From positions 252,802-316,801 of the IMG/VR virus record IMGVR_UViG_3300040801_002079: DNA of 64,000 bases, one strand, 5' to 3'. Made by a program: the position numbers and the translations under genes. Under the pieces are notes generated by a model, which was not told the origin of the DNA, made no database searches, and was given only the letters and a program-made list of their open reading frames with translations. Each line of letters opens with the position of its first letter. Position 1 is the first letter of the stretch. Of the stretch, positions 1-64,000 are shown piece by piece.

Positions 1-309
1 CGAGATGATATGGAATCATTTGCCCTGATGACCGTATCTAAAGTATGGAGAAGTTTTAATCCAGAGAAATCCAATAATCCATTCGCATATTTTACCCAAG
101 TAATTAAGCGGGCATTTTATCAATATCAAAACATGGAACGCAGACAGCGTGATATTTCAAATGAACTATTAATAGAAGATGGTCAGTCCCCTTCCCATGC
201 ATACATGGTCGAATATGAATATCGGAATTTTGACCCGGACGATGCGGGTGGATCAATTAAAACCACGTATGGTGACGGATATTCTGAAGCTGATGAGACC
301 GAATCTTAA
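1..309 (+). CDS. gp55: T4 gp55-like late-transcription sigma factor, C-terminal part (5' end lies outside the window)
   Basis: FNPEKSNNPFAYFTQVIKRAF is the hallmark gp55 segment; the frame is open from base 1; it neighbours gp46/47 as in T4; many NATAAATA boxes occur in the window. Confidence 0.85.
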   Translation, partial: RDDMESFALMTVSKVWRSFNPEKSNNPFAYFTQVIKRAFYQYQNMERRQRDISNELLIEDGQSPSHAYMVEYEYRNFDPDDAGGSIKTTYGDGYSEADETES

Positions 310-2507
310 TTCATTGTAACCGTTGTTAGTCCACCCTTGAGGGTCGCCTTGAGGGTCTTATTAAACGATGACTTAATTTCATCACGATGAGTGATGACGT
401 ACATATTCAAATCCTCATCCTTGGCAATCTTTTTAATCATCTTGGATGCAAGTTTAATTCCAAGATTACTTAATCCGGTGTCAAGACATTCATCCAGAAT
501 ACAGAAATTAATTTTCTGATGACGAGCCTGTACAACATCTCTAAACGCAAAGGCAAGAGCAATATTAATTCTAGCCTTTTGTCCACCCGATAGATTGGAG
601 AAACTGATGGGGTTATTAAACTGAGATATGGATATGGTCATGTCCTTTGTAAACTCAACCTTATGCAACATACCAATCGCGTCTAAATAATATCGCAATT
701 GTGTATTAAGAAGTGGTAGATTAATATTCAATAATTCTTGTCGTATATGACTATCCTTTCTGGTTAACAGCTTAAGTAAAAATTCCTGATGAGTTAATAG
801 CTTCTTAAGTTCATCAATCTCATCATCTCTAGGCTCATCAATGTTTGCAAATGCTTTCTCAAGCCGTTCAACTGTTTCGGTGTGAGGATTAGGCTCTGCT
901 GTTTTATCAGCCAGTGTTTTCTTAAGCTGATCAAGTCTAGACTGATCTGCATATAATGAATCCAGCGTTACCCCGTCCCTTTCCATCGAATCTGCTTCAG
1001 CATTCAGCACTCGTATATCCTCTTCCAATACATCAATTTCCTCTTGATGTTTTGTTAAATCAATTGTGGCATCCAGAGTGTACGGATTCTCTTGGCTTAT
1101 CAGCCTTTCGTAATCGGCTTGAGCGGCCTCAAATGCCCGCTTAGAATCTTCATATAATGATCTTGAATCAAAAATACAATCAACTGAATCAATATCCTTT
1201 AATAGTTTTTCATTATCATCATTAAGCTCAGTATTGGCATTTTCAATAGTCGTGTATTGTAACGCATATTGATTAAGCTCTGCTTCCTTCTCTTTAATTT
1301 TATCTTCATTCTCGTGATATGTCTGCTTACAGTATGGACATAATGCAGATTTTAACAATTTAACTTCCTCATTAAGGCCCTCAAGTGTCTCATAAATTTT
1401 AGATAATTCTGATTTATTGTCATTTATAGTTTTAACATTATTATCGTATTTTTCATTAAGCACATCCAGTTTATCCAATTGCTCAGATTGCTCGTTGAAA
1501 TCTATATCGTCATACTGCTTCAATAGGAGTTGTGACTTTTCTATATCGGACTTATGATCACTCTCCCATTTCTTTATATTAGTTTCAGTCTTTTTATATT
1601 CGGCTAATTTAAACTTGAGCTTATCAATCTCCGCTTCCTTTTCAGATACCGCAGATCGGATAATGCCAATAGTTTTCTGATTCTTGATTTCCCCAGCAAA
1701 GTCTATTAATTCCAATTGCTTAATATCATCTTTGGCTTTCTTAATCTGTGCCGCATGGTCTTCATCCCACTTCTCAACCGAACCTTTTGCCAGTTCAAGC
1801 TGCTCAGCATAGCGCGATGTCTCTTCTTCTATTCGTTCATTAAGCTCAATTAATCGTGTGATGGAAGCCTTGGTTTCCTTTATCTTGGGTTTAAGATTAT
1901 TAGCCTTTTCCGTTAATTCTTTTTGTCCAAATATTTCTTCAAGAATTGATGTTTGGCTTGTTTTGTTTGTGCTTGTCGCTGGAAGGTTTAAGAACGGCTC
2001 AAAGCTTGCACTATAAACCACGATGCGTACAAAAATATCAAAAGGCATTCTAAGTATATCTTCAGCGATATACTCATCGACAGACCTTCCTGCGGGGGTT
2101 TTAATGTTATCAGGTTTGGTTAAATCCTTCACGTTTTCAGCGGATGAGAACCTAACCCCATTATTGCCCGAACCGCCAAGGTCTTTATTCTTACGCCATC
2201 TTTCAACTTTGAAAAATGTTCCATTAACTTCAAAAATCACAGCAACATAAAGATTCTTCTTGTTTATGTTATTAATAATTTCATCCAGCTTCTTAAACTC
2301 AGAAACTGTCTTACCGTATAAAGCGAATGCTAAAGCGTTAAGGATGCTTGTTTTGCCTGCACCATTATTATCATGTTCACCATCGATAATAACATCAAGG
2401 TTTTCACCGATAATTAAGGTAGGTTCTTCTATCTCAAGAGGAATTACGGTCAAATTATCACCGTAAGACAGAAAGTTTCTTATATGTAATTCAATAAAGC
2501 GAATCAT
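306..2507 (-). CDS. gp46: Rad50/SbcC-type recombination ATPase (T4 gp46-like)
   Basis: RNFLSYG, Walker A NGAGKT, long coiled coil with CPYC zinc hook, signature LSGGQ, Walker B ILDECLD, H-loop ITH. Confidence 0.95.
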   Translation of the reverse strand: MIRFIELHIRNFLSYGDNLTVIPLEIEEPTLIIGENLDVIIDGEHDNNGAGKTSILNALAFALYGKTVSEFKKLDEIINNINKKNLYVAVIFEVNGTFFKVERWRKNKDLGGSGNNGVRFSSAENVKDLTKPDNIKTPAGRSVDEYIAEDILRMPFDIFVRIVVYSASFEPFLNLPATSTNKTSQTSILEEIFGQKELTEKANNLKPKIKETKASITRLIELNERIEEETSRYAEQLELAKGSVEKWDEDHAAQIKKAKDDIKQLELIDFAGEIKNQKTIGIIRSAVSEKEAEIDKLKFKLAEYKKTETNIKKWESDHKSDIEKSQLLLKQYDDIDFNEQSEQLDKLDVLNEKYDNNVKTINDNKSELSKIYETLEGLNEEVKLLKSALCPYCKQTYHENEDKIKEKEAELNQYALQYTTIENANTELNDDNEKLLKDIDSVDCIFDSRSLYEDSKRAFEAAQADYERLISQENPYTLDATIDLTKHQEEIDVLEEDIRVLNAEADSMERDGVTLDSLYADQSRLDQLKKTLADKTAEPNPHTETVERLEKAFANIDEPRDDEIDELKKLLTHQEFLLKLLTRKDSHIRQELLNINLPLLNTQLRYYLDAIGMLHKVEFTKDMTISISQFNNPISFSNLSGGQKARINIALAFAFRDVVQARHQKINFCILDECLDTGLSNLGIKLASKMIKKIAKDEDLNMYVITHRDEIKSSFNKTLKATLKGGLTTVTMN

Positions 2508-3532
2508 AATTTATCATACTCCGAGATAAGAAGATCATTTTCTATTTTATCGCTTTCAATGTTTTTTAACATTTTGCGAACCAGTGCGTTCGTGCTTTCA
2601 TTCTGAACATCTTCCTCAGTCAATTCACTATCAACAACCGTTACAGTCATAACTTCTTCTATAGTAAACTCTCTAAGTTGATGATCTGTAATCATTTTTT
2701 GCTTAAGTTCGCTATTTTCGCTAAAGGTTATATCGACATCTGCTACACATTTAACACGAGCATTATCTGAGAGAATATCGGGATTTTCATTTATTTCTGA
2801 AAGTTTTACTCGCATATATTTCGGACAATCTTCCCAATTAATATACTGAGTATCACCAGATTCATAATCATAAATTGCCATGCCACGATCATTATCGTTA
2901 GCGTCCCCAAAATCCATGGGGAAGGCGTTGCCAATATACGAAATGTTTTTAGAATGTTGTCGTTTATGAAAGTGTCCTGAAAATATTTTATCAGGAGCGG
3001 AGAATTTATCTGGATCAGGTCCCGATTCCTTTACAACGGTATCCCCTGTTAAAACAAATCCCTTAAACTCAAAATGCCCCATCCATATAGGAACATCGAA
3101 ATACCCAGATAAGTCTGCATATTCATGCTCAAATAAAAACGGGGAGTACAATGTTGGAACGATAGTATCTTCACTGATAAGGGGTTCATCAACTAGCACA
3201 AAATTTTCAAGGGATTTATATATGTATGAAGCAAATACCTCGCGGTTATCCCTGTAATACAAGTCATGGTTTCCAACAATAAAGTAAATGGGAATTCCGA
3301 CATCATTCAAAATAGATGCGCAATCCATGGCATATTTTGAAGTTAATGAATCGATAGCAGTTCTTTCTTCAAACCAGTCTCCGAGAAACACAATATGATC
3401 AACATCATACTTAACGCACTGGTCTTTAAACCAGAGCGTGAAACTCTTACAATCTTCATTATGTATTTTACTATTATTTTTACGTCCAAAGTGGATGTCT
3501 GTGAACATTCCAGCACGTTTTAATTTTTGCAT
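2504..3532 (-). CDS. gp47: Mre11/SbcD-type recombination nuclease (T4 gp47-like)
   Basis: Phosphoesterase motifs TDIHFG, LGDWF, VGNHD, GHFE, SGHFH; its stop overlaps the gp46 start. Confidence 0.95.
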   Translation of the reverse strand: MQKLKRAGMFTDIHFGRKNNSKIHNEDCKSFTLWFKDQCVKYDVDHIVFLGDWFEERTAIDSLTSKYAMDCASILNDVGIPIYFIVGNHDLYYRDNREVFASYIYKSLENFVLVDEPLISEDTIVPTLYSPFLFEHEYADLSGYFDVPIWMGHFEFKGFVLTGDTVVKESGPDPDKFSAPDKIFSGHFHKRQHSKNISYIGNAFPMDFGDANDNDRGMAIYDYESGDTQYINWEDCPKYMRVKLSEINENPDILSDNARVKCVADVDITFSENSELKQKMITDHQLREFTIEEVMTVTVVDSELTEEDVQNESTNALVRKMLKNIESDKIENDLLISEYDKL

Positions 3533-3535
3533 AAA

Positions 3536-5179
3536 CTATTTAATCCATGTAAAGCTTTCCAACCACCATTTAGGTATAACGGTATTCTTTGTCTGGTTAT
3601 ACAAGAATGTGAAGCTTTCGTCAAGTATGTATGTTATTCCCCAATCAGTGTGATCACGGCATACACGACCCGATCCCTGAATCATCTCCTTTAATGTCTG
3701 ACGATTGTACCAATCCCTAGACATATCCATTCTGCGCTTAATCCATTCATCACCTAACGATGGAAATGGAACTTTGGCAAATATGGCAAACCTTCCCAGA
3801 TCATGCTTCAAGTCAAGCCCTTCGGTAATACTAGGGGATACCAGTACAGTCGGCTCTACTTCTGCACTCTCCATGTATGACTTAATAATGTCATCACGTT
3901 TGACAACCTGATCCTTATATGGGTTATGGTTCAATATCTTATGGCTATCGGTTGTTTGTAATTCTTCAATAATCCACTTTGAAAGTTTAAAGCTTCCGGT
4001 GTGTATAATGCCGGAATCACTCTTATGTTGATCAAGAATGCCCTTAATGGCATTAATCATATTGCGTCTGCCAGCATTTTTTTCGGGATCATCTCTATCC
4101 CATCCATAGCTCATACGGGCTGACGGCATATACATAACAGGTCTGCGATCAGGATCAAACTCTGATTTAAGCGATAGAAACGCCGCTTCATCTGGATTAA
4201 TCCGTAAGTCTCGACAGAATCCATCTTTATTTAAAATAGTGGAACTCATAAACAAAAACTTTTCGGCTTTCGGTTTAATTATCCCATGAAATGCCCTTCC
4301 ACCAAATAACTCCTTTACCGTAAAATCTTTATCATTTTTAACCAATACGTAGTTATCCTCAATTTCTTCATTAGTACATAGAAGAACTTGATTGATATTG
4401 TCGGCATGTCGGGTATACCTGATGTAATTCTTAATGATTGCTTGATCATCAGCGGATAGTTTATCACTGGAAGCATAACTTTCAATTCGCTCTATTTCCC
4501 TTGAAAGAGACCCAATATAATGTTCCAGCTTAGGCCAATATGTCTCAGTCATCCATTGATGAGCTTGTGACATTGTTTTCGGTCTATATAGCTTGAGTTG
4601 GTTATTGCTGATTTTAGCGCAAGTTGTTTCAGAAATAGCGAAAGTGCTAAAATTAACCAGTTGCTGTTCGAGATTATGGCATTCGTCCATAACCATTAAC
4701 TTTCTACTAGGCATTCTTTTTTCTTCCAGATATGAAAAATAAAGAAGAGCCAGTGTGTAATTCAAAACCATATTAGGTGATGCATTAGCCCTACCAAAAG
4801 CAGCTTTGTAAGGACATGAACTACATGAGGGTTTAATAGATGAACCTACTTCACATGAGCAATCTTTTGGCTCACAACGATAGTTGCCCTTTCCGTACAT
4901 AGAAGCCAAAAGCTGTTTATCAAAAGAGGTTTCATACTGATTCTGAAGAATCTTTTGAGGTGTTAGAATGAATGAAGAACCCATCCCACTTTTGGATAAC
5001 CATGAACTTACCGTTAAACCAATAGGTGATTTACCACCACCCACAGGCATTTCAAGTAAAATGTATTTCTTTTCAGGAGGTAATTCTTGTATCCAATCAA
5101 ACGTTTCTTGTTGGGAGATACGAGGACTGTATTTGGGCATTACCCTGTCCCATGATTTCATTATGTCGTTATCATTCAT
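3536..5179 (-). CDS. DinG/XPD-family SF2 helicase
   Basis: Q-motif PRISQ, Walker A PVGGGKS, Cys cluster (YRC..C.C....C..CPY), DECH, SST, TEGLD, KVPFP, QGSGRVCR. Confidence 0.9.
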   Translation of the reverse strand: MNDNDIMKSWDRVMPKYSPRISQQETFDWIQELPPEKKYILLEMPVGGGKSPIGLTVSSWLSKSGMGSSFILTPQKILQNQYETSFDKQLLASMYGKGNYRCEPKDCSCEVGSSIKPSCSSCPYKAAFGRANASPNMVLNYTLALLYFSYLEEKRMPSRKLMVMDECHNLEQQLVNFSTFAISETTCAKISNNQLKLYRPKTMSQAHQWMTETYWPKLEHYIGSLSREIERIESYASSDKLSADDQAIIKNYIRYTRHADNINQVLLCTNEEIEDNYVLVKNDKDFTVKELFGGRAFHGIIKPKAEKFLFMSSTILNKDGFCRDLRINPDEAAFLSLKSEFDPDRRPVMYMPSARMSYGWDRDDPEKNAGRRNMINAIKGILDQHKSDSGIIHTGSFKLSKWIIEELQTTDSHKILNHNPYKDQVVKRDDIIKSYMESAEVEPTVLVSPSITEGLDLKHDLGRFAIFAKVPFPSLGDEWIKRRMDMSRDWYNRQTLKEMIQGSGRVCRDHTDWGITYILDESFTFLYNQTKNTVIPKWWLESFTWIK

Positions 5180-5206
5180 TCATTTTTCCTTATTTCAGGT
5201 CATTTC

Positions 5207-5235
5207 ATTATACCACTTCTTTTCTCAGATAACAA
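5207..5235 (-). promoter_or_regulatory. sigma70-type promoter for the helicase-gp47-gp46 unit
   Basis: Minus strand reads TTGTTA-17 nt-TATAAT with an extended -10 (TGG before TATAAT), upstream of an AAGGA RBS and the ATG at 5179. Confidence 0.6.
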
Positions 5236-5415
5236 CCGCTGAAAGCGGGTTGTTGGTTCGAAGAACCGATTTTTCATTTCCATCTTAAAGGGACTCGTAC
5301 CTCGCCCTTTAAGATAATTATATGGGGTTTTATCGATTGAGTTACTTATATGAATTAATTATTTAAGCCCTTAGAGTTAATTATAAGGGGGTTTTACCCT
5401 ATCTCCCTCCCCCAT

Positions 5416-5750
5416 TTTTCGTAATTACATAATAATTACAAGAAAATTGATCCCAAAGCCAAACTTAGTGGTTTTAGTTCTATCCACCATCAGAACCGAA
5501 ATGCACCTAGATTACAATCAGAACAAATCGACTTACCCCTTCTGGTAAACACAGAGGAATATGTTTTAATAGGTCAGGCTATATGATTCCAGTTTAATTC
5601 CGAAAACTATTGCAATCATGAACCCCTATATGGACCTTAAGTACCTTTTAGTGTATATCGCGTTTACAGATATACGGCCTCTTTCGACGTTCACGGATTA
5701 GCCGTGTCAGTGCAGCCCATTCAGAATTATCAAGTTGTAATGTAATCAGG
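5416..5750 (-). ncRNA. Candidate large structured non-coding RNA (family not recognised)
   Basis: ORF-free; at least 7 stems including long-range 5506-5516/5741-5750 and an H-type pseudoknot (5477-81/5492-96 with 5484-88/5467-71); G-U pairs favour the minus strand. Confidence 0.45.
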
Positions 5751-5755
5751 TTAAA

Positions 5756-5785
5756 GTAAGTATCGTAGGTATTGTAAGTATCGTA
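5756..5785. repeat. 12-bp direct repeat GTAAGTATCGTA x2
   Basis: Exact copies at 5756-5767 and 5774-5785; the minus strand contains -10-like TACGAT/TACAAT hexamers. Confidence 0.8.
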
Positions 5786-5791
5786 ACTATT

Positions 5792-6538
5792 TTAATTAAG
5801 TAATGCTTCTTCTATTAATTCAAAATTATATTCTTTATCTTTAGCTAGTTTAACTATTATTTCATACATTATTTTTGCATCATTAATATCTTCAATTGGT
5901 TTAGGTATATTACTCATTGCGAATGCTTCTTCACATTCGTTGCGTAACACATTTACATACCAATCATCATGTAGGTTATCATTTTCCAATAATGAAAGCA
6001 TTATCTCATGCTTCTTAAACCTACCCCCTGAAGTTCCAGCACAATTTTTACAAGGAAGTTTTTTACCTTTAGTGTTAAATTGCTCTGGATAAGTAAGCTC
6101 ACACGCTTTAACTTTCAGAGTTGATGGTGAAACTACCACACCATGATATTCGATGTCAAGCATTAATTTGGTTCTTAATAGTGTACTGAACGTAACAAGA
6201 TCAATAAGAGGACCAGCAGCGGATGAATAGCTATAACCCTCAATGCAGATTATGGTTTCCTCTGCATCATTATTCAGGTTTAAAGCAATGTCGCTAATGA
6301 TATGGTCAGTTATCTCATTATATAATTTAAGTTTTGCTAGTTCGCTTTGCGAATACGGTAAACTCGTATCAACACCATCAAAGAATTTATAATCAACATA
6401 TTGATCCATGAGTTTGAACCATTTCTTCAAACTCCCAGTTTTCGTCTTTGCTAAAGCATTCGTAGTGTAAACGTAAAATCGACCATTTATACACACTGCC
6501 GTACATGACAGTGAGGGGTCTATCGTTATTATATTCAT
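5792..6538 (-). CDS. RuvC-like Holliday junction resolvase (RNase H fold)
   Basis: N-terminal IDPSLSCT, central IEGYSY, C-terminal EDINDA acidic motifs. Confidence 0.75.
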   Translation of the reverse strand: MNIITIDPSLSCTAVCINGRFYVYTTNALAKTKTGSLKKWFKLMDQYVDYKFFDGVDTSLPYSQSELAKLKLYNEITDHIISDIALNLNNDAEETIICIEGYSYSSAAGPLIDLVTFSTLLRTKLMLDIEYHGVVVSPSTLKVKACELTYPEQFNTKGKKLPCKNCAGTSGGRFKKHEIMLSLLENDNLHDDWYVNVLRNECEEAFAMSNIPKPIEDINDAKIMYEIIVKLAKDKEYNFELIEEALLN

Positions 6539-6579
6539 AACCCAGTCACCTTATTGTGACCTTATTTATGAATAATTTT

Positions 6580-6957
6580 TCAGTAGTTAACTACTATAAC
6601 ATTCAACCCATTATCTTTGGCATACTTAATCATGTGGGCAGTGCCACGAGATTTACCATCCCAGAATGCAATTAATGAATCGGCATAATCACCCATCTGC
6701 TCGTTGCGTATGGGTCCAGCGGCCTTTCCATGTTTATCCCATTCTGCTGGAAACAGCATTACACCAACATGATTTTCTTTAGCCCAGCGTTCACCTAAAC
6801 TATCGGCACCACGAGCACCACCTGATACAATCTCTATTTCATCAGCATGATTGCCATTCCATATAGCATTTCGAAAATTTTCTAATGTTTTTGATAGTTT
6901 CTCGTAGTCATTAAAGTCTCTGCCACCAGCAACTATTACTTTGTGAAAATTAAACAT
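6580..6957 (-). CDS. YspA/SLOG-family (DUF2493-like) protein
   Basis: VIVAGGRDF, VSGGARGAD, AAGPIRN, FWDGKSRGTAHMI. Confidence 0.9.
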   Translation of the reverse strand: MFNFHKVIVAGGRDFNDYEKLSKTLENFRNAIWNGNHADEIEIVSGGARGADSLGERWAKENHVGVMLFPAEWDKHGKAAGPIRNEQMGDYADSLIAFWDGKSRGTAHMIKYAKDNGLNVIVVNY

Positions 6958-6966
6958 ATCCCTATT

Positions 6967-7197
6967 TTAATATATCGGGTTGGGTTTTTTCAACTCATTT
7001 TTTATATGTTCTGTTTGGAACTCGTTAACCAAGTCCTTTTCAAAGGGGGTCATTTCCATTAATTCAGCATATGGTATGGAACCCCTACCGAAGTAAGCCA
7101 TAGAGATGCAAGATTGAACGATTGCTCTAATCTCACCCCTCAACCTAGCAATTTCCTTATTAATTATTGTTTTGTCTTCTTGGTTGAGGGCACGGTA
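6967..7197 (-). CDS. -1-frame extension (76 aa) of the gp26-like protein; gp51/GT-like domain, not in the ORF track
   Basis: Open frame YRALNQEDKTIINKEIARLRGEIRAIVQSCISMAYFGRGSIPYAELMEMTPFEKDLVNEFQTEHIKNELKKPNPIY* starts at the slippery T TTT TTT and fills the gap up to the next gene's RBS. Confidence 0.75.
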   Translation of the reverse strand, partial: YRALNQEDKTIINKEIARLRGEIRAIVQSCISMAYFGRGSIPYAELMEMTPFEKDLVNEFQTEHIKNELKKPNPIY

Positions 7198-7203
7198 AAA
7201 AAA
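7137..7203 (-). promoter_or_regulatory. Programmed -1 ribosomal frameshift signal
   Basis: Heptamer U UUU UUU (7203-7197), 6-nt spacer, perfect 9-bp stem CCCUCAACC (7190-7182)/GGUUGAGGG (7145-7137). Confidence 0.75.
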
Positions 7204-8123
7204 TGAATCGGATTTAACGGAATCTCCGTTTTACTCTCATATGAACACTTTTTACACTTAAACTCATATTCCTTGGATGTTCCCCAATCATTAGCAACTT
7301 GGATATATTCTTGCATCTCGTCAATGACTGGAGCCTCACATGCTAGCGCCCATTCACGAATATGCTCTTTATTTGTAACTCCATTAACCGATTTGATGAC
7401 AGACAACAGTGTGTCAATAATGAAATCAGCCATTTCCTCAGGAGTTTCAATTTTTGTCATATCGTACTGGAACAATGTTAACATTTCTTTAAATGTTGAA
7501 GGACGTAGCTCAATCTCTTCACCAGTGGCTACAGTAAATTTGTAGTCATCCAGATTTGGATCAAACGGCACAGTATCACGTAAGAACTTATTAAGGTTTA
7601 TTTGATAAGTTGGTTTAACATTTACAAGTTCTGTGTATGAAGATTCCTCACCTTCTCTTCTCTGATCAATGCGATGCTCATCGGTTGACGATTCTGGAAT
7701 TATTTCTTTATCATTTCCACACTTGGGGCAATTCCAGTAAATGTCCAACTCTGATCCGTAAGTTACCATTCTTAAGCAGACTAATAGGTAATCTACATCA
7801 TTGGATAACAAATCCATCGGTTTTTTAATTTGAGGCATACACCGCTGAAATACCTTTTCAATAGCTGAACCTTGAAATAGCATATCAGGTGAACGCATTG
7901 TAATCTCATCAACTGTTGTCATGGGATAAACTAATACTTCACCATTAACAACCTCCTCATCCAGTTCACCATTAGTATACGTAACACCTCCAGATGGAAG
8001 TCTAAATGTCTCCGGGGGCATCTTGTTGAAACGTGCCATTAATGGATTGGGTGGAGGAGCGTATGTTCTGGTAGCCTCTTCTGTTTCAGGCTTAACTTCG
8101 TTTACATGTTCGTTCATCATCAA
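7164..8123 (-). CDS. T4 gp26-like baseplate hub / tail assembly chaperone
   Basis: FRLPSGG, VYPMTTVDE, DVDYLLVCLRMVTYG, CPKC and CKKC pairs, LNPIHFF near the end; late promoter upstream. Confidence 0.75.
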   Translation of the reverse strand: MMMNEHVNEVKPETEEATRTYAPPPNPLMARFNKMPPETFRLPSGGVTYTNGELDEEVVNGEVLVYPMTTVDEITMRSPDMLFQGSAIEKVFQRCMPQIKKPMDLLSNDVDYLLVCLRMVTYGSELDIYWNCPKCGNDKEIIPESSTDEHRIDQRREGEESSYTELVNVKPTYQINLNKFLRDTVPFDPNLDDYKFTVATGEEIELRPSTFKEMLTLFQYDMTKIETPEEMADFIIDTLLSVIKSVNGVTNKEHIREWALACEAPVIDEMQEYIQVANDWGTSKEYEFKCKKCSYESKTEIPLNPIHFFTVPSTKKTKQ

Positions 8124-8148
8124 CCTCTAATAATTATCGTTGTATTCA

Positions 8149-8202
8149 TATTTATAAGTACAAAAAAATGGTGATTTTACCGTTAAGATATAATCATAAA
8201 TA
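8149..8202. promoter_or_regulatory. Divergent late promoters
   Basis: TATAAATA on minus (8149-8156) and CATAAATA on plus (8195-8202) between divergent structural genes. Confidence 0.75.
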
Positions 8203-8244
8203 CATATACGCAATGATTTATATATTGTCAGGAGATAGATTATC

Positions 8245-8895
8245 ATGGGTATAATACGGGACGCTGCTTTTAATAGAGATGGTGGAATTATAGCGAATCA
8301 GCAACGATTTGTTCAGCAGCAACAAAGAGAGGACCATAGCTTGGGTGGTTCTCAAGAAGAAATTAGATTAATAGCCCGAGATGGTCAGGAAGGTCAACAC
8401 GGGGTAAGATTATTCGTCACACCCGAATTAAATGAAACACGTACTGTAAATTATCAAGAAATATCGGAAATGCGACAAGCCGGTGGAATATTGATCTATA
8501 TTGGTACTCAGGCTAGGACTTATCAAATAACAGCCCGGATGGTCTCAAGATCACAAAGAGAGGCAGACTTAACATACAAATATACACACCTATTAAAATC
8601 ATGGACTGTCCCAAGAAAGGGCGGCGGAGTGTTTGACGATGAAAACGCACCCGAAGTTTTAAAACTATATGGTTATGGACAGGAGCGTCAAATAAGAGGG
8701 GTTCCTGTTGTTATAACATCGCTGAGCATTGATTTCCCGTCTGCTGTAACCTACGTAACAACTAGGGATGGAAAGGCCCATGTCCCCGTTATACAAACAT
8801 TCACAATATCATTGAAAGAAGCCAGAAGACCGGAAGAGTTACAGGATAATTTTGACCTCACTGCGTACAAACAGGGCACATTGAAAAATTGGTAA
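8245..8895 (+). CDS. Baseplate / tail-tube-initiator-like structural protein
   Basis: Tube-like pattern (RTVNY, ARTYQIT, APEVLKLYGYG, VPVVITSLSIDFP, ISLKE); directly upstream of the gp53-like gene. Confidence 0.6.
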   Translation: MGIIRDAAFNRDGGIIANQQRFVQQQQREDHSLGGSQEEIRLIARDGQEGQHGVRLFVTPELNETRTVNYQEISEMRQAGGILIYIGTQARTYQITARMVSRSQREADLTYKYTHLLKSWTVPRKGGGVFDDENAPEVLKLYGYGQERQIRGVPVVITSLSIDFPSAVTYVTTRDGKAHVPVIQTFTISLKEARRPEELQDNFDLTAYKQGTLKNW

Positions 8896-8901
8896 ACGAT
8901 C

Positions 8902-9267
8902 ATGAGCATTAAAGAATATCCAAACAAATCATCAGCTTTAAAGCGTAAAAGCCGTTATGTTCAGGGCGGTACAACCGAATTAAAAAGAAAAAGATTGGGT
9001 TGGTGGGAAAGAGATATAGATATTCCCAAAGATGATATTACAGATATTGAATTAACAATAGGTGGCAAATATACTAATCGCCCCGATCTTGTGGCACATG
9101 ATTACTATAGAGATGCAACGTTAGCATGGATTGTGTTACAGTATAATGATATAGTTGACGTTAAGGATGAGTTTGTTACAGGCAAAACAATTACCATTCC
9201 ATCAGCAGACAGAGTTTATTTTGAGATATTAACGAGTAGTGTCAAAGTTCAAGAATCGGTATTATAA
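8902..9267 (+). CDS. Baseplate wedge protein, gp53/LysM-like
   Basis: RPDLVAHDYYRDATLAWIVLQYNDI...GKTITIPS. Confidence 0.8.
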   Translation: MSIKEYPNKSSALKRKSRYVQGGTTELKRKRLGWWERDIDIPKDDITDIELTIGGKYTNRPDLVAHDYYRDATLAWIVLQYNDIVDVKDEFVTGKTITIPSADRVYFEILTSSVKVQESVL

Positions 9268-11103
9268 ATGTCAGAACCTAAAAACCCATTAGATCAATTT
9301 AGTACATATCAGGTACGCCACATCTTAGGAGCATATAAAAATACTCCTTCAGCGGAAAGTTATAATCTTGTAATAACTTCCGGTAAAAGTGGAACATCCA
9401 TAGCAGGGGGTGACGGTGTTGTTGTAGCTAATGAGTTTGTTGATAGCGTGTTTAGTGTGCCATCTGTAGTATGGAGATGGGGAAAGGTTGGAGAATATAG
9501 CGCAACCACCACTCATATGGATGGAGTTATAGAAATAGGTGATGCTACGGGAGGTAGGTTCCTTGACTGGTTTCGCACAAATGTTATAAAAACATTAGGC
9601 AAATCTACTGACCACTTAACGTTTGCTTTAAAAACTTATTTTATTGGGGTCAATCGAATAAATGAAACAAAGGATGTAATAACAGGTAATCCATTAATAT
9701 TCCATGTGCATCATATAAGGGATATCATGAATGTGAAAGGGGAGGGGACCCGAGTAAGACTTGATTTTAGTGCTGCATATAATGCAACAGGACAGAACCC
9801 AGCAGTCTGCAAGCCCTATCAGTTAACACTAACACACAAAAGCGGAAACCTAACCAATACTGACCCCGAAGAACCTAACGGTAGCTGCTCTATATCAGAC
9901 CGAGGATCGGAGGATGCTTCGTTTTTCGACCCCAGAAAAGAAAGACTTGATAAAAGTAAACCAATGAGGACACTAAAAGAGTTATTTGAAGCATTTGAAG
10001 CCGACCTTAATCAACAACCAGAAGCCCACAAAATGCAGGTTCAGAAATGGTTAAGTAAAATAAGAGATAATTATGTTCAAAAGATAACGCCACCCGAACA
10101 AGAACGAGGTGAGAAATTACCCATTGAGTTCGAAGTGAAACTTGACCCCATATATTATGGATATAAGGTTGATAATAGAAACTTACCATTTGAGCAAACA
10201 GAAGAACGCCCCGATGAAACCAAGGGGGTGACATCTGTACCATTTAGGCCCGGAGCACCACTAACAGAAATGATTGAAACTCTCATGAAGTATTCAATCA
10301 AAGTGGGTGAAGACGCAGCCTTGCCACAAAATGCAAAAACGTTCGCATCCAATATTAGCTATGTTGTAGATCGGGATGATAAAATCAAGATCAAGATCAA
10401 GATCAAACAAATAACAATACCCTACACCACTCAAGACTTTGGAGATACTGGACCAGACAAGGCATTAAAGCCATTAACATTTTCATTCAAATCTAGGACC
10501 GGTGTCGATAATGATATAACATTTCTTAAAACTACAATATCAACTGATGCGGGAATTATACCCCTTGAAACCCCACAAACCGACAGTGCCAAAAAACCAT
10601 TAGTTATTTTTGGTAATAGAGAAACACAGACAGGGGAACGAATACCAACAAGCGCTCCGGGAGATAAATTCTTTGATTCAGGATTTAGTGGACTGCGTTT
10701 ACCTATAATGCCATATTTAAATACTGGGTTGGAAAATGCAGAAGCGGCAAGTAACGTTGATATTATGAACTTTATAAAGCTAAACCAAAGAAGTGACCAT
10801 CAAATAGAAATAAGAGGAAATTCAAGCTTAATGTTTGATTTCCACCGATTACCCAGTGAAGCAGCGGAACTTGAAAATCCCGGAGAGGCCGAGTATTATC
10901 AAATTCCAGAATCATATCCAATGTATCTGAAGATTGATATATTCTTAAGGGGAGATGCTGTTATTGGACTGGATAGAGACAGGGGCGTTCCTGAGCAATA
11001 CTTTTATAAAAATCATTATGAAATTTCAGGAGTTATTAATAACTTAACAGACGGGGCATTTTATCAAACTATATTACTCAAGAAAACGGACGATATTATA
11101 TAA
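9268..11103 (+). CDS. Putative baseplate hub protein (gp27-like)
   Basis: Lies between gp53- and gp5-like genes; NPLDQFSTY start, IEIRGN, terminal YEISGVINNLTDGAFYQTILLKK. Confidence 0.55.
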   Translation: MSEPKNPLDQFSTYQVRHILGAYKNTPSAESYNLVITSGKSGTSIAGGDGVVVANEFVDSVFSVPSVVWRWGKVGEYSATTTHMDGVIEIGDATGGRFLDWFRTNVIKTLGKSTDHLTFALKTYFIGVNRINETKDVITGNPLIFHVHHIRDIMNVKGEGTRVRLDFSAAYNATGQNPAVCKPYQLTLTHKSGNLTNTDPEEPNGSCSISDRGSEDASFFDPRKERLDKSKPMRTLKELFEAFEADLNQQPEAHKMQVQKWLSKIRDNYVQKITPPEQERGEKLPIEFEVKLDPIYYGYKVDNRNLPFEQTEERPDETKGVTSVPFRPGAPLTEMIETLMKYSIKVGEDAALPQNAKTFASNISYVVDRDDKIKIKIKIKQITIPYTTQDFGDTGPDKALKPLTFSFKSRTGVDNDITFLKTTISTDAGIIPLETPQTDSAKKPLVIFGNRETQTGERIPTSAPGDKFFDSGFSGLRLPIMPYLNTGLENAEAASNVDIMNFIKLNQRSDHQIEIRGNSSLMFDFHRLPSEAAELENPGEAEYYQIPESYPMYLKIDIFLRGDAVIGLDRDRGVPEQYFYKNHYEISGVINNLTDGAFYQTILLKKTDDII

Positions 11104-12866
11104 TGGGCGCACTATCAAGAATCAGAGAAAAGTTAACACTTAATGGGGTGGGGGATAATCATACCACCGCTGGTTTCGGTATAACCATAGGCACGGTTGT
11201 TGATACGGATGATCCGCTACAGATGGGTCGGTTGAGGATTTACTGTCCTGATTTAAATGATGACCCTAAAAAGGTACAACATTTGCCATGGGCCGTTTAC
11301 GCCTCGCCTTTTGGAGGAAGCATTCGCAATGCATGTCATGCAAAGGGACACCCACACCCTGACATGGAAAATAAATCATCGGGTGTTACGCAATATGGTT
11401 TTTGGGCCATACCTGAAAAGGGTGCAAACGTATTGGTTACATGGATCAACGGCGATCCACGAAAGCGAGTTTGGTTGGGTTGCCTATATGAGCAGCAAGA
11501 AACGGGTGGACTATTTCATGGGGTGTATGATTGGGGAAGCGGAGACGGTAAACCCGATGGTCCGTTTTCAGCACCTGAACCAGACTTTGATGGTGATGAT
11601 ACAAAAAATAAAATACAACCACTCTACGATAACCTAACTGAAGCATTTGATGGTGATAGAAAATCCGCCGAATGGAAGACTCGTGGAGCAGACTATGCTG
11701 GTGCAGTTAATGTTGATATCGATAAAAAGCACACCAATTCAGAACTTCAATCGGGTGAAGATGATTCATGGGTTAAAAGTAAGCTAGGAGCGGCAGGATA
11801 TGATTGGACATCATTTAAAAACCTTGGATCATATTTAGCTTCAAAAGTTGTTGGGTTTATGTCACCCGGATTACACTCTATTTCATTTGATGATAGGCCC
11901 TTTAATTCTCGAATCAAATTGCGTACAACAGCAGGACATCAGATTATATTAGATGATACTAATGAACGCATATATGTTAATACATATGAGGGAAAATCAT
12001 GGATTGAATTGGATAGAAACGGCAACATTGATGTTTATTCCGATAAGCGCATATCAATGAGGGCTAAGAAAGACATTAACTTCTCGACGGATGAGTCATT
12101 CAGAGTAAAGGCTAAGAAAGGAATATTCATGTATGCGGGAGATAAAGATGGGCAGACCCCGTTAGATTCAATCCCTCCCGATGGTCAAATTAGGTTCCAC
12201 TCAGAAAATGACACCCACTTTTTTACTGAAGGTGACTTCTTTCAAACAATTAATAAAAACTATGATTTCACACTGGATGGCAATTTCACAGGAGAGATTG
12301 GGGGTAAGTATAATCTACAGCTTAATACTAATACGTATAATGTATTAACGCCCAATAACAGTATAATGATTAATGGCTCGAAGATTGAATTTGATACAAT
12401 TAAACTTGTAATAGATGCCGGTAGCAAGATTCAATTACAAGGCGGGTCTTCAACCGTGCAGATTGCATCAGGTACAATTAAATTAGATGCTCCTAATATA
12501 GGATTTAATGCGGCGGGTGGACATACGGTTACATCAATGGTGACAGGAATTAATGTAGCATTGGCTTGTTGCCCAACATCCCCCCTAATTCCAATTCCTC
12601 AAATTGTTTCCCCAGAGATGTTAAGTAACCCCAATGTTATCGTAGACGAAACTGAGATAGCTCCATGGACTAATAGAGTGCCCGATCATGAGCCGTGGCC
12701 TAGAGTTATGAAATTAGATGAAACGGTTAATAAGTCTGATGATGGGCATAAGAATAATGTTAGATGGAAAGACCAGTTTGATAATACATCCGATAAGGGT
12801 AGAAAAAATATTGGAATCATCGAAGGTGATGAAGAAACTACTCGCGGGGATTTTTGGAGAAGGTAA
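11103..12866 (+). CDS. Baseplate central spike (gp5/VgrG-like), no lysozyme domain evident
   Basis: OB-fold GTVVDTDDPLQMGRLRIYCP, PEKGANVLV, RTTAGHQIILDD, followed by beta-helix-like repeats. Confidence 0.85.
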   Translation: MGALSRIREKLTLNGVGDNHTTAGFGITIGTVVDTDDPLQMGRLRIYCPDLNDDPKKVQHLPWAVYASPFGGSIRNACHAKGHPHPDMENKSSGVTQYGFWAIPEKGANVLVTWINGDPRKRVWLGCLYEQQETGGLFHGVYDWGSGDGKPDGPFSAPEPDFDGDDTKNKIQPLYDNLTEAFDGDRKSAEWKTRGADYAGAVNVDIDKKHTNSELQSGEDDSWVKSKLGAAGYDWTSFKNLGSYLASKVVGFMSPGLHSISFDDRPFNSRIKLRTTAGHQIILDDTNERIYVNTYEGKSWIELDRNGNIDVYSDKRISMRAKKDINFSTDESFRVKAKKGIFMYAGDKDGQTPLDSIPPDGQIRFHSENDTHFFTEGDFFQTINKNYDFTLDGNFTGEIGGKYNLQLNTNTYNVLTPNNSIMINGSKIEFDTIKLVIDAGSKIQLQGGSSTVQIASGTIKLDAPNIGFNAAGGHTVTSMVTGINVALACCPTSPLIPIPQIVSPEMLSNPNVIVDETEIAPWTNRVPDHEPWPRVMKLDETVNKSDDGHKNNVRWKDQFDNTSDKGRKNIGIIEGDEETTRGDFWRR

Positions 12867-12892
12867 TAAATATATACCAGAGGTTATTAATT

Positions 12893-13357
12893 ATGAAAAT
12901 TGAAGACATTTTAAATGAGGCTAGAAGTCGTGAAGAGGCATGGTGGATTGATGACGCACTGGAGTCTGCATGGGAAAATGATTACGTATTGTTTTACGAG
13001 GAAGTTCAGGGAATGGTGGAAGAACTTGCTGATATGTATCCCGATAATCCCAAAGCTAAGAAGGCACAGAATTATTTCATGAAACAATTCGCGGGCCTTG
13101 AAAATGCAAAAATAGCAGAGAATGAATATAATGAAAAGTTTATTCACTATGTTCTGGGGACCGATTATCGAAGTGGCGAAATGCCATTCTCTGAGGCGAT
13201 TAAGCGTTTAAGGGAATTTGAAAAATGGGTTGACGATGTTGATGTATATTATGAGCCTAGTGATATTGAGGATGCTGAATATGCTGAAGGACGATTTGAT
13301 TATAATGGACCCAATGACCCATATGCTGAAAGAGGCGTTAAACGATCTGACTTTTAA
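12893..13357 (+). CDS. Acidic hypothetical protein, possible internal head protein
   Basis: Likely start ATG 12893 after AATAAATA (12865-72) and a GAGG RBS; N-terminus MKIEDILNE. Confidence 0.6.
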   Translation: MKIEDILNEARSREEAWWIDDALESAWENDYVLFYEEVQGMVEELADMYPDNPKAKKAQNYFMKQFAGLENAKIAENEYNEKFIHYVLGTDYRSGEMPFSEAIKRLREFEKWVDDVDVYYEPSDIEDAEYAEGRFDYNGPNDPYAERGVKRSDF

Positions 13358-13359
13358 TC

Positions 13360-13755
13360 ATGACTAAGAAGAACATATACAGAGGTATTTCCTTTATACG
13401 GTATAAAGATAAAAAGACATTATCTTTATCAGATAAGGAACTGGTTAAACAAGATATACTTAACCACATTTATACGCGGATAAATGAGCGCATAATGATG
13501 CCACGATTTGGGACACGAATATCTGATATGCCATTCGATCCACTGGATGATATCCTTTTAACATTCTTAGAAGATGATCTTTTAACTGTCATGGAATATG
13601 ATCCCCGCGTTGAGTTACAAAGAAGTGAAACATCGAACGGGATACAAATAACACCATTATATGATGAGAATATAGTGATAGCTACCGTACAGTTATTTTA
13701 TGTTGAGCTTGATTTGTCGGAATCAATTGATATTAGGCTAGATTTTAATACGTGA
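13360..13755 (+). CDS. gp25: Baseplate wedge protein gp25-like
   Basis: LVKQDILNHIYTRINERIMMPRFGT, YDPRV. Confidence 0.9.
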   Translation: MTKKNIYRGISFIRYKDKKTLSLSDKELVKQDILNHIYTRINERIMMPRFGTRISDMPFDPLDDILLTFLEDDLLTVMEYDPRVELQRSETSNGIQITPLYDENIVIATVQLFYVELDLSESIDIRLDFNT

Positions 13756-13798
13756 ATAAAGAAATAAATAGAAATATACGATTAGGGATTAAACTATT

Positions 13799-16711
13799 AT
13801 GCGAATTGTAAGTAGAGCGGAATCATGGGAAAGAGTATATGAGGCATTTGAGCAAGTAAATTTCTCTGCCTTTGATTTCGTAACGATCAAAGAATCCCTG
13901 ATAGACTATTTGAAATTATACTTTGCGGAAGATTTTAATGATTGGATTGAATCTTCAGAACTCTTGCCCATCATTGAAGCATTTGCGTATGTGGGTGAAC
14001 TTCTAGCTTATCGTGTTGATCTTAATGCCCATGAAAATCTAATCACGGTTGCCCAAAGAAAAGAATCAATTTTACGCTTAGCAAAACTGCTGTCATATAA
14101 CGCATCACGAAATATACCATCCCGTGGATTAGTTAAGCTGACCACAATATCAACAACAGAGAGCGTTTTTGATTCAAACGGAACAAACTTAGCTAATGTT
14201 GACATTATATGGAATGATCCCAACAACCCAAACTGGAAAGAACAGTTTACATTAGTAATGAACCGAGTCTTACGGCAAGACTTTGGAACTGTTCTACCAT
14301 CAGATAGGGTTCAAGTCCAAGATGTATTATTTGAAGTCTATGAATTGAACAATAATCCAATTCAGAACAACACACTATCCTATAATATTAGCGTTTCCAA
14401 TGAAACATATCCCATGGAAATAGTGGCCTCCACGCTTAATTCATATGGGCCATTAGAAAAACGACCAGAAAAGGATATGCAATTATCGGTATTATATTTG
14501 TCGGATGGTCTAGGAGATTCATCAGATAATACGGGGTTCTTCTTTTTCACTAAACAGGGGTCCATGCAGCGAGTTTTAGCGGATTTTGATGGAGTTACCC
14601 CAAATCAAACATTCGATGTTAACACCATTAATACCAATGAAACGGACATATGGGTTAATAATATTGACCCAGATACTGAGGAAATATTGATCGATGACTC
14701 TGATATTCAGGCGACTGAGCGTGAAGGTGAATGGTATCCGGTTGATTTGGCTAGTGCACAAAATATCATCTTCAACACATCAGAAAACAGAAATAAGTAT
14801 GAAGTTGAAACACTTGATGACGATAAATTCCGTTTAATATTTGGAGATGGTAATTTTTCAAATATCCCATCGGGTAGATTTGAAATCTGGCACAGATCAT
14901 CCGCAAATAAATCACTATCTATACCTGAAAGTTCTATACAGAATATAGCAAATAACTTCACATATCTTGATAATAATAATAAAGAGCAAACACTATCTTT
15001 CAATGTAAGCCTATTATCCCCGATACAAAATTCTGCCCCATCGGAAGATATTGAACGCATAAGGCGAACTGCACCATCCGTATACTATACACAGGATAGA
15101 ATGGTTAATGCGCAGGATTACAATGAATATATGCTTCAGGATAACTCAATACTGAAGCTACGAGGAATTAACCGCACATTTGCTGGTGACTCAAAATACA
15201 TAACATGGCATGACCCAAGAGAATATTATGAAAATGTAAAACTATTCGGAAGTGATCTTGTGGTTTATTTTAACACGGTGGCAAATTCTTTTGATGTTGA
15301 TCAATCTGATTTACCACCAATCGACAATTCTTTAGACTCAGATGGAATTGTGAACGGGGAAGCAATGGAAGCCCTGATCTATAATTATATTCAGCCACTG
15401 CTAAGTACTGATTTATTCTTCACCACATTCGCAATAAACGGTGTTCATCCTCAAAACATTAGAAGAGAATTTACAGCCGATGAATTTTTAGCGATAAAAG
15501 AATCTCTGGCGCTGGTATCAGTTAACCCTCCAAATACAGTGTATATGGATTATAGTGAAGACTTGGATTTATGGTCAGTCTTTTCGTCAGAGCCTGTCTC
15601 ATGGTGGATAGCGGCAGAGGCCGATAAGGATAATGGGTGGACCATACGATATAATGGGCAAAATATAATTGTTCACAGTGATGAAACCCGATTCTGGATT
15701 TCAAATGATGAAGATAGGGTTATAACAACCGACACACTTAATACAAACCTTGACGAAATTATAGTTTTATCTGCAAACTTAAATTCAGATGGTGATATTT
15801 TAGGGTCGAATCGTCCGTTTAGTGTCATCCGTCAAGTGGTAATTGAACAAGGTGAATATATGGGGACTCAGAGTATTCACGATTTAGAGGTATTGCCATC
15901 AGATGAAACATTTGACGGATTTCCTGATGATGTTGATTTAGCATATCTAATCGGAGATACAGATTATGTATACTTCAATAGAGAATCGGATGAATACCCA
16001 TGGGTGTTCCAACCGTATAGTATAGACACTGTTGCCGCTTTTGCCGAAGATCAGGCCAGTGGAGCGGGACTATGGAAAAGAGAGCGGGGCAGAGAAGACC
16101 TAAACTTTTTATGGATGCATAGAACACCGCGCTATCATTTAATTGATCCAGCCCCTAGTAACATTATTGATATTTACATCATGTCCAGAGGATACTATTT
16201 GTCATTAAGGCAATGGTTGAATGGCTCCTTAGCTGAAGAACCCGAAGCCCCAACCCCATTTACACTAAGAGCAGATTATGGCTACATGCTTGAAAATAAA
16301 ATGATATCCGATACTGTTGTGTTGCATCCCGGTAAGGTTAAGCCTATTATTGGACCACTTGCACACCCATCACTACAGGCAACTATAAAGGTAGTGCGCT
16401 CTCCAAATAGGAGTATTTCAGTTAATCAACTTAAGACTCGAATTGTAGATTTGGTTAAAGAGTTCTTCGATATTAATAAATGGGAATTTGGAGAAACATT
16501 CTATTTTACTGAACTATCCGCGTTCATTCATTCTCGCTTACCCGTCGAGCTAGATTCTGTCGTATTTGTACCGGTAAATGATGCTAATGTTTTTGGTGAC
16601 CTTTATCAGGTGTTGGCAAAAGAAGATGAAATCATCCAACCAAATATAACAGTAGACGATGTTCAAATCATAGAATCCATCAATCCTCGAAGCATACAGC
16701 AAACCCTTTAA
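13799..16711 (+). CDS. gp6: Baseplate wedge protein gp6-like
   Basis: DFVTIKESLIDY, TVAQRKESILRLAKLLSY, LIFGDGNFSNIPSG, EDIERIRRTAPSVYYTQDRMVNAQDY. Confidence 0.85.
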   Translation: MRIVSRAESWERVYEAFEQVNFSAFDFVTIKESLIDYLKLYFAEDFNDWIESSELLPIIEAFAYVGELLAYRVDLNAHENLITVAQRKESILRLAKLLSYNASRNIPSRGLVKLTTISTTESVFDSNGTNLANVDIIWNDPNNPNWKEQFTLVMNRVLRQDFGTVLPSDRVQVQDVLFEVYELNNNPIQNNTLSYNISVSNETYPMEIVASTLNSYGPLEKRPEKDMQLSVLYLSDGLGDSSDNTGFFFFTKQGSMQRVLADFDGVTPNQTFDVNTINTNETDIWVNNIDPDTEEILIDDSDIQATEREGEWYPVDLASAQNIIFNTSENRNKYEVETLDDDKFRLIFGDGNFSNIPSGRFEIWHRSSANKSLSIPESSIQNIANNFTYLDNNNKEQTLSFNVSLLSPIQNSAPSEDIERIRRTAPSVYYTQDRMVNAQDYNEYMLQDNSILKLRGINRTFAGDSKYITWHDPREYYENVKLFGSDLVVYFNTVANSFDVDQSDLPPIDNSLDSDGIVNGEAMEALIYNYIQPLLSTDLFFTTFAINGVHPQNIRREFTADEFLAIKESLALVSVNPPNTVYMDYSEDLDLWSVFSSEPVSWWIAAEADKDNGWTIRYNGQNIIVHSDETRFWISNDEDRVITTDTLNTNLDEIIVLSANLNSDGDILGSNRPFSVIRQVVIEQGEYMGTQSIHDLEVLPSDETFDGFPDDVDLAYLIGDTDYVYFNRESDEYPWVFQPYSIDTVAAFAEDQASGAGLWKRERGREDLNFLWMHRTPRYHLIDPAPSNIIDIYIMSRGYYLSLRQWLNGSLAEEPEAPTPFTLRADYGYMLENKMISDTVVLHPGKVKPIIGPLAHPSLQATIKVVRSPNRSISVNQLKTRIVDLVKEFFDINKWEFGETFYFTELSAFIHSRLPVELDSVVFVPVNDANVFGDLYQVLAKEDEIIQPNITVDDVQIIESINPRSIQQTL

Positions 16712-16748
16712 AGTTGCGTTTTTCACTAACCGCAATTTTTAATAAATA
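16710..16748 (+). terminator. Hairpin/U-tract followed directly by a late promoter
   Basis: AAGTTGCGTT...AACCGCAATTTTT, then AATAAATA at 16741-16748. Confidence 0.5.
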
Positions 16749-16784
16749 ATTTCATATTGGTATGTTAGCTTGTAGAGGAAATTC

Positions 16785-19700
16785 GTGAATAATTCGGATT
16801 ATAAAAAAAATAGGATAAACATTAATGAATTGCTACCGGACCTTATTTCAAATACTGAAATAAGTAAAAGTATTCAAGAAAATCTGTTTAATCGATTCCT
16901 ATCTAAAGATGAATACCAGAGAGTTATAGGTGTTATAGGAACTCCCGACCCAAGAGACCCAACTTCATTTAGAATTCCAGAAAACAATGAATACCGAGAA
17001 AATTATCAGTTGCAGCCCGTTGCTCATGCAAAGGTTGGCTCAGTAGATTACCATTTGTCGTTTCATGATTTGATGAGACGATTGGAGTATTTGGGAGTAA
17101 ATACTGAAAGATTTGATGAGTGGGGCAATTCGATGCAATTCAATTGGGTCCCACCAATTGACATTGATAAAATTATAAACTATCAAGATTATTTTTGGGT
17201 ATCGGAAAATTTTGATGACGTACCACAATATATAACGGTTAAAAACTTGTGCACTTGGGCGCAAGCTCGTTCTATACAAGCAAAGAAGACTGTTATTTCT
17301 GTACAACAGCCCATTGACATCAACTCAATAAATGAAAATATAATCGAATTATCAGGAAATGTTGTTTCCAAGTATAGTCCGGGAGAACACTTAATAGTTT
17401 ACAATAGTAATGAGAGTGAATATGTCGTTGTTACAATTAAAACCGTAGATTTTAATCTATCATCATCTAATACTGATATTATTGTTGACACTAGATTATC
17501 ATCTGATCTCAATACCGCAGCAAGAATCGAATTTCCCATAATTGGAGTTATATCCGCAGAAAAATCAATAATTTTAGAGGGGGATTTGACAAATATTTTC
17601 GCTCCGGAATATATATTCTCTTTAACTAAGTCTATTGGGACGGTAACAACATACCATACGGTTTCAAGCGCATCATATGATACACTGCAAAATCAAACAA
17701 CAGTTGTACTGAAAGAAAACCTTGAAGCCTTAAACTGGAAATATGCTTCAACCTTGCCTCAAATCTTAATGAATGATGAGGAGGCTAGAAGCAGATGTAA
17801 TGAAAATTATACTAGCACCTTGTTTACACAATGGAAAGACGAATACATTGGAAGGCTAATATGGTCACCTAATAAATTAATTATTCAATCTTCTGGATCG
17901 GGACGAACAGAGCTAGGGGAAGATTCTTTTTATGAAGAGAGTTTACTACTTGTAACGTCCGGGGTTAAGAGAGGGGATGTATTAAATATATTAGAAGGTA
18001 AAAGTGAAGGCCAGCATGAAATCATAAGCGTTAATCAAAATCCGGTAACGGGGAGCGTATTGGGGGTTGATCCAAGCGCATTCTTCTTTACAGAATATAA
18101 TGTATCATATCAGATTTATAGGGAACAAACCACGGCTCTAATAACACGATCCGAAGATGATGTACCATCATCTCCAGAAATATATGACCTATGGATAAAT
18201 TCAGATGATGGTAATTTATATCAGTGGACTGGAAGCACATGGAGATTGGTTGCAAACAACATTGATGTACTTGTCGCTTCTTTATATGGCAGACACCTAC
18301 TTGACTTCAATGAAGATGATGCGTGGGCCAAAGAAAATAAATGGATTCACAAAACACAGCTTAGTACATTTGAATCTGCCACACGAGCGCAAATTCCAAT
18401 AATTGAATACGAACCATATATTAAAAAATCAACAACGTCATATTCTAGCAAGGAATGGAAATATAGGGTTGATTCAACTAACGAATACTTTGAAACTGAT
18501 GCGTCACCCAGAATGTTTGAAATTCAGGACATTCGCATAACAGAGAGTGGTAATGAATTTTCATTCATGACGGATACAAAAATATTACTTCATGAAAAAT
18601 TTGGCAACTTGGTTGACGATATTCAAATTGGTGAAAGGATAGAATTTAATGACTTTTCAGAAAACATCAGCACAAAAATTGTTAAAGATGTTGAATTTTA
18701 TAGAGTGTTTCCGAAGTCCAGACACCAAACGGTAATAACATTAACAACCCCCGTAAATGATCCATTTGATCTACCTGTAGGGGCACACATTGGTCCACAG
18801 GAAACATCACTGGGTGATCCTTGGATTGGTATAGATGAAGGGCACTGGCTATTTGAAGGAGTTGTTAATATTCAGGCATCAAGTATTGAGCCTGAGCCAA
18901 ACCCAATGCTTAACGAACTATTTGAAAGTAAGTATGTTCCGAAACAAACCGGCGCACGAACGCTTGATATACAATCATTAGATTTTGAAGACATTGAATC
19001 ATTAGAAGTTATAGAAGCACTGGAAACTATAGTACAGGGTGCATACAACTATGAAACAAATATTGGACCTGTATGGCAAACATTTTCTCTCCCGGATAGT
19101 ATACAAATAACCGCTCCAAGGTTCGTATTTGACCCCACACTTCATACATTAGCACTATATGAAGATTATCAAGAGGGTGACATGCGTGTATACATAAATG
19201 GTGTCAGACAGTATGGCAACTTCTTTGATATTAGATCAGAAATATATCCAGATTTTGTTGGTGGCATTCAGTTTGATGATGATACGGTTATTACTAACCT
19301 AGATGTTATACGAATTGAACTGGGCGAATATGCTAAGTATGAAATAGGAAAAAGGGCGGTCACTATTCCAACTGAAGCGGGACTAGAGCCATACAATTTA
19401 GTAGATGTTCGGGCAATGGAGCAAATAAAAACTGATACAAATCAGTACATTTATTTTAACGTTTACGATGTTGACACTCAGCCGAAAATATTTGCTAATA
19501 CTATATTCAAGTATAATGAATCCGATGAATATTCCGTAAGCCCATATATTCTGGAGCGTGTTGTTGCCGATCCAGCCACCAAAACCTATGAATTTGTTAA
19601 CGAATTGTTCAACCATGAAACAGAAGAACTATATTGTTATTATGACGCAAAGTATGTTGGTAACGAACTTCAAAATCTATGGAAGAGAGGATTAAATAAC

Positions 19701-22700
19701 GAACAGTACGTACCTAAAAAAATAGATAACACTGATTACTGGAAGCTTCCAAATCAGATGTACTATAACCCACAGCATAGAAATAGAAGAGTTGTATCTT
19801 TTCAGGATGTATATAGACATTTTAGAAGTATAGCCCAGTCCCAAACCACTCCCGGAATATATTCAAATGTAACAAACCTATTTCATCTTGATGATAGGGT
19901 CAATTTCGGCTTGGGTGGAACAATAAAAGAACATAATGATAATTTTGATATCTTGATATCAACCATCTTTTTAAACAATGTAAATCCTATAAAACTCTAT
20001 CAGTTTGCGCATGATCAATATCGTTTAAACTTTAAATGGTTGGAAGAAAAATTTATCGATAGTTTTGAAATGCTAGTAAGTGATACTCAGTCCAACACGA
20101 CTGATACACTATCCGCCACTATTTCAGAATATTTAATAGATGCATTTGAAACGAATGATAAACTATCTCAATGGTTTGGGGATAGCTCCACATATAATGA
20201 AGCAACTGATACTGGAATAAAAAACTGGATTGCAACAACTCCATATTTTGGAATGAATTATCTGTACATGCCGTACATGAATATTGATGAAAGATATGGA
20301 ATTTATGAATTGTTCCATCATGATGGTCACCGTAGACAAATAGAGTTATCAGCTTCACTGAAGGAGCAATTAAATAAACGTCTATTGGCTCTAGATATAG
20401 CGTCAGAACAAGTAGTTAATAATGATCTTGATCCATTTCCCTTCAGCATAGAGGGTCGTGCTGTAAAACGCGGAGATTATCTGGTTAGGACTGTCCTACA
20501 GGATAAAACTCGTAAAGTATACAGAAGAAACTACAATAACGTATGGGAAGAATTTCCATATGAAAAGATATTAGCAGAAACATATCTGGATGTCGAGAAA
20601 AGGCTTTATGATAACTGCCCATCATATGATGAGCTTGTTTTCGATTTTTCAACGGTTGAGAATGACGTTGAATATTCTTCCACGCTTGAAAAGCAATTCG
20701 TTAAATACGGCAATTCCAGAGGTATAGATTATCTATACGCCAACGAAATATTTTACACTGGGACTGACCCATTCACTTGGAATTATTATTATACCCCAAT
20801 ACCGTCACATCCCGTGACAGGAATAGAAAGTTCAGATGTTGCGGGTAGCTGGCAAGCATTATATGAGAAAGTTTATAATACCCCATACCCACACCTTGAA
20901 CCATGGAAATTGCAAGGATATAGGGATTTGCCGGATTGGTGGCTAAATCGTTATAAGGTAACAGATGGTACCAGAAGATGGTCATCCGAAATGTGGGATA
21001 ATGTTCTAGCTGGAAGAGTTCCCACTGGACGAACCCTTCCTGACGGTGAAATATCGGCTGGCGCAAGAAATGAAGTAAATTCTTATGATTACGTATCTGT
21101 AAATATCGACAATTTTCCAACACATGATGGATACGATTCGGATGAATTGCTTCCACCATATTGGAATTCCAGCAATTCCGAACTAAGTACAGTTAGGTCA
21201 TTATATGATCCAGATGCTAATGATTTCATACAATCACCCGATCTGGACTTTGATTGGGGACAAAATGGAACACAAGAATGGAAATGGAGTGCATCCGCTC
21301 AAAGAATTTATGATGAGTTAATAACAGCATTTAAATTGCAGCCATTAAAATTCACAGCAAGAACATACGGAATAGAAAAGGCTGAGATAAATTGCCTTCA
21401 AATTGATTCCTTAACAAAGTCTCCATACGCCGTTAGAAAAACTCTATTTCATGGAGATATAGACCCAGACACTAATAGTGTGATTACAATTAATGGTGCT
21501 GGGCAATGGTATTCACACTACAACAGAAGCCATAATTTTGATGGCGAATCATCAGAATATAGAACACTATGGAAAGATTGGGATATCCCCCTATCATATG
21601 AATTTAATGCATTCATTGATACGCCCAGCTTCAGAATAGAAAATGCAAATTTCGACATAACAACCAAAGATTATAGCGTGGAAGTTAAAAAGACTCACGG
21701 TATAGATTTAAAATCAATCTTTGGGCTAAGGGCAAGAATATTATCAGTTCCTTCTAAGTATGCAAAGAACCGCGATTATGGTTTAGGGTGGACCGCAGAG
21801 TTCTTTAACACATCCCCTGATAATAATGATATAAATGTTTATGGAACAGAAAACTATGACTATAGGGTAAAATCGGATAATGAGACCCTGCGCTTATTTA
21901 GTTACCCAATATCTGGAGCAGATGTATCCAGACAAAGAGGTCTACAAGTAGCGAATTATAATCAACAAGCACTATTAAGCGACGAGACACTATATCCATC
22001 AACCGTAACTCCATTTTTTGCTGACATTTTAATTGATGGAATAAAGCAAATTGAATTGGTTGTGCGTGGCACAGAAGTTAAAACTATATCGGATTTGCTG
22101 GATTCTCTTAATTTACAGCTTGGAACCAACGCTACTGCCACACTTGAACAGGGTAACATTTATATAAGAAGTGATACTACCGGGGCAAGTTCTTCCATTG
22201 AAATAACAGATAGAGGATTGTTTACAACATCACATCAATCATATAGTTCTTTACAGCCGCCAACAACAGAGCCTTTAGAATTTAATCGTGTATTTACAAT
22301 TAAAGGAAACTACACATCGGTATTTCCTGAAAAGAGCGAAGTTGTAATAACAGATTCTACTAATTATAACGGAACATATACCGTGTTTGGAACATTTTAT
22401 GATGTGCCAAATAATGAAACACATATTCACGTAGATGAATTTGTAACAATACCAGATACCACAGTTGATGGATTTATAGAACCTGCCGATGCACTAACTT
22501 TACCGGAAGAGTGGGTGACTGGAACAGAATTATTCTTAAATGGAAACTCCGATGCGCCTCCACCATTAGATAATACACTACCGTATTACATCATTCGATT
22601 AAGCGATAGAGAATTTAAATTGGCTGAAACTGAAGTTCTAGCATATAAGGGGACAGCAATATCCGGAATCTCCGACAGTTTTATAAACACCATGATAGGC

Positions 22701-25700
22701 AGGCTACAGCGCACATTCCGAGCATTGAGCGGTCAAACGATTGATACGGTATGGCGGAGACACTATCCAGATAAACGAGTTGTCGAGTCTCACCCCAATC
22801 TAGTCAGTATATCCGGCATACAAAACATGATTGATTTTGTAACGGGATATGAAGATTACTTATATGATCGCGGATTTGTATGTAAAAATCCAGATGGGGA
22901 TAATTATGACCTATCTACTGGAAGAACTAATGATTGGCAGTTTGAATTAGAGAAATTTATATCTAACCTTTATAGGCTAAGAAGTAGAAGACAAGAAGAG
23001 CCATTGGAATATAAAGTATCAGTTAATAGTGTGGACAATAACATAACACTATTGGATGGTGCATACTCAAGTTGGCAGAATGGTACGCGGGTTGTAATTG
23101 TGGAAGGAGATGATGAGGCCCAATTACCCCAACCATTTGATTCAACACTATCGAACGCATTCCCCTATTACATTATACGAAGCGCTCATGATAATATTTT
23201 CCAGTTAGCCTATACCCATTATGATGCAATGAGGGGCAATGCCATTGATATCATAGATGATGGAGTGGGGGATATAAGGCTTAAAGTCTTTAAGAGATTG
23301 ACAAATGCTCCAGAATTAGAAATAAACCCACTAAAATCATCAATATGGGTTAAAAATGATCAGGGTGTTATGAATGATGTATTTCATGGCACAAACCTTG
23401 ATGTTGTCACATCACAAGCTGTATTTGATAACAATAAAAGGGAAATGAACAGCAATGAAATAATTGTATTCAGACAGGATCATGAAAATAAAATAACAAT
23501 AACAAATGAATTACGCAATTATACAATAGATGCTAAGGTTCCCATCAACAAATATATGGCGGGAATGAATTTATATTATGATGGATATGAGCATATCATA
23601 ACATTTGAAGAATATTCAACCGACGACTCTTTGATATACGATCCATTCTTGGGCGTATCAACACTTAACTTCAGAATCGAATTTAACCGACAGAATGATA
23701 CTACCTTTAGGCCAAATGTTGGTGGATACACATTACTTGATAATGAATTATTGCAAAATCTAGAGTCCTCTGTAAATGACGTTAGAATGATGTACGACAC
23801 ACATAAGACACTGGAAACTAAGCAGTTAACAGAATATGTTCGCAAATCATTAGGATTCGATGAAAAGGATTATATGAATGACATTTCATTAAATCCTAAA
23901 ACACAGTTCCTATTTTATAAAGGAATGATTCAGAATAAGGGTACAAATTTTGCCGTAGATGCATTCACAAATCAAACGCTATTTGAAACTGCCGAAATCG
24001 ATGAATTCTGGGCGTATAAGCTTGGAGAATTTGGTGGAGCAAGAGAGCTTAGTTATCCTGAAATGATACTAACCCCCGATGATGTTGTTCGCAGAGAACT
24101 AAGATTGGAGTTCTTATTGCCGGATGAAGGAAGTCTACATTCGTCATTTGTTCCGGTTAGAATAACTGATCCGGAAAGATGGTGGGACCAGCCAGATCAA
24201 CTACAAACAATAAAACCATATGACGGATTCTGGTTCAATATTGATGTTCTTGAGCAAATCGGAAATTCGGAATACAACATAGAATACATTAATGGTAATT
24301 ACATCTTAGATTTGGGTAAGATTGTTAACTCTGTAATTTTGACACATTACAATCCCGAAAGTGAACTCGTTGAACAACTGCAAGAGAATTTACATTTCGT
24401 CTATATGAGTAATAGGGCGATAAAGTTCATAAGAGATGCGGATGATGTTCCCGTTGCAGATTTGCCCCCAGACTCTGCGTTAAAATATCAAGACCTAACT
24501 GTTAATGTGGTAACATATCACTATGATGCCATAAACCCAGCTAAAGTTATTGACAGAGACTATGACCTTGGTAATTATGATGATACGGGAATTGATGCTA
24601 AGGCCGCAAAAGTTATAACGGAAGTGCCGGTTTGGAATCCAGCCTTTGGACAATATTCACATATTGTAGATTTTGTTACTAATATAAAGAGTAGCGAAGA
24701 CCAAGCAAACTATACCAATTATCCAGACGGCACTTCCCCCGATTTAACACCATGGCTATTTGACATGGTTGGTACCGTATGGATGGACAATAGTATAGAG
24801 CATTATGTTCCATATTATGACAAAACTGCCATGCCTAATTTCGATAAAAGAATCTTCTTATGGGGCACATTGGCTGAATGGGGCGATATAGCACTATATG
24901 AGTGGTCACAATCACTACTTCCACCAGAAGAATGGGACGGAGACGGTTCCCCTAGAACACTAATCTATAAAAATGATGCAGCAGACCCTGTAAATGATGA
25001 TCCCATTTGGGTTGAAAATCCAGACCCCGATGTGCATGAAGATTATATTGCAGGCTTGGTTACTCCAACCAATAGCACATCCTTAACTGGTGAAATAGAG
25101 GCATATATAAATGGTGAATATGATCAAACCCTAACTATAAACACCCCGGATGATTTTGTAACATATGCTCTAACTTTGCCGCAAGAGGTTCATGTTCATT
25201 TGATGCATCGGGGGTATGTCCCAACAGAGGATGATCTAAGTGATAATCTATATAAGTATGATACGCCATACTGCAAAGAGACTAGGTATAATTCGGATAG
25301 TAATGAACCATATGATGTATATTATTTCTGGGTAAGAAACCGTGAAACAAAGAGAGAATTTCAGAATGGCAGCGTAACAGTAGTTGAAGCGGAAAAGATA
25401 TCTAAGAATATGGATTCGCCGTATATGATTATTGAGGGATTGCGTAGCAATGAATTTGGTTATGGAATAATTTACGGCGCAACATTTGATCCATTTGAAT
25501 ATGATGTTCCAAATAGATATACTCACGCAATAATAAAAGGACTAAGAGGAACTGTTAAGGGACATTCTCGCTATACGTTAAGGTTCACACGAGACTTTAA
25601 CTTGAGAGATGAGATAGATGATGATCTAAATCTAAAAAATGTCCACGAGGAATGGAAGTTATTTAGAGAAAAGCAGTTTTCCAAGATTGATATCGATTTA

Positions 25701-26999
25701 TGGGAAAAAATAATCGAATCTATGATAAATCATCCTGTATCTAATAAGGTTGTGGATGTGGATACAACAATTCCTACGCTCAATAGAATTCTATATGATG
25801 ACCTTTATCAAAAAGATACAAAATATGGATTAGGAACTGAACAGGTATTAACTGACGGCGAACTTGCCATACAGACGGTCACATCCATTCTGGATGATCC
25901 AGATAGGGAATTTATCGGCATAAACATCGATGAGTTTAGGCAGAATAATGGGTTTACAACGCAAACGGATATTGTAAACTCAATGTATGAAATTTATAAT
26001 TCATTCTCTGTTGTTGATGTCAATTATATATTTTTCCAAGTTTTACTAGATGCATTCAGCCTTAAGAAGGAATTTAAAGACATATTTAAAACCTCTTGGG
26101 TTGCATTGCAAATTACTCAAAATATTACGTCACCTGAGAATATTGAACTTGATATTGTTGAAGTTGAAGAAGGCGGGGATTGTTCGCTACCCATAAGTAA
26201 TATACCAGATGAAGAGATTTCACCACCTCTCCCATCCGCATCAATGACCCCGACTCCAACGGTTACGCCAACCATGACTCCAACGGTTACGCCCACAACT
26301 ACCGTTACCCCAACCGTTACCCCGACAAATACGGTTACACCAACAAATACTGTAACTCCAACTGTTACTGTTACACCAACACTAAGTGCTACAGTTACGC
26401 CTACTGTAACAGTCACTCCGACAAATACTGTAACTCCAACACAAACTGCTACGGTTACGCCAACTCCAACACAAACTGCTGCGGTTACCCCAACAGTGAC
26501 CCCAACAGTGACTCCCACAATAACCCCAACGGTTACACCGACTCAAACTGTTACACCTACGGTAACGGCTACGCAAACTGTTACACCAACCGTTACACCA
26601 ACAAATACGGTTACACCAACTCAAACAGTGACTCCGACTCAGACTGTAACTCCAACAAACACGGTTACACCTACGGTTACACCAACACAAACTGTTACCC
26701 CGACAAATACGGTTACACCTACGGTAACGGCTACGCAAACAGTGACTCCGACCCAAACCGTTACACCTACTGTTACACCGACAAATACGGTTACACCAAC
26801 TCAAACCGTTACACCTACTATTACACCGACTCAAACAGTATCCCCAACGGTTACACCAACTCAAACCGTTACACCTACTGTTACACCGACAAATACGGTT
26901 ACACCAACTCAAACCGTTACACCTACTGTTACACCGACAAATACGGTTACACCAACTCAAACCGTTACACCTACAATAACACCTACCCAATCTGGATAA
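16785..26999 (+). CDS. Giant virion (baseplate-associated) structural protein, 3404 aa, with C-terminal Thr-Pro tail
   Basis: GTG start with AGAGGA RBS and late promoter; lies between gp6- and gp15-like genes; WVPPIDIDKIINYQDYFW; two PYYIIR..FxLA modules. Confidence 0.7.
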   Translation: MNNSDYKKNRININELLPDLISNTEISKSIQENLFNRFLSKDEYQRVIGVIGTPDPRDPTSFRIPENNEYRENYQLQPVAHAKVGSVDYHLSFHDLMRRLEYLGVNTERFDEWGNSMQFNWVPPIDIDKIINYQDYFWVSENFDDVPQYITVKNLCTWAQARSIQAKKTVISVQQPIDINSINENIIELSGNVVSKYSPGEHLIVYNSNESEYVVVTIKTVDFNLSSSNTDIIVDTRLSSDLNTAARIEFPIIGVISAEKSIILEGDLTNIFAPEYIFSLTKSIGTVTTYHTVSSASYDTLQNQTTVVLKENLEALNWKYASTLPQILMNDEEARSRCNENYTSTLFTQWKDEYIGRLIWSPNKLIIQSSGSGRTELGEDSFYEESLLLVTSGVKRGDVLNILEGKSEGQHEIISVNQNPVTGSVLGVDPSAFFFTEYNVSYQIYREQTTALITRSEDDVPSSPEIYDLWINSDDGNLYQWTGSTWRLVANNIDVLVASLYGRHLLDFNEDDAWAKENKWIHKTQLSTFESATRAQIPIIEYEPYIKKSTTSYSSKEWKYRVDSTNEYFETDASPRMFEIQDIRITESGNEFSFMTDTKILLHEKFGNLVDDIQIGERIEFNDFSENISTKIVKDVEFYRVFPKSRHQTVITLTTPVNDPFDLPVGAHIGPQETSLGDPWIGIDEGHWLFEGVVNIQASSIEPEPNPMLNELFESKYVPKQTGARTLDIQSLDFEDIESLEVIEALETIVQGAYNYETNIGPVWQTFSLPDSIQITAPRFVFDPTLHTLALYEDYQEGDMRVYINGVRQYGNFFDIRSEIYPDFVGGIQFDDDTVITNLDVIRIELGEYAKYEIGKRAVTIPTEAGLEPYNLVDVRAMEQIKTDTNQYIYFNVYDVDTQPKIFANTIFKYNESDEYSVSPYILERVVADPATKTYEFVNELFNHETEELYCYYDAKYVGNELQNLWKRGLNNEQYVPKKIDNTDYWKLPNQMYYNPQHRNRRVVSFQDVYRHFRSIAQSQTTPGIYSNVTNLFHLDDRVNFGLGGTIKEHNDNFDILISTIFLNNVNPIKLYQFAHDQYRLNFKWLEEKFIDSFEMLVSDTQSNTTDTLSATISEYLIDAFETNDKLSQWFGDSSTYNEATDTGIKNWIATTPYFGMNYLYMPYMNIDERYGIYELFHHDGHRRQIELSASLKEQLNKRLLALDIASEQVVNNDLDPFPFSIEGRAVKRGDYLVRTVLQDKTRKVYRRNYNNVWEEFPYEKILAETYLDVEKRLYDNCPSYDELVFDFSTVENDVEYSSTLEKQFVKYGNSRGIDYLYANEIFYTGTDPFTWNYYYTPIPSHPVTGIESSDVAGSWQALYEKVYNTPYPHLEPWKLQGYRDLPDWWLNRYKVTDGTRRWSSEMWDNVLAGRVPTGRTLPDGEISAGARNEVNSYDYVSVNIDNFPTHDGYDSDELLPPYWNSSNSELSTVRSLYDPDANDFIQSPDLDFDWGQNGTQEWKWSASAQRIYDELITAFKLQPLKFTARTYGIEKAEINCLQIDSLTKSPYAVRKTLFHGDIDPDTNSVITINGAGQWYSHYNRSHNFDGESSEYRTLWKDWDIPLSYEFNAFIDTPSFRIENANFDITTKDYSVEVKKTHGIDLKSIFGLRARILSVPSKYAKNRDYGLGWTAEFFNTSPDNNDINVYGTENYDYRVKSDNETLRLFSYPISGADVSRQRGLQVANYNQQALLSDETLYPSTVTPFFADILIDGIKQIELVVRGTEVKTISDLLDSLNLQLGTNATATLEQGNIYIRSDTTGASSSIEITDRGLFTTSHQSYSSLQPPTTEPLEFNRVFTIKGNYTSVFPEKSEVVITDSTNYNGTYTVFGTFYDVPNNETHIHVDEFVTIPDTTVDGFIEPADALTLPEEWVTGTELFLNGNSDAPPPLDNTLPYYIIRLSDREFKLAETEVLAYKGTAISGISDSFINTMIGRLQRTFRALSGQTIDTVWRRHYPDKRVVESHPNLVSISGIQNMIDFVTGYEDYLYDRGFVCKNPDGDNYDLSTGRTNDWQFELEKFISNLYRLRSRRQEEPLEYKVSVNSVDNNITLLDGAYSSWQNGTRVVIVEGDDEAQLPQPFDSTLSNAFPYYIIRSAHDNIFQLAYTHYDAMRGNAIDIIDDGVGDIRLKVFKRLTNAPELEINPLKSSIWVKNDQGVMNDVFHGTNLDVVTSQAVFDNNKREMNSNEIIVFRQDHENKITITNELRNYTIDAKVPINKYMAGMNLYYDGYEHIITFEEYSTDDSLIYDPFLGVSTLNFRIEFNRQNDTTFRPNVGGYTLLDNELLQNLESSVNDVRMMYDTHKTLETKQLTEYVRKSLGFDEKDYMNDISLNPKTQFLFYKGMIQNKGTNFAVDAFTNQTLFETAEIDEFWAYKLGEFGGARELSYPEMILTPDDVVRRELRLEFLLPDEGSLHSSFVPVRITDPERWWDQPDQLQTIKPYDGFWFNIDVLEQIGNSEYNIEYINGNYILDLGKIVNSVILTHYNPESELVEQLQENLHFVYMSNRAIKFIRDADDVPVADLPPDSALKYQDLTVNVVTYHYDAINPAKVIDRDYDLGNYDDTGIDAKAAKVITEVPVWNPAFGQYSHIVDFVTNIKSSEDQANYTNYPDGTSPDLTPWLFDMVGTVWMDNSIEHYVPYYDKTAMPNFDKRIFLWGTLAEWGDIALYEWSQSLLPPEEWDGDGSPRTLIYKNDAADPVNDDPIWVENPDPDVHEDYIAGLVTPTNSTSLTGEIEAYINGEYDQTLTINTPDDFVTYALTLPQEVHVHLMHRGYVPTEDDLSDNLYKYDTPYCKETRYNSDSNEPYDVYYFWVRNRETKREFQNGSVTVVEAEKISKNMDSPYMIIEGLRSNEFGYGIIYGATFDPFEYDVPNRYTHAIIKGLRGTVKGHSRYTLRFTRDFNLRDEIDDDLNLKNVHEEWKLFREKQFSKIDIDLWEKIIESMINHPVSNKVVDVDTTIPTLNRILYDDLYQKDTKYGLGTEQVLTDGELAIQTVTSILDDPDREFIGINIDEFRQNNGFTTQTDIVNSMYEIYNSFSVVDVNYIFFQVLLDAFSLKKEFKDIFKTSWVALQITQNITSPENIELDIVEVEEGGDCSLPISNIPDEEISPPLPSASMTPTPTVTPTMTPTVTPTTTVTPTVTPTNTVTPTNTVTPTVTVTPTLSATVTPTVTVTPTNTVTPTQTATVTPTPTQTAAVTPTVTPTVTPTITPTVTPTQTVTPTVTATQTVTPTVTPTNTVTPTQTVTPTQTVTPTNTVTPTVTPTQTVTPTNTVTPTVTATQTVTPTQTVTPTVTPTNTVTPTQTVTPTITPTQTVSPTVTPTQTVTPTVTPTNTVTPTQTVTPTVTPTNTVTPTQTVTPTITPTQSG
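26244..26990 (+). repeat. Coding low-complexity repeat (TPTV/TPTQTV/TPTNTV)n, about 250 aa
   Basis: Direct translation; near-perfect 48-nt units at the 3' end. Confidence 0.95.
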
Positions 27000-27023
27000 T
27001 AAATACACATGAGGTAAGGTATA

Positions 27024-27809
27024 ATGTCTGACACATATTTAAATGAACATTTTAGGGACTTTTATCACGGAGATTACTTTTATAATTATGTCCTACAATT
27101 CATGGCTATTTTTTCCGGCTTGCAAGTTTCTATAGGTAAAAGTGATTTTGACACCGAACAAGAAACCATATATGTTCCTATACGATATGGAACATCCGAT
27201 AAAACAGTTGAGTGGATAGTTTCTAGTCAAACTGACAATAAACCATTAAGACTGCCTGTTATGGCTGCAAAAATAGAAGCAGTTGAATTAGCACCAGAAT
27301 TAAGAAAGGGGATGCATCAGGAAGCTGCCAATACACACTTGCCCCGAGGGGCATCATTGCCGGATGGGATGAAAGTTATTCGACAAAAGCAGCCAAATCC
27401 ATGTAGAATAACATTCAATTTATCAGTCTTTAGTAGCAACAATAAAAATCGGTTTGAAATAATGGAACAAATTCTTAGACTTTTTGATCCAGATATTCAG
27501 ATATACACTTCAGACGATTTCAAAGATCATTATAAAATAAGTAAAGTCGAACTAACCAATATATCAATGGAAGAGGAGTATCCCATGGGCACCTCAAACC
27601 CATTAATTATCGACAATTACCAGTTTATGACAGTGGCATACATTAGAGCACCCATTGACCTCAAAGAATCATTTGTTAAGTCAATTAGACTAAGATTGGA
27701 TGCAATCTCAAGTTTACCAGTATCGGATGCTGTGGTAGAATTAAATAACTTCGGTAATACTGGAGATATTTTATTTGATGTTGATGATATGGACATACCA
27801 AAAAATTAA
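27024..27809 (+). CDS. Tail sheath stabiliser/terminator, gp15-like
   Basis: YVLQFMAIFSGL, VPIRYG, LRLPVM, FEIMEQILRLFDP. Confidence 0.75.
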   Translation: MSDTYLNEHFRDFYHGDYFYNYVLQFMAIFSGLQVSIGKSDFDTEQETIYVPIRYGTSDKTVEWIVSSQTDNKPLRLPVMAAKIEAVELAPELRKGMHQEAANTHLPRGASLPDGMKVIRQKQPNPCRITFNLSVFSSNNKNRFEIMEQILRLFDPDIQIYTSDDFKDHYKISKVELTNISMEEEYPMGTSNPLIIDNYQFMTVAYIRAPIDLKESFVKSIRLRLDAISSLPVSDAVVELNNFGNTGDILFDVDDMDIPKN

Positions 27810-27845
27810 TGATAAATAGTGTTATATTGCTAGGAGATTATTAAA

Positions 27846-28073
27846 ATGAGTGATCCAAAAGACTACTTAAGAAAAATGATAGACCACACTATTGATGGGG
27901 ATATGGAAAGTGCTGAACAGGCATTCAAAGATTACTTAGTTCCCAAAACTAAAGAAGTAATGGGGATGGGGGCACCGGAGGCTCCAGTAGAAGAACCTGC
28001 ACCTGAAGAGCCAGTAGCGGAAGAGCCAGTAGCGGAAGAACCTCCACCTGAAGAACCGCAACCAACTGAATAA
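27846..28073 (+). CDS. Small acidic protein, possibly gp67-like prohead core protein
   Basis: MIDHTIDGDMESAEQAFKDYL helix plus acidic EEPVA-repeat tail; GATAAATA at 27811 and GGAG RBS. Confidence 0.5.
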   Translation: MSDPKDYLRKMIDHTIDGDMESAEQAFKDYLVPKTKEVMGMGAPEAPVEEPAPEEPVAEEPVAEEPPPEEPQPTE

Positions 28074-28107
28074 ATAAAGTTTTACACTCCCCTCTTTTGA
28101 GTGTATC

Positions 28108-28132
28108 GGGGGCAGCACTGCCCCCTTTTTTT
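28108..28132 (+). terminator. Rho-independent terminator
   Basis: GGGGGCAG-CA-CTGCCCCC followed by T7; a second hairpin lies at 28083-28105. Confidence 0.85.
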
Positions 28133-28162
28133 ACGAAAAACTAAAATATTAATTACACACTT

Positions 28163-28170
28163 CATAAATA
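28163..28170 (+). promoter_or_regulatory. Late promoter for tail sheath gene
   Basis: CATAAATA after the terminator and before an AAGGAG RBS. Confidence 0.75.
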
Positions 28171-28219
28171 GTTACTGAACATATAACTTAATTTTAGGTA
28201 TCTAAAGGAGTGATTAATT

Positions 28220-30367
28220 ATGCCTAGTTTAATAAGCCCTAATGTATCAGTTACGATCATTGATGAGAGCTTTTATATTCCCGGAAGAGCTACTACGGTT
28301 CCTCTTATCTTCATCGCAACTGCTGACAATAAAATGCAATCAGATGGTATTACACCAGCCATTGGTACATATGAATATGGTGTAGTAAGAGAAGTGACTT
28401 CTATTCGCCAGAGTGCTGAGCTTTACGGCGTACCTATATTCAAAGAAAGTGCAAGTGGTGAACCCCATCACGGCGATGCAAGAAATGAATATGGTCTTGA
28501 CGCTCTAAACAAATTCTTGGAAATCGGTAACCGAGCATATGTTGTTCGTGCAAATGTAAATTTGGATGATGATTATGACAGCGTTAAAGCTCTATGGAAC
28601 GGCAAAGTCACCGATTCAGCCGATTACCTAAACCAATTGGTTGGCGATTACATTGAAGAATACAATGTTGAAAATGGATTAATCCCTGCTGATTCAAACT
28701 ATAAAGAAACAGTAACTGCTACAGAGTTAAAGACTCTTGTTACCACAGCGTTTGAAGATACTTTAAATTCATATTCTTTCAGTAGCCGTGAATTTGAAGA
28801 AGGATTCATTCAGGATCACACAATTGATCACCCCGGATATCAGGAAGTACTTTTTGATACAGACCGAGGTTATTTGCAGAACACAGACGTTACGGGTGTA
28901 GAAAATGATAGCACTCTTTACGGAGCAGATGTTGAAGTTGTTTCGGGAGCAGGTACAGTTGTTTACAACCTATATTTCCAAGGCTCAACGATTCAAACAT
29001 TTGGCGCACTTTTAACCCAAATGAATTCAGTATTTGGAACTGAGGCTGTTGCTGAGCTAATTGCTGGCAACATTAGAGTAACCAGCACTCTAGACGGAGT
29101 TACATCATCAGTAGAAATTCTAGCTGATGGACCAAGTGGTTATCTGCCCCTATTTTCAAATCTAAGCCTATTTAAGCAGATCGATGATCCAGTTGCAGGC
29201 AAGGGCGTTAGTCCACTTATTGTCTACAATGATGCATATGACACCGCTGTTGGAACATATGACGGCATGGATGCACTAATAGATTCTTGGGTTTCCGGCT
29301 CACTCGTAGCAGACGAGTTCACTCCAGCCGAAGCTGAAGGTTTAGCTATTGCAGCAGCCTCTGATTATGACAATACTAAAGAGTTCAAAGATTACACCAC
29401 TCTGGGCGCTAATGATGCAGCAAGAAGAGCAGAAATTGTTGAAAGGCTACAGGAAGTCATTAATGACCCATATACTGGAGTCCGAGGTGAAAACTTTGAA
29501 TACAATATTGCAATGGCTCCCGGATACTTTGAAACTACGGATGAGCTTGTAAGATTGTCTCAAGATTTATACGAAGAAGTCTTTGTAATTGCCGATACAC
29601 CGTTTGATAAGCCACCAATTGGTCCGAACAGTATCGCAGTGTGGGCAGCAACCCCAGCAAAGACAAGTTCATATCATGTTGCATACTACTATGCACACGG
29701 TATATCTTCAAACTTGGATGGAGAAGACATTATGACATCAGCAGCATCAACCGCACTACGTGTTTATGCGTACAACGACCTAGTTGGTGAAATGTGGTTC
29801 GCTCCTGCTGGTACTACTCGTGGTACATGTCCTCACCTAACAAGTGTTGGTTATGTCAGTGGAGCACTAGGTGGGCCAACCACTTGGGTGGAGGATCATC
29901 TTGATGATGGTTCCCGTGATTCACTATACGAAGAGCCTAAGAACATCAATCCAATTGCTTATAAGGCGGGAAGAGGAATCTTGGTTCTTGGACAGAAAAC
30001 TACATCACCCAATACATCAGCTTTGGATCGTGTTAACGTATCCCGCTTGGTTAAGTTTATCAAGAGAGAGTTAAGAAAAACACTGTTCCAGTACCTATTT
30101 GAACCAAATGATAGGTTTACCAGAGCAAATGTTAAGGCTACGACAGATAGCTTCCTAGTAAGCCTGATTGATCGTAGAGGATTGTATGATTTCGCCACTG
30201 TGTGTGATGAAACAAATAACACTCCTGACCGTATTGACAGAAATGAGCTATGGATTGACGTAGCTATCAAGCCTGTCAAGGCAGTTGAGTTCATTTATGT
30301 TCCAATCCGCGTAGTTGCTACCGGTGCAGACATTGGTGGAAGACAGGAATCCGGATTTGACGTATAA
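28220..30367 (+). CDS. gp18: Tail sheath protein gp18-like
   Basis: LISPNVSVTIIDES, WFAPAGTTRG, NINPI, GQKT, LDRVNVSRL, FEPND, IKPVKAVEFIYVP. Confidence 0.95.
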   Translation: MPSLISPNVSVTIIDESFYIPGRATTVPLIFIATADNKMQSDGITPAIGTYEYGVVREVTSIRQSAELYGVPIFKESASGEPHHGDARNEYGLDALNKFLEIGNRAYVVRANVNLDDDYDSVKALWNGKVTDSADYLNQLVGDYIEEYNVENGLIPADSNYKETVTATELKTLVTTAFEDTLNSYSFSSREFEEGFIQDHTIDHPGYQEVLFDTDRGYLQNTDVTGVENDSTLYGADVEVVSGAGTVVYNLYFQGSTIQTFGALLTQMNSVFGTEAVAELIAGNIRVTSTLDGVTSSVEILADGPSGYLPLFSNLSLFKQIDDPVAGKGVSPLIVYNDAYDTAVGTYDGMDALIDSWVSGSLVADEFTPAEAEGLAIAAASDYDNTKEFKDYTTLGANDAARRAEIVERLQEVINDPYTGVRGENFEYNIAMAPGYFETTDELVRLSQDLYEEVFVIADTPFDKPPIGPNSIAVWAATPAKTSSYHVAYYYAHGISSNLDGEDIMTSAASTALRVYAYNDLVGEMWFAPAGTTRGTCPHLTSVGYVSGALGGPTTWVEDHLDDGSRDSLYEEPKNINPIAYKAGRGILVLGQKTTSPNTSALDRVNVSRLVKFIKRELRKTLFQYLFEPNDRFTRANVKATTDSFLVSLIDRRGLYDFATVCDETNNTPDRIDRNELWIDVAIKPVKAVEFIYVPIRVVATGADIGGRQESGFDV

Positions 30368-30387
30368 TCAAATCCACATGTAAAAAG

Positions 30388-30414
30388 AAAGCCCCGATTT
30401 TTCGGGGCTTTTTT
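30388..30414. terminator. Bidirectional rho-independent terminator
   Basis: AAAGCCCCGA-TTTT-TCGGGGCTTTTTT between convergent genes. Confidence 0.9.
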
Positions 30415-30437
30415 ATAACCTAAATATTATTTTTTAA

Positions 30438-31157
30438 TTAGAGTTTAATAACGTATTCGTAATAATTCTCTAGCCTGTCATCAAATTTCTTTTTATATTC
30501 CTTTTCAAACCGAGTTAAATCAACATCTATAGCTTCGGCTGCAATCTTTTTAAACTTCTTAAAGGTGCTTCCAAAATACTCATCCTTTAACTTATCTAAG
30601 CTGCGAACAAGAATCTGCTTCCTACCTTCATCTGCGGTATTTTCAATTTTCTCTTTGATATCAGCAGACACATCCTTATATTCTTGAATTCTGCGCTTCA
30701 TTGCTTCAATTACAATATTATACAGTTTTTCGAAGTTTTTATCATTATTGATTTCTTTGGCAGATTCGTATTCAGTTTTAAACTCAACCTCATCATTTTT
30801 ATAGTTATCAATGAAGCTAACTAATTCATTTTTAATTTTATTATATACTTTCTTGCTGGCAATGAAATCATCAATATCTAAACGATCCGGGTAAGTTGAT
30901 GTGGAAACAACAATGGTGTGACCATCTTTTTGTGTATTCTTGGCGAGACGGACAAACTCTTTATCAGAATTCAATATGGTCATATACAGTTTTGTATAAG
31001 GTGATCGCTTAACCATTATTCCGATATTAAAATCTAAGCGAGAGTCGCTATAATCGATATGCGATTCATCCGCATTATTAATAACCTGATGAAGAACGAT
31101 ATCTGCCTCATTCTGCGAATTGTTAATTTTTTCTATTAGAAATTCCCTAAAATTCAT
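30438..31157 (-). CDS. Hypothetical protein, possible internal head protein
   Basis: 239-aa ORF, GGAG RBS, minus-strand GATAAATA at 31227-34; N-terminus MNFREFLIE. Confidence 0.6.
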   Translation of the reverse strand: MNFREFLIEKINNSQNEADIVLHQVINNADESHIDYSDSRLDFNIGIMVKRSPYTKLYMTILNSDKEFVRLAKNTQKDGHTIVVSTSTYPDRLDIDDFIASKKVYNKIKNELVSFIDNYKNDEVEFKTEYESAKEINNDKNFEKLYNIVIEAMKRRIQEYKDVSADIKEKIENTADEGRKQILVRSLDKLKDEYFGSTFKKFKKIAAEAIDVDLTRFEKEYKKKFDDRLENYYEYVIKL

Positions 31158-31198
31158 AGTGTACTCCAGCTAAAAATTTAAAAATATTTTTCATTACC

Positions 31199-31234
31199 TA
31201 TAAATATATGTAACGATTTACTACTGTATTTATC
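31199..31234. promoter_or_regulatory. Face-to-face late promoters for the tail tube gene and the 30438-31157 gene
   Basis: TATAAATA on plus 31199-31206; GATAAATA on minus 31227-31234. Confidence 0.7.
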
Positions 31235-31250
31235 TTAAGGAGTTTTTACA

Positions 31251-31823
31251 ATGGGATTAATTAGCGATTTAGGTGTAGAAGGCGGTGGAATTCACCACCC
31301 ACAACACAAAAACAGATGGGCATTAAACTTTCTTGGTCTGCCCGGAGATGCACACGAGCTAAGGTTACAGGCTATTACCGCTGATCGACCTAAATTAGAA
31401 TTTGAAAAGATTCAGCTTGACAGATATAATACACGAGCATACATTGCTGGTAAATATAACTGGCAAACAATCTCTGTGACATTTGAAGCAGACTTGGGTG
31501 GTCTTGTTGTTAGAGCTATTCAGGCTCAGTTAGAGCGTCAGCAGAGCATTATTGGTCCCGGCGCAGCCCCAAGGCTACCAGCAGCCCCTTATGGCGATAT
31601 TTACAAATTTGGTATTCATCTAGATATGCTTGATGGTGAATCATTAGTTCCTATGGAGCGTTGGTTCATTGAAGGATGCTATTTTGAAAACGTTGATTGG
31701 GGCGATTTGGATTATGCGGCAAGCGAAACAGTTAAAGTTGTTACTACAATCAGCTACGACCACGCAAGACAGTTAATTCAGTCTACATACCCATACTCCA
31801 AGGCAACAGGTGGCGCAGCTTAA
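31251..31823 (+). CDS. gp19: Tail tube protein gp19-like
   Basis: PQHKNRW, RPKLEFE, YIAGKYNWQTISVTF, WFIEGCY, WGDLDY, ISYDHA. Confidence 0.85.
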   Translation: MGLISDLGVEGGGIHHPQHKNRWALNFLGLPGDAHELRLQAITADRPKLEFEKIQLDRYNTRAYIAGKYNWQTISVTFEADLGGLVVRAIQAQLERQQSIIGPGAAPRLPAAPYGDIYKFGIHLDMLDGESLVPMERWFIEGCYFENVDWGDLDYAASETVKVVTTISYDHARQLIQSTYPYSKATGGAA

Positions 31824-31848
31824 TACTCCCGCCTAAAATTGGTATCAG

Positions 31849-31879
31849 AAAATGGCTTCTTAACGGAAGCCATTTTTTT
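31849..31879 (+). terminator. Rho-independent terminator abutting a late promoter
   Basis: AAAATGGCTTC-TTAACG-GAAGCCATTTTTTT; TATAAATA begins at 31879. Confidence 0.8.
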
Positions 31880-31891
31880 ATAAATACTTTT

Positions 31892-32437
31892 ATGGCAAAT
31901 TTCATTAAAAGGGCGCAGACCGTACAAGAAGTGGGACTTAAGGATAATTCCAGTATAACCCGTGTGGATATGTATGTTCAGCAATTAAATTCAAAAAATT
32001 CCAGTAAGGTAATGGAACTTTCTAGAGGTGATTTTGAAAAAAACACTGTAGAAGATAACGCCGCCTTTTTTACATCCGAAGATACAAACCCCCTAATCTC
32101 CGGGCTTAAAGCCTTAGATAGAGCATCGATGGTTATAGTAGGAAAACGGGCATGTAGCACATTTGCATTTTCTGATGATATGGTATGCTCAACTCCATAC
32201 TTTATTAAAAAGGCTGATCTTTCTGAGGCAAAAGATATAATTCTAAGAAACCTAAGTATGCGAGAGCCAGTATTAGCAGGAGTTCCAAAAAAACGACCCC
32301 TCGCTATAGCCTTTGATGAATTAGCAATGCGTATAACAAAAGATGTTAGATCAGGAAATTCAGTCTTTGATAAGTACATCGATGAAGTCATAATGAAAGG
32401 AACTGAAGCAATGAAGGAATGGATTTACAATGGCTAG
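31892..32437 (+). CDS. Hypothetical late protein
   Basis: 181-aa ORF 5 nt after TATAAATA; overlaps the next gene. Confidence 0.6.
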   Translation: MANFIKRAQTVQEVGLKDNSSITRVDMYVQQLNSKNSSKVMELSRGDFEKNTVEDNAAFFTSEDTNPLISGLKALDRASMVIVGKRACSTFAFSDDMVCSTPYFIKKADLSEAKDIILRNLSMREPVLAGVPKKRPLAIAFDELAMRITKDVRSGNSVFDKYIDEVIMKGTEAMKEWIYNG

Positions 32438-33389
32438 CCGTGAGTCCAGATTTGGAGTAGCTCTCTTTGGTGAGCATAGGCAAATATCAGATGATTTTGC
32501 AGGTATAGATGCTCCAAAGTTAAAATTTAACTTCACAATGAGTATAACATATTCTGATATGTTTTCAGCATATGGCGGAGATGATGATCCATATGAAATA
32601 ACATTCGCCATAAAACAAATAACCCGCCCAGCACCAAACGTCATATATGAAGATGTAAACTTTTATAATTTTATGACAAAGGTTGCAACGAGGGTAGATT
32701 TTGGTGTCGTGACGGTAACACTATTTGATGATAGGACAAATAAAGCCCATGATTTATTTCAAAAATACATGGAAAGTATAAGTCCTGTGACAAATATAAC
32801 AAAAGAGTCGGCACCCGTTTTACAAAACTATGGACAATCAACCACAGCATTATTGGGTCCAATGGGAGATAATGGTGAGCATGGGCCTATCCATAATATA
32901 AGGGTTAATCATTTAATTGATCACAATGGATCAAAAGTTATATATGATTTTTTAAATCCCAAAATACAGAATGTTGTATTAGATGAACTTGATATGACAC
33001 AATCTGATGTCAACACTGTTACGTTCACGTTCATTTATGATAGCTATAATGTAACAACAGAGCGGACATCATCTAATGGTTCAACGGAGTCTGTTGAATA
33101 TTCCGAGGATAGATTATTAAACGGACCCGGAGGAGCAGTGGGTGGATTAGCTTCAAATTCTCCAATACCACTGGAAGATTTACCAAATGAAGGCATGACA
33201 CAAACTGTATCGATAAGCGAACTGCCCAATACCCCAACATTATTACAACAGATCAGGGATCAAATAAACATAGATGGTATACCATCACAAGTGTTGGTCG
33301 AGCAATTACAGAAGATGGGCGTGGATACTGGAGGATTAGCTGGATCAGCCATAAGGTCCGTAATTAGACAAATAATAGGGAGCGGCTAA
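32430..33389 (+). CDS. Second tail-tube-fold protein (gp48/gp54-like)
   Basis: APKLKFNF, KQITRP, VNFYN, VTVTLFDD, NPKI....LDELD, FTFIYD. Confidence 0.7.
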   Translation: MASRESRFGVALFGEHRQISDDFAGIDAPKLKFNFTMSITYSDMFSAYGGDDDPYEITFAIKQITRPAPNVIYEDVNFYNFMTKVATRVDFGVVTVTLFDDRTNKAHDLFQKYMESISPVTNITKESAPVLQNYGQSTTALLGPMGDNGEHGPIHNIRVNHLIDHNGSKVIYDFLNPKIQNVVLDELDMTQSDVNTVTFTFIYDSYNVTTERTSSNGSTESVEYSEDRLLNGPGGAVGGLASNSPIPLEDLPNEGMTQTVSISELPNTPTLLQQIRDQINIDGIPSQVLVEQLQKMGVDTGGLAGSAIRSVIRQIIGSG

Positions 33390-33850
33390 TGGGATGGAAA
33401 CAAAAATTATATGAACTTAACAATCCCCAGAAATATATTGGCGATCCTCGCAAGCTAGTCTACAAGTCCTCATGGGAAGAAGAAGCCTTTAAGGTGTGTG
33501 ATAATAACCCTAATGTTATAGAATGGGGATACGAAATAGTTGATATACCATACGCTGTTCCGGGGAAAACCAATCCTAATGTTAAAAGAATAAAAAAGTA
33601 TTTTCCAGACCTTTATGTGGTATCAAAAACCTCTGATAATAAAATTAGAAAACAGATGATTGAGATTAAACCCGATAAACAAACAAAGCCGGGAAGATCA
33701 AGAAATCCAAAAACTCGTCTTTATGAAGAGTATGTGTTCACCATAAATCAATTAAAATGGGCCGCAGCAGAAGAATGGTGTAAAGCCCGTGGTATAGAAT
33801 TTGTAGTTGTGACTGAAAAATCGTTATTCGGAAATAGAAGTAAAAGATAA
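33389..33850 (+). CDS. gp4: Head completion nuclease gp4-like (TnsA-type PD-(D/E)xK)
   Basis: NPQKYIGD, YKSSWE, IPY, YFPDL, IEIKP, NQLKWAAA, VVTE. Confidence 0.9.
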   Translation: MGWKQKLYELNNPQKYIGDPRKLVYKSSWEEEAFKVCDNNPNVIEWGYEIVDIPYAVPGKTNPNVKRIKKYFPDLYVVSKTSDNKIRKQMIEIKPDKQTKPGRSRNPKTRLYEEYVFTINQLKWAAAEEWCKARGIEFVVVTEKSLFGNRSKR

Positions 33851-33896
33851 GTTTTTGTTATAAATAGTTAAAGAACCATTATTATGGAGTTTTTAC

Positions 33897-35630
33897 ATGA
33901 AACACAAAGTTAATGAAACCGCAGCCGCTGGGTCAGTGGGTGCACATGCAATCGCCGTTGCACCATCTCGCGTGGGAGCGACTAAAAAGAGAGACTTTAA
34001 AAGCTTCCTAGTCAGCTTTTATGATGGACTTGGAAATAAACTGCGTATGCATCCCGTAAACCTTTATAAGCTAGAACCAAACAAAAAGGTTAAGGTTGTT
34101 TCATCTGTTAATGAAAACTTCAATTTAGACAGCGTATTAGCTCAACTCAGTAATTTTGAAAATAAAACCAATGCTACCGAAGAGGATGTAGTTTCATACG
34201 GTGTTGAAGATGATAAGGGCAACCTAATGAAGGTTACCATTCTCAATACACAAGCAGAAGATTTCGAGGCGTACATATCCGCATATTTGTCAGAATTAAA
34301 AAACTTTGAAAATAGTGGCGTAGATTTAGAGGACATTTCACTCGCGGAACTTTTATATAAACTAAAAGACCTTTTCGATATAAGAGATGTTGAATTCCCC
34401 AACATTCCGGAAGATGTAGTATATAATGCGGATGAAGTCAGCGATAGTGTTGAAGATTTACAGCAAGCTGATGAATTCGGTGACGAAGACATGGGTGAGT
34501 TTGGTGACGAAGAATTTGGCGACGAAGATATGGGCGAATTCGGTGACGAGGGGTTTGACGAAGGCGAATTCGAAGGGGAAGATTTTGGTGACGAAGAGTT
34601 AGGTGACGAAGAATTTGGAGAAGAAGGCTTTGAAGATGATGAATCCGTAGAAGACTTTGAAGAGTTCGAAGATGAATCCGATACTCAGTCATTACTCAAT
34701 AGCATTATTGATATGCTAAAAACTCAGGCTGAAGAGCAAAAGGCACGTTATGAGGCTGATGCTGAAAGGTATAGAGCGGATCAGGCAGAATTTTCAGCTA
34801 GAGCGGCGGAAGCAAAGCTAGCAGATGCGGAAGAAATGATTGCAATGCAGGCAGAGAAGGATAAGCAGAAACAGCAAGAGAAGGAAGCTAAGAAACATGC
34901 TGATCTTGCCACTTATCGTTACAAGAGAAGCAGGGGCATGTTGGATGACGCTAATCCCACATTTGAAGGATTCGATGATGATAGCTTATTAATGGACGCA
35001 GTACTTAATGAGGAAGATATTGTAATTGATCCATCATTACTACGGCGTGAATATATGGTTGAACGCAGGAAGATAATGGATGCCATTAATAATGCAGAAA
35101 ATGATGAAGAAAAGAAGGCCCTACAAAAGCAGCTTCAGCTTCTTCCTCGTAAGTATATGATAAAACGTCAAGAGGCCGAAGCAAGGGGAGAGCAGAAGGA
35201 CGCTCAGAGATTAGATAATAACAGGGAAGAAGAAGAGCAGAACAATCAAAATCGCCCACAAGACCCACGAGCGCAACAGCAACAGGCGCAAAGTGGTCAG
35301 TATATGGAAAGCTCTGAGTACATCATCGAAACAATATCAGAAGAAGAATATGAAAAGCTGGAAGAGGGTGCCAAACGTCAGTTCAAGCGTTACGGGAATA
35401 AGTTTGTAAGAAAATTCCGTTGTTATGGTGGACCAAAAGATGGACGTATGGTATCTAAAGCGGCTGATTGTGGAATCAGGAAAGACCCGTTTAAGGTTCG
35501 TCAGGGCAAAAGAAGTGCCAGAAGAAAGAAGGGGCAGCGTGTTCGTAAGACCAGATTAACTAAAAGAAAGGCTCCTTCACAGAGAGTAACCCGTATGAAT
35601 AAAATATTACGAGGGGACAAGAAGGGATAA
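33897..35630 (+). CDS. Putative prohead core / internal protein with acidic repeats and basic C-terminus
   Basis: TATAAATA at 33859; EFGDE repeats; coiled coil; Arg/Lys-rich C-terminal domain with two Cys. Confidence 0.5.
   Translation: MKHKVNETAAAGSVGAHAIAVAPSRVGATKKRDFKSFLVSFYDGLGNKLRMHPVNLYKLEPNKKVKVVSSVNENFNLDSVLAQLSNFENKTNATEEDVVSYGVEDDKGNLMKVTILNTQAEDFEAYISAYLSELKNFENSGVDLEDISLAELLYKLKDLFDIRDVEFPNIPEDVVYNADEVSDSVEDLQQADEFGDEDMGEFGDEEFGDEDMGEFGDEGFDEGEFEGEDFGDEELGDEEFGEEGFEDDESVEDFEEFEDESDTQSLLNSIIDMLKTQAEEQKARYEADAERYRADQAEFSARAAEAKLADAEEMIAMQAEKDKQKQQEKEAKKHADLATYRYKRSRGMLDDANPTFEGFDDDSLLMDAVLNEEDIVIDPSLLRREYMVERRKIMDAINNAENDEEKKALQKQLQLLPRKYMIKRQEAEARGEQKDAQRLDNNREEEEQNNQNRPQDPRAQQQQAQSGQYMESSEYIIETISEEEYEKLEEGAKRQFKRYGNKFVRKFRCYGGPKDGRMVSKAADCGIRKDPFKVRQGKRSARRKKGQRVRKTRLTKRKAPSQRVTRMNKILRGDKKG
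34470..34680 (+). repeat. Coding acidic repeat (EFGDE/DMGE)n
   Basis: GGTGACGAAGA-type units recur several times. Confidence 0.85.
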
Positions 35631-35632
35631 GC

Positions 35633-36166
35633 ATGACAACATTTTCATCTATAAATGAACTTGAGGAATGGTTAAAAGAATCTGAACTTGACATTAAAGA
35701 TGTTGAGGTCAGGAGAATCATAAAAGAAGAAAATGAGCTAACCTCAGTTACCAGTGATACCATTACCATAACATCGACAGATAATGCTAACCAGACATGG
35801 GTGGCATCGGACAATATTAGTACATCAGTTTCAGTTCCTTCCGTATTTTCAACGGAAGATATAAAGGTTGAGGTTAAATCGTTATCTGAGCAACCCGCAT
35901 ATAAAATTATGCCATTATCCGAAGGCGCTGATTCCGATAGTGAAAATGTATGGTTTGTTGATGATTATGAGTCGGTGGAAGGTGCATGTTCGACAAGTAA
36001 GATTCTATATAAGGGATCAACTCTACTCATGAATGTCTGCGAATCAGAGGGTGTATCCAAGGTTTCACTGATTTTAGAAATAGATGGAGAAATCAAACGA
36101 GTTCCATTTAAGCTTGAAAAGGCTTGCCAATCATGTGAGGATCATGATATGATTATTTCCTTATAA
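35633..36166 (+). CDS. Hypothetical protein
   Basis: 177-aa ORF tightly packed in the operon; no catalytic motif recognised. Confidence 0.6.
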   Translation: MTTFSSINELEEWLKESELDIKDVEVRRIIKEENELTSVTSDTITITSTDNANQTWVASDNISTSVSVPSVFSTEDIKVEVKSLSEQPAYKIMPLSEGADSDSENVWFVDDYESVEGACSTSKILYKGSTLLMNVCESEGVSKVSLILEIDGEIKRVPFKLEKACQSCEDHDMIISL

Positions 36167-36177
36167 GGGAAATTATC

Positions 36178-36792
36178 ATGAAAAATCCGTTCTTAATCTT
36201 TGAGAATTTTATATCTCCACTTCAGTGTGAAGATATAATTATAGGCAATAACAACACCTTTCCTAATCTTGATAAACACAATAAGGTGCAGCCACTCTAT
36301 TCTCGCAATGGGCTGGCTGAGACGCGAATATTACCTCAAGTTAAAGCAGAAGTTATTCCACGAGTTGAAGAATATTACGATGTGGAGGTTAAAGGCATTA
36401 CCCCGTTTATGATGGAATGGTATGCCGCAGGATACGAAGGAACCAATAAACCTCGTTGCGAAAACTCCATATATCTAAATGGAAAATGGCAAAGATCAAA
36501 CAATAATGATTTTACTGCCGTTATTTTCTTAAACGATTATAATGATGAAACTCCATTTGATGATGAGTATGAAGTTTTTGGTGGACAATTAGAGTTTATA
36601 ACACACGGATTTAGCTTCAACCCCCAACGTGGAACATTGATTATATTCCCCGGTGCCCCTAATTTCATAAACAATACAGCAGAAGTTAAGGCAGGAGAAT
36701 TAACCCAAATACGATTCCATATTGCAACCCACGAACTTTTTGTGTATGATATGGAAAAATTCAAAGGCAACTTTGAAACATGGTTTAAATAA
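36178..36792 (+). CDS. 2OG-Fe(II) oxygenase-fold (prolyl-hydroxylase-like) protein with atypical metal ligands
   Basis: IFENFISPLQCE, TAVIFLND, FGGQLEF, PQRGTLIIFP, distal R; HxD and H positions read RCE and N. Confidence 0.7.
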   Translation: MKNPFLIFENFISPLQCEDIIIGNNNTFPNLDKHNKVQPLYSRNGLAETRILPQVKAEVIPRVEEYYDVEVKGITPFMMEWYAAGYEGTNKPRCENSIYLNGKWQRSNNNDFTAVIFLNDYNDETPFDDEYEVFGGQLEFITHGFSFNPQRGTLIIFPGAPNFINNTAEVKAGELTQIRFHIATHELFVYDMEKFKGNFETWFK

Positions 36793-36803
36793 AGGAGATT
36801 AAA

Positions 36804-37085
36804 ATGACCGATTTACTAGACACTGATTTTGTTCCATCCGATCCAGCAATTCGCAAACAGGTTCGAGACGCGATCTTTGAAGCTGCGGGATTGAAGCAGA
36901 TACAGAAGGATAAGGGTGACCAGATTAAAGACATCGTTGATATGCTTTATGATGATCACGGCATTCCAAAGAAGACCTCGCGTAAGGCAATCATGATTGC
37001 GTTCAAGGACAACTATCAGGAAACTACCGTTGAAAATAGTATGCTTGAAGTTTTCGTTGAAAATGTAGGAATTGTTAATAACTAA
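36804..37085 (+). CDS. T4 DsbA-like dsDNA-binding protein
   Basis: 93 aa; IKDIVDMLYDDHGIPKKTSRKAIMIAFKDNY pattern; AAGGAG RBS. Confidence 0.6.
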   Translation: MTDLLDTDFVPSDPAIRKQVRDAIFEAAGLKQIQKDKGDQIKDIVDMLYDDHGIPKKTSRKAIMIAFKDNYQETTVENSMLEVFVENVGIVNN

Positions 37086-39704
37086 ATGTATATCTCATCG
37101 ATGCTTTCTCCAGACTACACTAGTGTTGTAGTCTGGGAACGCAATGGCAATAAAAGAGAAAGAAAGACTTACGATCTTGACCTGTCCTTTTATATTCCAC
37201 ATGAGGATGGGACGGATGAGGACATCTATGGCAATAAGCTTAAGAAGTTAACATTCGATACATTACGAGATTACAACAATGCTCGTAAAATGTATAAGGA
37301 TCGCGGTAAACAACTCTACGAGTCCGACATTTCTGTAGAGCAAAAGGTAATGTCCAAGCACTATTACGGTGCTGAAATGGGACCACTCAATATTACATTT
37401 TTTGATATTGAGGTCGATTATTGCAAAGATAGGGGGTTCTCCAGTGTGGAGCACCCCTACGCTCCCATTAGCTCTATAGCGTTATATCATTTACATACGC
37501 ATAAGCGTGTCATTTTTGCTGTGCCCCCGCAATACAGTCCGTATGAGCCAACGGAAAAAGAATACACCATTGATGATATTAGTGAAAACGTTACATCAAA
37601 GGCTAAAATTGTTATATGTAAAAGCGAAAGAGAATTACTAGACGCATTTTTGCGTGAAATTCAAGACACTGATTTGATTTCGGGATGGAACTCTGATTAT
37701 TTCGATATTCCATATACGTATAAAAGAATTAGAGATGTTCTGGGTAAACGAAGTTTACCCCGCATGTGTTTCCCCGATAGTAAGTCTCCCACGATACGAC
37801 CCGTTGAGCGAGAAGTTACACAAGGATTCAAAGTCACGGAAGAGGTTGTTCGCCTATTCGGAAGAACCACGGTTGACTACAAATTAATATATGAAAAATT
37901 TGAGCGTGAGAATAAAGCATCTTACGCATTGGCCTATATTGCGGAAGAAGAATTCCCCGATATGCGCAAACTGGAATACGAAGGATCACTATACGATCTT
38001 TATAGATCAGACTTTAGTTATTACCTAGAGTACAACATGATTGATACTGAGATTCTAGTAGAGTTAGAGGAAAAGAAAAAGTATATAGCGCTTACATTGC
38101 AGTCATCTCATATGGCTACAGGACAGGTGGCTCAAATCTATGGAACTATTAAGCTAGCAGAACTTGCTATTATCAATTATTGTCATTATGAATTGAACAA
38201 GCGAGTGCCAGATTCAAAGAACCACGATTACTTCTCTAAGTATGGCGGAGCCTTCGTACTGGACTGCCAAAGAGGGGAACATAAAATGGTGGGGTCAGTT
38301 GACGTTGAATCTCTGTATCCAACGGGTATCATGAGCGTCAATGCTAGTCCCGAAACCATCATAGGACAATTTGAAGATAATGAACTAGCATATGCTGCGA
38401 TAGCTGATGCAACCGGAGAAGAGTTATCGTTTGCATATGAAAACGGAGATGTTGCTGTAAAAACAACGGAAGAGTGGAGGCAACTCTTTAAGGATAAGAA
38501 TTATACACTGAGTGGATATGGAACCGTATTTGATCAGAATAATAAGGGTGTAATTCCCGCTGTTCTTGAATCATGGTTTGCAGAACGGCGACAGTATAAA
38601 GGTGAGCTTGCAAAATATAAAGATGAGCTTGAAGCGTTAGATAAAAGCGATCCAAAATATAATGAAGTTAAAGAGAAAACGGAATTTTATGATAGGTTAC
38701 AGTATATTAAAAAAATTCAGCTTAACTCACTATATGGATGCATGGGTAACAAATTTTTCAAATTCTTTGATATACGCTTAGCCGAAACAACAACCAAAAC
38801 AGGACGAGAAATCCTGATCCATATGGCGAAGCATATTGGAGAAACCCTTGATGGTGAGTATACATTCCCCACGGATTCTGTTGTATATGGCGATACCGAT
38901 AGCTGCTATTTTAAAACACACACTGATAACATAAATGATGCTAAACGAGTGTGTACGTACATTGAAAACTCTATTAATAAGAGTTTCCCTGTATTCATGA
39001 AAGAACGTTTCTTCTGTGACGATCAAAGAGCAAGCAGGGCAAGAGTTGAAAGTGAAATCATTTCTGATATTGGAATTTTTGTAAGTAAGAAGATATACTT
39101 ACTACATCTGGTTCACAGTGATGGACAGGATGTTGACAAAATGAAGATTATGGGTCATGCTGTAAAGAAGACAAATATTACAAAGACCGTTAAAACTCAT
39201 TTAACTGAAATTTTAGAAAGTTATTTTAAAACTCATGATTGGGCTAAGTTTAATAAGGATATTGTCAAGTTTAAAAAGTTCTTAGAACACGATGCATCAA
39301 TTGAAGATATTGGGTTGCCCGGAAAGGTTAATAAGGTTGAACCTTATACAGAACAGTTCAACGCTGATCCAAACGCCCGCTTGCCCGGAAGACAGAGTGC
39401 TGCAATTTTTTGGAATATATGTCTGGATAAGTATGAAGATTTAGAATCACCAAAAATAACAAGCCAGATGGCAGTGCGAACATATTACTTAGATATGGAA
39501 TTTGGTAGATTTGGAAGTATCGCAGTTCCATCAGATTTGGTTACCATACCAGACTGGTTTAAGGAAAATTTTGTTCCAATTATTGATGTAGACAAACAGA
39601 TTAATAGGTTGGTTGATAAAACTCTTACCAATATATGCGAAGCTGTAGGAAAATTGGTTCCCACTGACAAGGCTGTATTGGCAGATGAACTATTGGTATA
39701 TTAG
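37086..39704 (+). CDS. gp43: Family B DNA polymerase (gp43-like)
   Basis: ExoI FFDIEV, ExoII GWNSDYFDIPY, ExoIII YNMID, DVESLYP, KIQLNSLYG, YGDTDS. Confidence 0.97.
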   Translation: MYISSMLSPDYTSVVVWERNGNKRERKTYDLDLSFYIPHEDGTDEDIYGNKLKKLTFDTLRDYNNARKMYKDRGKQLYESDISVEQKVMSKHYYGAEMGPLNITFFDIEVDYCKDRGFSSVEHPYAPISSIALYHLHTHKRVIFAVPPQYSPYEPTEKEYTIDDISENVTSKAKIVICKSERELLDAFLREIQDTDLISGWNSDYFDIPYTYKRIRDVLGKRSLPRMCFPDSKSPTIRPVEREVTQGFKVTEEVVRLFGRTTVDYKLIYEKFERENKASYALAYIAEEEFPDMRKLEYEGSLYDLYRSDFSYYLEYNMIDTEILVELEEKKKYIALTLQSSHMATGQVAQIYGTIKLAELAIINYCHYELNKRVPDSKNHDYFSKYGGAFVLDCQRGEHKMVGSVDVESLYPTGIMSVNASPETIIGQFEDNELAYAAIADATGEELSFAYENGDVAVKTTEEWRQLFKDKNYTLSGYGTVFDQNNKGVIPAVLESWFAERRQYKGELAKYKDELEALDKSDPKYNEVKEKTEFYDRLQYIKKIQLNSLYGCMGNKFFKFFDIRLAETTTKTGREILIHMAKHIGETLDGEYTFPTDSVVYGDTDSCYFKTHTDNINDAKRVCTYIENSINKSFPVFMKERFFCDDQRASRARVESEIISDIGIFVSKKIYLLHLVHSDGQDVDKMKIMGHAVKKTNITKTVKTHLTEILESYFKTHDWAKFNKDIVKFKKFLEHDASIEDIGLPGKVNKVEPYTEQFNADPNARLPGRQSAAIFWNICLDKYEDLESPKITSQMAVRTYYLDMEFGRFGSIAVPSDLVTIPDWFKENFVPIIDVDKQINRLVDKTLTNICEAVGKLVPTDKAVLADELLVY

Positions 39705-39706
39705 AT

Positions 39707-40444
39707 ATGATTAAATTATCAGAAAAAACATTAAAGATTATTAATGACATTATAGATGTTGGGCAACTATTCAACATCGGTGTCTTCATTCTTGATAAGA
39801 ATGGCATTAGAGCTAAAGCAGAAGAATCTTACATATTCTTAATGAAGCATCAACCACTTGATTTTTTGGAATTCGATTCTCTATGTATTAGTCGAGTTTC
39901 GGATTTTAAAACACGAATAAAGTTCATGGAAAGCACCAGTGGAAAGAGTGGGTTTGATATTTTCGCGGCAGAAACTAAGACCCTTGATTCTGGTGACAAT
40001 ATTGTATTAAAGCTACGACTAATTTCTGATAGAACGAGTGTCGAAATAACGGGAGACAACGGAGCCAAGCACCAGCTTCCGAAACAGGTGAATGATGAAG
40101 ATATGGTATCCTTTACTCTCAGTCATGATAGTATTGAAGTTCTCAGTAAATTACCCCGAGCAATTCAGAATAAAAATAAGGCTCTAAATATTAAAATGGT
40201 TAATGGGATTGTTGTCGCATCGTCACGCGATGTTCACCGTGATTACGTACAGCACATTATATCTGAATCTCCTGAATTTATGGGAGATTCAGAACCATTC
40301 GACTTCACATACAACTTAACTAATATTGTTCCAATGATCAGAGGCAGAATGAGTCTGGATGTAACATTAACCAAACGGGGAGTTATGCGTACAACATTAA
40401 ATGATATTGATGTCGCTATATTCCCTGAAAAAATTGCAGACTAA
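39707..40444 (+). CDS. Putative sliding clamp (gp45/PCNA fold)
   Basis: 245 aa, MIKLSEKTLKII start as in gp45, two-domain alpha/beta pattern, directly after the polymerase. Confidence 0.55.
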   Translation: MIKLSEKTLKIINDIIDVGQLFNIGVFILDKNGIRAKAEESYIFLMKHQPLDFLEFDSLCISRVSDFKTRIKFMESTSGKSGFDIFAAETKTLDSGDNIVLKLRLISDRTSVEITGDNGAKHQLPKQVNDEDMVSFTLSHDSIEVLSKLPRAIQNKNKALNIKMVNGIVVASSRDVHRDYVQHIISESPEFMGDSEPFDFTYNLTNIVPMIRGRMSLDVTLTKRGVMRTTLNDIDVAIFPEKIAD

Positions 40445-40453
40445 GGAGACGGT

Positions 40454-40834
40454 ATGTTTAAATCAACCGAAAATAAGTTAAAAGAGTTACTTGCTGATTA
40501 TAAATCCACTTTGTTAGAAGATGCTGAATTTATGTCAAAACTTGGAAAGGCTGTTGAAACTGCTAGAGCAGTTGAAGTTTCCAAGATGCGTGAGCGTAAG
40601 CTCGAAGAGTTTACAGAAAAAGAGCTTGAAATGGAAAACTCAGCGGAACCATGGTGTGATATGATGGTGATAGGCGTTGATGATACGCGAGGAGTTGCCA
40701 TAAGAACCGGATGGAACACAGCCTTCATAAAATATCTAAAAGAAAATGGGTTTACCGGGGAAGATGAAGAGGCAATTGTGCAGCACTGGATCGGAAGGCT
40801 GGGTATAGAAACCATGCTGGACGATTATGACTAA
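40454..40834 (+). CDS. Conserved-looking hypothetical phage protein
   Basis: AAGGAG RBS; EPW...GWNTAFIKYLKENGFTGEDEEAIVQHW. Confidence 0.65.
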   Translation: MFKSTENKLKELLADYKSTLLEDAEFMSKLGKAVETARAVEVSKMRERKLEEFTEKELEMENSAEPWCDMMVIGVDDTRGVAIRTGWNTAFIKYLKENGFTGEDEEAIVQHWIGRLGIETMLDDYD

Positions 40835-41852
40835 ACTGAAAAACCTAATAATTGATGGTAATGCAGTCCTCTATAAGTATTTTTTTGGATACAAAAAATA
40901 CGACATAGATGACATTATTGCTGTCGCCCATGTAAACACTCTATACAAAATACAATATTTGGCAAACCGATATAAGGTTGACAACATTGTTGTAGTATTT
41001 GATTGTTTTAATAAGGGATGGAGAAAGGTATATACTAGTAATTTAAATCCCGAAAAGGTAACACATAGACCTTATAAAGCGGGCAGAAGAGAAAATCTCT
41101 CTCCGAGCGACGAAAAGAAATTAAAAGAGTTTGATGCAAGCATCCACAGATATGTGGATTTCTTTAAAACTCAAACTTCTGTGCTATGCTTGCAAGGCAA
41201 TTCACTAGAGGGTGATGATTTAATTGCGGGATATGTACGCCGCTTTCCCAATGATGATCACATTATCTACAGTTCTGATAAAGACTTTATGCAGCTAATC
41301 AACAGCATTACTGGAACAGTAACTCTTGTTGAAAGTCAGAATGACACTGAGCGTAGTTTAGAAGACTGGAATAATGATCCTGAGTTGTTTCTTTTTGAAA
41401 AATGTTTCAGGGGGGAACCAAGGGGCGGGGATAATGTGCAAAACGCTTATCCCCGGCTTCTCAAGAAAAAAATATTCGCGGCTTATGAGGATGATTATTT
41501 AAAAAATAATATTTTTAACAACACATTTGTTGTAACTGAACTAGATGATGATGATAATGTTATTGAGTATAATTATAGAACCGGAGATTTATTTAAAGAA
41601 AATAAATTATTAATGGGTTTGAATCATCAACCTGATTACATCAAGGGATTAATTGATGTGACGATAGATGAAGGAATAAAGGATATTGGTAAATTCAATT
41701 ATGTTCAGTTTTTAAGATTTTGTAAACAGCATGGCATGGATGCAGCGATAAAAGAAAAGGAAAAATTTATCGATGTTCTATCAAGACCTTATCGATTATC
41801 ATCGTCTGGGTCATTATCCGGTGCAGCATCCCCCCAGAAGCCCTCAGATTGA
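40827..41852 (+). CDS. rnh: RNase H / FEN-type 5'-3' exonuclease (T4 rnh-like)
   Basis: IIDGN, VVFD, WRK, YKAGR, EGDDLIA, SSDKDFMQL, GE..GDNV. Confidence 0.9.
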   Translation: MTKLKNLIIDGNAVLYKYFFGYKKYDIDDIIAVAHVNTLYKIQYLANRYKVDNIVVVFDCFNKGWRKVYTSNLNPEKVTHRPYKAGRRENLSPSDEKKLKEFDASIHRYVDFFKTQTSVLCLQGNSLEGDDLIAGYVRRFPNDDHIIYSSDKDFMQLINSITGTVTLVESQNDTERSLEDWNNDPELFLFEKCFRGEPRGGDNVQNAYPRLLKKKIFAAYEDDYLKNNIFNNTFVVTELDDDDNVIEYNYRTGDLFKENKLLMGLNHQPDYIKGLIDVTIDEGIKDIGKFNYVQFLRFCKQHGMDAAIKEKEKFIDVLSRPYRLSSSGSLSGAASPQKPSD

Positions 41853-42397
41853 TTCTGAGCGGGCTGGGGACCATACGGCGCATCATCTTCCGTTTGATAT
41901 GGTCCATACGGTCTGTGAGGCGTAGGTGGCGCATACGGCTTATGTGGAGTGTATGGATTATGTGGCTTGTGGGGGTTATATGGATTATGCGGCGTATTGG
42001 GCTGAATTCCCGGAGTAGGGAATGGATTGTCAGGATGGGTAACATCATACGGCAAACCTCTTTCCCATTTTCTTCCCGTTGCAACATATAGTCCAAAAAT
42101 GCCAGTAGACAATCCTATAATGGTTGTTACAAATGTAGATTGAGCCGCCGTGGGACCGCCAACAATATCAATCACTGAACATGCCATTACTTTGGCTTCT
42201 TCTAGACTGAGGCCCCGTTCCATGAGCACACCAAGCACTCCTGCATCACATTGTTCGTTGATATAGGTGGGAATCGACTTGTACCATAGATACAAATTGA
42301 AAACTAATGTTGCATACAGAATTAGTATAACTCTTGGTATTATTCTCCAAGCATCTACGCTTTCTGCGATGACTAGCGAGATACGTCTAAAATCCAT
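41789..42397 (-). CDS. Two-TM membrane protein with Pro/His/Tyr-rich tail (holin-like candidate)
   Basis: Probable start ATG 42397 just after minus-strand TATAAATA; DAWRIIPRVILILYATLVF and FVTTIIGLSTGIFGLYV hydrophobic segments. Confidence 0.6.
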   Translation of the reverse strand: MDFRRISLVIAESVDAWRIIPRVILILYATLVFNLYLWYKSIPTYINEQCDAGVLGVLMERGLSLEEAKVMACSVIDIVGGPTAAQSTFVTTIIGLSTGIFGLYVATGRKWERGLPYDVTHPDNPFPTPGIQPNTPHNPYNPHKPHNPYTPHKPYAPPTPHRPYGPYQTEDDAPYGPQPAQNQSEGFWGDAAPDNDPDDDNR

Positions 42398-42399
42398 AG

Positions 42400-42413
42400 T
42401 ATAAATATTTATA
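42400..42413. promoter_or_regulatory. Palindromic bidirectional late promoter
   Basis: TATAAATATTTATA reads TATAAATA on both strands between divergent genes. Confidence 0.75.
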
Positions 42414-42429
42414 TAAAAAGGCAATTATT

Positions 42430-43146
42430 ATGGCACGACCAAGAAAAAGCTTACCCTTTGAAAAAGCAAGGGAAATTGTGAGAGCGGAAAGAATTGAGTC
42501 CGTGGCACAATATAAAAAATGGCATGACCTTAATAAACCTGCGGGATTACCCCGAAGGCCAGATCGTGCATACCATAGAGATTTTATTTCATGGAATGAT
42601 TTTCTTGGAAATGATAACCCCTTTCCTATTGTCAGAAGGACGTTCAGACCCTTTAATGAGGCACGAGCTTTCGCCCAGTCGTTAAATATATCTACACGTA
42701 AGCAATGGTTTGATATGTGCGATTCTGGGGAAAAGCCAGATGATATACCCCGAAGACCGGATTTATATTATAGAAACACACACGAATGGATTTCATGGGG
42801 CAACTTTTTGGGTGTTACAATAACATCCAGAGCGGAAACCGTAGTTAAAACTAACACAATATTCTTTATAATTTATAACCCTAAAGCGGAAAAGGATTAC
42901 TTTAGATGCGGAATAACAAATGGCGGTGCAAGTTCACTCAATGATTACCTTAGAAAAATTAATGGGCGCACAGTTTGTGCGTACTTTGTTCCAGATACGT
43001 TTAAACCAGATTCGTTCTTAGGTGATTTTAATATAGAAGAGCATTATGAATATAAGGGATACTACAGAATACCAAGCAATGAATTGACACAAGTTATGGC
43101 AAAATTATCAATTAAGTATCATAGGGTTGGTTCTCGAACAGCTTAA
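42430..43146 (+). CDS. Integrase-repeat-type DNA-binding protein with possible GIY-YIG-like C-terminus
   Basis: Two PF.EAR...PRRPD..Y...ISW..FLG repeats; FFIIY...YFRCGIT. Confidence 0.6.
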   Translation: MARPRKSLPFEKAREIVRAERIESVAQYKKWHDLNKPAGLPRRPDRAYHRDFISWNDFLGNDNPFPIVRRTFRPFNEARAFAQSLNISTRKQWFDMCDSGEKPDDIPRRPDLYYRNTHEWISWGNFLGVTITSRAETVVKTNTIFFIIYNPKAEKDYFRCGITNGGASSLNDYLRKINGRTVCAYFVPDTFKPDSFLGDFNIEEHYEYKGYYRIPSNELTQVMAKLSIKYHRVGSRTA

Positions 43147-43540
43147 AGCATTCTTTAACGATGGGAACATGTAATGTTCTACCACTTTCTAAGTATTCTT
43201 CCAATGTCATCCATTTAGTCTCTCCAGTTTCAAAGCACGGATCATCATAATCGGAATCGCTCATTGTTGACACTTCTGCGATGTAAATGTGATGGGTGGA
43301 CAGAAACTTACCGCATTTCTTAACCCACTTAATATTCTGCTCCTTTAAACCCAGTTCCTCATTTGCCTCACGCACCGCAGCCTGAAAAGGGTTTTCACCG
43401 GGATCAACTCTACCTTTTGCAATCTGAAAAACTTTACCCCCATATTTCTCATCTGATGGCATCATAAACATCATATGAACCTGATCATCATCAGACCTGA
43501 AAAATGGTATAAGTCCTGCTCTTTCCTGTTTTTTACTCAT
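43112..43540 (-). CDS. NUDIX hydrolase
   Basis: Nudix box KGRVDPGENPFQAAVREANEELGL. Confidence 0.92.
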   Translation of the reverse strand: MSKKQERAGLIPFFRSDDDQVHMMFMMPSDEKYGGKVFQIAKGRVDPGENPFQAAVREANEELGLKEQNIKWVKKCGKFLSTHHIYIAEVSTMSDSDYDDPCFETGETKWMTLEEYLESGRTLHVPIVKECFKLFENQPYDT

Positions 43541-43562
43541 AGTGACACATCATTTTTTTGAA

Positions 43563-43594
43563 TATAAATATATTACAAGATAACAATATTTATT
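43563..43594. promoter_or_regulatory. Late promoters (plus: 43611 gene and glycan operon; minus: NUDIX gene)
   Basis: TATAAATA on plus 43563-70; AATAAATA on minus 43587-94. Confidence 0.7.
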
Positions 43595-43610
43595 AAACAA
43601 GGAGTTTGTT

Positions 43611-43976
43611 ATGGAAACGAGATTTATTAAGAAGCTTGACTTAAATCGAAACGGAGTTGGCATTGAAGTCACGGTTGTTAACGCAATTGATGTGGGAACA
43701 GACGAGGATGGCAAAACACAGTATGAAATCTGGTTCATTAAAAATGATGAACTTGATCCAATCGACAAGCAGCGTTTGCTTGAAGTGTTGCAGAAGAGTG
43801 CTCGTGTTAATGATTTTCAGCCTCTCTACGAGACCTTAGCTGACGTAACGTTAGGAAACGGTCAAAATGCGTTGGATTATTTCCATCAGTATGTTAAGGT
43901 TCTATATCCTAGTGGTGTCATTCAGCGTCCGAAGCTGGGTAGAACTGCTATGACAAATAGACCTAACTTTGTATAA
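43611..43976 (+). CDS. Hypothetical phage protein
   Basis: AAGGAG RBS; LDPIDKQRL, LGNGQNALDYFHQYVKV. Confidence 0.7.
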   Translation: METRFIKKLDLNRNGVGIEVTVVNAIDVGTDEDGKTQYEIWFIKNDELDPIDKQRLLEVLQKSARVNDFQPLYETLADVTLGNGQNALDYFHQYVKVLYPSGVIQRPKLGRTAMTNRPNFV

Positions 43977-43980
43977 AAAT

Positions 43981-44006
43981 CCTAGCTAGGCTCACCCCTA
44001 GCTAGG
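43981..44006. repeat. Tandem 10-bp palindrome CCTAGCTAGG x2 (hairpin or operator)
   Basis: Copies at 43981-43990 and 43997-44006. Confidence 0.8.
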
Positions 44007-44034
44007 TAGTATTTCAAATAATAAGGAGAAAGAT

Positions 44035-45408
44035 ATGGAAAACACCATATTCGTGCAAATTGCAAGTTACAAAGACCCCGAACTAATACCCACCTTAAAT
44101 GATTTAATTGAAAACGCGAAATATCCTGAGAATATCCATGTAGGAATCTCATGGCAACATGATGATAATGAGTCCCTAGAAGATTTCATGGACGCAGGAT
44201 TTGATGTACTGGGCTTCAAAGAGGACTTTTCTGACATTGAAGATTATCAGAAGATTACAGCGTTTGTTAATATGTCCAAGGGTGGAACCAAGCTCTCTGT
44301 TTTAGATATTGATTATATGAATACTAACGGGGCTTGCTGGGCAAGACATAAAATTCAGCAAATGTATTCCGGTGAAAAGTATACTTTGCAGCTTGATTCA
44401 CATCATCGCTTTGTAGAAGGTTGGGATGAATTGGCTGTAAATATGCTTGAGAGTCTACGTTCTGATGAATGTCCCAAGCCTTTATTGACCGCATATATAC
44501 CATCTTTTGATCCTGAAAATGATCCAGCATCAAGAATTCATGTACCATGGAAAATGGATTTTGATAGATTCATTCCAGAAGGTGCTGTATTTTTCAGACC
44601 ATCATCCATAGATGATTGGGAAGAAAGAGATCGGCCCATGCCTGCACGTTTTTTCTCCGCGCACTTTACATTTGCTGACGGGAAGTTTGCTGAAGAGGTC
44701 CAGCATGATCCCAATTATTTTTTCCATGGAGAGGAAATATCATTAGCTGTAAGGGCGTTTACGCATGGGTACGATCTCTTTCATCCTCATCGTGTTATTG
44801 CATGGCATGAGTACACCCGAAAGGGACGAACCAAAGTATGGGATGATCACACTACCCCTGAAAAAAATAAGGGTAAAGTCGAGCTTGACTGGGTTGAGAG
44901 AAACAATCTATGCCATAAGCGAAACCGAATATTGTTTGGAATGGATGGAGAAGACCCGAATCAAATTGATTTTGGAAAGTATGGTTTCGGCAATGTTAGA
45001 ACTTTACGAGAGTATGAAGAATATGCTGGTATCAGTTTTGAACACAGAGGAGTCCAGCAGGAAACTCTTGATAAAATGGAACCACCGAACAATCTTCCGT
45101 ATGAAACAGAAGAAGAATGGAAAGACACATTCTGTCGATCAAATGACGTAAGAATTTTATTCCACCGAGATGAATTGGGTGAGATAAAGGATGATTACGA
45201 TTTCTTCTATGTCGGCGCACACGATGAAGACTATGACGAAATTTATCGGGAAGATTTAACTGAGGCCAAAATCAAGCAATACCTGCAAAACGAATGGTTT
45301 GATTTTAGACTAATATTTTTAGCAAATCGTATACCTAAAACTTTCACTGTTTGGCCTCACAGCAAATCTGATGGATGGGGTGAACGTATTGTAAAAGATG
45401 TGGAGTAA
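44035..45408 (+). CDS. GT60-type polypeptide N-acetylglucosaminyltransferase (Skp1-Hyp GlcNAc transferase family)
   Basis: TIFVQIASYKD, GACWAR, LQLDSHHRF..WD, LLTAY, FFHGEEI, RAFTHGYDLFHP, WHEY, GNVRTLREYEEYAGI. Confidence 0.85.
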   Translation: MENTIFVQIASYKDPELIPTLNDLIENAKYPENIHVGISWQHDDNESLEDFMDAGFDVLGFKEDFSDIEDYQKITAFVNMSKGGTKLSVLDIDYMNTNGACWARHKIQQMYSGEKYTLQLDSHHRFVEGWDELAVNMLESLRSDECPKPLLTAYIPSFDPENDPASRIHVPWKMDFDRFIPEGAVFFRPSSIDDWEERDRPMPARFFSAHFTFADGKFAEEVQHDPNYFFHGEEISLAVRAFTHGYDLFHPHRVIAWHEYTRKGRTKVWDDHTTPEKNKGKVELDWVERNNLCHKRNRILFGMDGEDPNQIDFGKYGFGNVRTLREYEEYAGISFEHRGVQQETLDKMEPPNNLPYETEEEWKDTFCRSNDVRILFHRDELGEIKDDYDFFYVGAHDEDYDEIYREDLTEAKIKQYLQNEWFDFRLIFLANRIPKTFTVWPHSKSDGWGERIVKDVE

Positions 45409-45411
45409 ATT

Positions 45412-47724
45412 ATGTCTGACGGTATTATTTTATCAGCATATGGCTCCCATAATGCTACAATCTCCATGTACCACAACGGTGAATACCACGTTGTAGAATT
45501 AGAGCGGTGGTTAAATAAGAAGAACTCCGGGTTAGCAGGGTATCTTCCAGCAAAGTATCCACAAAAGGTATTTGATGATGTTATGGAATACCTGTTCGAA
45601 AGAGCAGGTACCCGTAAAGTCGATCTTTTCCTATCCAATTATTTCACTAAGATTGATTTCACTGGATACGATATAAAGGAATTCAGAAGATTTGATCATC
45701 ACCAGTCTCACGCCGCTGGAGCATATTATCAGTCTGATTTTGAAAAGTCTTTAATTTTCACCTATGATGGTGGAGGAAACGGATCATTCTTTAACGTATA
45801 TATTTCTGAAAGTAGAGATACCGGCCCAAAATTGATTGATAGGTTCGATCTTGATCTGGGCTTCCCTTACATGGTTCTAGCCGACCACTTATCTGATATC
45901 AGAAAAGAACCTCTAAACATTGGAAATTTGGTTTATGCTGGAAAGTTAATGGGGCTTTGTGCTTATGGTACCGTTCGAGATGAATGGATGCCCCACTTCA
46001 TGAATTTCTATAAAAGGTTCCGGTATGGCGGAGATGCATTTAAGGGCGGTGCTGAAGTGCGAATTTCAGCAACAAACGAACTGTTCAGTGCAATAGGTGT
46101 TAATGATGTTGATTTCGAACTGGAAACCACGCGGTTTGACGGCGAATTTTCATGGGATATTGCGGCAACGTCACAGGCAGCGTTCGAGGAAGTATTCCTT
46201 GAATTAGCAATGCCTTACATTAACAAGTATAGCCCGGAAGAATATCCCATATGCCTTTCAGGTGGATGCGCTCTTAATGTTCTACTCAATGCCCGATTAT
46301 TAAAGATGGTGGGTAAAAACAATATTTTTGTGCCACCAAATACAAATGATTGCGGCATAGCCGTTGGTGGATTGCTAGATTACATAAAGCCGCGTGAAGT
46401 TGTGGATTTGACGTATTCTGGATTGCCCATAATGGACGAAAGAGAGTACACTGCACTAATAGAAGATAATCCTGTAAAGGCTATAGATGAAATCACCTTA
46501 GATGACTTATCAACCCTACTAGCTGAGAATTATATTGTAGGAGTGGTCAGGGGAAATTCTGAGCATGGTCCTAGAGCGCTGGGTAATCGTAGTATATTGT
46601 GTAATCCAGTGGGTGACATGAAGGATGTCCTTAATAAGAAGGTGAAAGACCGTGAATGGTATCGCCCATTTGCCCCACTGGTAAGATATGAGGATGTATC
46701 CACATATTTTGATTTCGATTCAGAAAGTCGCCACATGACGTTTGTTGCAGATGTTAGGGATACTGAGAAGTTTCCTGCCATCACGCACGTTGACGGCACC
46801 GGACGGTTGCAGACAGTTACCCGCGAACAAAATGAGTTCATATATGATTTAATAACACAGTTTAAAGAAAAGGCTGGGCATGGTGTTATTCTCAATACAT
46901 CCTTTAATGTTAACGGTAAACCAATTCTTACCAGACTAAGTGATGCCTTTAAGATTTTAATGGATACCGAATTGGATTGTGTATATTATGATGGAAAAAT
47001 AATTTTCAAAAGTAATAGAGAAAATGAATTTAATAATCTTTTAAGGTATGAGCCGGTGTCCATGGATCACACAAACTTCACCGTGTATGTTGACGCTTTT
47101 ACAAACAGTGAAGATGAATTCAAAGCACTTCTGCCAAAGTTGGATGAGCTTCAGATGCGCTATAAAAAATTAATGATAGTTCTTAATGAACGTCATATGC
47201 ATTTATTTACAGTTAAATCAGATGCCACTATAATACCCAGAGGGCAGAGGCAAATGTTTTATAGGGACATGATTGGTGGCGCAGGCTTTCCAAATAAAGA
47301 AGTTGATTTCATTAAGCCTCTGTGGTTTAAGGACATAATTGAAAACAACGCTTTGCAGTCAGATTATCACATTGTTGTCGATTTAACCTTTGAAAAATCC
47401 TTTGAAAATTTCAAAGAGTTTATGACTAAATATATGGGCGAAGCAGATGTCGCAAATAGTATCATTACTGACACTGAAGACTTTTCAACAATAACAGTGA
47501 AAGAGTTCTTATCTAAGCGCAGTAATTACGTAGAAACCAATGATAGATATCCTAGATTCGGGTTATATGCCGGATATTCAGAACTAATGTCTTGGTTTTT
47601 AAGAACATACGAAGGAAACCTACGCTACCATATGCTAAATGGGCGAGGAGAATCCAGTAGAGACTATTTAGCGATTCAATATTTAGAAAACGAAGGTAAA
47701 TTTTTAATTTTGGAACAACAATGA
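45412..47724 (+). CDS. NodU/CmcH-family O-carbamoyltransferase with an extra C-terminal domain
   Basis: ELER, HHQSHA, DGGG, GKLMGLCAYG, SGGCALNV, EHGPRALGNRSIL, KDREWYRPFAP, HVDGTGRLQTV, LNTSFN. Confidence 0.93.
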   Translation: MSDGIILSAYGSHNATISMYHNGEYHVVELERWLNKKNSGLAGYLPAKYPQKVFDDVMEYLFERAGTRKVDLFLSNYFTKIDFTGYDIKEFRRFDHHQSHAAGAYYQSDFEKSLIFTYDGGGNGSFFNVYISESRDTGPKLIDRFDLDLGFPYMVLADHLSDIRKEPLNIGNLVYAGKLMGLCAYGTVRDEWMPHFMNFYKRFRYGGDAFKGGAEVRISATNELFSAIGVNDVDFELETTRFDGEFSWDIAATSQAAFEEVFLELAMPYINKYSPEEYPICLSGGCALNVLLNARLLKMVGKNNIFVPPNTNDCGIAVGGLLDYIKPREVVDLTYSGLPIMDEREYTALIEDNPVKAIDEITLDDLSTLLAENYIVGVVRGNSEHGPRALGNRSILCNPVGDMKDVLNKKVKDREWYRPFAPLVRYEDVSTYFDFDSESRHMTFVADVRDTEKFPAITHVDGTGRLQTVTREQNEFIYDLITQFKEKAGHGVILNTSFNVNGKPILTRLSDAFKILMDTELDCVYYDGKIIFKSNRENEFNNLLRYEPVSMDHTNFTVYVDAFTNSEDEFKALLPKLDELQMRYKKLMIVLNERHMHLFTVKSDATIIPRGQRQMFYRDMIGGAGFPNKEVDFIKPLWFKDIIENNALQSDYHIVVDLTFEKSFENFKEFMTKYMGEADVANSIITDTEDFSTITVKEFLSKRSNYVETNDRYPRFGLYAGYSELMSWFLRTYEGNLRYHMLNGRGESSRDYLAIQYLENEGKFLILEQQ

Positions 47725-48614
47725 GTGCACATTTTGTAACTTGCATATATAATGGATTAAATCAAAGTGAACTGTGTGGCAGGCTAAATCGTGAACGCCC
47801 GTATAAGTATTCACTTTCAACCATAGCAAAAACCAATAATAAGATTATATGTTATACTTCCCCGGATGAACTGAGTGGAATGCGATCAGATTTTCCAAGG
47901 GAGCGGTTTCCTAATATCGAATTACTCCCATGGAGCCTATATGCAATGACATTCCATAAGCGGGTAAATTCTGTACGCAACAAGGACGCACATATATACA
48001 GGGAGTCCCCAGACTGGAGAGATCGCTGTGTTGAAATTATGTGGGGCAAATTCTTATTCATAAAAGATTCAATTGTAAACAATCAAGAATCTGAATATGT
48101 ATACTGGATTGATGCGGGCATTTCACATCCGGGAATAATTCATAGCAGGTTTAACCCACACTATGATCATAATATTGGGTTTGTTCGGGATTTGGATAAA
48201 TCAACCTACCCCACCACATTTAAAAACGACTTGATATTTGACGAACAGTTTATGGATAGCCTGATTAACTATACGGGTCCCGATAAGATATTGAACGTTG
48301 CTGCAAAGGGGCCACAGCATCCCAGATTAAGCTACGATAATAAATTCATTGGTTCAGTTATAGGTGGAATCTTTGGTGGTCACAGGGATTTAATGGAAAA
48401 ATATTGCAATGAGGTTACAGCGCAGTTTGAAGAATATCTTTATAATAAGGAACAACTGTGCAAAGAAGAGCAGATTATGACCGAGATACTTTCAGAAGGA
48501 ACTCTACCAATTAAGACATTCATATTTGATACATGGTACCATCCTGACTGGGAAGATCGATATAATGAGTCTCAGGTTAGTTTTTGCGACTTCTTTGATG
48601 AGATTAGAAAATGA
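47721..48614 (+). CDS. HtrL/WlaTC-like putative glycosyltransferase
   Basis: HFVTCIY, IMWGKFLF, YWIDAGI, GGIFGG, KEEQIMT. Confidence 0.7.
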   Translation: MSAHFVTCIYNGLNQSELCGRLNRERPYKYSLSTIAKTNNKIICYTSPDELSGMRSDFPRERFPNIELLPWSLYAMTFHKRVNSVRNKDAHIYRESPDWRDRCVEIMWGKFLFIKDSIVNNQESEYVYWIDAGISHPGIIHSRFNPHYDHNIGFVRDLDKSTYPTTFKNDLIFDEQFMDSLINYTGPDKILNVAAKGPQHPRLSYDNKFIGSVIGGIFGGHRDLMEKYCNEVTAQFEEYLYNKEQLCKEEQIMTEILSEGTLPIKTFIFDTWYHPDWEDRYNESQVSFCDFFDEIRK

Positions 48615-50266
48615 AAAATCAACTAACATTAGTTACAGCATTATTTGACTTGGGCAGAGAGCATCTACCCGAGGGGTTCAGTAGGGGGTTTGATCATTAT
48701 CTGGAATGTTTTGAAAAGCTCTTACAGGTCGATTACCCGATGGTTATATTTGTTGATAAGGAATTAAATGATTGGGTAAATGAACGTAGACAGGGTAAAC
48801 AAACACATATTGTAAATAAATCAAGAGAAGATTTAGAGTCATTTCCTTTTTACACTGAAGTTCAAGAAATAAGAACAAGCCAAGACTGGATCAACAGGGC
48901 TGGGTGGATTCCAGATAGCCCGCAAGCTAAGCTCCCATTATATAATCCCGTTGTAATGAGTAAGCAGTTCTTTATGAATGATGCAACACTTATGAATATT
49001 TTTAATACGAAATATTTCATGTGGATCGATGCTGGCATATCGAATACCATAGGTGATCCAAAGGGATACATTGATGAAGAATTTGGTGATAAGATATCCA
49101 AAGTATTCAGTAACAACAAGATGCATTATCTTTGCTTCCCCTATGAGCCTGCTGCTGAAGTTCATGGATTTGAAAAAGACGCAATGTTTCGCTATGCGGG
49201 ACAGGAAACAAAACATGTAGCAAGAGGCGGTATATTCGGTGGCAGCATAGATGCTATTAACATAATAAACGAATCATATTATGCTGAGTTGTCAGAGACT
49301 ATACGATCAGGGTATATGGGAACAGAGGAGAGTATATTCACGATTCTCACATACAAGCACAAGCATCTATGCACTTGTCATATGATTGAGTCTGATGGAC
49401 TCGTGTATAGATTTTTGGAAAAGATAAAGAACATGAAAAAGGATTCATATAACTCATTATTGGCAGTATATGTATTAACCTTTAATTTACCTAAACAATT
49501 TGCATTATGGGCTGAAAAATTTGAGAAGAACTTAGAAAATAATCTTAGGGATGAAACAGTACGCTATGTAATAAACAACTCCACTGACCCTAGCGTGGAA
49601 GCCGAATACAGCGAACTGTTTAAAAAGTATGGGTTTGAAGAACTTAAGTTTGATAATATTGGGATATGTGGAGCTAGACAGGTAGCAGCAGAACATTTCG
49701 AAGAAAATAATCACAAGTATATGATTTTCTTTGAAGATGATATGTTACTATGTGGATCAGAGGATGAAGGAAAATATTGTAAAAATGGATTCAGAAAATA
49801 TTTTCCAGATATTATTAGCAAATCTATGTCGATAATGGAAAGTGAATCATTGGACTATTTCAAGCTTTGCTTCTCAGAATTTTACGGTGATAACCATGAT
49901 AACTGGGCATGGTACAATGTCCCACAGGAAAAAAAGGACAAGTGGTTTTTAACAAATAAAAACTCAAGTGACCCAAAGAAGGTTAGAATTCATTACACCA
50001 GTGCATTTAGAGGGGTACCATATGCTGTGGGCGAGTACCACTATTGCAATTGGCCCCTGCTATTTAACAGAGAAGGCAACAGAAAGATATTTCTGGATAC
50101 CAAGTTTGAACATAAGTTTGAACAAACATGGATGAGTTTTGTAATGGAACTTATTGTGGATAAAAAAATTAAACCCGGATGTTTGTTGGGCAGTGCCATA
50201 ACACATCATAGGGAGTTTCACTATAGTAAAGAAATTAGGCGAGAAAATGAACACTACACCAATTAA
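48611..50266 (+). CDS. Two-domain glycosyltransferase: HtrL/WlaTC-like plus GT2(GT-A)-like
   Basis: LVTALFDLGR, SKQFF, MWIDAGI, GGIFGG, GTEESIF; then VINNSTD, NIGICGARQ, FFEDD. Confidence 0.75.
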   Translation: MKNQLTLVTALFDLGREHLPEGFSRGFDHYLECFEKLLQVDYPMVIFVDKELNDWVNERRQGKQTHIVNKSREDLESFPFYTEVQEIRTSQDWINRAGWIPDSPQAKLPLYNPVVMSKQFFMNDATLMNIFNTKYFMWIDAGISNTIGDPKGYIDEEFGDKISKVFSNNKMHYLCFPYEPAAEVHGFEKDAMFRYAGQETKHVARGGIFGGSIDAINIINESYYAELSETIRSGYMGTEESIFTILTYKHKHLCTCHMIESDGLVYRFLEKIKNMKKDSYNSLLAVYVLTFNLPKQFALWAEKFEKNLENNLRDETVRYVINNSTDPSVEAEYSELFKKYGFEELKFDNIGICGARQVAAEHFEENNHKYMIFFEDDMLLCGSEDEGKYCKNGFRKYFPDIISKSMSIMESESLDYFKLCFSEFYGDNHDNWAWYNVPQEKKDKWFLTNKNSSDPKKVRIHYTSAFRGVPYAVGEYHYCNWPLLFNREGNRKIFLDTKFEHKFEQTWMSFVMELIVDKKIKPGCLLGSAITHHREFHYSKEIRRENEHYTN

Positions 50267-50822
50267 AAAGTATTTTATTATCAGTCTTCCCCGGACGGGA
50301 ACAAAAAGCTTATGTAACATGGCTCACACGCTTGGGTTTAAATTTAAGCATGTTCCATCAGTTACGCTGCCTCGCCTACTCAATGAAAACGAAATACAGG
50401 TATTTGCTGATACGCCAATATTTACCCCCTCAACATTCACCGAACTTTGCAATAATGAAAATCATTATTTTATCTACATAAAGCGAGACATGGAAAGCTG
50501 GGTTGATTCTCTGGAGCGGGTTAATTTACATAATAACTATATGGCTCTCCATACAGGAAAAGTGCCAGAGAATTGTATGAACAAAATGGACCGGGAATGT
50601 CTAGAAGAGCTATTTAATAATCAAGATTATTCCACTGAGCTAGCTAAAGAGCGGTACAGATGGCACTATAATAAAGTGACTCACATTATTCCAGAGGACA
50701 GGCTTCTTGTGTATAGCTTCGATATGGGATGGGAACCTCTAGCTGCGTTCATGGAAAAAGAGCCTCCCGTGGCAGATGTGCCACAAATCAACAAAAACAC
50801 AATGTTTGATCCTATTGTTTAG
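50247..50822 (+). CDS. PAPS-dependent sulfotransferase-like protein
   Basis: 5'-PSB loop SLPRTGTKSL, 3'-PB R....WVDS, IPEDRLL, GWEPLAAFM, PQIN. Confidence 0.8.
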   Translation: MNTTPIKKYFIISLPRTGTKSLCNMAHTLGFKFKHVPSVTLPRLLNENEIQVFADTPIFTPSTFTELCNNENHYFIYIKRDMESWVDSLERVNLHNNYMALHTGKVPENCMNKMDRECLEELFNNQDYSTELAKERYRWHYNKVTHIIPEDRLLVYSFDMGWEPLAAFMEKEPPVADVPQINKNTMFDPIV

Positions 50823-51991
50823 ATTACACTAACATCAGAATCTGATGTGTTGCAAACAGATATAGTAAGTGTGTAAGTGATACTGATAGCCACATCCTTT
50901 GCTTTAGGAATTGGAGTAAAGATGATATGTGTCAGCAAACGCTCCCTTTCATTTTCGGGTATAATAGGATCATTTGCAACACCGGCAACCTGACCTGTTA
51001 TACTAGATACATTGCAATTCGCACAAACCCCATCAGTAACAATGTTACCAAAGTCGGCAGGAGCGCTGTCATTACATCCTATAACTACGGAAGAATTCGC
51101 GCCAGTGTCTTTACTCTGGAATGTGAGTAGCCCGTAAGATTGCTTACCAATAATGGTTGGATATGTCCCCCCGGAGTTATCTGTAATGAATACATATACA
51201 AATTCATTAATGGGGTCTCCTCCTGAAAGCCAACTGCCGGTATTAATGCCTTCACAAATATCACCATAGGTAATCTGTCCTGTCGGTCCAGTGCCCGCAG
51301 ATGGCGTTAAAAGTGTTGCACTATAAGACAAGCCATCTACTGTTAAATCTATCGTTAGGGTTGAGTTCAGGGGCACGGAAGATACATCGGAAGCCACCTT
51401 ATCATTCACAAATATACTAGCATACCCCGGAGAAGAAACAGCGGGTAAGCCGGGACTATAAAGCCCAATTTCATCAAATGTGAAATCTTCGTCCCCTGTT
51501 GGTGAAAGAATGGACAAATCCTGACCATTCGGTTCATTTTCATTCAGAAATACCTTTATAACAACGTTCGATTTAATACCTGCTTCCTGAGAAGTTACTC
51601 CCGCTCCAATCGGATCAGATAGGGGATCACTTCCACCCCCGGTTCTAACAGTATTGGGTCCAGCAGAGCCTGTATCGATGCCTAAATCGGTATTAGCTTC
51701 ATCCACTACCTCAGAATAGGTTTCATTATATAGACGAGACTCCCATCCATCTATTCTGCCATCGTTTGGGGGGTTAAAGATTAAATTATCACCAACATCT
51801 TTAAAGGTTCCACCGTTGCCGAAAGCCATTCGGTGAATGATTGAGTTTGGCTCATTAGCTAAAGCTCGTGCCAAAATTCGTGACATATTTTGTGGGTGTA
51901 TCGCGTTTGACTTATCAACGAGAACTTTATTATTGGTTTCATCACGAATAAGAACATTCGTTTCTATTTGTACATTCATACCGTCTTTCAT
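50819..51991 (-). CDS. Baseplate / tail-fibre attachment-type structural protein
   Basis: LVDKSNAIH, MAFGNGG, FTFDEIGLY, LLTHIIFTPIPK; minus-strand TATAAATA at 52010-17 and 52026-33. Confidence 0.65.
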   Translation of the reverse strand: MKDGMNVQIETNVLIRDETNNKVLVDKSNAIHPQNMSRILARALANEPNSIIHRMAFGNGGTFKDVGDNLIFNPPNDGRIDGWESRLYNETYSEVVDEANTDLGIDTGSAGPNTVRTGGGSDPLSDPIGAGVTSQEAGIKSNVVIKVFLNENEPNGQDLSILSPTGDEDFTFDEIGLYSPGLPAVSSPGYASIFVNDKVASDVSSVPLNSTLTIDLTVDGLSYSATLLTPSAGTGPTGQITYGDICEGINTGSWLSGGDPINEFVYVFITDNSGGTYPTIIGKQSYGLLTFQSKDTGANSSVVIGCNDSAPADFGNIVTDGVCANCNVSSITGQVAGVANDPIIPENERERLLTHIIFTPIPKAKDVAISITYTLTISVCNTSDSDVSVI

Positions 51992-52096
51992 TAAAGGCTC
52001 CTGAAATAATATTTATACCTAACTGTATTTATATAAAAAGATGCAGTGCGTAAATTCAGCTATAAATATATAAAAGAGTAATTTAAGGAGACTTTT

Positions 52097-52246
52097 ATGT
52101 TTTTTTCATTTATGCTAGGCGCATTAGTTATGTTGGTTTTTGGTGTATTCGCACCCAATACATTTACCAAAATGACCGGAATGGTTCGTTCACTTTGGGA
52201 TAAAGTTAAAGAAGAAGAACAAACGGACGATTTCTCGGGAAAATAG
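52097..52246 (+). CDS. Small single-TM membrane protein, 49 aa (not in the ORF track)
   Basis: TATAAATA at 52061-68, AAGGAG RBS, MFFSFMLGALVMLVFGVFAPNTFTKMTGMVRSLWDKVKEEEQTDDFSGK*. Confidence 0.8.
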   Translation: MFFSFMLGALVMLVFGVFAPNTFTKMTGMVRSLWDKVKEEEQTDDFSGK

Positions 52247-52327
52247 AACGGGGCAATGATTTGCTTGCGGGGCTGTGTCCCGACAACGAAGATGAGTGTA
52301 TTGAGCGCTTAAAGCAACATTGCCCCG
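52237..52327 (+). promoter_or_regulatory. Programmed -1 ribosomal frameshift signal
   Basis: G GGA AAA (52237-43) directly before TAG; 5-nt spacer; perfect 10-bp stem CGGGGCAATG (52249-58)/CATTGCCCCG (52318-27) extended by TTGCTT/AAGCAA. Confidence 0.75.
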
Positions 52328-52431
52328 ATTTAGATGAAAAATGTCTTGCAAGTTTATCCCAGATGGACTACTATCTTGTGGGAAGGGAAAACTATAATTT
52401 AACCCCTGAACAAACAGATAACAAGTCTTAA
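52243..52431 (+). CDS. -1-frame extension (62 aa, four Cys) of the small membrane protein
   Basis: IERGNDLLAGLCPDNEDECIERLKQHCPDLDEKCLASLSQMDYYLVGRENYNLTPEQTDNKS*; ends just before the thyA RBS. Confidence 0.7.
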   Translation: MERGNDLLAGLCPDNEDECIERLKQHCPDLDEKCLASLSQMDYYLVGRENYNLTPEQTDNKS

Positions 52432-52444
52432 CTGGGAGAAAACT

Positions 52445-53311
52445 ATGACAATAAACCCGTTTGATGCTGAGTATCACCGACTCGGCAATAAAATCTTATC
52501 AGATGGATTCTGGAAAGAAAATAAAAGAACCGGCACTAAATGTTTAACACTTCACGGCGAATCATGCACCTATGACCTTTCTACTGGATTTTTTCCAGCG
52601 CTAACCACAAAAAAATTATTCTTTAATGCCATGATTGGTGAATTATTGGGATTCATTCGTGCAGTTGATAATGCGGCTGACTTTAGGGCACTTGGGTGTC
52701 CCTTTTGGGATGCTAATGCTAATGAAACAGAGGCATGGCTCAATAACCCCAATAGAAAGGGAGAAGATGATCTAGGTCGAATCTACGGCGTTCAAGGCAG
52801 ACATTGGATAAACCGACATGGCGAAGAGATAGATCAACTAAAACAGATCATCGATAAGCTCTCAATTGGTATAGATGATAGAAGATTAATTATGAATTAT
52901 TGGAATCCGGGAGAAATAAATGAACAGGCATTGCCCCCGTGCCACGATTTTTACCAATTCCATTTAAGGGGTACAACATTAGACCTATCTATGTATCAAA
53001 GATCAAACGATGTACCACTTGGTACACCAATGAATATAGCTAGCTCATCTTTGCTATTAATGTTGGTCGCCAGAATAACGGGCCATTTTCCCGGAAAGTT
53101 CACTCATATGATGGGGGATGTTCATATCTATGATAATCAAGTGGATTTATTTAAAGAGCAGATGTCTCGCGCACCATATTTTCCACCTAAGATGTGGATA
53201 AGCCAAGATATAAAGTCATTGGAAGACTTGGAAACATGGGTGACATTTAATGATTTTACAATTGAGGAATACGAGCATCACCCAGTTATAAAGTTCCCGT
53301 TTGCTGCTTAA
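52445..53311 (+). CDS. thyA: Thymidylate synthase
   Basis: RTGT, LTTKK, LGRIYGVQ, DDRRL, ALPPCH, YQRSND, GTPMNIA, GDVHIY. Confidence 0.96.
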   Translation: MTINPFDAEYHRLGNKILSDGFWKENKRTGTKCLTLHGESCTYDLSTGFFPALTTKKLFFNAMIGELLGFIRAVDNAADFRALGCPFWDANANETEAWLNNPNRKGEDDLGRIYGVQGRHWINRHGEEIDQLKQIIDKLSIGIDDRRLIMNYWNPGEINEQALPPCHDFYQFHLRGTTLDLSMYQRSNDVPLGTPMNIASSSLLLMLVARITGHFPGKFTHMMGDVHIYDNQVDLFKEQMSRAPYFPPKMWISQDIKSLEDLETWVTFNDFTIEEYEHHPVIKFPFAA

Positions 53312-54111
53312 GCCGTTATAGGTGGTGGCTCAAAATTAAAAGCAAATGCATGTAATGATTTTGCTGTATCGAAATGGACCGTAGCCTCATTTTCAGTTAT
53401 GTAATCAATTCCTGTTGGGGTTATTAATGTAGGCGGGCTAGTGGATGGATCGATACAATATATTACACAAAACTGAGTGCCAAGATTGTGTGGAATTGAA
53501 TGTGACACACTCTTAGTGTAATTTGTGTAAGTGTAATGTGTTTTCTTTGAAACAAGGTTATCGTTATTATCAAAGAAAACCATATTACCTCTTGTGGTGT
53601 CGGTAATATCAAATCCATTAAGGTTGTCAAATGTTAAATTAAATGTGCTACCCTCAAGAATTTGCTCAATATCAAACAATAATAGATCACCAGATAGATA
53701 TCCAATAACGGACATATCATTAGCATTGGAGAAATTTGACATATCTATATCGGATAATTTGATGCTGGAAACATTAGCCACAATGTTTGCTAACTGATCA
53801 ACAACATCAAATAAGCTATCATTTCCAGTTAGCCCACTTATTCCGGGAAGGTCATTAAATGGTACAGGATTAAAGGTTAAATCTTCGTTTAGCCAATTGG
53901 ACCCCAGAGATGCTTTTAGGTTGGGGTCTTCTGAAACAGTGGTATTAAGGGCGACAAGCTTTTCACCGTCATTAAATCTTAAAACCTTATCGCTTATACT
54001 AAATGTAAACTCGCCCGCATTCTCCGCATTAAATGAGGGGGCAGATGGGATTGAATCAATCACCAAGTTTACAATTTTACCGCCTTCTAATTTTACACCA
54101 CCAATTCTCAT
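53308..54111 (-). CDS. Putative virion structural / fibre-associated protein
   Basis: Late promoter at 54136-43; C-terminal IPHNLGT...V beta-rich module typical of fibre proteins. Confidence 0.55.
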   Translation of the reverse strand: MRIGGVKLEGGKIVNLVIDSIPSAPSFNAENAGEFTFSISDKVLRFNDGEKLVALNTTVSEDPNLKASLGSNWLNEDLTFNPVPFNDLPGISGLTGNDSLFDVVDQLANIVANVSSIKLSDIDMSNFSNANDMSVIGYLSGDLLLFDIEQILEGSTFNLTFDNLNGFDITDTTRGNMVFFDNNDNLVSKKTHYTYTNYTKSVSHSIPHNLGTQFCVIYCIDPSTSPPTLITPTGIDYITENEATVHFDTAKSLHAFAFNFEPPPITA

Positions 54112-54144
54112 TTAAAAATTCCTCTTTAATATGTATATTTATAC

Positions 54145-57100
54145 TTATCGCGGAGCTAAACCGGTAATTGTTATGGTATCAATACCGTAATCGTTATTCC
54201 ATATTGTTCCCGTGGTTCCCAACGTAACCTTTATTCTTACGCGAGTATTAACATGGTTAGCAGAACTCAAATCAACATTTCTGTAAGACCATATTTGTGC
54301 TCCGCCTGTGACAACCTTATCCGGATCGGACGGACCACCAAATTCTGGGCCAACATCAACCCATCCAGCGCCACCCTCATTTAGTTGAACCTGACAGGTT
54401 GCATTGTTATCATTACCGCGTTGGTTGGTATAGAACTCAATATAAAAATCACTGTATTGTGTGCTGTCCAGTGTTGTATTAAATTCCATAAAGAATTCAT
54501 CACCGCCCACTGTGGGGCTTGATGATTCTGTGTATACATATCCTTCTGGGCTTCCACCCTGACCCGATGTTGGCCCCACACCACTTGAAGCCGTATCGTT
54601 ACTATCCCATTTCCACCGCCTATTTGCTCCTCCCGGAGTTGCTGTTGTTCCAAGTGGGTCTGTCCATGTAAATTCGGTAACATCACCCGTAGTCGATGAT
54701 GGGAATGAATATGGTCCATATACATCCTCAACTGGTGGACCAACAAGGGAATCATAATTTGTAATAGTTAATTCATCGTGATCACTGTTAACTATATGGA
54801 AAATTGGCGTAACTTTGGAATCGTAATCCGTTATTGTAATGGTATCATGATCTGATAAAATATCCACCGGATCAGCAGGAGTTCTATACAACATTATGGT
54901 ATTACACTCATCAGCCAAGGCTGGTCCACTCCAATCATAATCCATACCAAATGTTGAATCATCATGGTTCCATCCACCCAATTGCGCCAAATGAATAATT
55001 TTATAATATTGAGGAATATTAACTTGGCTAGTTGAATATTGATAATTTCTATCATATGTTTCATTTAGGGCTTTATCATGATACACCACTTCTGTAATAT
55101 AACCATTCAATAGTCCTCCATTAGGATCGGTTCCGATATATTTTAACCTAAAGTCGGCCTCTGGCTCCCCTGATGACGGATTAAGTGCAAATCGGAAAGA
55201 CGTATACCCGCTAGTTACATATTTGTTCCTATCAGCATCCACGCCATCTATGAATAGCGATATTATTCCATCTCCTTCATGCATGACCGTAATATTGAAC
55301 CACCTATAATATCCCATCGTTATATCAATGCCCGGAGATGTAAAATTGGTGTAAGTAATATCATTAGTTTCAAACTTGGTTCTTATTCCAAATGTTACAT
55401 CCTGTCCTATGCCATCACCTTCTGCATACACCTCAAATTCATCTCCACCATCTCCAAATTCGGAACTAAAGATTGGATGCTTCATACTTAGATCAAAAGT
55501 ATTGGGACGTAGGTAGACCATTGCACTAAGTGTGAACTCTTCTGTTATTGTTCTGGTTATGGGATTAGTTAGAGTTATACTTCCGTTGGACCCAAAGCAC
55601 CCGAGCGATCCAACTTTGTGGAATCCAAAGTCGAGACTATGCTTAGGCTTGCTTGTACCAGCAGCGATTAAATCATTTGACCCGATTTGATCTGAAATTA
55701 CATCATCGCTATCCATTCTCCAGTAATGCGTGGGATTATCATACTTAACTAAGTATGGGTAATCATATTCTCTGGAAGATACAGTTGTATCCCATCCGGT
55801 AAACCCAGTCGGCGGGGTATATTTGAACTCAGCAGCGTTTGTTCTGAATATAGTTCTAGTCTGTCGTGGGCCAACTCCTGTCCCACTATACTCACCTGTA
55901 ACGATGTAAATGTAATCTGACATGTCAAGCGCTGAAACGTCCGTTAATGTGAATAATGGATCAGTTCCAGTGGAAGGATCACCCTGTATCCAGTTTCCAT
56001 TTATTGAAATCCACATGCCTCTATTATCAATATCAACAGCTATTCCAAGTGTTCCAGTAAGCGGGGCATCAGATGTTGGGGTTGATATGCCATTAGTATA
56101 CAACTCCCCTCTGGAATCATACATGTAATGAAATTCTGATTCTCCCAAATAGGTTAATGAGTTTTCAACAGCCAGCAGTCCATATGGAAGTGTATAGTCT
56201 ACATAAGATACACCAACCCGGAATCCCGGAGTTTCCACATCACTCTTAGCTATATTAAAGAACAACTCAGCGTAATGTTTCCCACTATTATGTCCTATAT
56301 GGGATGAATATTCATAATCTGGGGTCGTACTAACTTGTGCAAGCATTGCTTGTCGCGCATATCCTCTAAAATCATTGGGTGTAAAGTAATGAGTGTACGG
56401 ACTTTGGGTATACACTGGAGTAGCGTAAGCCTGATTAATGTCGGTTACCCAATTTGCATAGCGTGGAGATTTGAATGTGTATTCGGGCTGCGATCCGGGA
56501 AGACCACAATCAAATCGATATAACATATGGGCATCAAAGTTGTAGCCCTCATCAAAATCCATACTATATTTTGGAACATCATCTTCAATAAACCCAGACC
56601 CAATTGTAAAGATGTATCTACCATCATCCGAAAGAACAAAGTTTGCACCAAACAGATCAGACATGTAACTTTGTATAGGCTCTATATATTTAATAAATTT
56701 ATATTCTTGATCAGTATCATCCCAATCAAAAATATCTAGTTTACCGTGGGTTCCGCTTTGCGTGAAATTCTGAAACATCTGAGATGTTACTATCCTATTT
56801 CCATCCCTCGACATCGCCACAAACGTATCATCACTTTCGTCTACATCAAATTCCAGAACTGGATGACTTATCCTGATCCGCTGTACGAATTCCCAATTTC
56901 CCGGAGTTGTTTCTTTAAACACAATTGCACCAGATGCAAAGTATGAGAATGTATCATCCCTAATAGTTTGTCTTGATGCATAATTGAGTACTATAGTTGA
57001 TCCATCTGATGATGCGCCACAATACGAAGTATTATTCCATGGGGTTTTTCCTATATATGTACCATTTGAGGTTTTATATGCGCCAAAATCATCATATATG

Positions 57101-60100
57101 GTGCTCTTTAATAGCTCCGGATGAGTTAAATCAAGAGAACCTTCATATTCCCATGTCGTGTTACCCACATTATATTTCCAAACTCTTGGAGCTTGCACCT
57201 CAACATTATCATGCATATTGAAAGTTCCGCTTGTCATTATTATGCGAGACCCATCGGGGACAACATAAAAATGTTGCTCAACCGATTCAGTTGCATAAGA
57301 TGACATAGCATCTTCTACAACAAGCGCCTCATCTAGATTCCAAACACTTCCATTTTGACGGAATATTTCATTATCTGCGACTACAACTGAGCCGTCATCG
57401 GAACATGTGATGCCCCTAGCTCTACGATTGCTTGGCTTAACACTAAGCTCCATCTCATCAATTTTTAAATATGTGCCATCAAGCTGATCTTCATATACAT
57501 GGATTTTATGTGGCAGGGGAGAGAAAGTGGTTCCCAAGCTTTCGTATGTGAAAATATATTGACCATTATTTGACATAACTATAGGGCTTGACCCTAATGT
57601 ATCGCCATAAAAATAGGTGGTCCAATTATCAGACACATCCTTTTTCATTACCAACAATTTTTCATACGAGTTTTCGTTTACATATGCAGCATATACTGAT
57701 CCCTCAGATGATATAGCAAACTCATCCCCATCAACCATGAAAGTTTGCCCTATATTTTGATCGCCCTCTGTAGACCACGGGGTTTGTACATCTAGTTGGA
57801 ACATAATTCCTGAATAATAATTTGATGCTGTATATCCACCAGCCCCGTATATTTTTGTACCACTACTATTCCACGCAGATGGATTTATCCGAGAATATAA
57901 TTCTATGGCATCAGAAGCTTGTGATATCGTATCTATCTCCCACGGGGTTGATAGCGTGTATTGCATTACAATTCCACCTTCAGCCTCTCTAATGGTAAAT
58001 AATTTTGTACCATCCGGCGAGAAGCTTAGAGAGCTAAAATCGTCTGAAGTGTTTATATACTCTCCAAGGGTCCCACTAACATATGATTTTGAATCATACG
58101 ATATAGTCGATAGCTCCCACGGAGTGCTGAGGGTGTATTGATAAATTGTGTCATTTCCAATTCCCGCATAGTATAATTTTGTACCATCCGGCTTAATATA
58201 AAATCCACCTGAACCAGAGCTTTGGGCTGTAAAATCATAAGTTACTGAATTGTACGTTGCTGTTCTTAAATCCCATGGTGTTGTAAGATCGTATTCATAT
58301 ATATCAGCAGCAGTATCAAGTAAGTACATTTTATCGCCTGACGCACTTAACGAAATGTTAATAGCCGATCCACCTTCGGTGAAGAAGAAGCAACCATCAG
58401 TTAAAAACATGGTGCTAACATCACCCGGAGTTGTCAAATCCCCCTGAAGCAATGTATTTCGGGCATTATTATAGTAAACGGATGAGTCATATCCATCGTA
58501 TGTTACATATATTTTACTTTCATCAGATGATACCCCTGCAAAATCTTTAACTGTTAAAGATGATACAGTAGAGCTTGTGCTATCTAATGATATACCATTT
58601 ATATCCCATGCGGGAGATATATTGTATTTAAGTAAACTATTTCCCTCAAATGTGTACAGTGTATCTCCGCTAGAGTTAATATCAAGGCCAAGATATGGAG
58701 TATTTCCTGATAAATTTGTATAGTTTCCTGTAAATGTTAATGTTCTAATGTCTCCCGGAGTCCCTGCTTCATATTGAAAAACTGCGCCCGAATCTCCTGA
58801 TATGAAAAAGCGGCTTTGATCATCATTCCAGTAAAATCCATTCAAATCATCTTCAAATGCTGAATGATCAAATACCTCAGCGCCCAAATCAAATGAGTCA
58901 AAAGACCATGCAGAACTTATATCATATTGTAATCCCCGATTAGAACCACCAAAGTAGTAACAATTTGATCCATCGGGGCTAAAATGAATAACTAGTGGGT
59001 AAATTGGGTTATCAGCAGAATAATCATATAGATCGGAATCTAATGTAGCTCCAGTTAAATCCCAAGGAGTTGGCAATGTATAACTGCGGAAATAATATCC
59101 ATTGGTAGATTCTGCTAGATATAATTTAGTACCATCAGGTTTAAAGTAAAAAGAAGTGCTAAGCGCCGAGCTTATCGCTGAAACGTCAAGTGATACACTA
59201 TCATATGTTGCCGTAGTAACATCCCATGGCGTAGATGCAGTGTATTGGGACATATTTTCATTATCTGAACTGAATGTGTACATCTTGGTACCATCATCGT
59301 TCCACCATGGTCCATATGTATTTTGACCCTGAGCACTAACACTTAGTCTATTCCCAGAATAGGATGCCGATGACAATAACCAAGGAGTGGATAAGTCAAC
59401 CTCATATACATATTCGGAACTAACATAGCTCGTATATAATTTAGTACCATCGGCATTAAATGACAGCCCAGTAAAGCTACTATCCGAGTTACCACCAGTT
59501 AATTCATACATTGTTATATTGTATTTTTCAAATGAAGCAGTGCTGAAATCCCATGGGGTTGATAATGTAATCTTATAAAGTAGGGTATAGGAAGAGCTTG
59601 TGCCATACGCTAGAAGAACTTCAGTTCCAGCATCATTAATATGAATACCATGAGGATTTTCTCTGAACCAATCCCTGTAATCAAGTACAATACCATTTGA
59701 TGTTCCAGTTGATAAATCCCACGGCGTACTAAACGTATAATGATAGATATAAAAGGTATCTAACTCAAAGGCTTCGGTTCCATCCGGGTTAAAGTGAAGA
59801 CCCAGACCATAACTCATTACTTGAGAATTATTTGAATACACCGCAGTACTGACATCCCACGCGACAGATAAATCATATTGAAACGCACTGGCTCCGCCAT
59901 GCACAACCATTGTTAAACCATCGGGACTGAAGTTTATATCCTGTGGACTGGTATCTTGTGTTCCTGTATAGAAAGAAACATTATCATAAGATGCTGTACT
60001 TACATCCCATGGAGTAGATAATGTATAAGCGTATACAGTATCTTCGGAGTTTGTGAATACAAACATCTTGGTACCATCAGGTTTAAAATGGACACTTAAT

Positions 60101-63100
60101 GGGTTTGTTGTCTCATTTGAAACATCAAACATGTCAACATATGTTAACGAATCAGGTTTAATTTCGTAAGGAGATGAACATGCCCATTGAATTATAGCAT
60201 CATTTGGAACTCTAGCCACAGTATACACATAATTCCCGGTGGAATCAAATGTCGCATCATAGCTATAACCATGCTCATATGAACCAAAAAAGGCTTCATT
60301 GGACATAGCTGTAGTTAGATCATATGGAGTTGAAAGGCTGTATTCTCTGAATCCAGCATTACCCGTTTGTACAAAAACTTTATCGCCGGTTGCGGAAAAT
60401 TCCATACCCTTTATGTTGGTATTATTGTTATATCTTACATCATTGAAGTCCACATAATTATCATGGAGGGATGCAGTTCTTAGGTCCCACGGCGTTGATA
60501 AATTGTATTTAACAAGCGTATCAGTTGAGTTTGAACCCGCATAAACATAAGTTCCGTCATCCGATACACGTATTGTCCACTCTGACATTGTATCAGACCT
60601 AATATTGTCATATACCGTTGTTGATATGTCCCATGGGGTTGTTAAGGTGTAATGATATACATAACTAGAAGCCCGCAAAAAGAACTTCGTTCCATCGGAT
60701 GAGATATCGAAACTATAAAAACTATAGCCAATTTGATCTGCGGTGCTGAACGACACATAATCATATGTCGCTGTACTTATATCCCACGGTGTTGCTACAC
60801 TATATTGGCGCAACCTATCCCCCGATCCATCGAATACATAAAGCTTCGTACCATCAGGCTTAAATACAAAACAATCAATAATATTGTATATGGGGTTAAA
60901 CATCTTATCATCATAAGATGCCGTTGTGACATCAAATGCTGTAGAACAGGTATACTGAAAAATATTATCTGTATAATTATTTTTTATATAAAGTTTTGTG
61001 CCGTCTGCACTAAATCCCATATATCCAACTTCATCAGCGGCAGATATTTCATCAGGGAAAAAGGTGTCAGCATTATAGTATGAACCACTTATATCCCATG
61101 GAGATGGGCATAAGTATTCTGATATATACCCTGAATCGCTATTGCATATCCAATATTTTGTACCATCGGGCTTAATTTTGAAGGAATCAACATTTACTCC
61201 ACCGATAAGTGCGGGTCCATGCGCCGAATACTGCATAGTATTAATATCATAAGGAGTAGAGCATGTGTATTCAATTAGTCTATAAGAATCAGTGTCAAGT
61301 AAAAATACTTTAGACCCATCATCATTAAATTGAGGTTTTATTGGTAGATGTGAGGATACGCCCATAGCTGAAGTTGCTGAGCTTGGTATTAATGAATCTG
61401 TTATACGAAGTGATTTCTGTGTTGACGTATTGACTGAATTAATATCCCAAGGAGTCTCGCATTCAACTTCTACTAAATATGCTGAATTAGTGTATTGCAA
61501 TTCATTTGTGTAATATAGCTTGCTGCCATCATCGGAAAATCTATATCCCCACTTAGTAATATCCACATAGGTGCTGGTTGACGTATCTGTAGCCAAATAT
61601 CGCTCTGGAGCCTGTAGATTTCCTTTAATAGTGTTATTATGCATTTCTAGAGTGCTTAGGTCATCAGCTACACGCATATCGGCCCTGTACACTGCATCAG
61701 TGTCTGCCGAATAGAAAAACATTTTCGTATCATCTGGAGATAACCACGTAGATGTTATATACTGGCTGGCTCTTGTTTCTAGGTTGACGGATTTTTCATT
61801 TCGTCTAAATGGATGTTCGGGGAATATTTTCTGAACATTGTTATAATCTGATGGGCGTTCAACAACAGTGTAGCTATTATATAAATCTAATATTTCGGAA
61901 GCATCAAGTGTATACTGGTTATAAAAACGTATATGCGATATAAAATATTTTAAATTATTATCAATCCATCCAAAATCTCCAATGCTAGTAGATGTAAGGC
62001 TAGGATTTATATGGGATGTTAAGGCCAATACTCCATTAAGGTAAATTTTTATAACTTTATCAAATGTGGGGGTAAACCGCAATCCAGTACCACTGCCACC
62101 TGATACAAGAGGAGGCCAATAGGTATCAGGAAGCGAGGAAAATGATCCATACTCTAATACATTATATGTATATACTAAACCCGTACTACTAACATTTGTG
62201 ATTTCAATCTGAGTTGGAGTAATAGCATTATCAGTGATATAAACAATATCTCCAATCTCATATCCTGTTCCACTACTGGTTTTAGAGAAACTAGTTGGGG
62301 TAGCTGGGTATGACGCAACTTCAGATGTTGCAAATATATGTGTCCATTCTCGCCAAGGAATACTATTATATAACGTTTCCTGTCTCTGAAAAACTATTGA
62401 TTTATTATTTGGATTGTATGAGAACACTGAGTCCAATATAGGGTAGTACGTCTCCGCTCCAGCCCCGACAACGGATTCTGGGTAAAACCAAAAGCCATAC
62501 CCAAATTCTCCGCCATCCACTGTAACATTTGCATCCAGTGTTAACTCTTTCGCGCCTTGAAATACATAGGATGCAGATGATGTACCCTCAGCATCTTGAA
62601 CGAAAGTTCTAACTTCCTTATTTGGATAGGATGAACTTACATATATTTCCTCGCTGTTAACAGGGGTTGGGTTAGTGCCAGTATCATATATTGCCGTACC
62701 GATATCTTCAGACATCTTCCATTCATGATATGTTTTAGGTGCCGCAGCAATAGCCGAAGGTGTAGGTGTAATGGTTGGCGTAACCGTCATAGTAACAGTT
62801 GGTGTAACAGTAGCTGTCTGTGTTGGTGTAAATGTAGGAGTAACTGTTGGTGTAACCGATGCCGATGGTGTAGCTGGAGGCGTAGTGGTCATCGTTGGAG
62901 TCATGGTTAACGTTGGTGTTGGTGTTGGGGATGGAATGAAACATTCATCATCAACCTCAATTAATGTTATAACTCGCTCAATATCGACAAATATAGTAAA
63001 TGGATTAATAACATATCCAATTTTCTGCAAAGCGGTATTTTGCGGAACAGCGGTGGTTATTTTACCATTATCATCCAACCAAACTGATGTACCGTAAGGT

Positions 63101-63918
63101 TCATTAAAATTCCAAAAATCTCTGTTTTCCACAACCCCGTGCGTTACAATTTTACCAATTCTATCCTTAACAAAGTCTTCTACTGCTATACCAATGCACG
63201 GTCTTTTTGGTTCAAGCTTGGAAGCTAATCCATACTTTTTTGGACCCCTCAAACAAACTCCGTGGAATTTTGGAACGGGTTCAATTGCTCTACCATTAAT
63301 TTGAGTATTTTCAATCTTATATTGGTTATCCATATCGTCCTGAACACTGAAACTTGTTTCAGCCATCATGAACTCGCTTGTGCTAAATTTACCAGACTTT
63401 TTAATGGGAACATTTTCACTAGTAAATAATATGTGACCAGCATTAGAGAATATATTTCTATTGACTTGTGACCCATTTGGGAATATTTCTAAGCTTGCAT
63501 TTTTATGAACCTTACCTGCAAACACCCTAACTACGGTTTTCCATGCCCTTCCGGAGAAGTACTTCATTTTGTTTTCATTAATTAAAAAGAAGTGCTGCCC
63601 TCTGACTGGCTTTGTGGGAAGTGATGTTCCAAATCCACCATCTTTATTAGGATCGACAGTGGTAAAATCGAATGTTCTTTCACCTGTAGTTAAATCTATA
63701 TCCCAGTATAGCCAAGCATCTGAATCTTTAGGGAAAGGCCCATGCCATGCGTTTAATATGCCGTGATCTTCAGTGAAAAGGTAATTACTTTTTCCGTGTG
63801 CAAGTGTTATGATGGTTGGTGAATCTTCTACGTTAATATCCACTCCGGTATTGGTCAATACCAGAAATGGTCTCGTATCTTGCTGTCGGTAAATACCCTG
63901 TCGAAATTCAATTAACAT
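54145..63918 (-). CDS. Giant tail fibre / adhesin, 3257 aa: N-terminal anchor, Thr-Pro linker, LamG-like, ~25 propeller repeats, SPRY-like, LamG-like, C-terminal MAM-like
   Basis: F..DGTKLY...Y.LSTPWD.STASY repeats; SGKHYAE..GIAVDID (SPRY); PTHYWRMD..LFIDG (LamG); GVGPT..GYVYTESS..IDTITI (MAM); TATAAATA at 63939-46. Confidence 0.75.
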   Translation of the reverse strand: MLIEFRQGIYRQQDTRPFLVLTNTGVDINVEDSPTIITLAHGKSNYLFTEDHGILNAWHGPFPKDSDAWLYWDIDLTTGERTFDFTTVDPNKDGGFGTSLPTKPVRGQHFFLINENKMKYFSGRAWKTVVRVFAGKVHKNASLEIFPNGSQVNRNIFSNAGHILFTSENVPIKKSGKFSTSEFMMAETSFSVQDDMDNQYKIENTQINGRAIEPVPKFHGVCLRGPKKYGLASKLEPKRPCIGIAVEDFVKDRIGKIVTHGVVENRDFWNFNEPYGTSVWLDDNGKITTAVPQNTALQKIGYVINPFTIFVDIERVITLIEVDDECFIPSPTPTPTLTMTPTMTTTPPATPSASVTPTVTPTFTPTQTATVTPTVTMTVTPTITPTPSAIAAAPKTYHEWKMSEDIGTAIYDTGTNPTPVNSEEIYVSSSYPNKEVRTFVQDAEGTSSASYVFQGAKELTLDANVTVDGGEFGYGFWFYPESVVGAGAETYYPILDSVFSYNPNNKSIVFQRQETLYNSIPWREWTHIFATSEVASYPATPTSFSKTSSGTGYEIGDIVYITDNAITPTQIEITNVSSTGLVYTYNVLEYGSFSSLPDTYWPPLVSGGSGTGLRFTPTFDKVIKIYLNGVLALTSHINPSLTSTSIGDFGWIDNNLKYFISHIRFYNQYTLDASEILDLYNSYTVVERPSDYNNVQKIFPEHPFRRNEKSVNLETRASQYITSTWLSPDDTKMFFYSADTDAVYRADMRVADDLSTLEMHNNTIKGNLQAPERYLATDTSTSTYVDITKWGYRFSDDGSKLYYTNELQYTNSAYLVEVECETPWDINSVNTSTQKSLRITDSLIPSSATSAMGVSSHLPIKPQFNDDGSKVFLLDTDSYRLIEYTCSTPYDINTMQYSAHGPALIGGVNVDSFKIKPDGTKYWICNSDSGYISEYLCPSPWDISGSYYNADTFFPDEISAADEVGYMGFSADGTKLYIKNNYTDNIFQYTCSTAFDVTTASYDDKMFNPIYNIIDCFVFKPDGTKLYVFDGSGDRLRQYSVATPWDISTATYDYVSFSTADQIGYSFYSFDISSDGTKFFLRASSYVYHYTLTTPWDISTTVYDNIRSDTMSEWTIRVSDDGTYVYAGSNSTDTLVKYNLSTPWDLRTASLHDNYVDFNDVRYNNNTNIKGMEFSATGDKVFVQTGNAGFREYSLSTPYDLTTAMSNEAFFGSYEHGYSYDATFDSTGNYVYTVARVPNDAIIQWACSSPYEIKPDSLTYVDMFDVSNETTNPLSVHFKPDGTKMFVFTNSEDTVYAYTLSTPWDVSTASYDNVSFYTGTQDTSPQDINFSPDGLTMVVHGGASAFQYDLSVAWDVSTAVYSNNSQVMSYGLGLHFNPDGTEAFELDTFYIYHYTFSTPWDLSTGTSNGIVLDYRDWFRENPHGIHINDAGTEVLLAYGTSSSYTLLYKITLSTPWDFSTASFEKYNITMYELTGGNSDSSFTGLSFNADGTKLYTSYVSSEYVYEVDLSTPWLLSSASYSGNRLSVSAQGQNTYGPWWNDDGTKMYTFSSDNENMSQYTASTPWDVTTATYDSVSLDVSAISSALSTSFYFKPDGTKLYLAESTNGYYFRSYTLPTPWDLTGATLDSDLYDYSADNPIYPLVIHFSPDGSNCYYFGGSNRGLQYDISSAWSFDSFDLGAEVFDHSAFEDDLNGFYWNDDQSRFFISGDSGAVFQYEAGTPGDIRTLTFTGNYTNLSGNTPYLGLDINSSGDTLYTFEGNSLLKYNISPAWDINGISLDSTSSTVSSLTVKDFAGVSSDESKIYVTYDGYDSSVYYNNARNTLLQGDLTTPGDVSTMFLTDGCFFFTEGGSAINISLSASGDKMYLLDTAADIYEYDLTTPWDLRTATYNSVTYDFTAQSSGSGGFYIKPDGTKLYYAGIGNDTIYQYTLSTPWELSTISYDSKSYVSGTLGEYINTSDDFSSLSFSPDGTKLFTIREAEGGIVMQYTLSTPWEIDTISQASDAIELYSRINPSAWNSSGTKIYGAGGYTASNYYSGIMFQLDVQTPWSTEGDQNIGQTFMVDGDEFAISSEGSVYAAYVNENSYEKLLVMKKDVSDNWTTYFYGDTLGSSPIVMSNNGQYIFTYESLGTTFSPLPHKIHVYEDQLDGTYLKIDEMELSVKPSNRRARGITCSDDGSVVVADNEIFRQNGSVWNLDEALVVEDAMSSYATESVEQHFYVVPDGSRIIMTSGTFNMHDNVEVQAPRVWKYNVGNTTWEYEGSLDLTHPELLKSTIYDDFGAYKTSNGTYIGKTPWNNTSYCGASSDGSTIVLNYASRQTIRDDTFSYFASGAIVFKETTPGNWEFVQRIRISHPVLEFDVDESDDTFVAMSRDGNRIVTSQMFQNFTQSGTHGKLDIFDWDDTDQEYKFIKYIEPIQSYMSDLFGANFVLSDDGRYIFTIGSGFIEDDVPKYSMDFDEGYNFDAHMLYRFDCGLPGSQPEYTFKSPRYANWVTDINQAYATPVYTQSPYTHYFTPNDFRGYARQAMLAQVSTTPDYEYSSHIGHNSGKHYAELFFNIAKSDVETPGFRVGVSYVDYTLPYGLLAVENSLTYLGESEFHYMYDSRGELYTNGISTPTSDAPLTGTLGIAVDIDNRGMWISINGNWIQGDPSTGTDPLFTLTDVSALDMSDYIYIVTGEYSGTGVGPRQTRTIFRTNAAEFKYTPPTGFTGWDTTVSSREYDYPYLVKYDNPTHYWRMDSDDVISDQIGSNDLIAAGTSKPKHSLDFGFHKVGSLGCFGSNGSITLTNPITRTITEEFTLSAMVYLRPNTFDLSMKHPIFSSEFGDGGDEFEVYAEGDGIGQDVTFGIRTKFETNDITYTNFTSPGIDITMGYYRWFNITVMHEGDGIISLFIDGVDADRNKYVTSGYTSFRFALNPSSGEPEADFRLKYIGTDPNGGLLNGYITEVVYHDKALNETYDRNYQYSTSQVNIPQYYKIIHLAQLGGWNHDDSTFGMDYDWSGPALADECNTIMLYRTPADPVDILSDHDTITITDYDSKVTPIFHIVNSDHDELTITNYDSLVGPPVEDVYGPYSFPSSTTGDVTEFTWTDPLGTTATPGGANRRWKWDSNDTASSGVGPTSGQGGSPEGYVYTESSSPTVGGDEFFMEFNTTLDSTQYSDFYIEFYTNQRGNDNNATCQVQLNEGGAGWVDVGPEFGGPSDPDKVVTGGAQIWSYRNVDLSSANHVNTRVRIKVTLGTTGTIWNNDYGIDTITITGLAPR
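57770..61750 (-). repeat. About 25 tandem ~50-aa beta-propeller-blade repeats
   Basis: Counted STPWD-like motifs in the translation; diverged at the DNA level. Confidence 0.85.
62755..62937 (-). repeat. Coding Thr-Pro repeat, about 60 aa
   Basis: PSPTPTPTLTMTPTMTTTPPATPSASVTPTVTPTFTPTQTATVTPTVTMTVTPTITPTPS. Confidence 0.95.
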
Positions 63919-64000
63919 CTACTATTAGCCTTTTTTAGTATTTATAACAAAATACAAATTTGGATATAGGCTACTGGTGTTGGTTCTTAAGAGCTTAACA

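Follow-up and report, generated by a model that had tools for sequence, protein, structure and literature searches.

The locus lies in a 64,000-nucleotide stretch of IMG/VR record IMGVR_UViG_3300040801_002079 (positions 252,802 to 316,801 of that record; hereafter the window), which belongs to a roughly 317-kb jumbo myovirus. On the minus strand, a gp26-like ORF is followed by an overlapping -1 frame ORF, and the features found at their junction are collected in Table 1. A megablast search of the region against 50,697 phage records found no near relative. The 0-frame product matched Pfam PF12322 (T4_baseplate) at 48.8 bits against a cut-off of 24.5 (E 9.3e-13) and phrog_150 (baseplate hub) at 1.4e-14, the remaining Pfam and PHROG hits being weak zinc-ribbon and other sub-threshold ones; residues C132, C135, C290, C293, P305, F308 and F309 were invariant in 13 sequences. 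The neighbors are a SLOG/YspA gene and a RuvC-like gene downstream, and diverging from the gene are baseplate genes resembling gp53, gp5, gp25 and gp6; no tape-measure gene is adjacent.

Table 1. Coordinates of the features at the frame junction, in window positions.
Feature	Position	Strand	Description
Late-promoter-like motif	8156-8149	-	TATAAATA, T4-type, about 26-32 nt upstream of the start codons
Shine-Dalgarno and candidate starts	8128-8115	-	AGAGG at 8128-8124; TTG 8123, ATG 8120, ATG 8117
0-frame ORF	8123-7164	-	Short form, gp26-like baseplate-hub assembly protein with two CxxC pairs; 319 aa from TTG
0-frame stop	7166-7164	-	TAA, 10 codons after FF
Slippery heptamer	7203-7197	-	U_UUU_UUU, in phase, at the invariant FF motif
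Spacer	7196-7191	-	ACCGUG, 6 nt
Predicted stem, 5' arm	7190-7182	-	CCCTCAACC; 9 perfect pairs with the 3' arm
Predicted loop	7181-7146	-	36 nt, holds the 0-frame stop
Predicted stem, 3' arm	7145-7137	-	GGTTGAGGG; contains the TTG at 7143
-1 frame extension	7197-6967	-	76 codons from TAC (7197) plus stop (6969-6967); predicted helical; no usable start codon before codon 19
Next gene	starts at 6957

The first-pass annotation had proposed, from the sequence alone, a -1 frameshift joining a gp26-like chaperone to a gp51/GT-like domain, and it was correct in every detail that could be checked. The 0 frame reads CAT TTT TTT through the run of seven T residues, the first of which is the third base of CAT; the predicted junction is ...PIHFF|YR, and the -1 frame contains YAELMEMTPFE. 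Counted from the TTG, the products are 319 aa and 309+76 = 385 aa, but by spacing from the Shine-Dalgarno sequence the two ATG codons are the more likely starts, giving 317-318 and 383-384 aa. The length of the T run was identical, with no gaps, in contigs of two DNA runs of the source sample. Of the 12 copies of the late-promoter-like motif in the window, 11 lie 12-51 nt upstream of an ORF start on the same strand (coordinates compared by hand), whereas the copy at 52061 is 377 nt from the next listed ORF start. The exact motif was found upstream of the gene in 16 of 75 homologous loci, against 0.3% of background 200-nt windows.

Comparison with related loci indicated that the arrangement is more than chance. 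An in-phase X_XXY_YYZ heptamer was present at the same FF motif in all 12 GenBank jumbo phages examined and in 80 of 80 IMG/VR loci, the latter comprising 68 T_TTT_TTC, 7 T_TTT_TTT and 5 A_AAT_TTT; all 92 also have an early 0-frame stop and a 70-95-codon -1 ORF conserved from its first codon, whereas the +1 frame closes after 0-45 codons. In 80 distinct loci, the wobble base before FF is T in 80 of 80, although the residue there is N, S, D, H, A, T, V or Y, and the first Phe codon is TTT in 80 of 80. In the A_AAT_TTT variants, a T-to-C change destroys the usual heptamer and leaves only T5, yet an upstream in-phase heptamer gives the identical product ..VNFFHGFL; this argues for ribosomal slippage and against transcriptional slippage. 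In phage A4, the predicted junction would read ...DPTHFF|RSQLLFSNPEEIK.

The -1 peptide shows constraint from the heptamer onward: its L4 is invariant in 66 sequences, and column entropy has -1-frame codon periodicity immediately after the heptamer. No conserved start codon was found for the -1 ORF. In the window, there is no start codon between the upstream -1 stop and codon 19, and across loci the first possible start is scattered from -20 to +66 codons, with one locus having none. The first-pass annotation had stated that an independent ATG and RBS in homologues would refute its reading, and that test therefore fails to refute it.

ViennaRNA returned exactly the 9-bp stem of Table 1 as both the MFE and the centroid structure (dG -22.7 kcal/mol, z -2.57), and 3 of 200 shuffles folded as well. 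Because the 3' arm differs in position and register between clades, a single column-wise covariation count on the 78-sequence alignment was replaced by an anchored duplex-energy test with control positions in the same genes. The 16 nt starting 3 nt after the heptamer pair with the next 78 nt at a mean of -14.1 kcal/mol, compared to -7.5 at 3042 control positions, and 79% of loci fall in the lowest 10% of their own controls; the corresponding values for the window are -19.1 and a mean of -7.1. In homologues, the first paired base lies about 4-7 nt after the heptamer. The 3' partner is clade-specific and shows two-sided changes: CCCTCC/GGAGGG, CCCTCAA/TTGAGGG and CCATCAA/TTGATGG; GCCTCCT/AGGAGGC and GCCTCTT/AAGAGGC; GCTTCT/AGAAGC and ACTTCT/AGAAGT. 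The stem nevertheless remains a prediction: its arms lie in coding sequence rich in complementary codons (CUU/CUC against GAA/GAG), so part of the pairing signal could come from composition, and related sequences also inflate the Mann-Whitney P value.

Pfam and PHROG scans of the 76-aa extension alone gave no hit, and tblastn of the extension alone found only two Stenotrophomonas phages. A profile of the -1 domain, however, found 802 relatives, and about 21 of its top 150 hits are 319-351-aa PF12322 proteins that carry the domain in frame at their C-terminus; in the two whose DNA was read, the junction has no slippery T run. An HMM built only from these natural long forms matched the 0-frame ORF of the window (HMM positions 21-101 and 179-260) and then, collinearly, the -1 ORF (HMM positions 258-331; 4e-09), switching frame at the heptamer. 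All six in-frame long-form loci with enough flank have an adjacent short-form paralogue, whereas frameshift-type loci have a single gene in 91 of 92 and in 73 of 75 cases.

T4 gp26 and gp51 both match PF12322 and align with each other (BLASTP 2e-6), and the gp51 family carries an extra C-terminal domain (PF28602 in newer Pfam). By hhalign, this domain aligned to the -1 extension with P 6.4e-5 to 6.7e-5, and none of 200 column-permuted controls (mean 9.8, sd 1.9) reached the real score of 27.3; the order is collinear, and the motif LL..P(D/E)E(I/V) is shared. The similarity is remote, however, covering about 32-35 columns with an hhalign probability of only 58-64%. Full-length hhalign comparisons of the jumbo-phage 0-frame proteins and of the natural long forms with the gp51 profile were weak and local (E about 1e-4 over the first zinc-ribbon region), and the link to gp51 therefore rests on the Pfam model and on the domain-level test. 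Sequence searches of the PDB gave nothing, a Foldseek search of a confident long-form model against the PDB found nothing at E below 0.2, and BFVD fold hits confirmed the family only.

Taken together, we consider it highly likely that this is a conserved programmed -1 ribosomal frameshift cassette at the 3' end of a single gp26/gp51-family baseplate-hub assembly gene, although frameshifting itself is inferred from sequence comparison and not observed, and the metatranscriptome runs of the source sample hold no contigs covering the site. Under this model, ribosomes that remain in frame 0 make the short, gp26-like form, whereas a fraction pause over U_UUU_UUU, with tRNA-Phe in both the P and A sites, because a stem begins 6 nt downstream; these slip back one base and make a long form of about 385 aa, whose extra helical C-terminal domain would correspond to the one that separates T4 gp51 from gp26. 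The slip ratio would then fix the stoichiometry of the two hub-assembly proteins. The efficiency of the shift is likewise inferred, and the chaperone function is extrapolated from T4 genetics.

The long form could instead be made by transcriptional slippage, RNA polymerase adding one U in the run, and the junction peptide could not distinguish the two mechanisms because the protein would be identical. The window has T7 and RsoM2USA has T9, and homopolymer runs are known slippage sites. However, 65 of 80 distinct loci have only T6, and four distinct loci have only T5 after A3, which is probably short for efficient slippage by a bacterial RNA polymerase; in the T5 variants, what is retained is an in-phase A_AAU_UUU heptamer. 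The predicted stem is conserved in position across clades, as ribosomal -1 frameshifting would require, and the DNA contigs show no length heterogeneity. We thus regard transcriptional slippage as unlikely, though not excluded.

Two ordinary genes, the downstream one translated from an internal ATG, GTG or TTG into a 40-76-aa protein and the T run simply encoding Phe-Phe, appear less likely still. It is true that 10 of the 12 GenBank records inspected annotate a separate small hypothetical protein, that Xoo-sp13 and XacN1 have an ATG 19 codons into the -1 ORF, and that gene callers produce many 58-98-aa ORFs for this domain. Nevertheless, RsoM2USA and PA5oct have no annotated ORF here at all, the peptide is conserved upstream of every candidate start, the invariant wobble T is not required by Phe-Phe coding, and the domain occurs fused in frame to PF12322 in natural proteins. 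Homopolymers are error-prone and the window comes from a metagenome assembly, but a sequencing or assembly error, or a decaying pseudogene, is only a remote possibility because the same frame break is present in 12 independently sequenced cultured phages and in about 150 further metagenomic loci, the T7 run was the same in both DNA runs, and the -1 ORF is under coding constraint.

Programmed -1 frameshifting in phage tail assembly is textbook for G/GT, but our full-text literature searches returned no description of it for the gp26/gp51 family, and none of the 12 GenBank records annotates it. If it is real, about 100 deposited jumbo-phage genomes are mis-annotated at this locus, showing either a spurious small hypothetical protein or nothing at all. 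What gp26 and gp51 do in T4 morphogenesis, and why both are needed, is an old question; the evidence suggests that they are the short and long forms of one design and that their ratio matters, and the occurrence of either one gene with a slip site or two adjacent genes without one is natural-experiment evidence that both forms are required. More tentatively, and in our view somewhat less likely than not, the T4 proteins would be the resolved, duplicated version of an ancestral one-gene, two-product frameshift system that would still operate in the RaK2, XacN1, PA5oct and Atu_ph07 groups of jumbo phages and in many uncultured relatives. The pair would then be the contractile-tail hub counterpart of lambda G/GT, setting stoichiometry, with the shared N-domain holding one hub or tape-measure component and the helical tail of the long form recruiting another; evolution would have arrived twice, in unrelated protein folds, at a frameshift-made short and long chaperone for tail initiation.

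In T4, the short form, gp26 (208 aa), contains CPECGK and ends ...KEFFELL at the motif that is the slip site here, whereas the long form, gp51 (249 aa), continues past the equivalent Phe as ...F-KLLVNPDEI... and ...Y..S..KMIPAER; both are listed as hub assembly chaperones (PMC3004832). In both phages, the genes lie next to the hub genes and diverge from them. T4, however, uses two separate, divergently transcribed paralogous genes and has no slippery site (GAG TTC TTT GAG), a few uncultured lineages also having two paralogous genes, and the jumbo-phage extension is about 16 residues longer between its two conserved motifs. The internal in-frame start of T4 gene 26 (gp26', annotated in NC_000866) is another way of obtaining two nested products from a gp26-family gene, but those products share a C-terminus rather than an N-terminus and arise by initiation rather than by recoding.

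The G/GT comparison that was drawn in the first-pass annotation, taken here with lambda gpG/gpGT-type tail assembly chaperones (Xu, Hendrix and Duda, 2004), holds for mechanism and logic only. In each, one gene would give a short product and a C-terminally extended product through a -1 slip near its 3' end, both would be assembly factors for the tail machinery, and the feature is conserved across very divergent sequences. There is no sequence or fold similarity by the searches above, PF12322 being the only Pfam family above its gathering threshold; the protein has two CxxC pairs, its gene sits beside baseplate hub and wedge genes rather than between the tube and tape-measure genes, the slippery site is U_UUU_UUY rather than, as generally described, the G_GGA_AAG type, and a tape-measure-chaperone role is not shown. 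Cassettes such as those usually cited for E. coli dnaX and HIV-1 gag-pol (U_UUU_UUA) have in common with this one an in-phase X_XXY_YYZ heptamer, a spacer of 5-9 nt and a downstream stem, and the U-rich heptamer is decoded by tRNA-Phe; here, however, the predicted stem encloses a long loop of about 25-45 nt that holds the 0-frame stop, and its 3' partner has moved between clades.

The ORF on the minus strand encodes 319 amino acids if counted from TTG, but an AGAGG Shine-Dalgarno sequence followed by TTG ATG ATG makes one of the two ATG codons the more likely start. The protein matches Pfam PF12322 "T4_baseplate" (E 9.3e-13; 48.8 bits against a 24.5 cut-off) and also PHROG 150 "baseplate hub". 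Near the 3' end of the gene, frame 0 reads CAT TTT TTT ACC; the first T of the T7 run is the third base of a codon, and the heptamer is thus an in-phase U_UUU_UUU. Frame 0 stops 10 codons later. A 6-nt spacer follows the heptamer, after which CCCTCAACC pairs perfectly with GGTTGAGGG; the 36-nt loop contains the stop codon, and the 3' arm contains the TTG listed as a start by the ORF finder. ViennaRNA returned this stem as both the MFE and the centroid structure (dG -22.7 kcal/mol, z -2.57). The -1 frame, beginning at TAC, is open for 76 codons, whereas upstream of the slip site it has a stop 12 codons back and no ATG, GTG or TTG. Every element described in the first-pass annotation, which proposed a -1 frameshift at this run followed by a spacer, a stem enclosing the 0-frame stop and a 76-codon extension, is present. 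Contigs from two DNA runs of the source sample reproduce the T7 run exactly; metatranscriptome runs from that sample contained nothing of the region.

Coordinates of features in the window and in related loci
Sequence	Feature	Coordinates	Strand	Remark
Window	TATAAATA motif upstream of the gp26-like gene	8156-8149	-
Window	Other exact TATAAATA motifs	31199, 31879, 33859, 42400, 42406(-), 43563, 52010(-), 52026(-), 52061, 54136(-), 63939(-)
Window	0-frame ORF	8123-7164	-	319 aa from TTG
Window	More likely ATG starts	8120 or 8117	-
Window	Acidic insertion	7650-7760	-	residues about 137-172 of the gp26-like protein
Window	T7 run (heptamer)	7203-7197	-
Window	5' arm of predicted stem	7190-7182	-	CCCTCAACC
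Window	0-frame stop	7166-7164	-
Window	3' arm of predicted stem	7145-7137	-	GGTTGAGGG
Window	-1 frame, from TAC	from 7197 to the stop at 6969-6967	-	76 codons
Window	SLOG/YspA-family protein	6580-6957	-	PF10686, 4.5e-19
Window	RuvC-like resolvase	5792-6538	-	phrog_159
Window	First gene of the divergent operon	8245-8895	+	216 aa
Window	Giant ORF	16785-26999	+	3404 aa
Window	Giant ORF	54145-63918	-	3257 aa
L004 (RsoM2USA)	-1 ORF	2267-2519		not annotated in GenBank
L009 (PA5oct)	-1 ORF	2352-2576		not annotated in GenBank
L095	In-phase T_TTT_TTA at the end of the short gene	2760-2790
L156	Additional upstream PF12322 paralogue	1929-2966
L162 (same contig as L081)	Additional upstream PF12322 paralogue	2082-2939
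L104	Additional upstream PF12322 paralogue	1971-2942
L107	Additional upstream PF12322 paralogue	1931-2920

The 12 exact TATAAATA motifs in the window are no more numerous than expected by chance (9.3 expected). However, 11 of them lie 12-51 nt upstream of an ORF start on the matching strand, whereas the copy at 52061 is 377 nt from the next listed ORF start; this fits T4-type late promoters in this jumbo phage. The SLOG/YspA-family and RuvC-like genes lie directly downstream of the -1 ORF on the same strand, and because no terminator was predicted on this strand between the genes, they may be co-transcribed with the hub chaperone gene. The window gene diverges from an operon of baseplate genes resembling gp53, gp5, gp25 and gp6, and, as the first-pass annotation had noted, no tape-measure gene is adjacent. 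The first gene of that operon matches only the C-terminal part of a roughly 500-aa "virion structural protein" PHROG; in several cultured relatives, the gene at this position is annotated as a much larger protein of about 700-850 aa.

A tblastn search found the protein in 98 deposited jumbo-phage genomes, including XacN1, Xoo-sp13, RAS14/CM1, RsoM2USA, Atu_ph07, Phosso, the RaK2/121Q/GAP32/CBB/BF group, PA5oct and a Vibrio phage, and most alignments end at query residue 309-310, which is the FF motif. Twelve of these loci were retrieved, and a scan of IMG/VR reported 592 relatives and returned 80 loci, one of which is the window itself on a 316.8-kb contig. All 92 loci share the same layout: an in-phase X_XXY_YYZ heptamer sits at the invariant (D/N)P..FF motif, the 0-frame tail is 1-14 codons long, the -1 ORF is 70-95 codons long, and the +1 frame is closed. 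The window protein has a roughly 35-residue acidic insertion just after the first CxxC pair, which all 12 cultured-phage homologues aligned lack, and a unique 20-residue N-terminal extension. Among the IMG/VR loci, 68 have T_TTT_TTC, seven have T_TTT_TTT and five have A_AAT_TTT. In the last group, a T-to-C change destroys the usual heptamer and leaves only five Ts, but an in-phase heptamer three bases upstream then gives exactly the same protein, ..VNFFHGFL. In 80 distinct loci, the base before the first Phe codon is T in 80 of 80, although the residue at that position is N, S, D, H, A, T, V or Y, each of which has a C-ending synonym; the first Phe codon is likewise TTT in 80 of 80.

The -1 peptide is conserved from the codon right after the slip. 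Its consensus begins R.RLL...PEE(I/V), L4 is invariant in 66 sequences, and column entropy shows the -1-frame codon pattern, with third position above first above second, already in the first 23 nt after the heptamer. In contrast, the first possible start codon in the -1 ORF lies anywhere from 20 codons before the slip to 66 codons after it, and one locus has none; GenBank annotators called a small ORF with differing starts in 10 records and nothing in those of RsoM2USA and PA5oct. A profile of 66 -1 extensions, searched against 1.84 billion proteins, gave 802 hits. Most are 58-98-aa gene-caller ORFs, but about 21 of the top 150 are proteins of 319-351 aa with the domain in frame at the C-terminus of a PF12322 domain. 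Their junctions read ..xF-RxKLI..EEI, and in the two loci whose DNA was read (designated L094 and L095), there is no slippery T run at that position. An HMM built only from these natural single-ORF proteins matches the 0-frame ORF of the window, with HMM positions 21-101 and 179-260 aligning to residues 60-140 and 234-310, and then matches the -1 ORF with HMM positions 258-331 (E 4e-09); the frame changes exactly at the heptamer.

To assess downstream RNA structure, the 16 nt that begin 3 nt after the heptamer were taken from each of 78 distinct loci, and their best duplex with the next 78 nt was computed. The mean was -14.1 kcal/mol, compared with -7.5 at 3042 control positions inside the same genes, and 79% of loci fell in the lowest 10% of their own controls; the sequences are related, however, and the nominal P value of 6e-37 is thus inflated. 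The 5' arm keeps its place about 4-7 nt after the heptamer, but the 3' partner differs by clade, giving loops of 3-74 nt with a median of 25. RsoM2USA has a T9 run followed by a compact 11-bp hairpin instead of the long-loop stem. Two-sided changes keep the pairing: CCCTCC/GGAGGG, CCCTCAA/TTGAGGG, CCCTCAACC/GGTTGAGGG (the window), CCATCAA/TTGATGG and CCATCAAGTCC/GGACTTGATGG; GCCTCCT/AGGAGGC and GCCTCTT/AAGAGGC; and GCTTCT/AGAAGC and ACTTCT/AGAAGT. These substitutions change amino acids on both arms, for example Leu to Ile paired with Glu or Arg to Met, and conservation of the protein therefore does not explain them. In one clade (loci L034, L044, L063, L067, L071, L074, L081 and L093; about 10-20 and 75-85 nt after the heptamer), the 5' arm is GCCUCCU, which resembles the anti-Shine-Dalgarno sequence, and its partner is a Shine-Dalgarno-like AGGAGGC encoding K-E-A.

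Locus L095 carries a 276-aa short form immediately followed by a 334-aa in-frame long form (27% identity, E 2e-26). The short form ends ..NFLSST and keeps a vestigial in-phase T_TTT_TTA, but the -1 frame closes after one codon; this looks like a relic of the frameshift state. A second IMG/VR scan, using the long-form profile, returned 80 loci, of which 73 are frameshift-type with a single family gene and two are frameshift-type with an extra upstream paralogue. The remaining five have an in-frame long form, and all five have an adjacent short-form paralogue, upstream in some and downstream in others. In the first set, 91 of 92 loci have exactly one N-domain ORF and one extension ORF in another frame, and the window contains a single family gene within its 64 kb. 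This complementary pattern is what one expects if both a short and a long product are needed, but no P value was attached because the in-frame loci may share ancestry. Some lineages carry an additional upstream PF12322 paralogue (loci L104, L107, L156 and L162); in the first three of these, its C-terminal region lacks the second Cys pair and ends ..SSF(L/I)P or ..SNFFA. The family has therefore duplicated repeatedly.

The best reading of these data, inferred from sequence alone and without expression data, is ribosomal -1 frameshifting on U_UUU_UUY, stimulated by the downstream stem. Transcriptional slippage would give the same protein and cannot be excluded for the T7-T9 variants, but it fits poorly with the T6 majority, with the T5 variants that keep a canonical heptamer, and with the position-conserved stem. 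Independent initiation of the -1 ORF, a sequencing error and a pseudogene are each contradicted by several lines of evidence from the conserved layout, the -1 peptide and the complementary distribution of one-gene and two-gene loci.

An AlphaFold2 prediction for a natural long form gave a confident single-unit model (pLDDT 86.6, pTM 0.83) in which the extension forms four helices. Matches to the model in BFVD are T4-type baseplate hub proteins from many myoviruses, but nothing in the PDB resembles it, either by sequence or by fold. The family is therefore structurally uncharacterised and unrelated to known G/GT-type chaperones. Full-text searches found no description of a frameshift in this family: the genome papers recovered for RaK2, PA5oct, XacN1, Atu_ph07 and RsoM2USA contain neither "frameshift" nor "slippery", the PRFect paper does not mention baseplate or hub, and no GenBank record inspected annotates a frameshift here. 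The mechanism itself is of a known kind, but the gene family, the biological setting and the link made between T4 gp26 and gp51 appear to be new.

Function is inferred from T4, where gp26 and gp51 are both listed as hub assembly chaperones, and gp51 is essential but absent from the particle (PMC3004832). In T4, gene 26 (208 aa) and gene 51 (249 aa) are transcribed divergently next to the hub genes 27, 28 and 29; both proteins match PF12322 over their first 200 or so residues, and they align with each other (BLASTP 2e-6). gp26 ends ...KEFFELL with non-slippery codons (GAG TTC TTT GAG), whereas gp51 continues past the equivalent Phe with ...F-KLLVNPDEIF...NYSLNSISKMIPAER..., a stretch that newer Pfam treats as a separate domain, PF28602. 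The jumbo-phage extension shares the LL..P(D/E)E(I/V) and Y..(L/I).M.P.ER motifs in the same order. In two comparisons, hhalign aligned the extension to the last 30 or so residues of gp51 at P 6.4e-5 and 6.7e-5; for the latter, the score averaged 9.8 (sd 1.9, maximum 16) in 200 column-permuted controls, against 27.3 for the real alignment. We consider it probable, although not certain, that the long form is the gp51 equivalent and the short form the gp26 equivalent.
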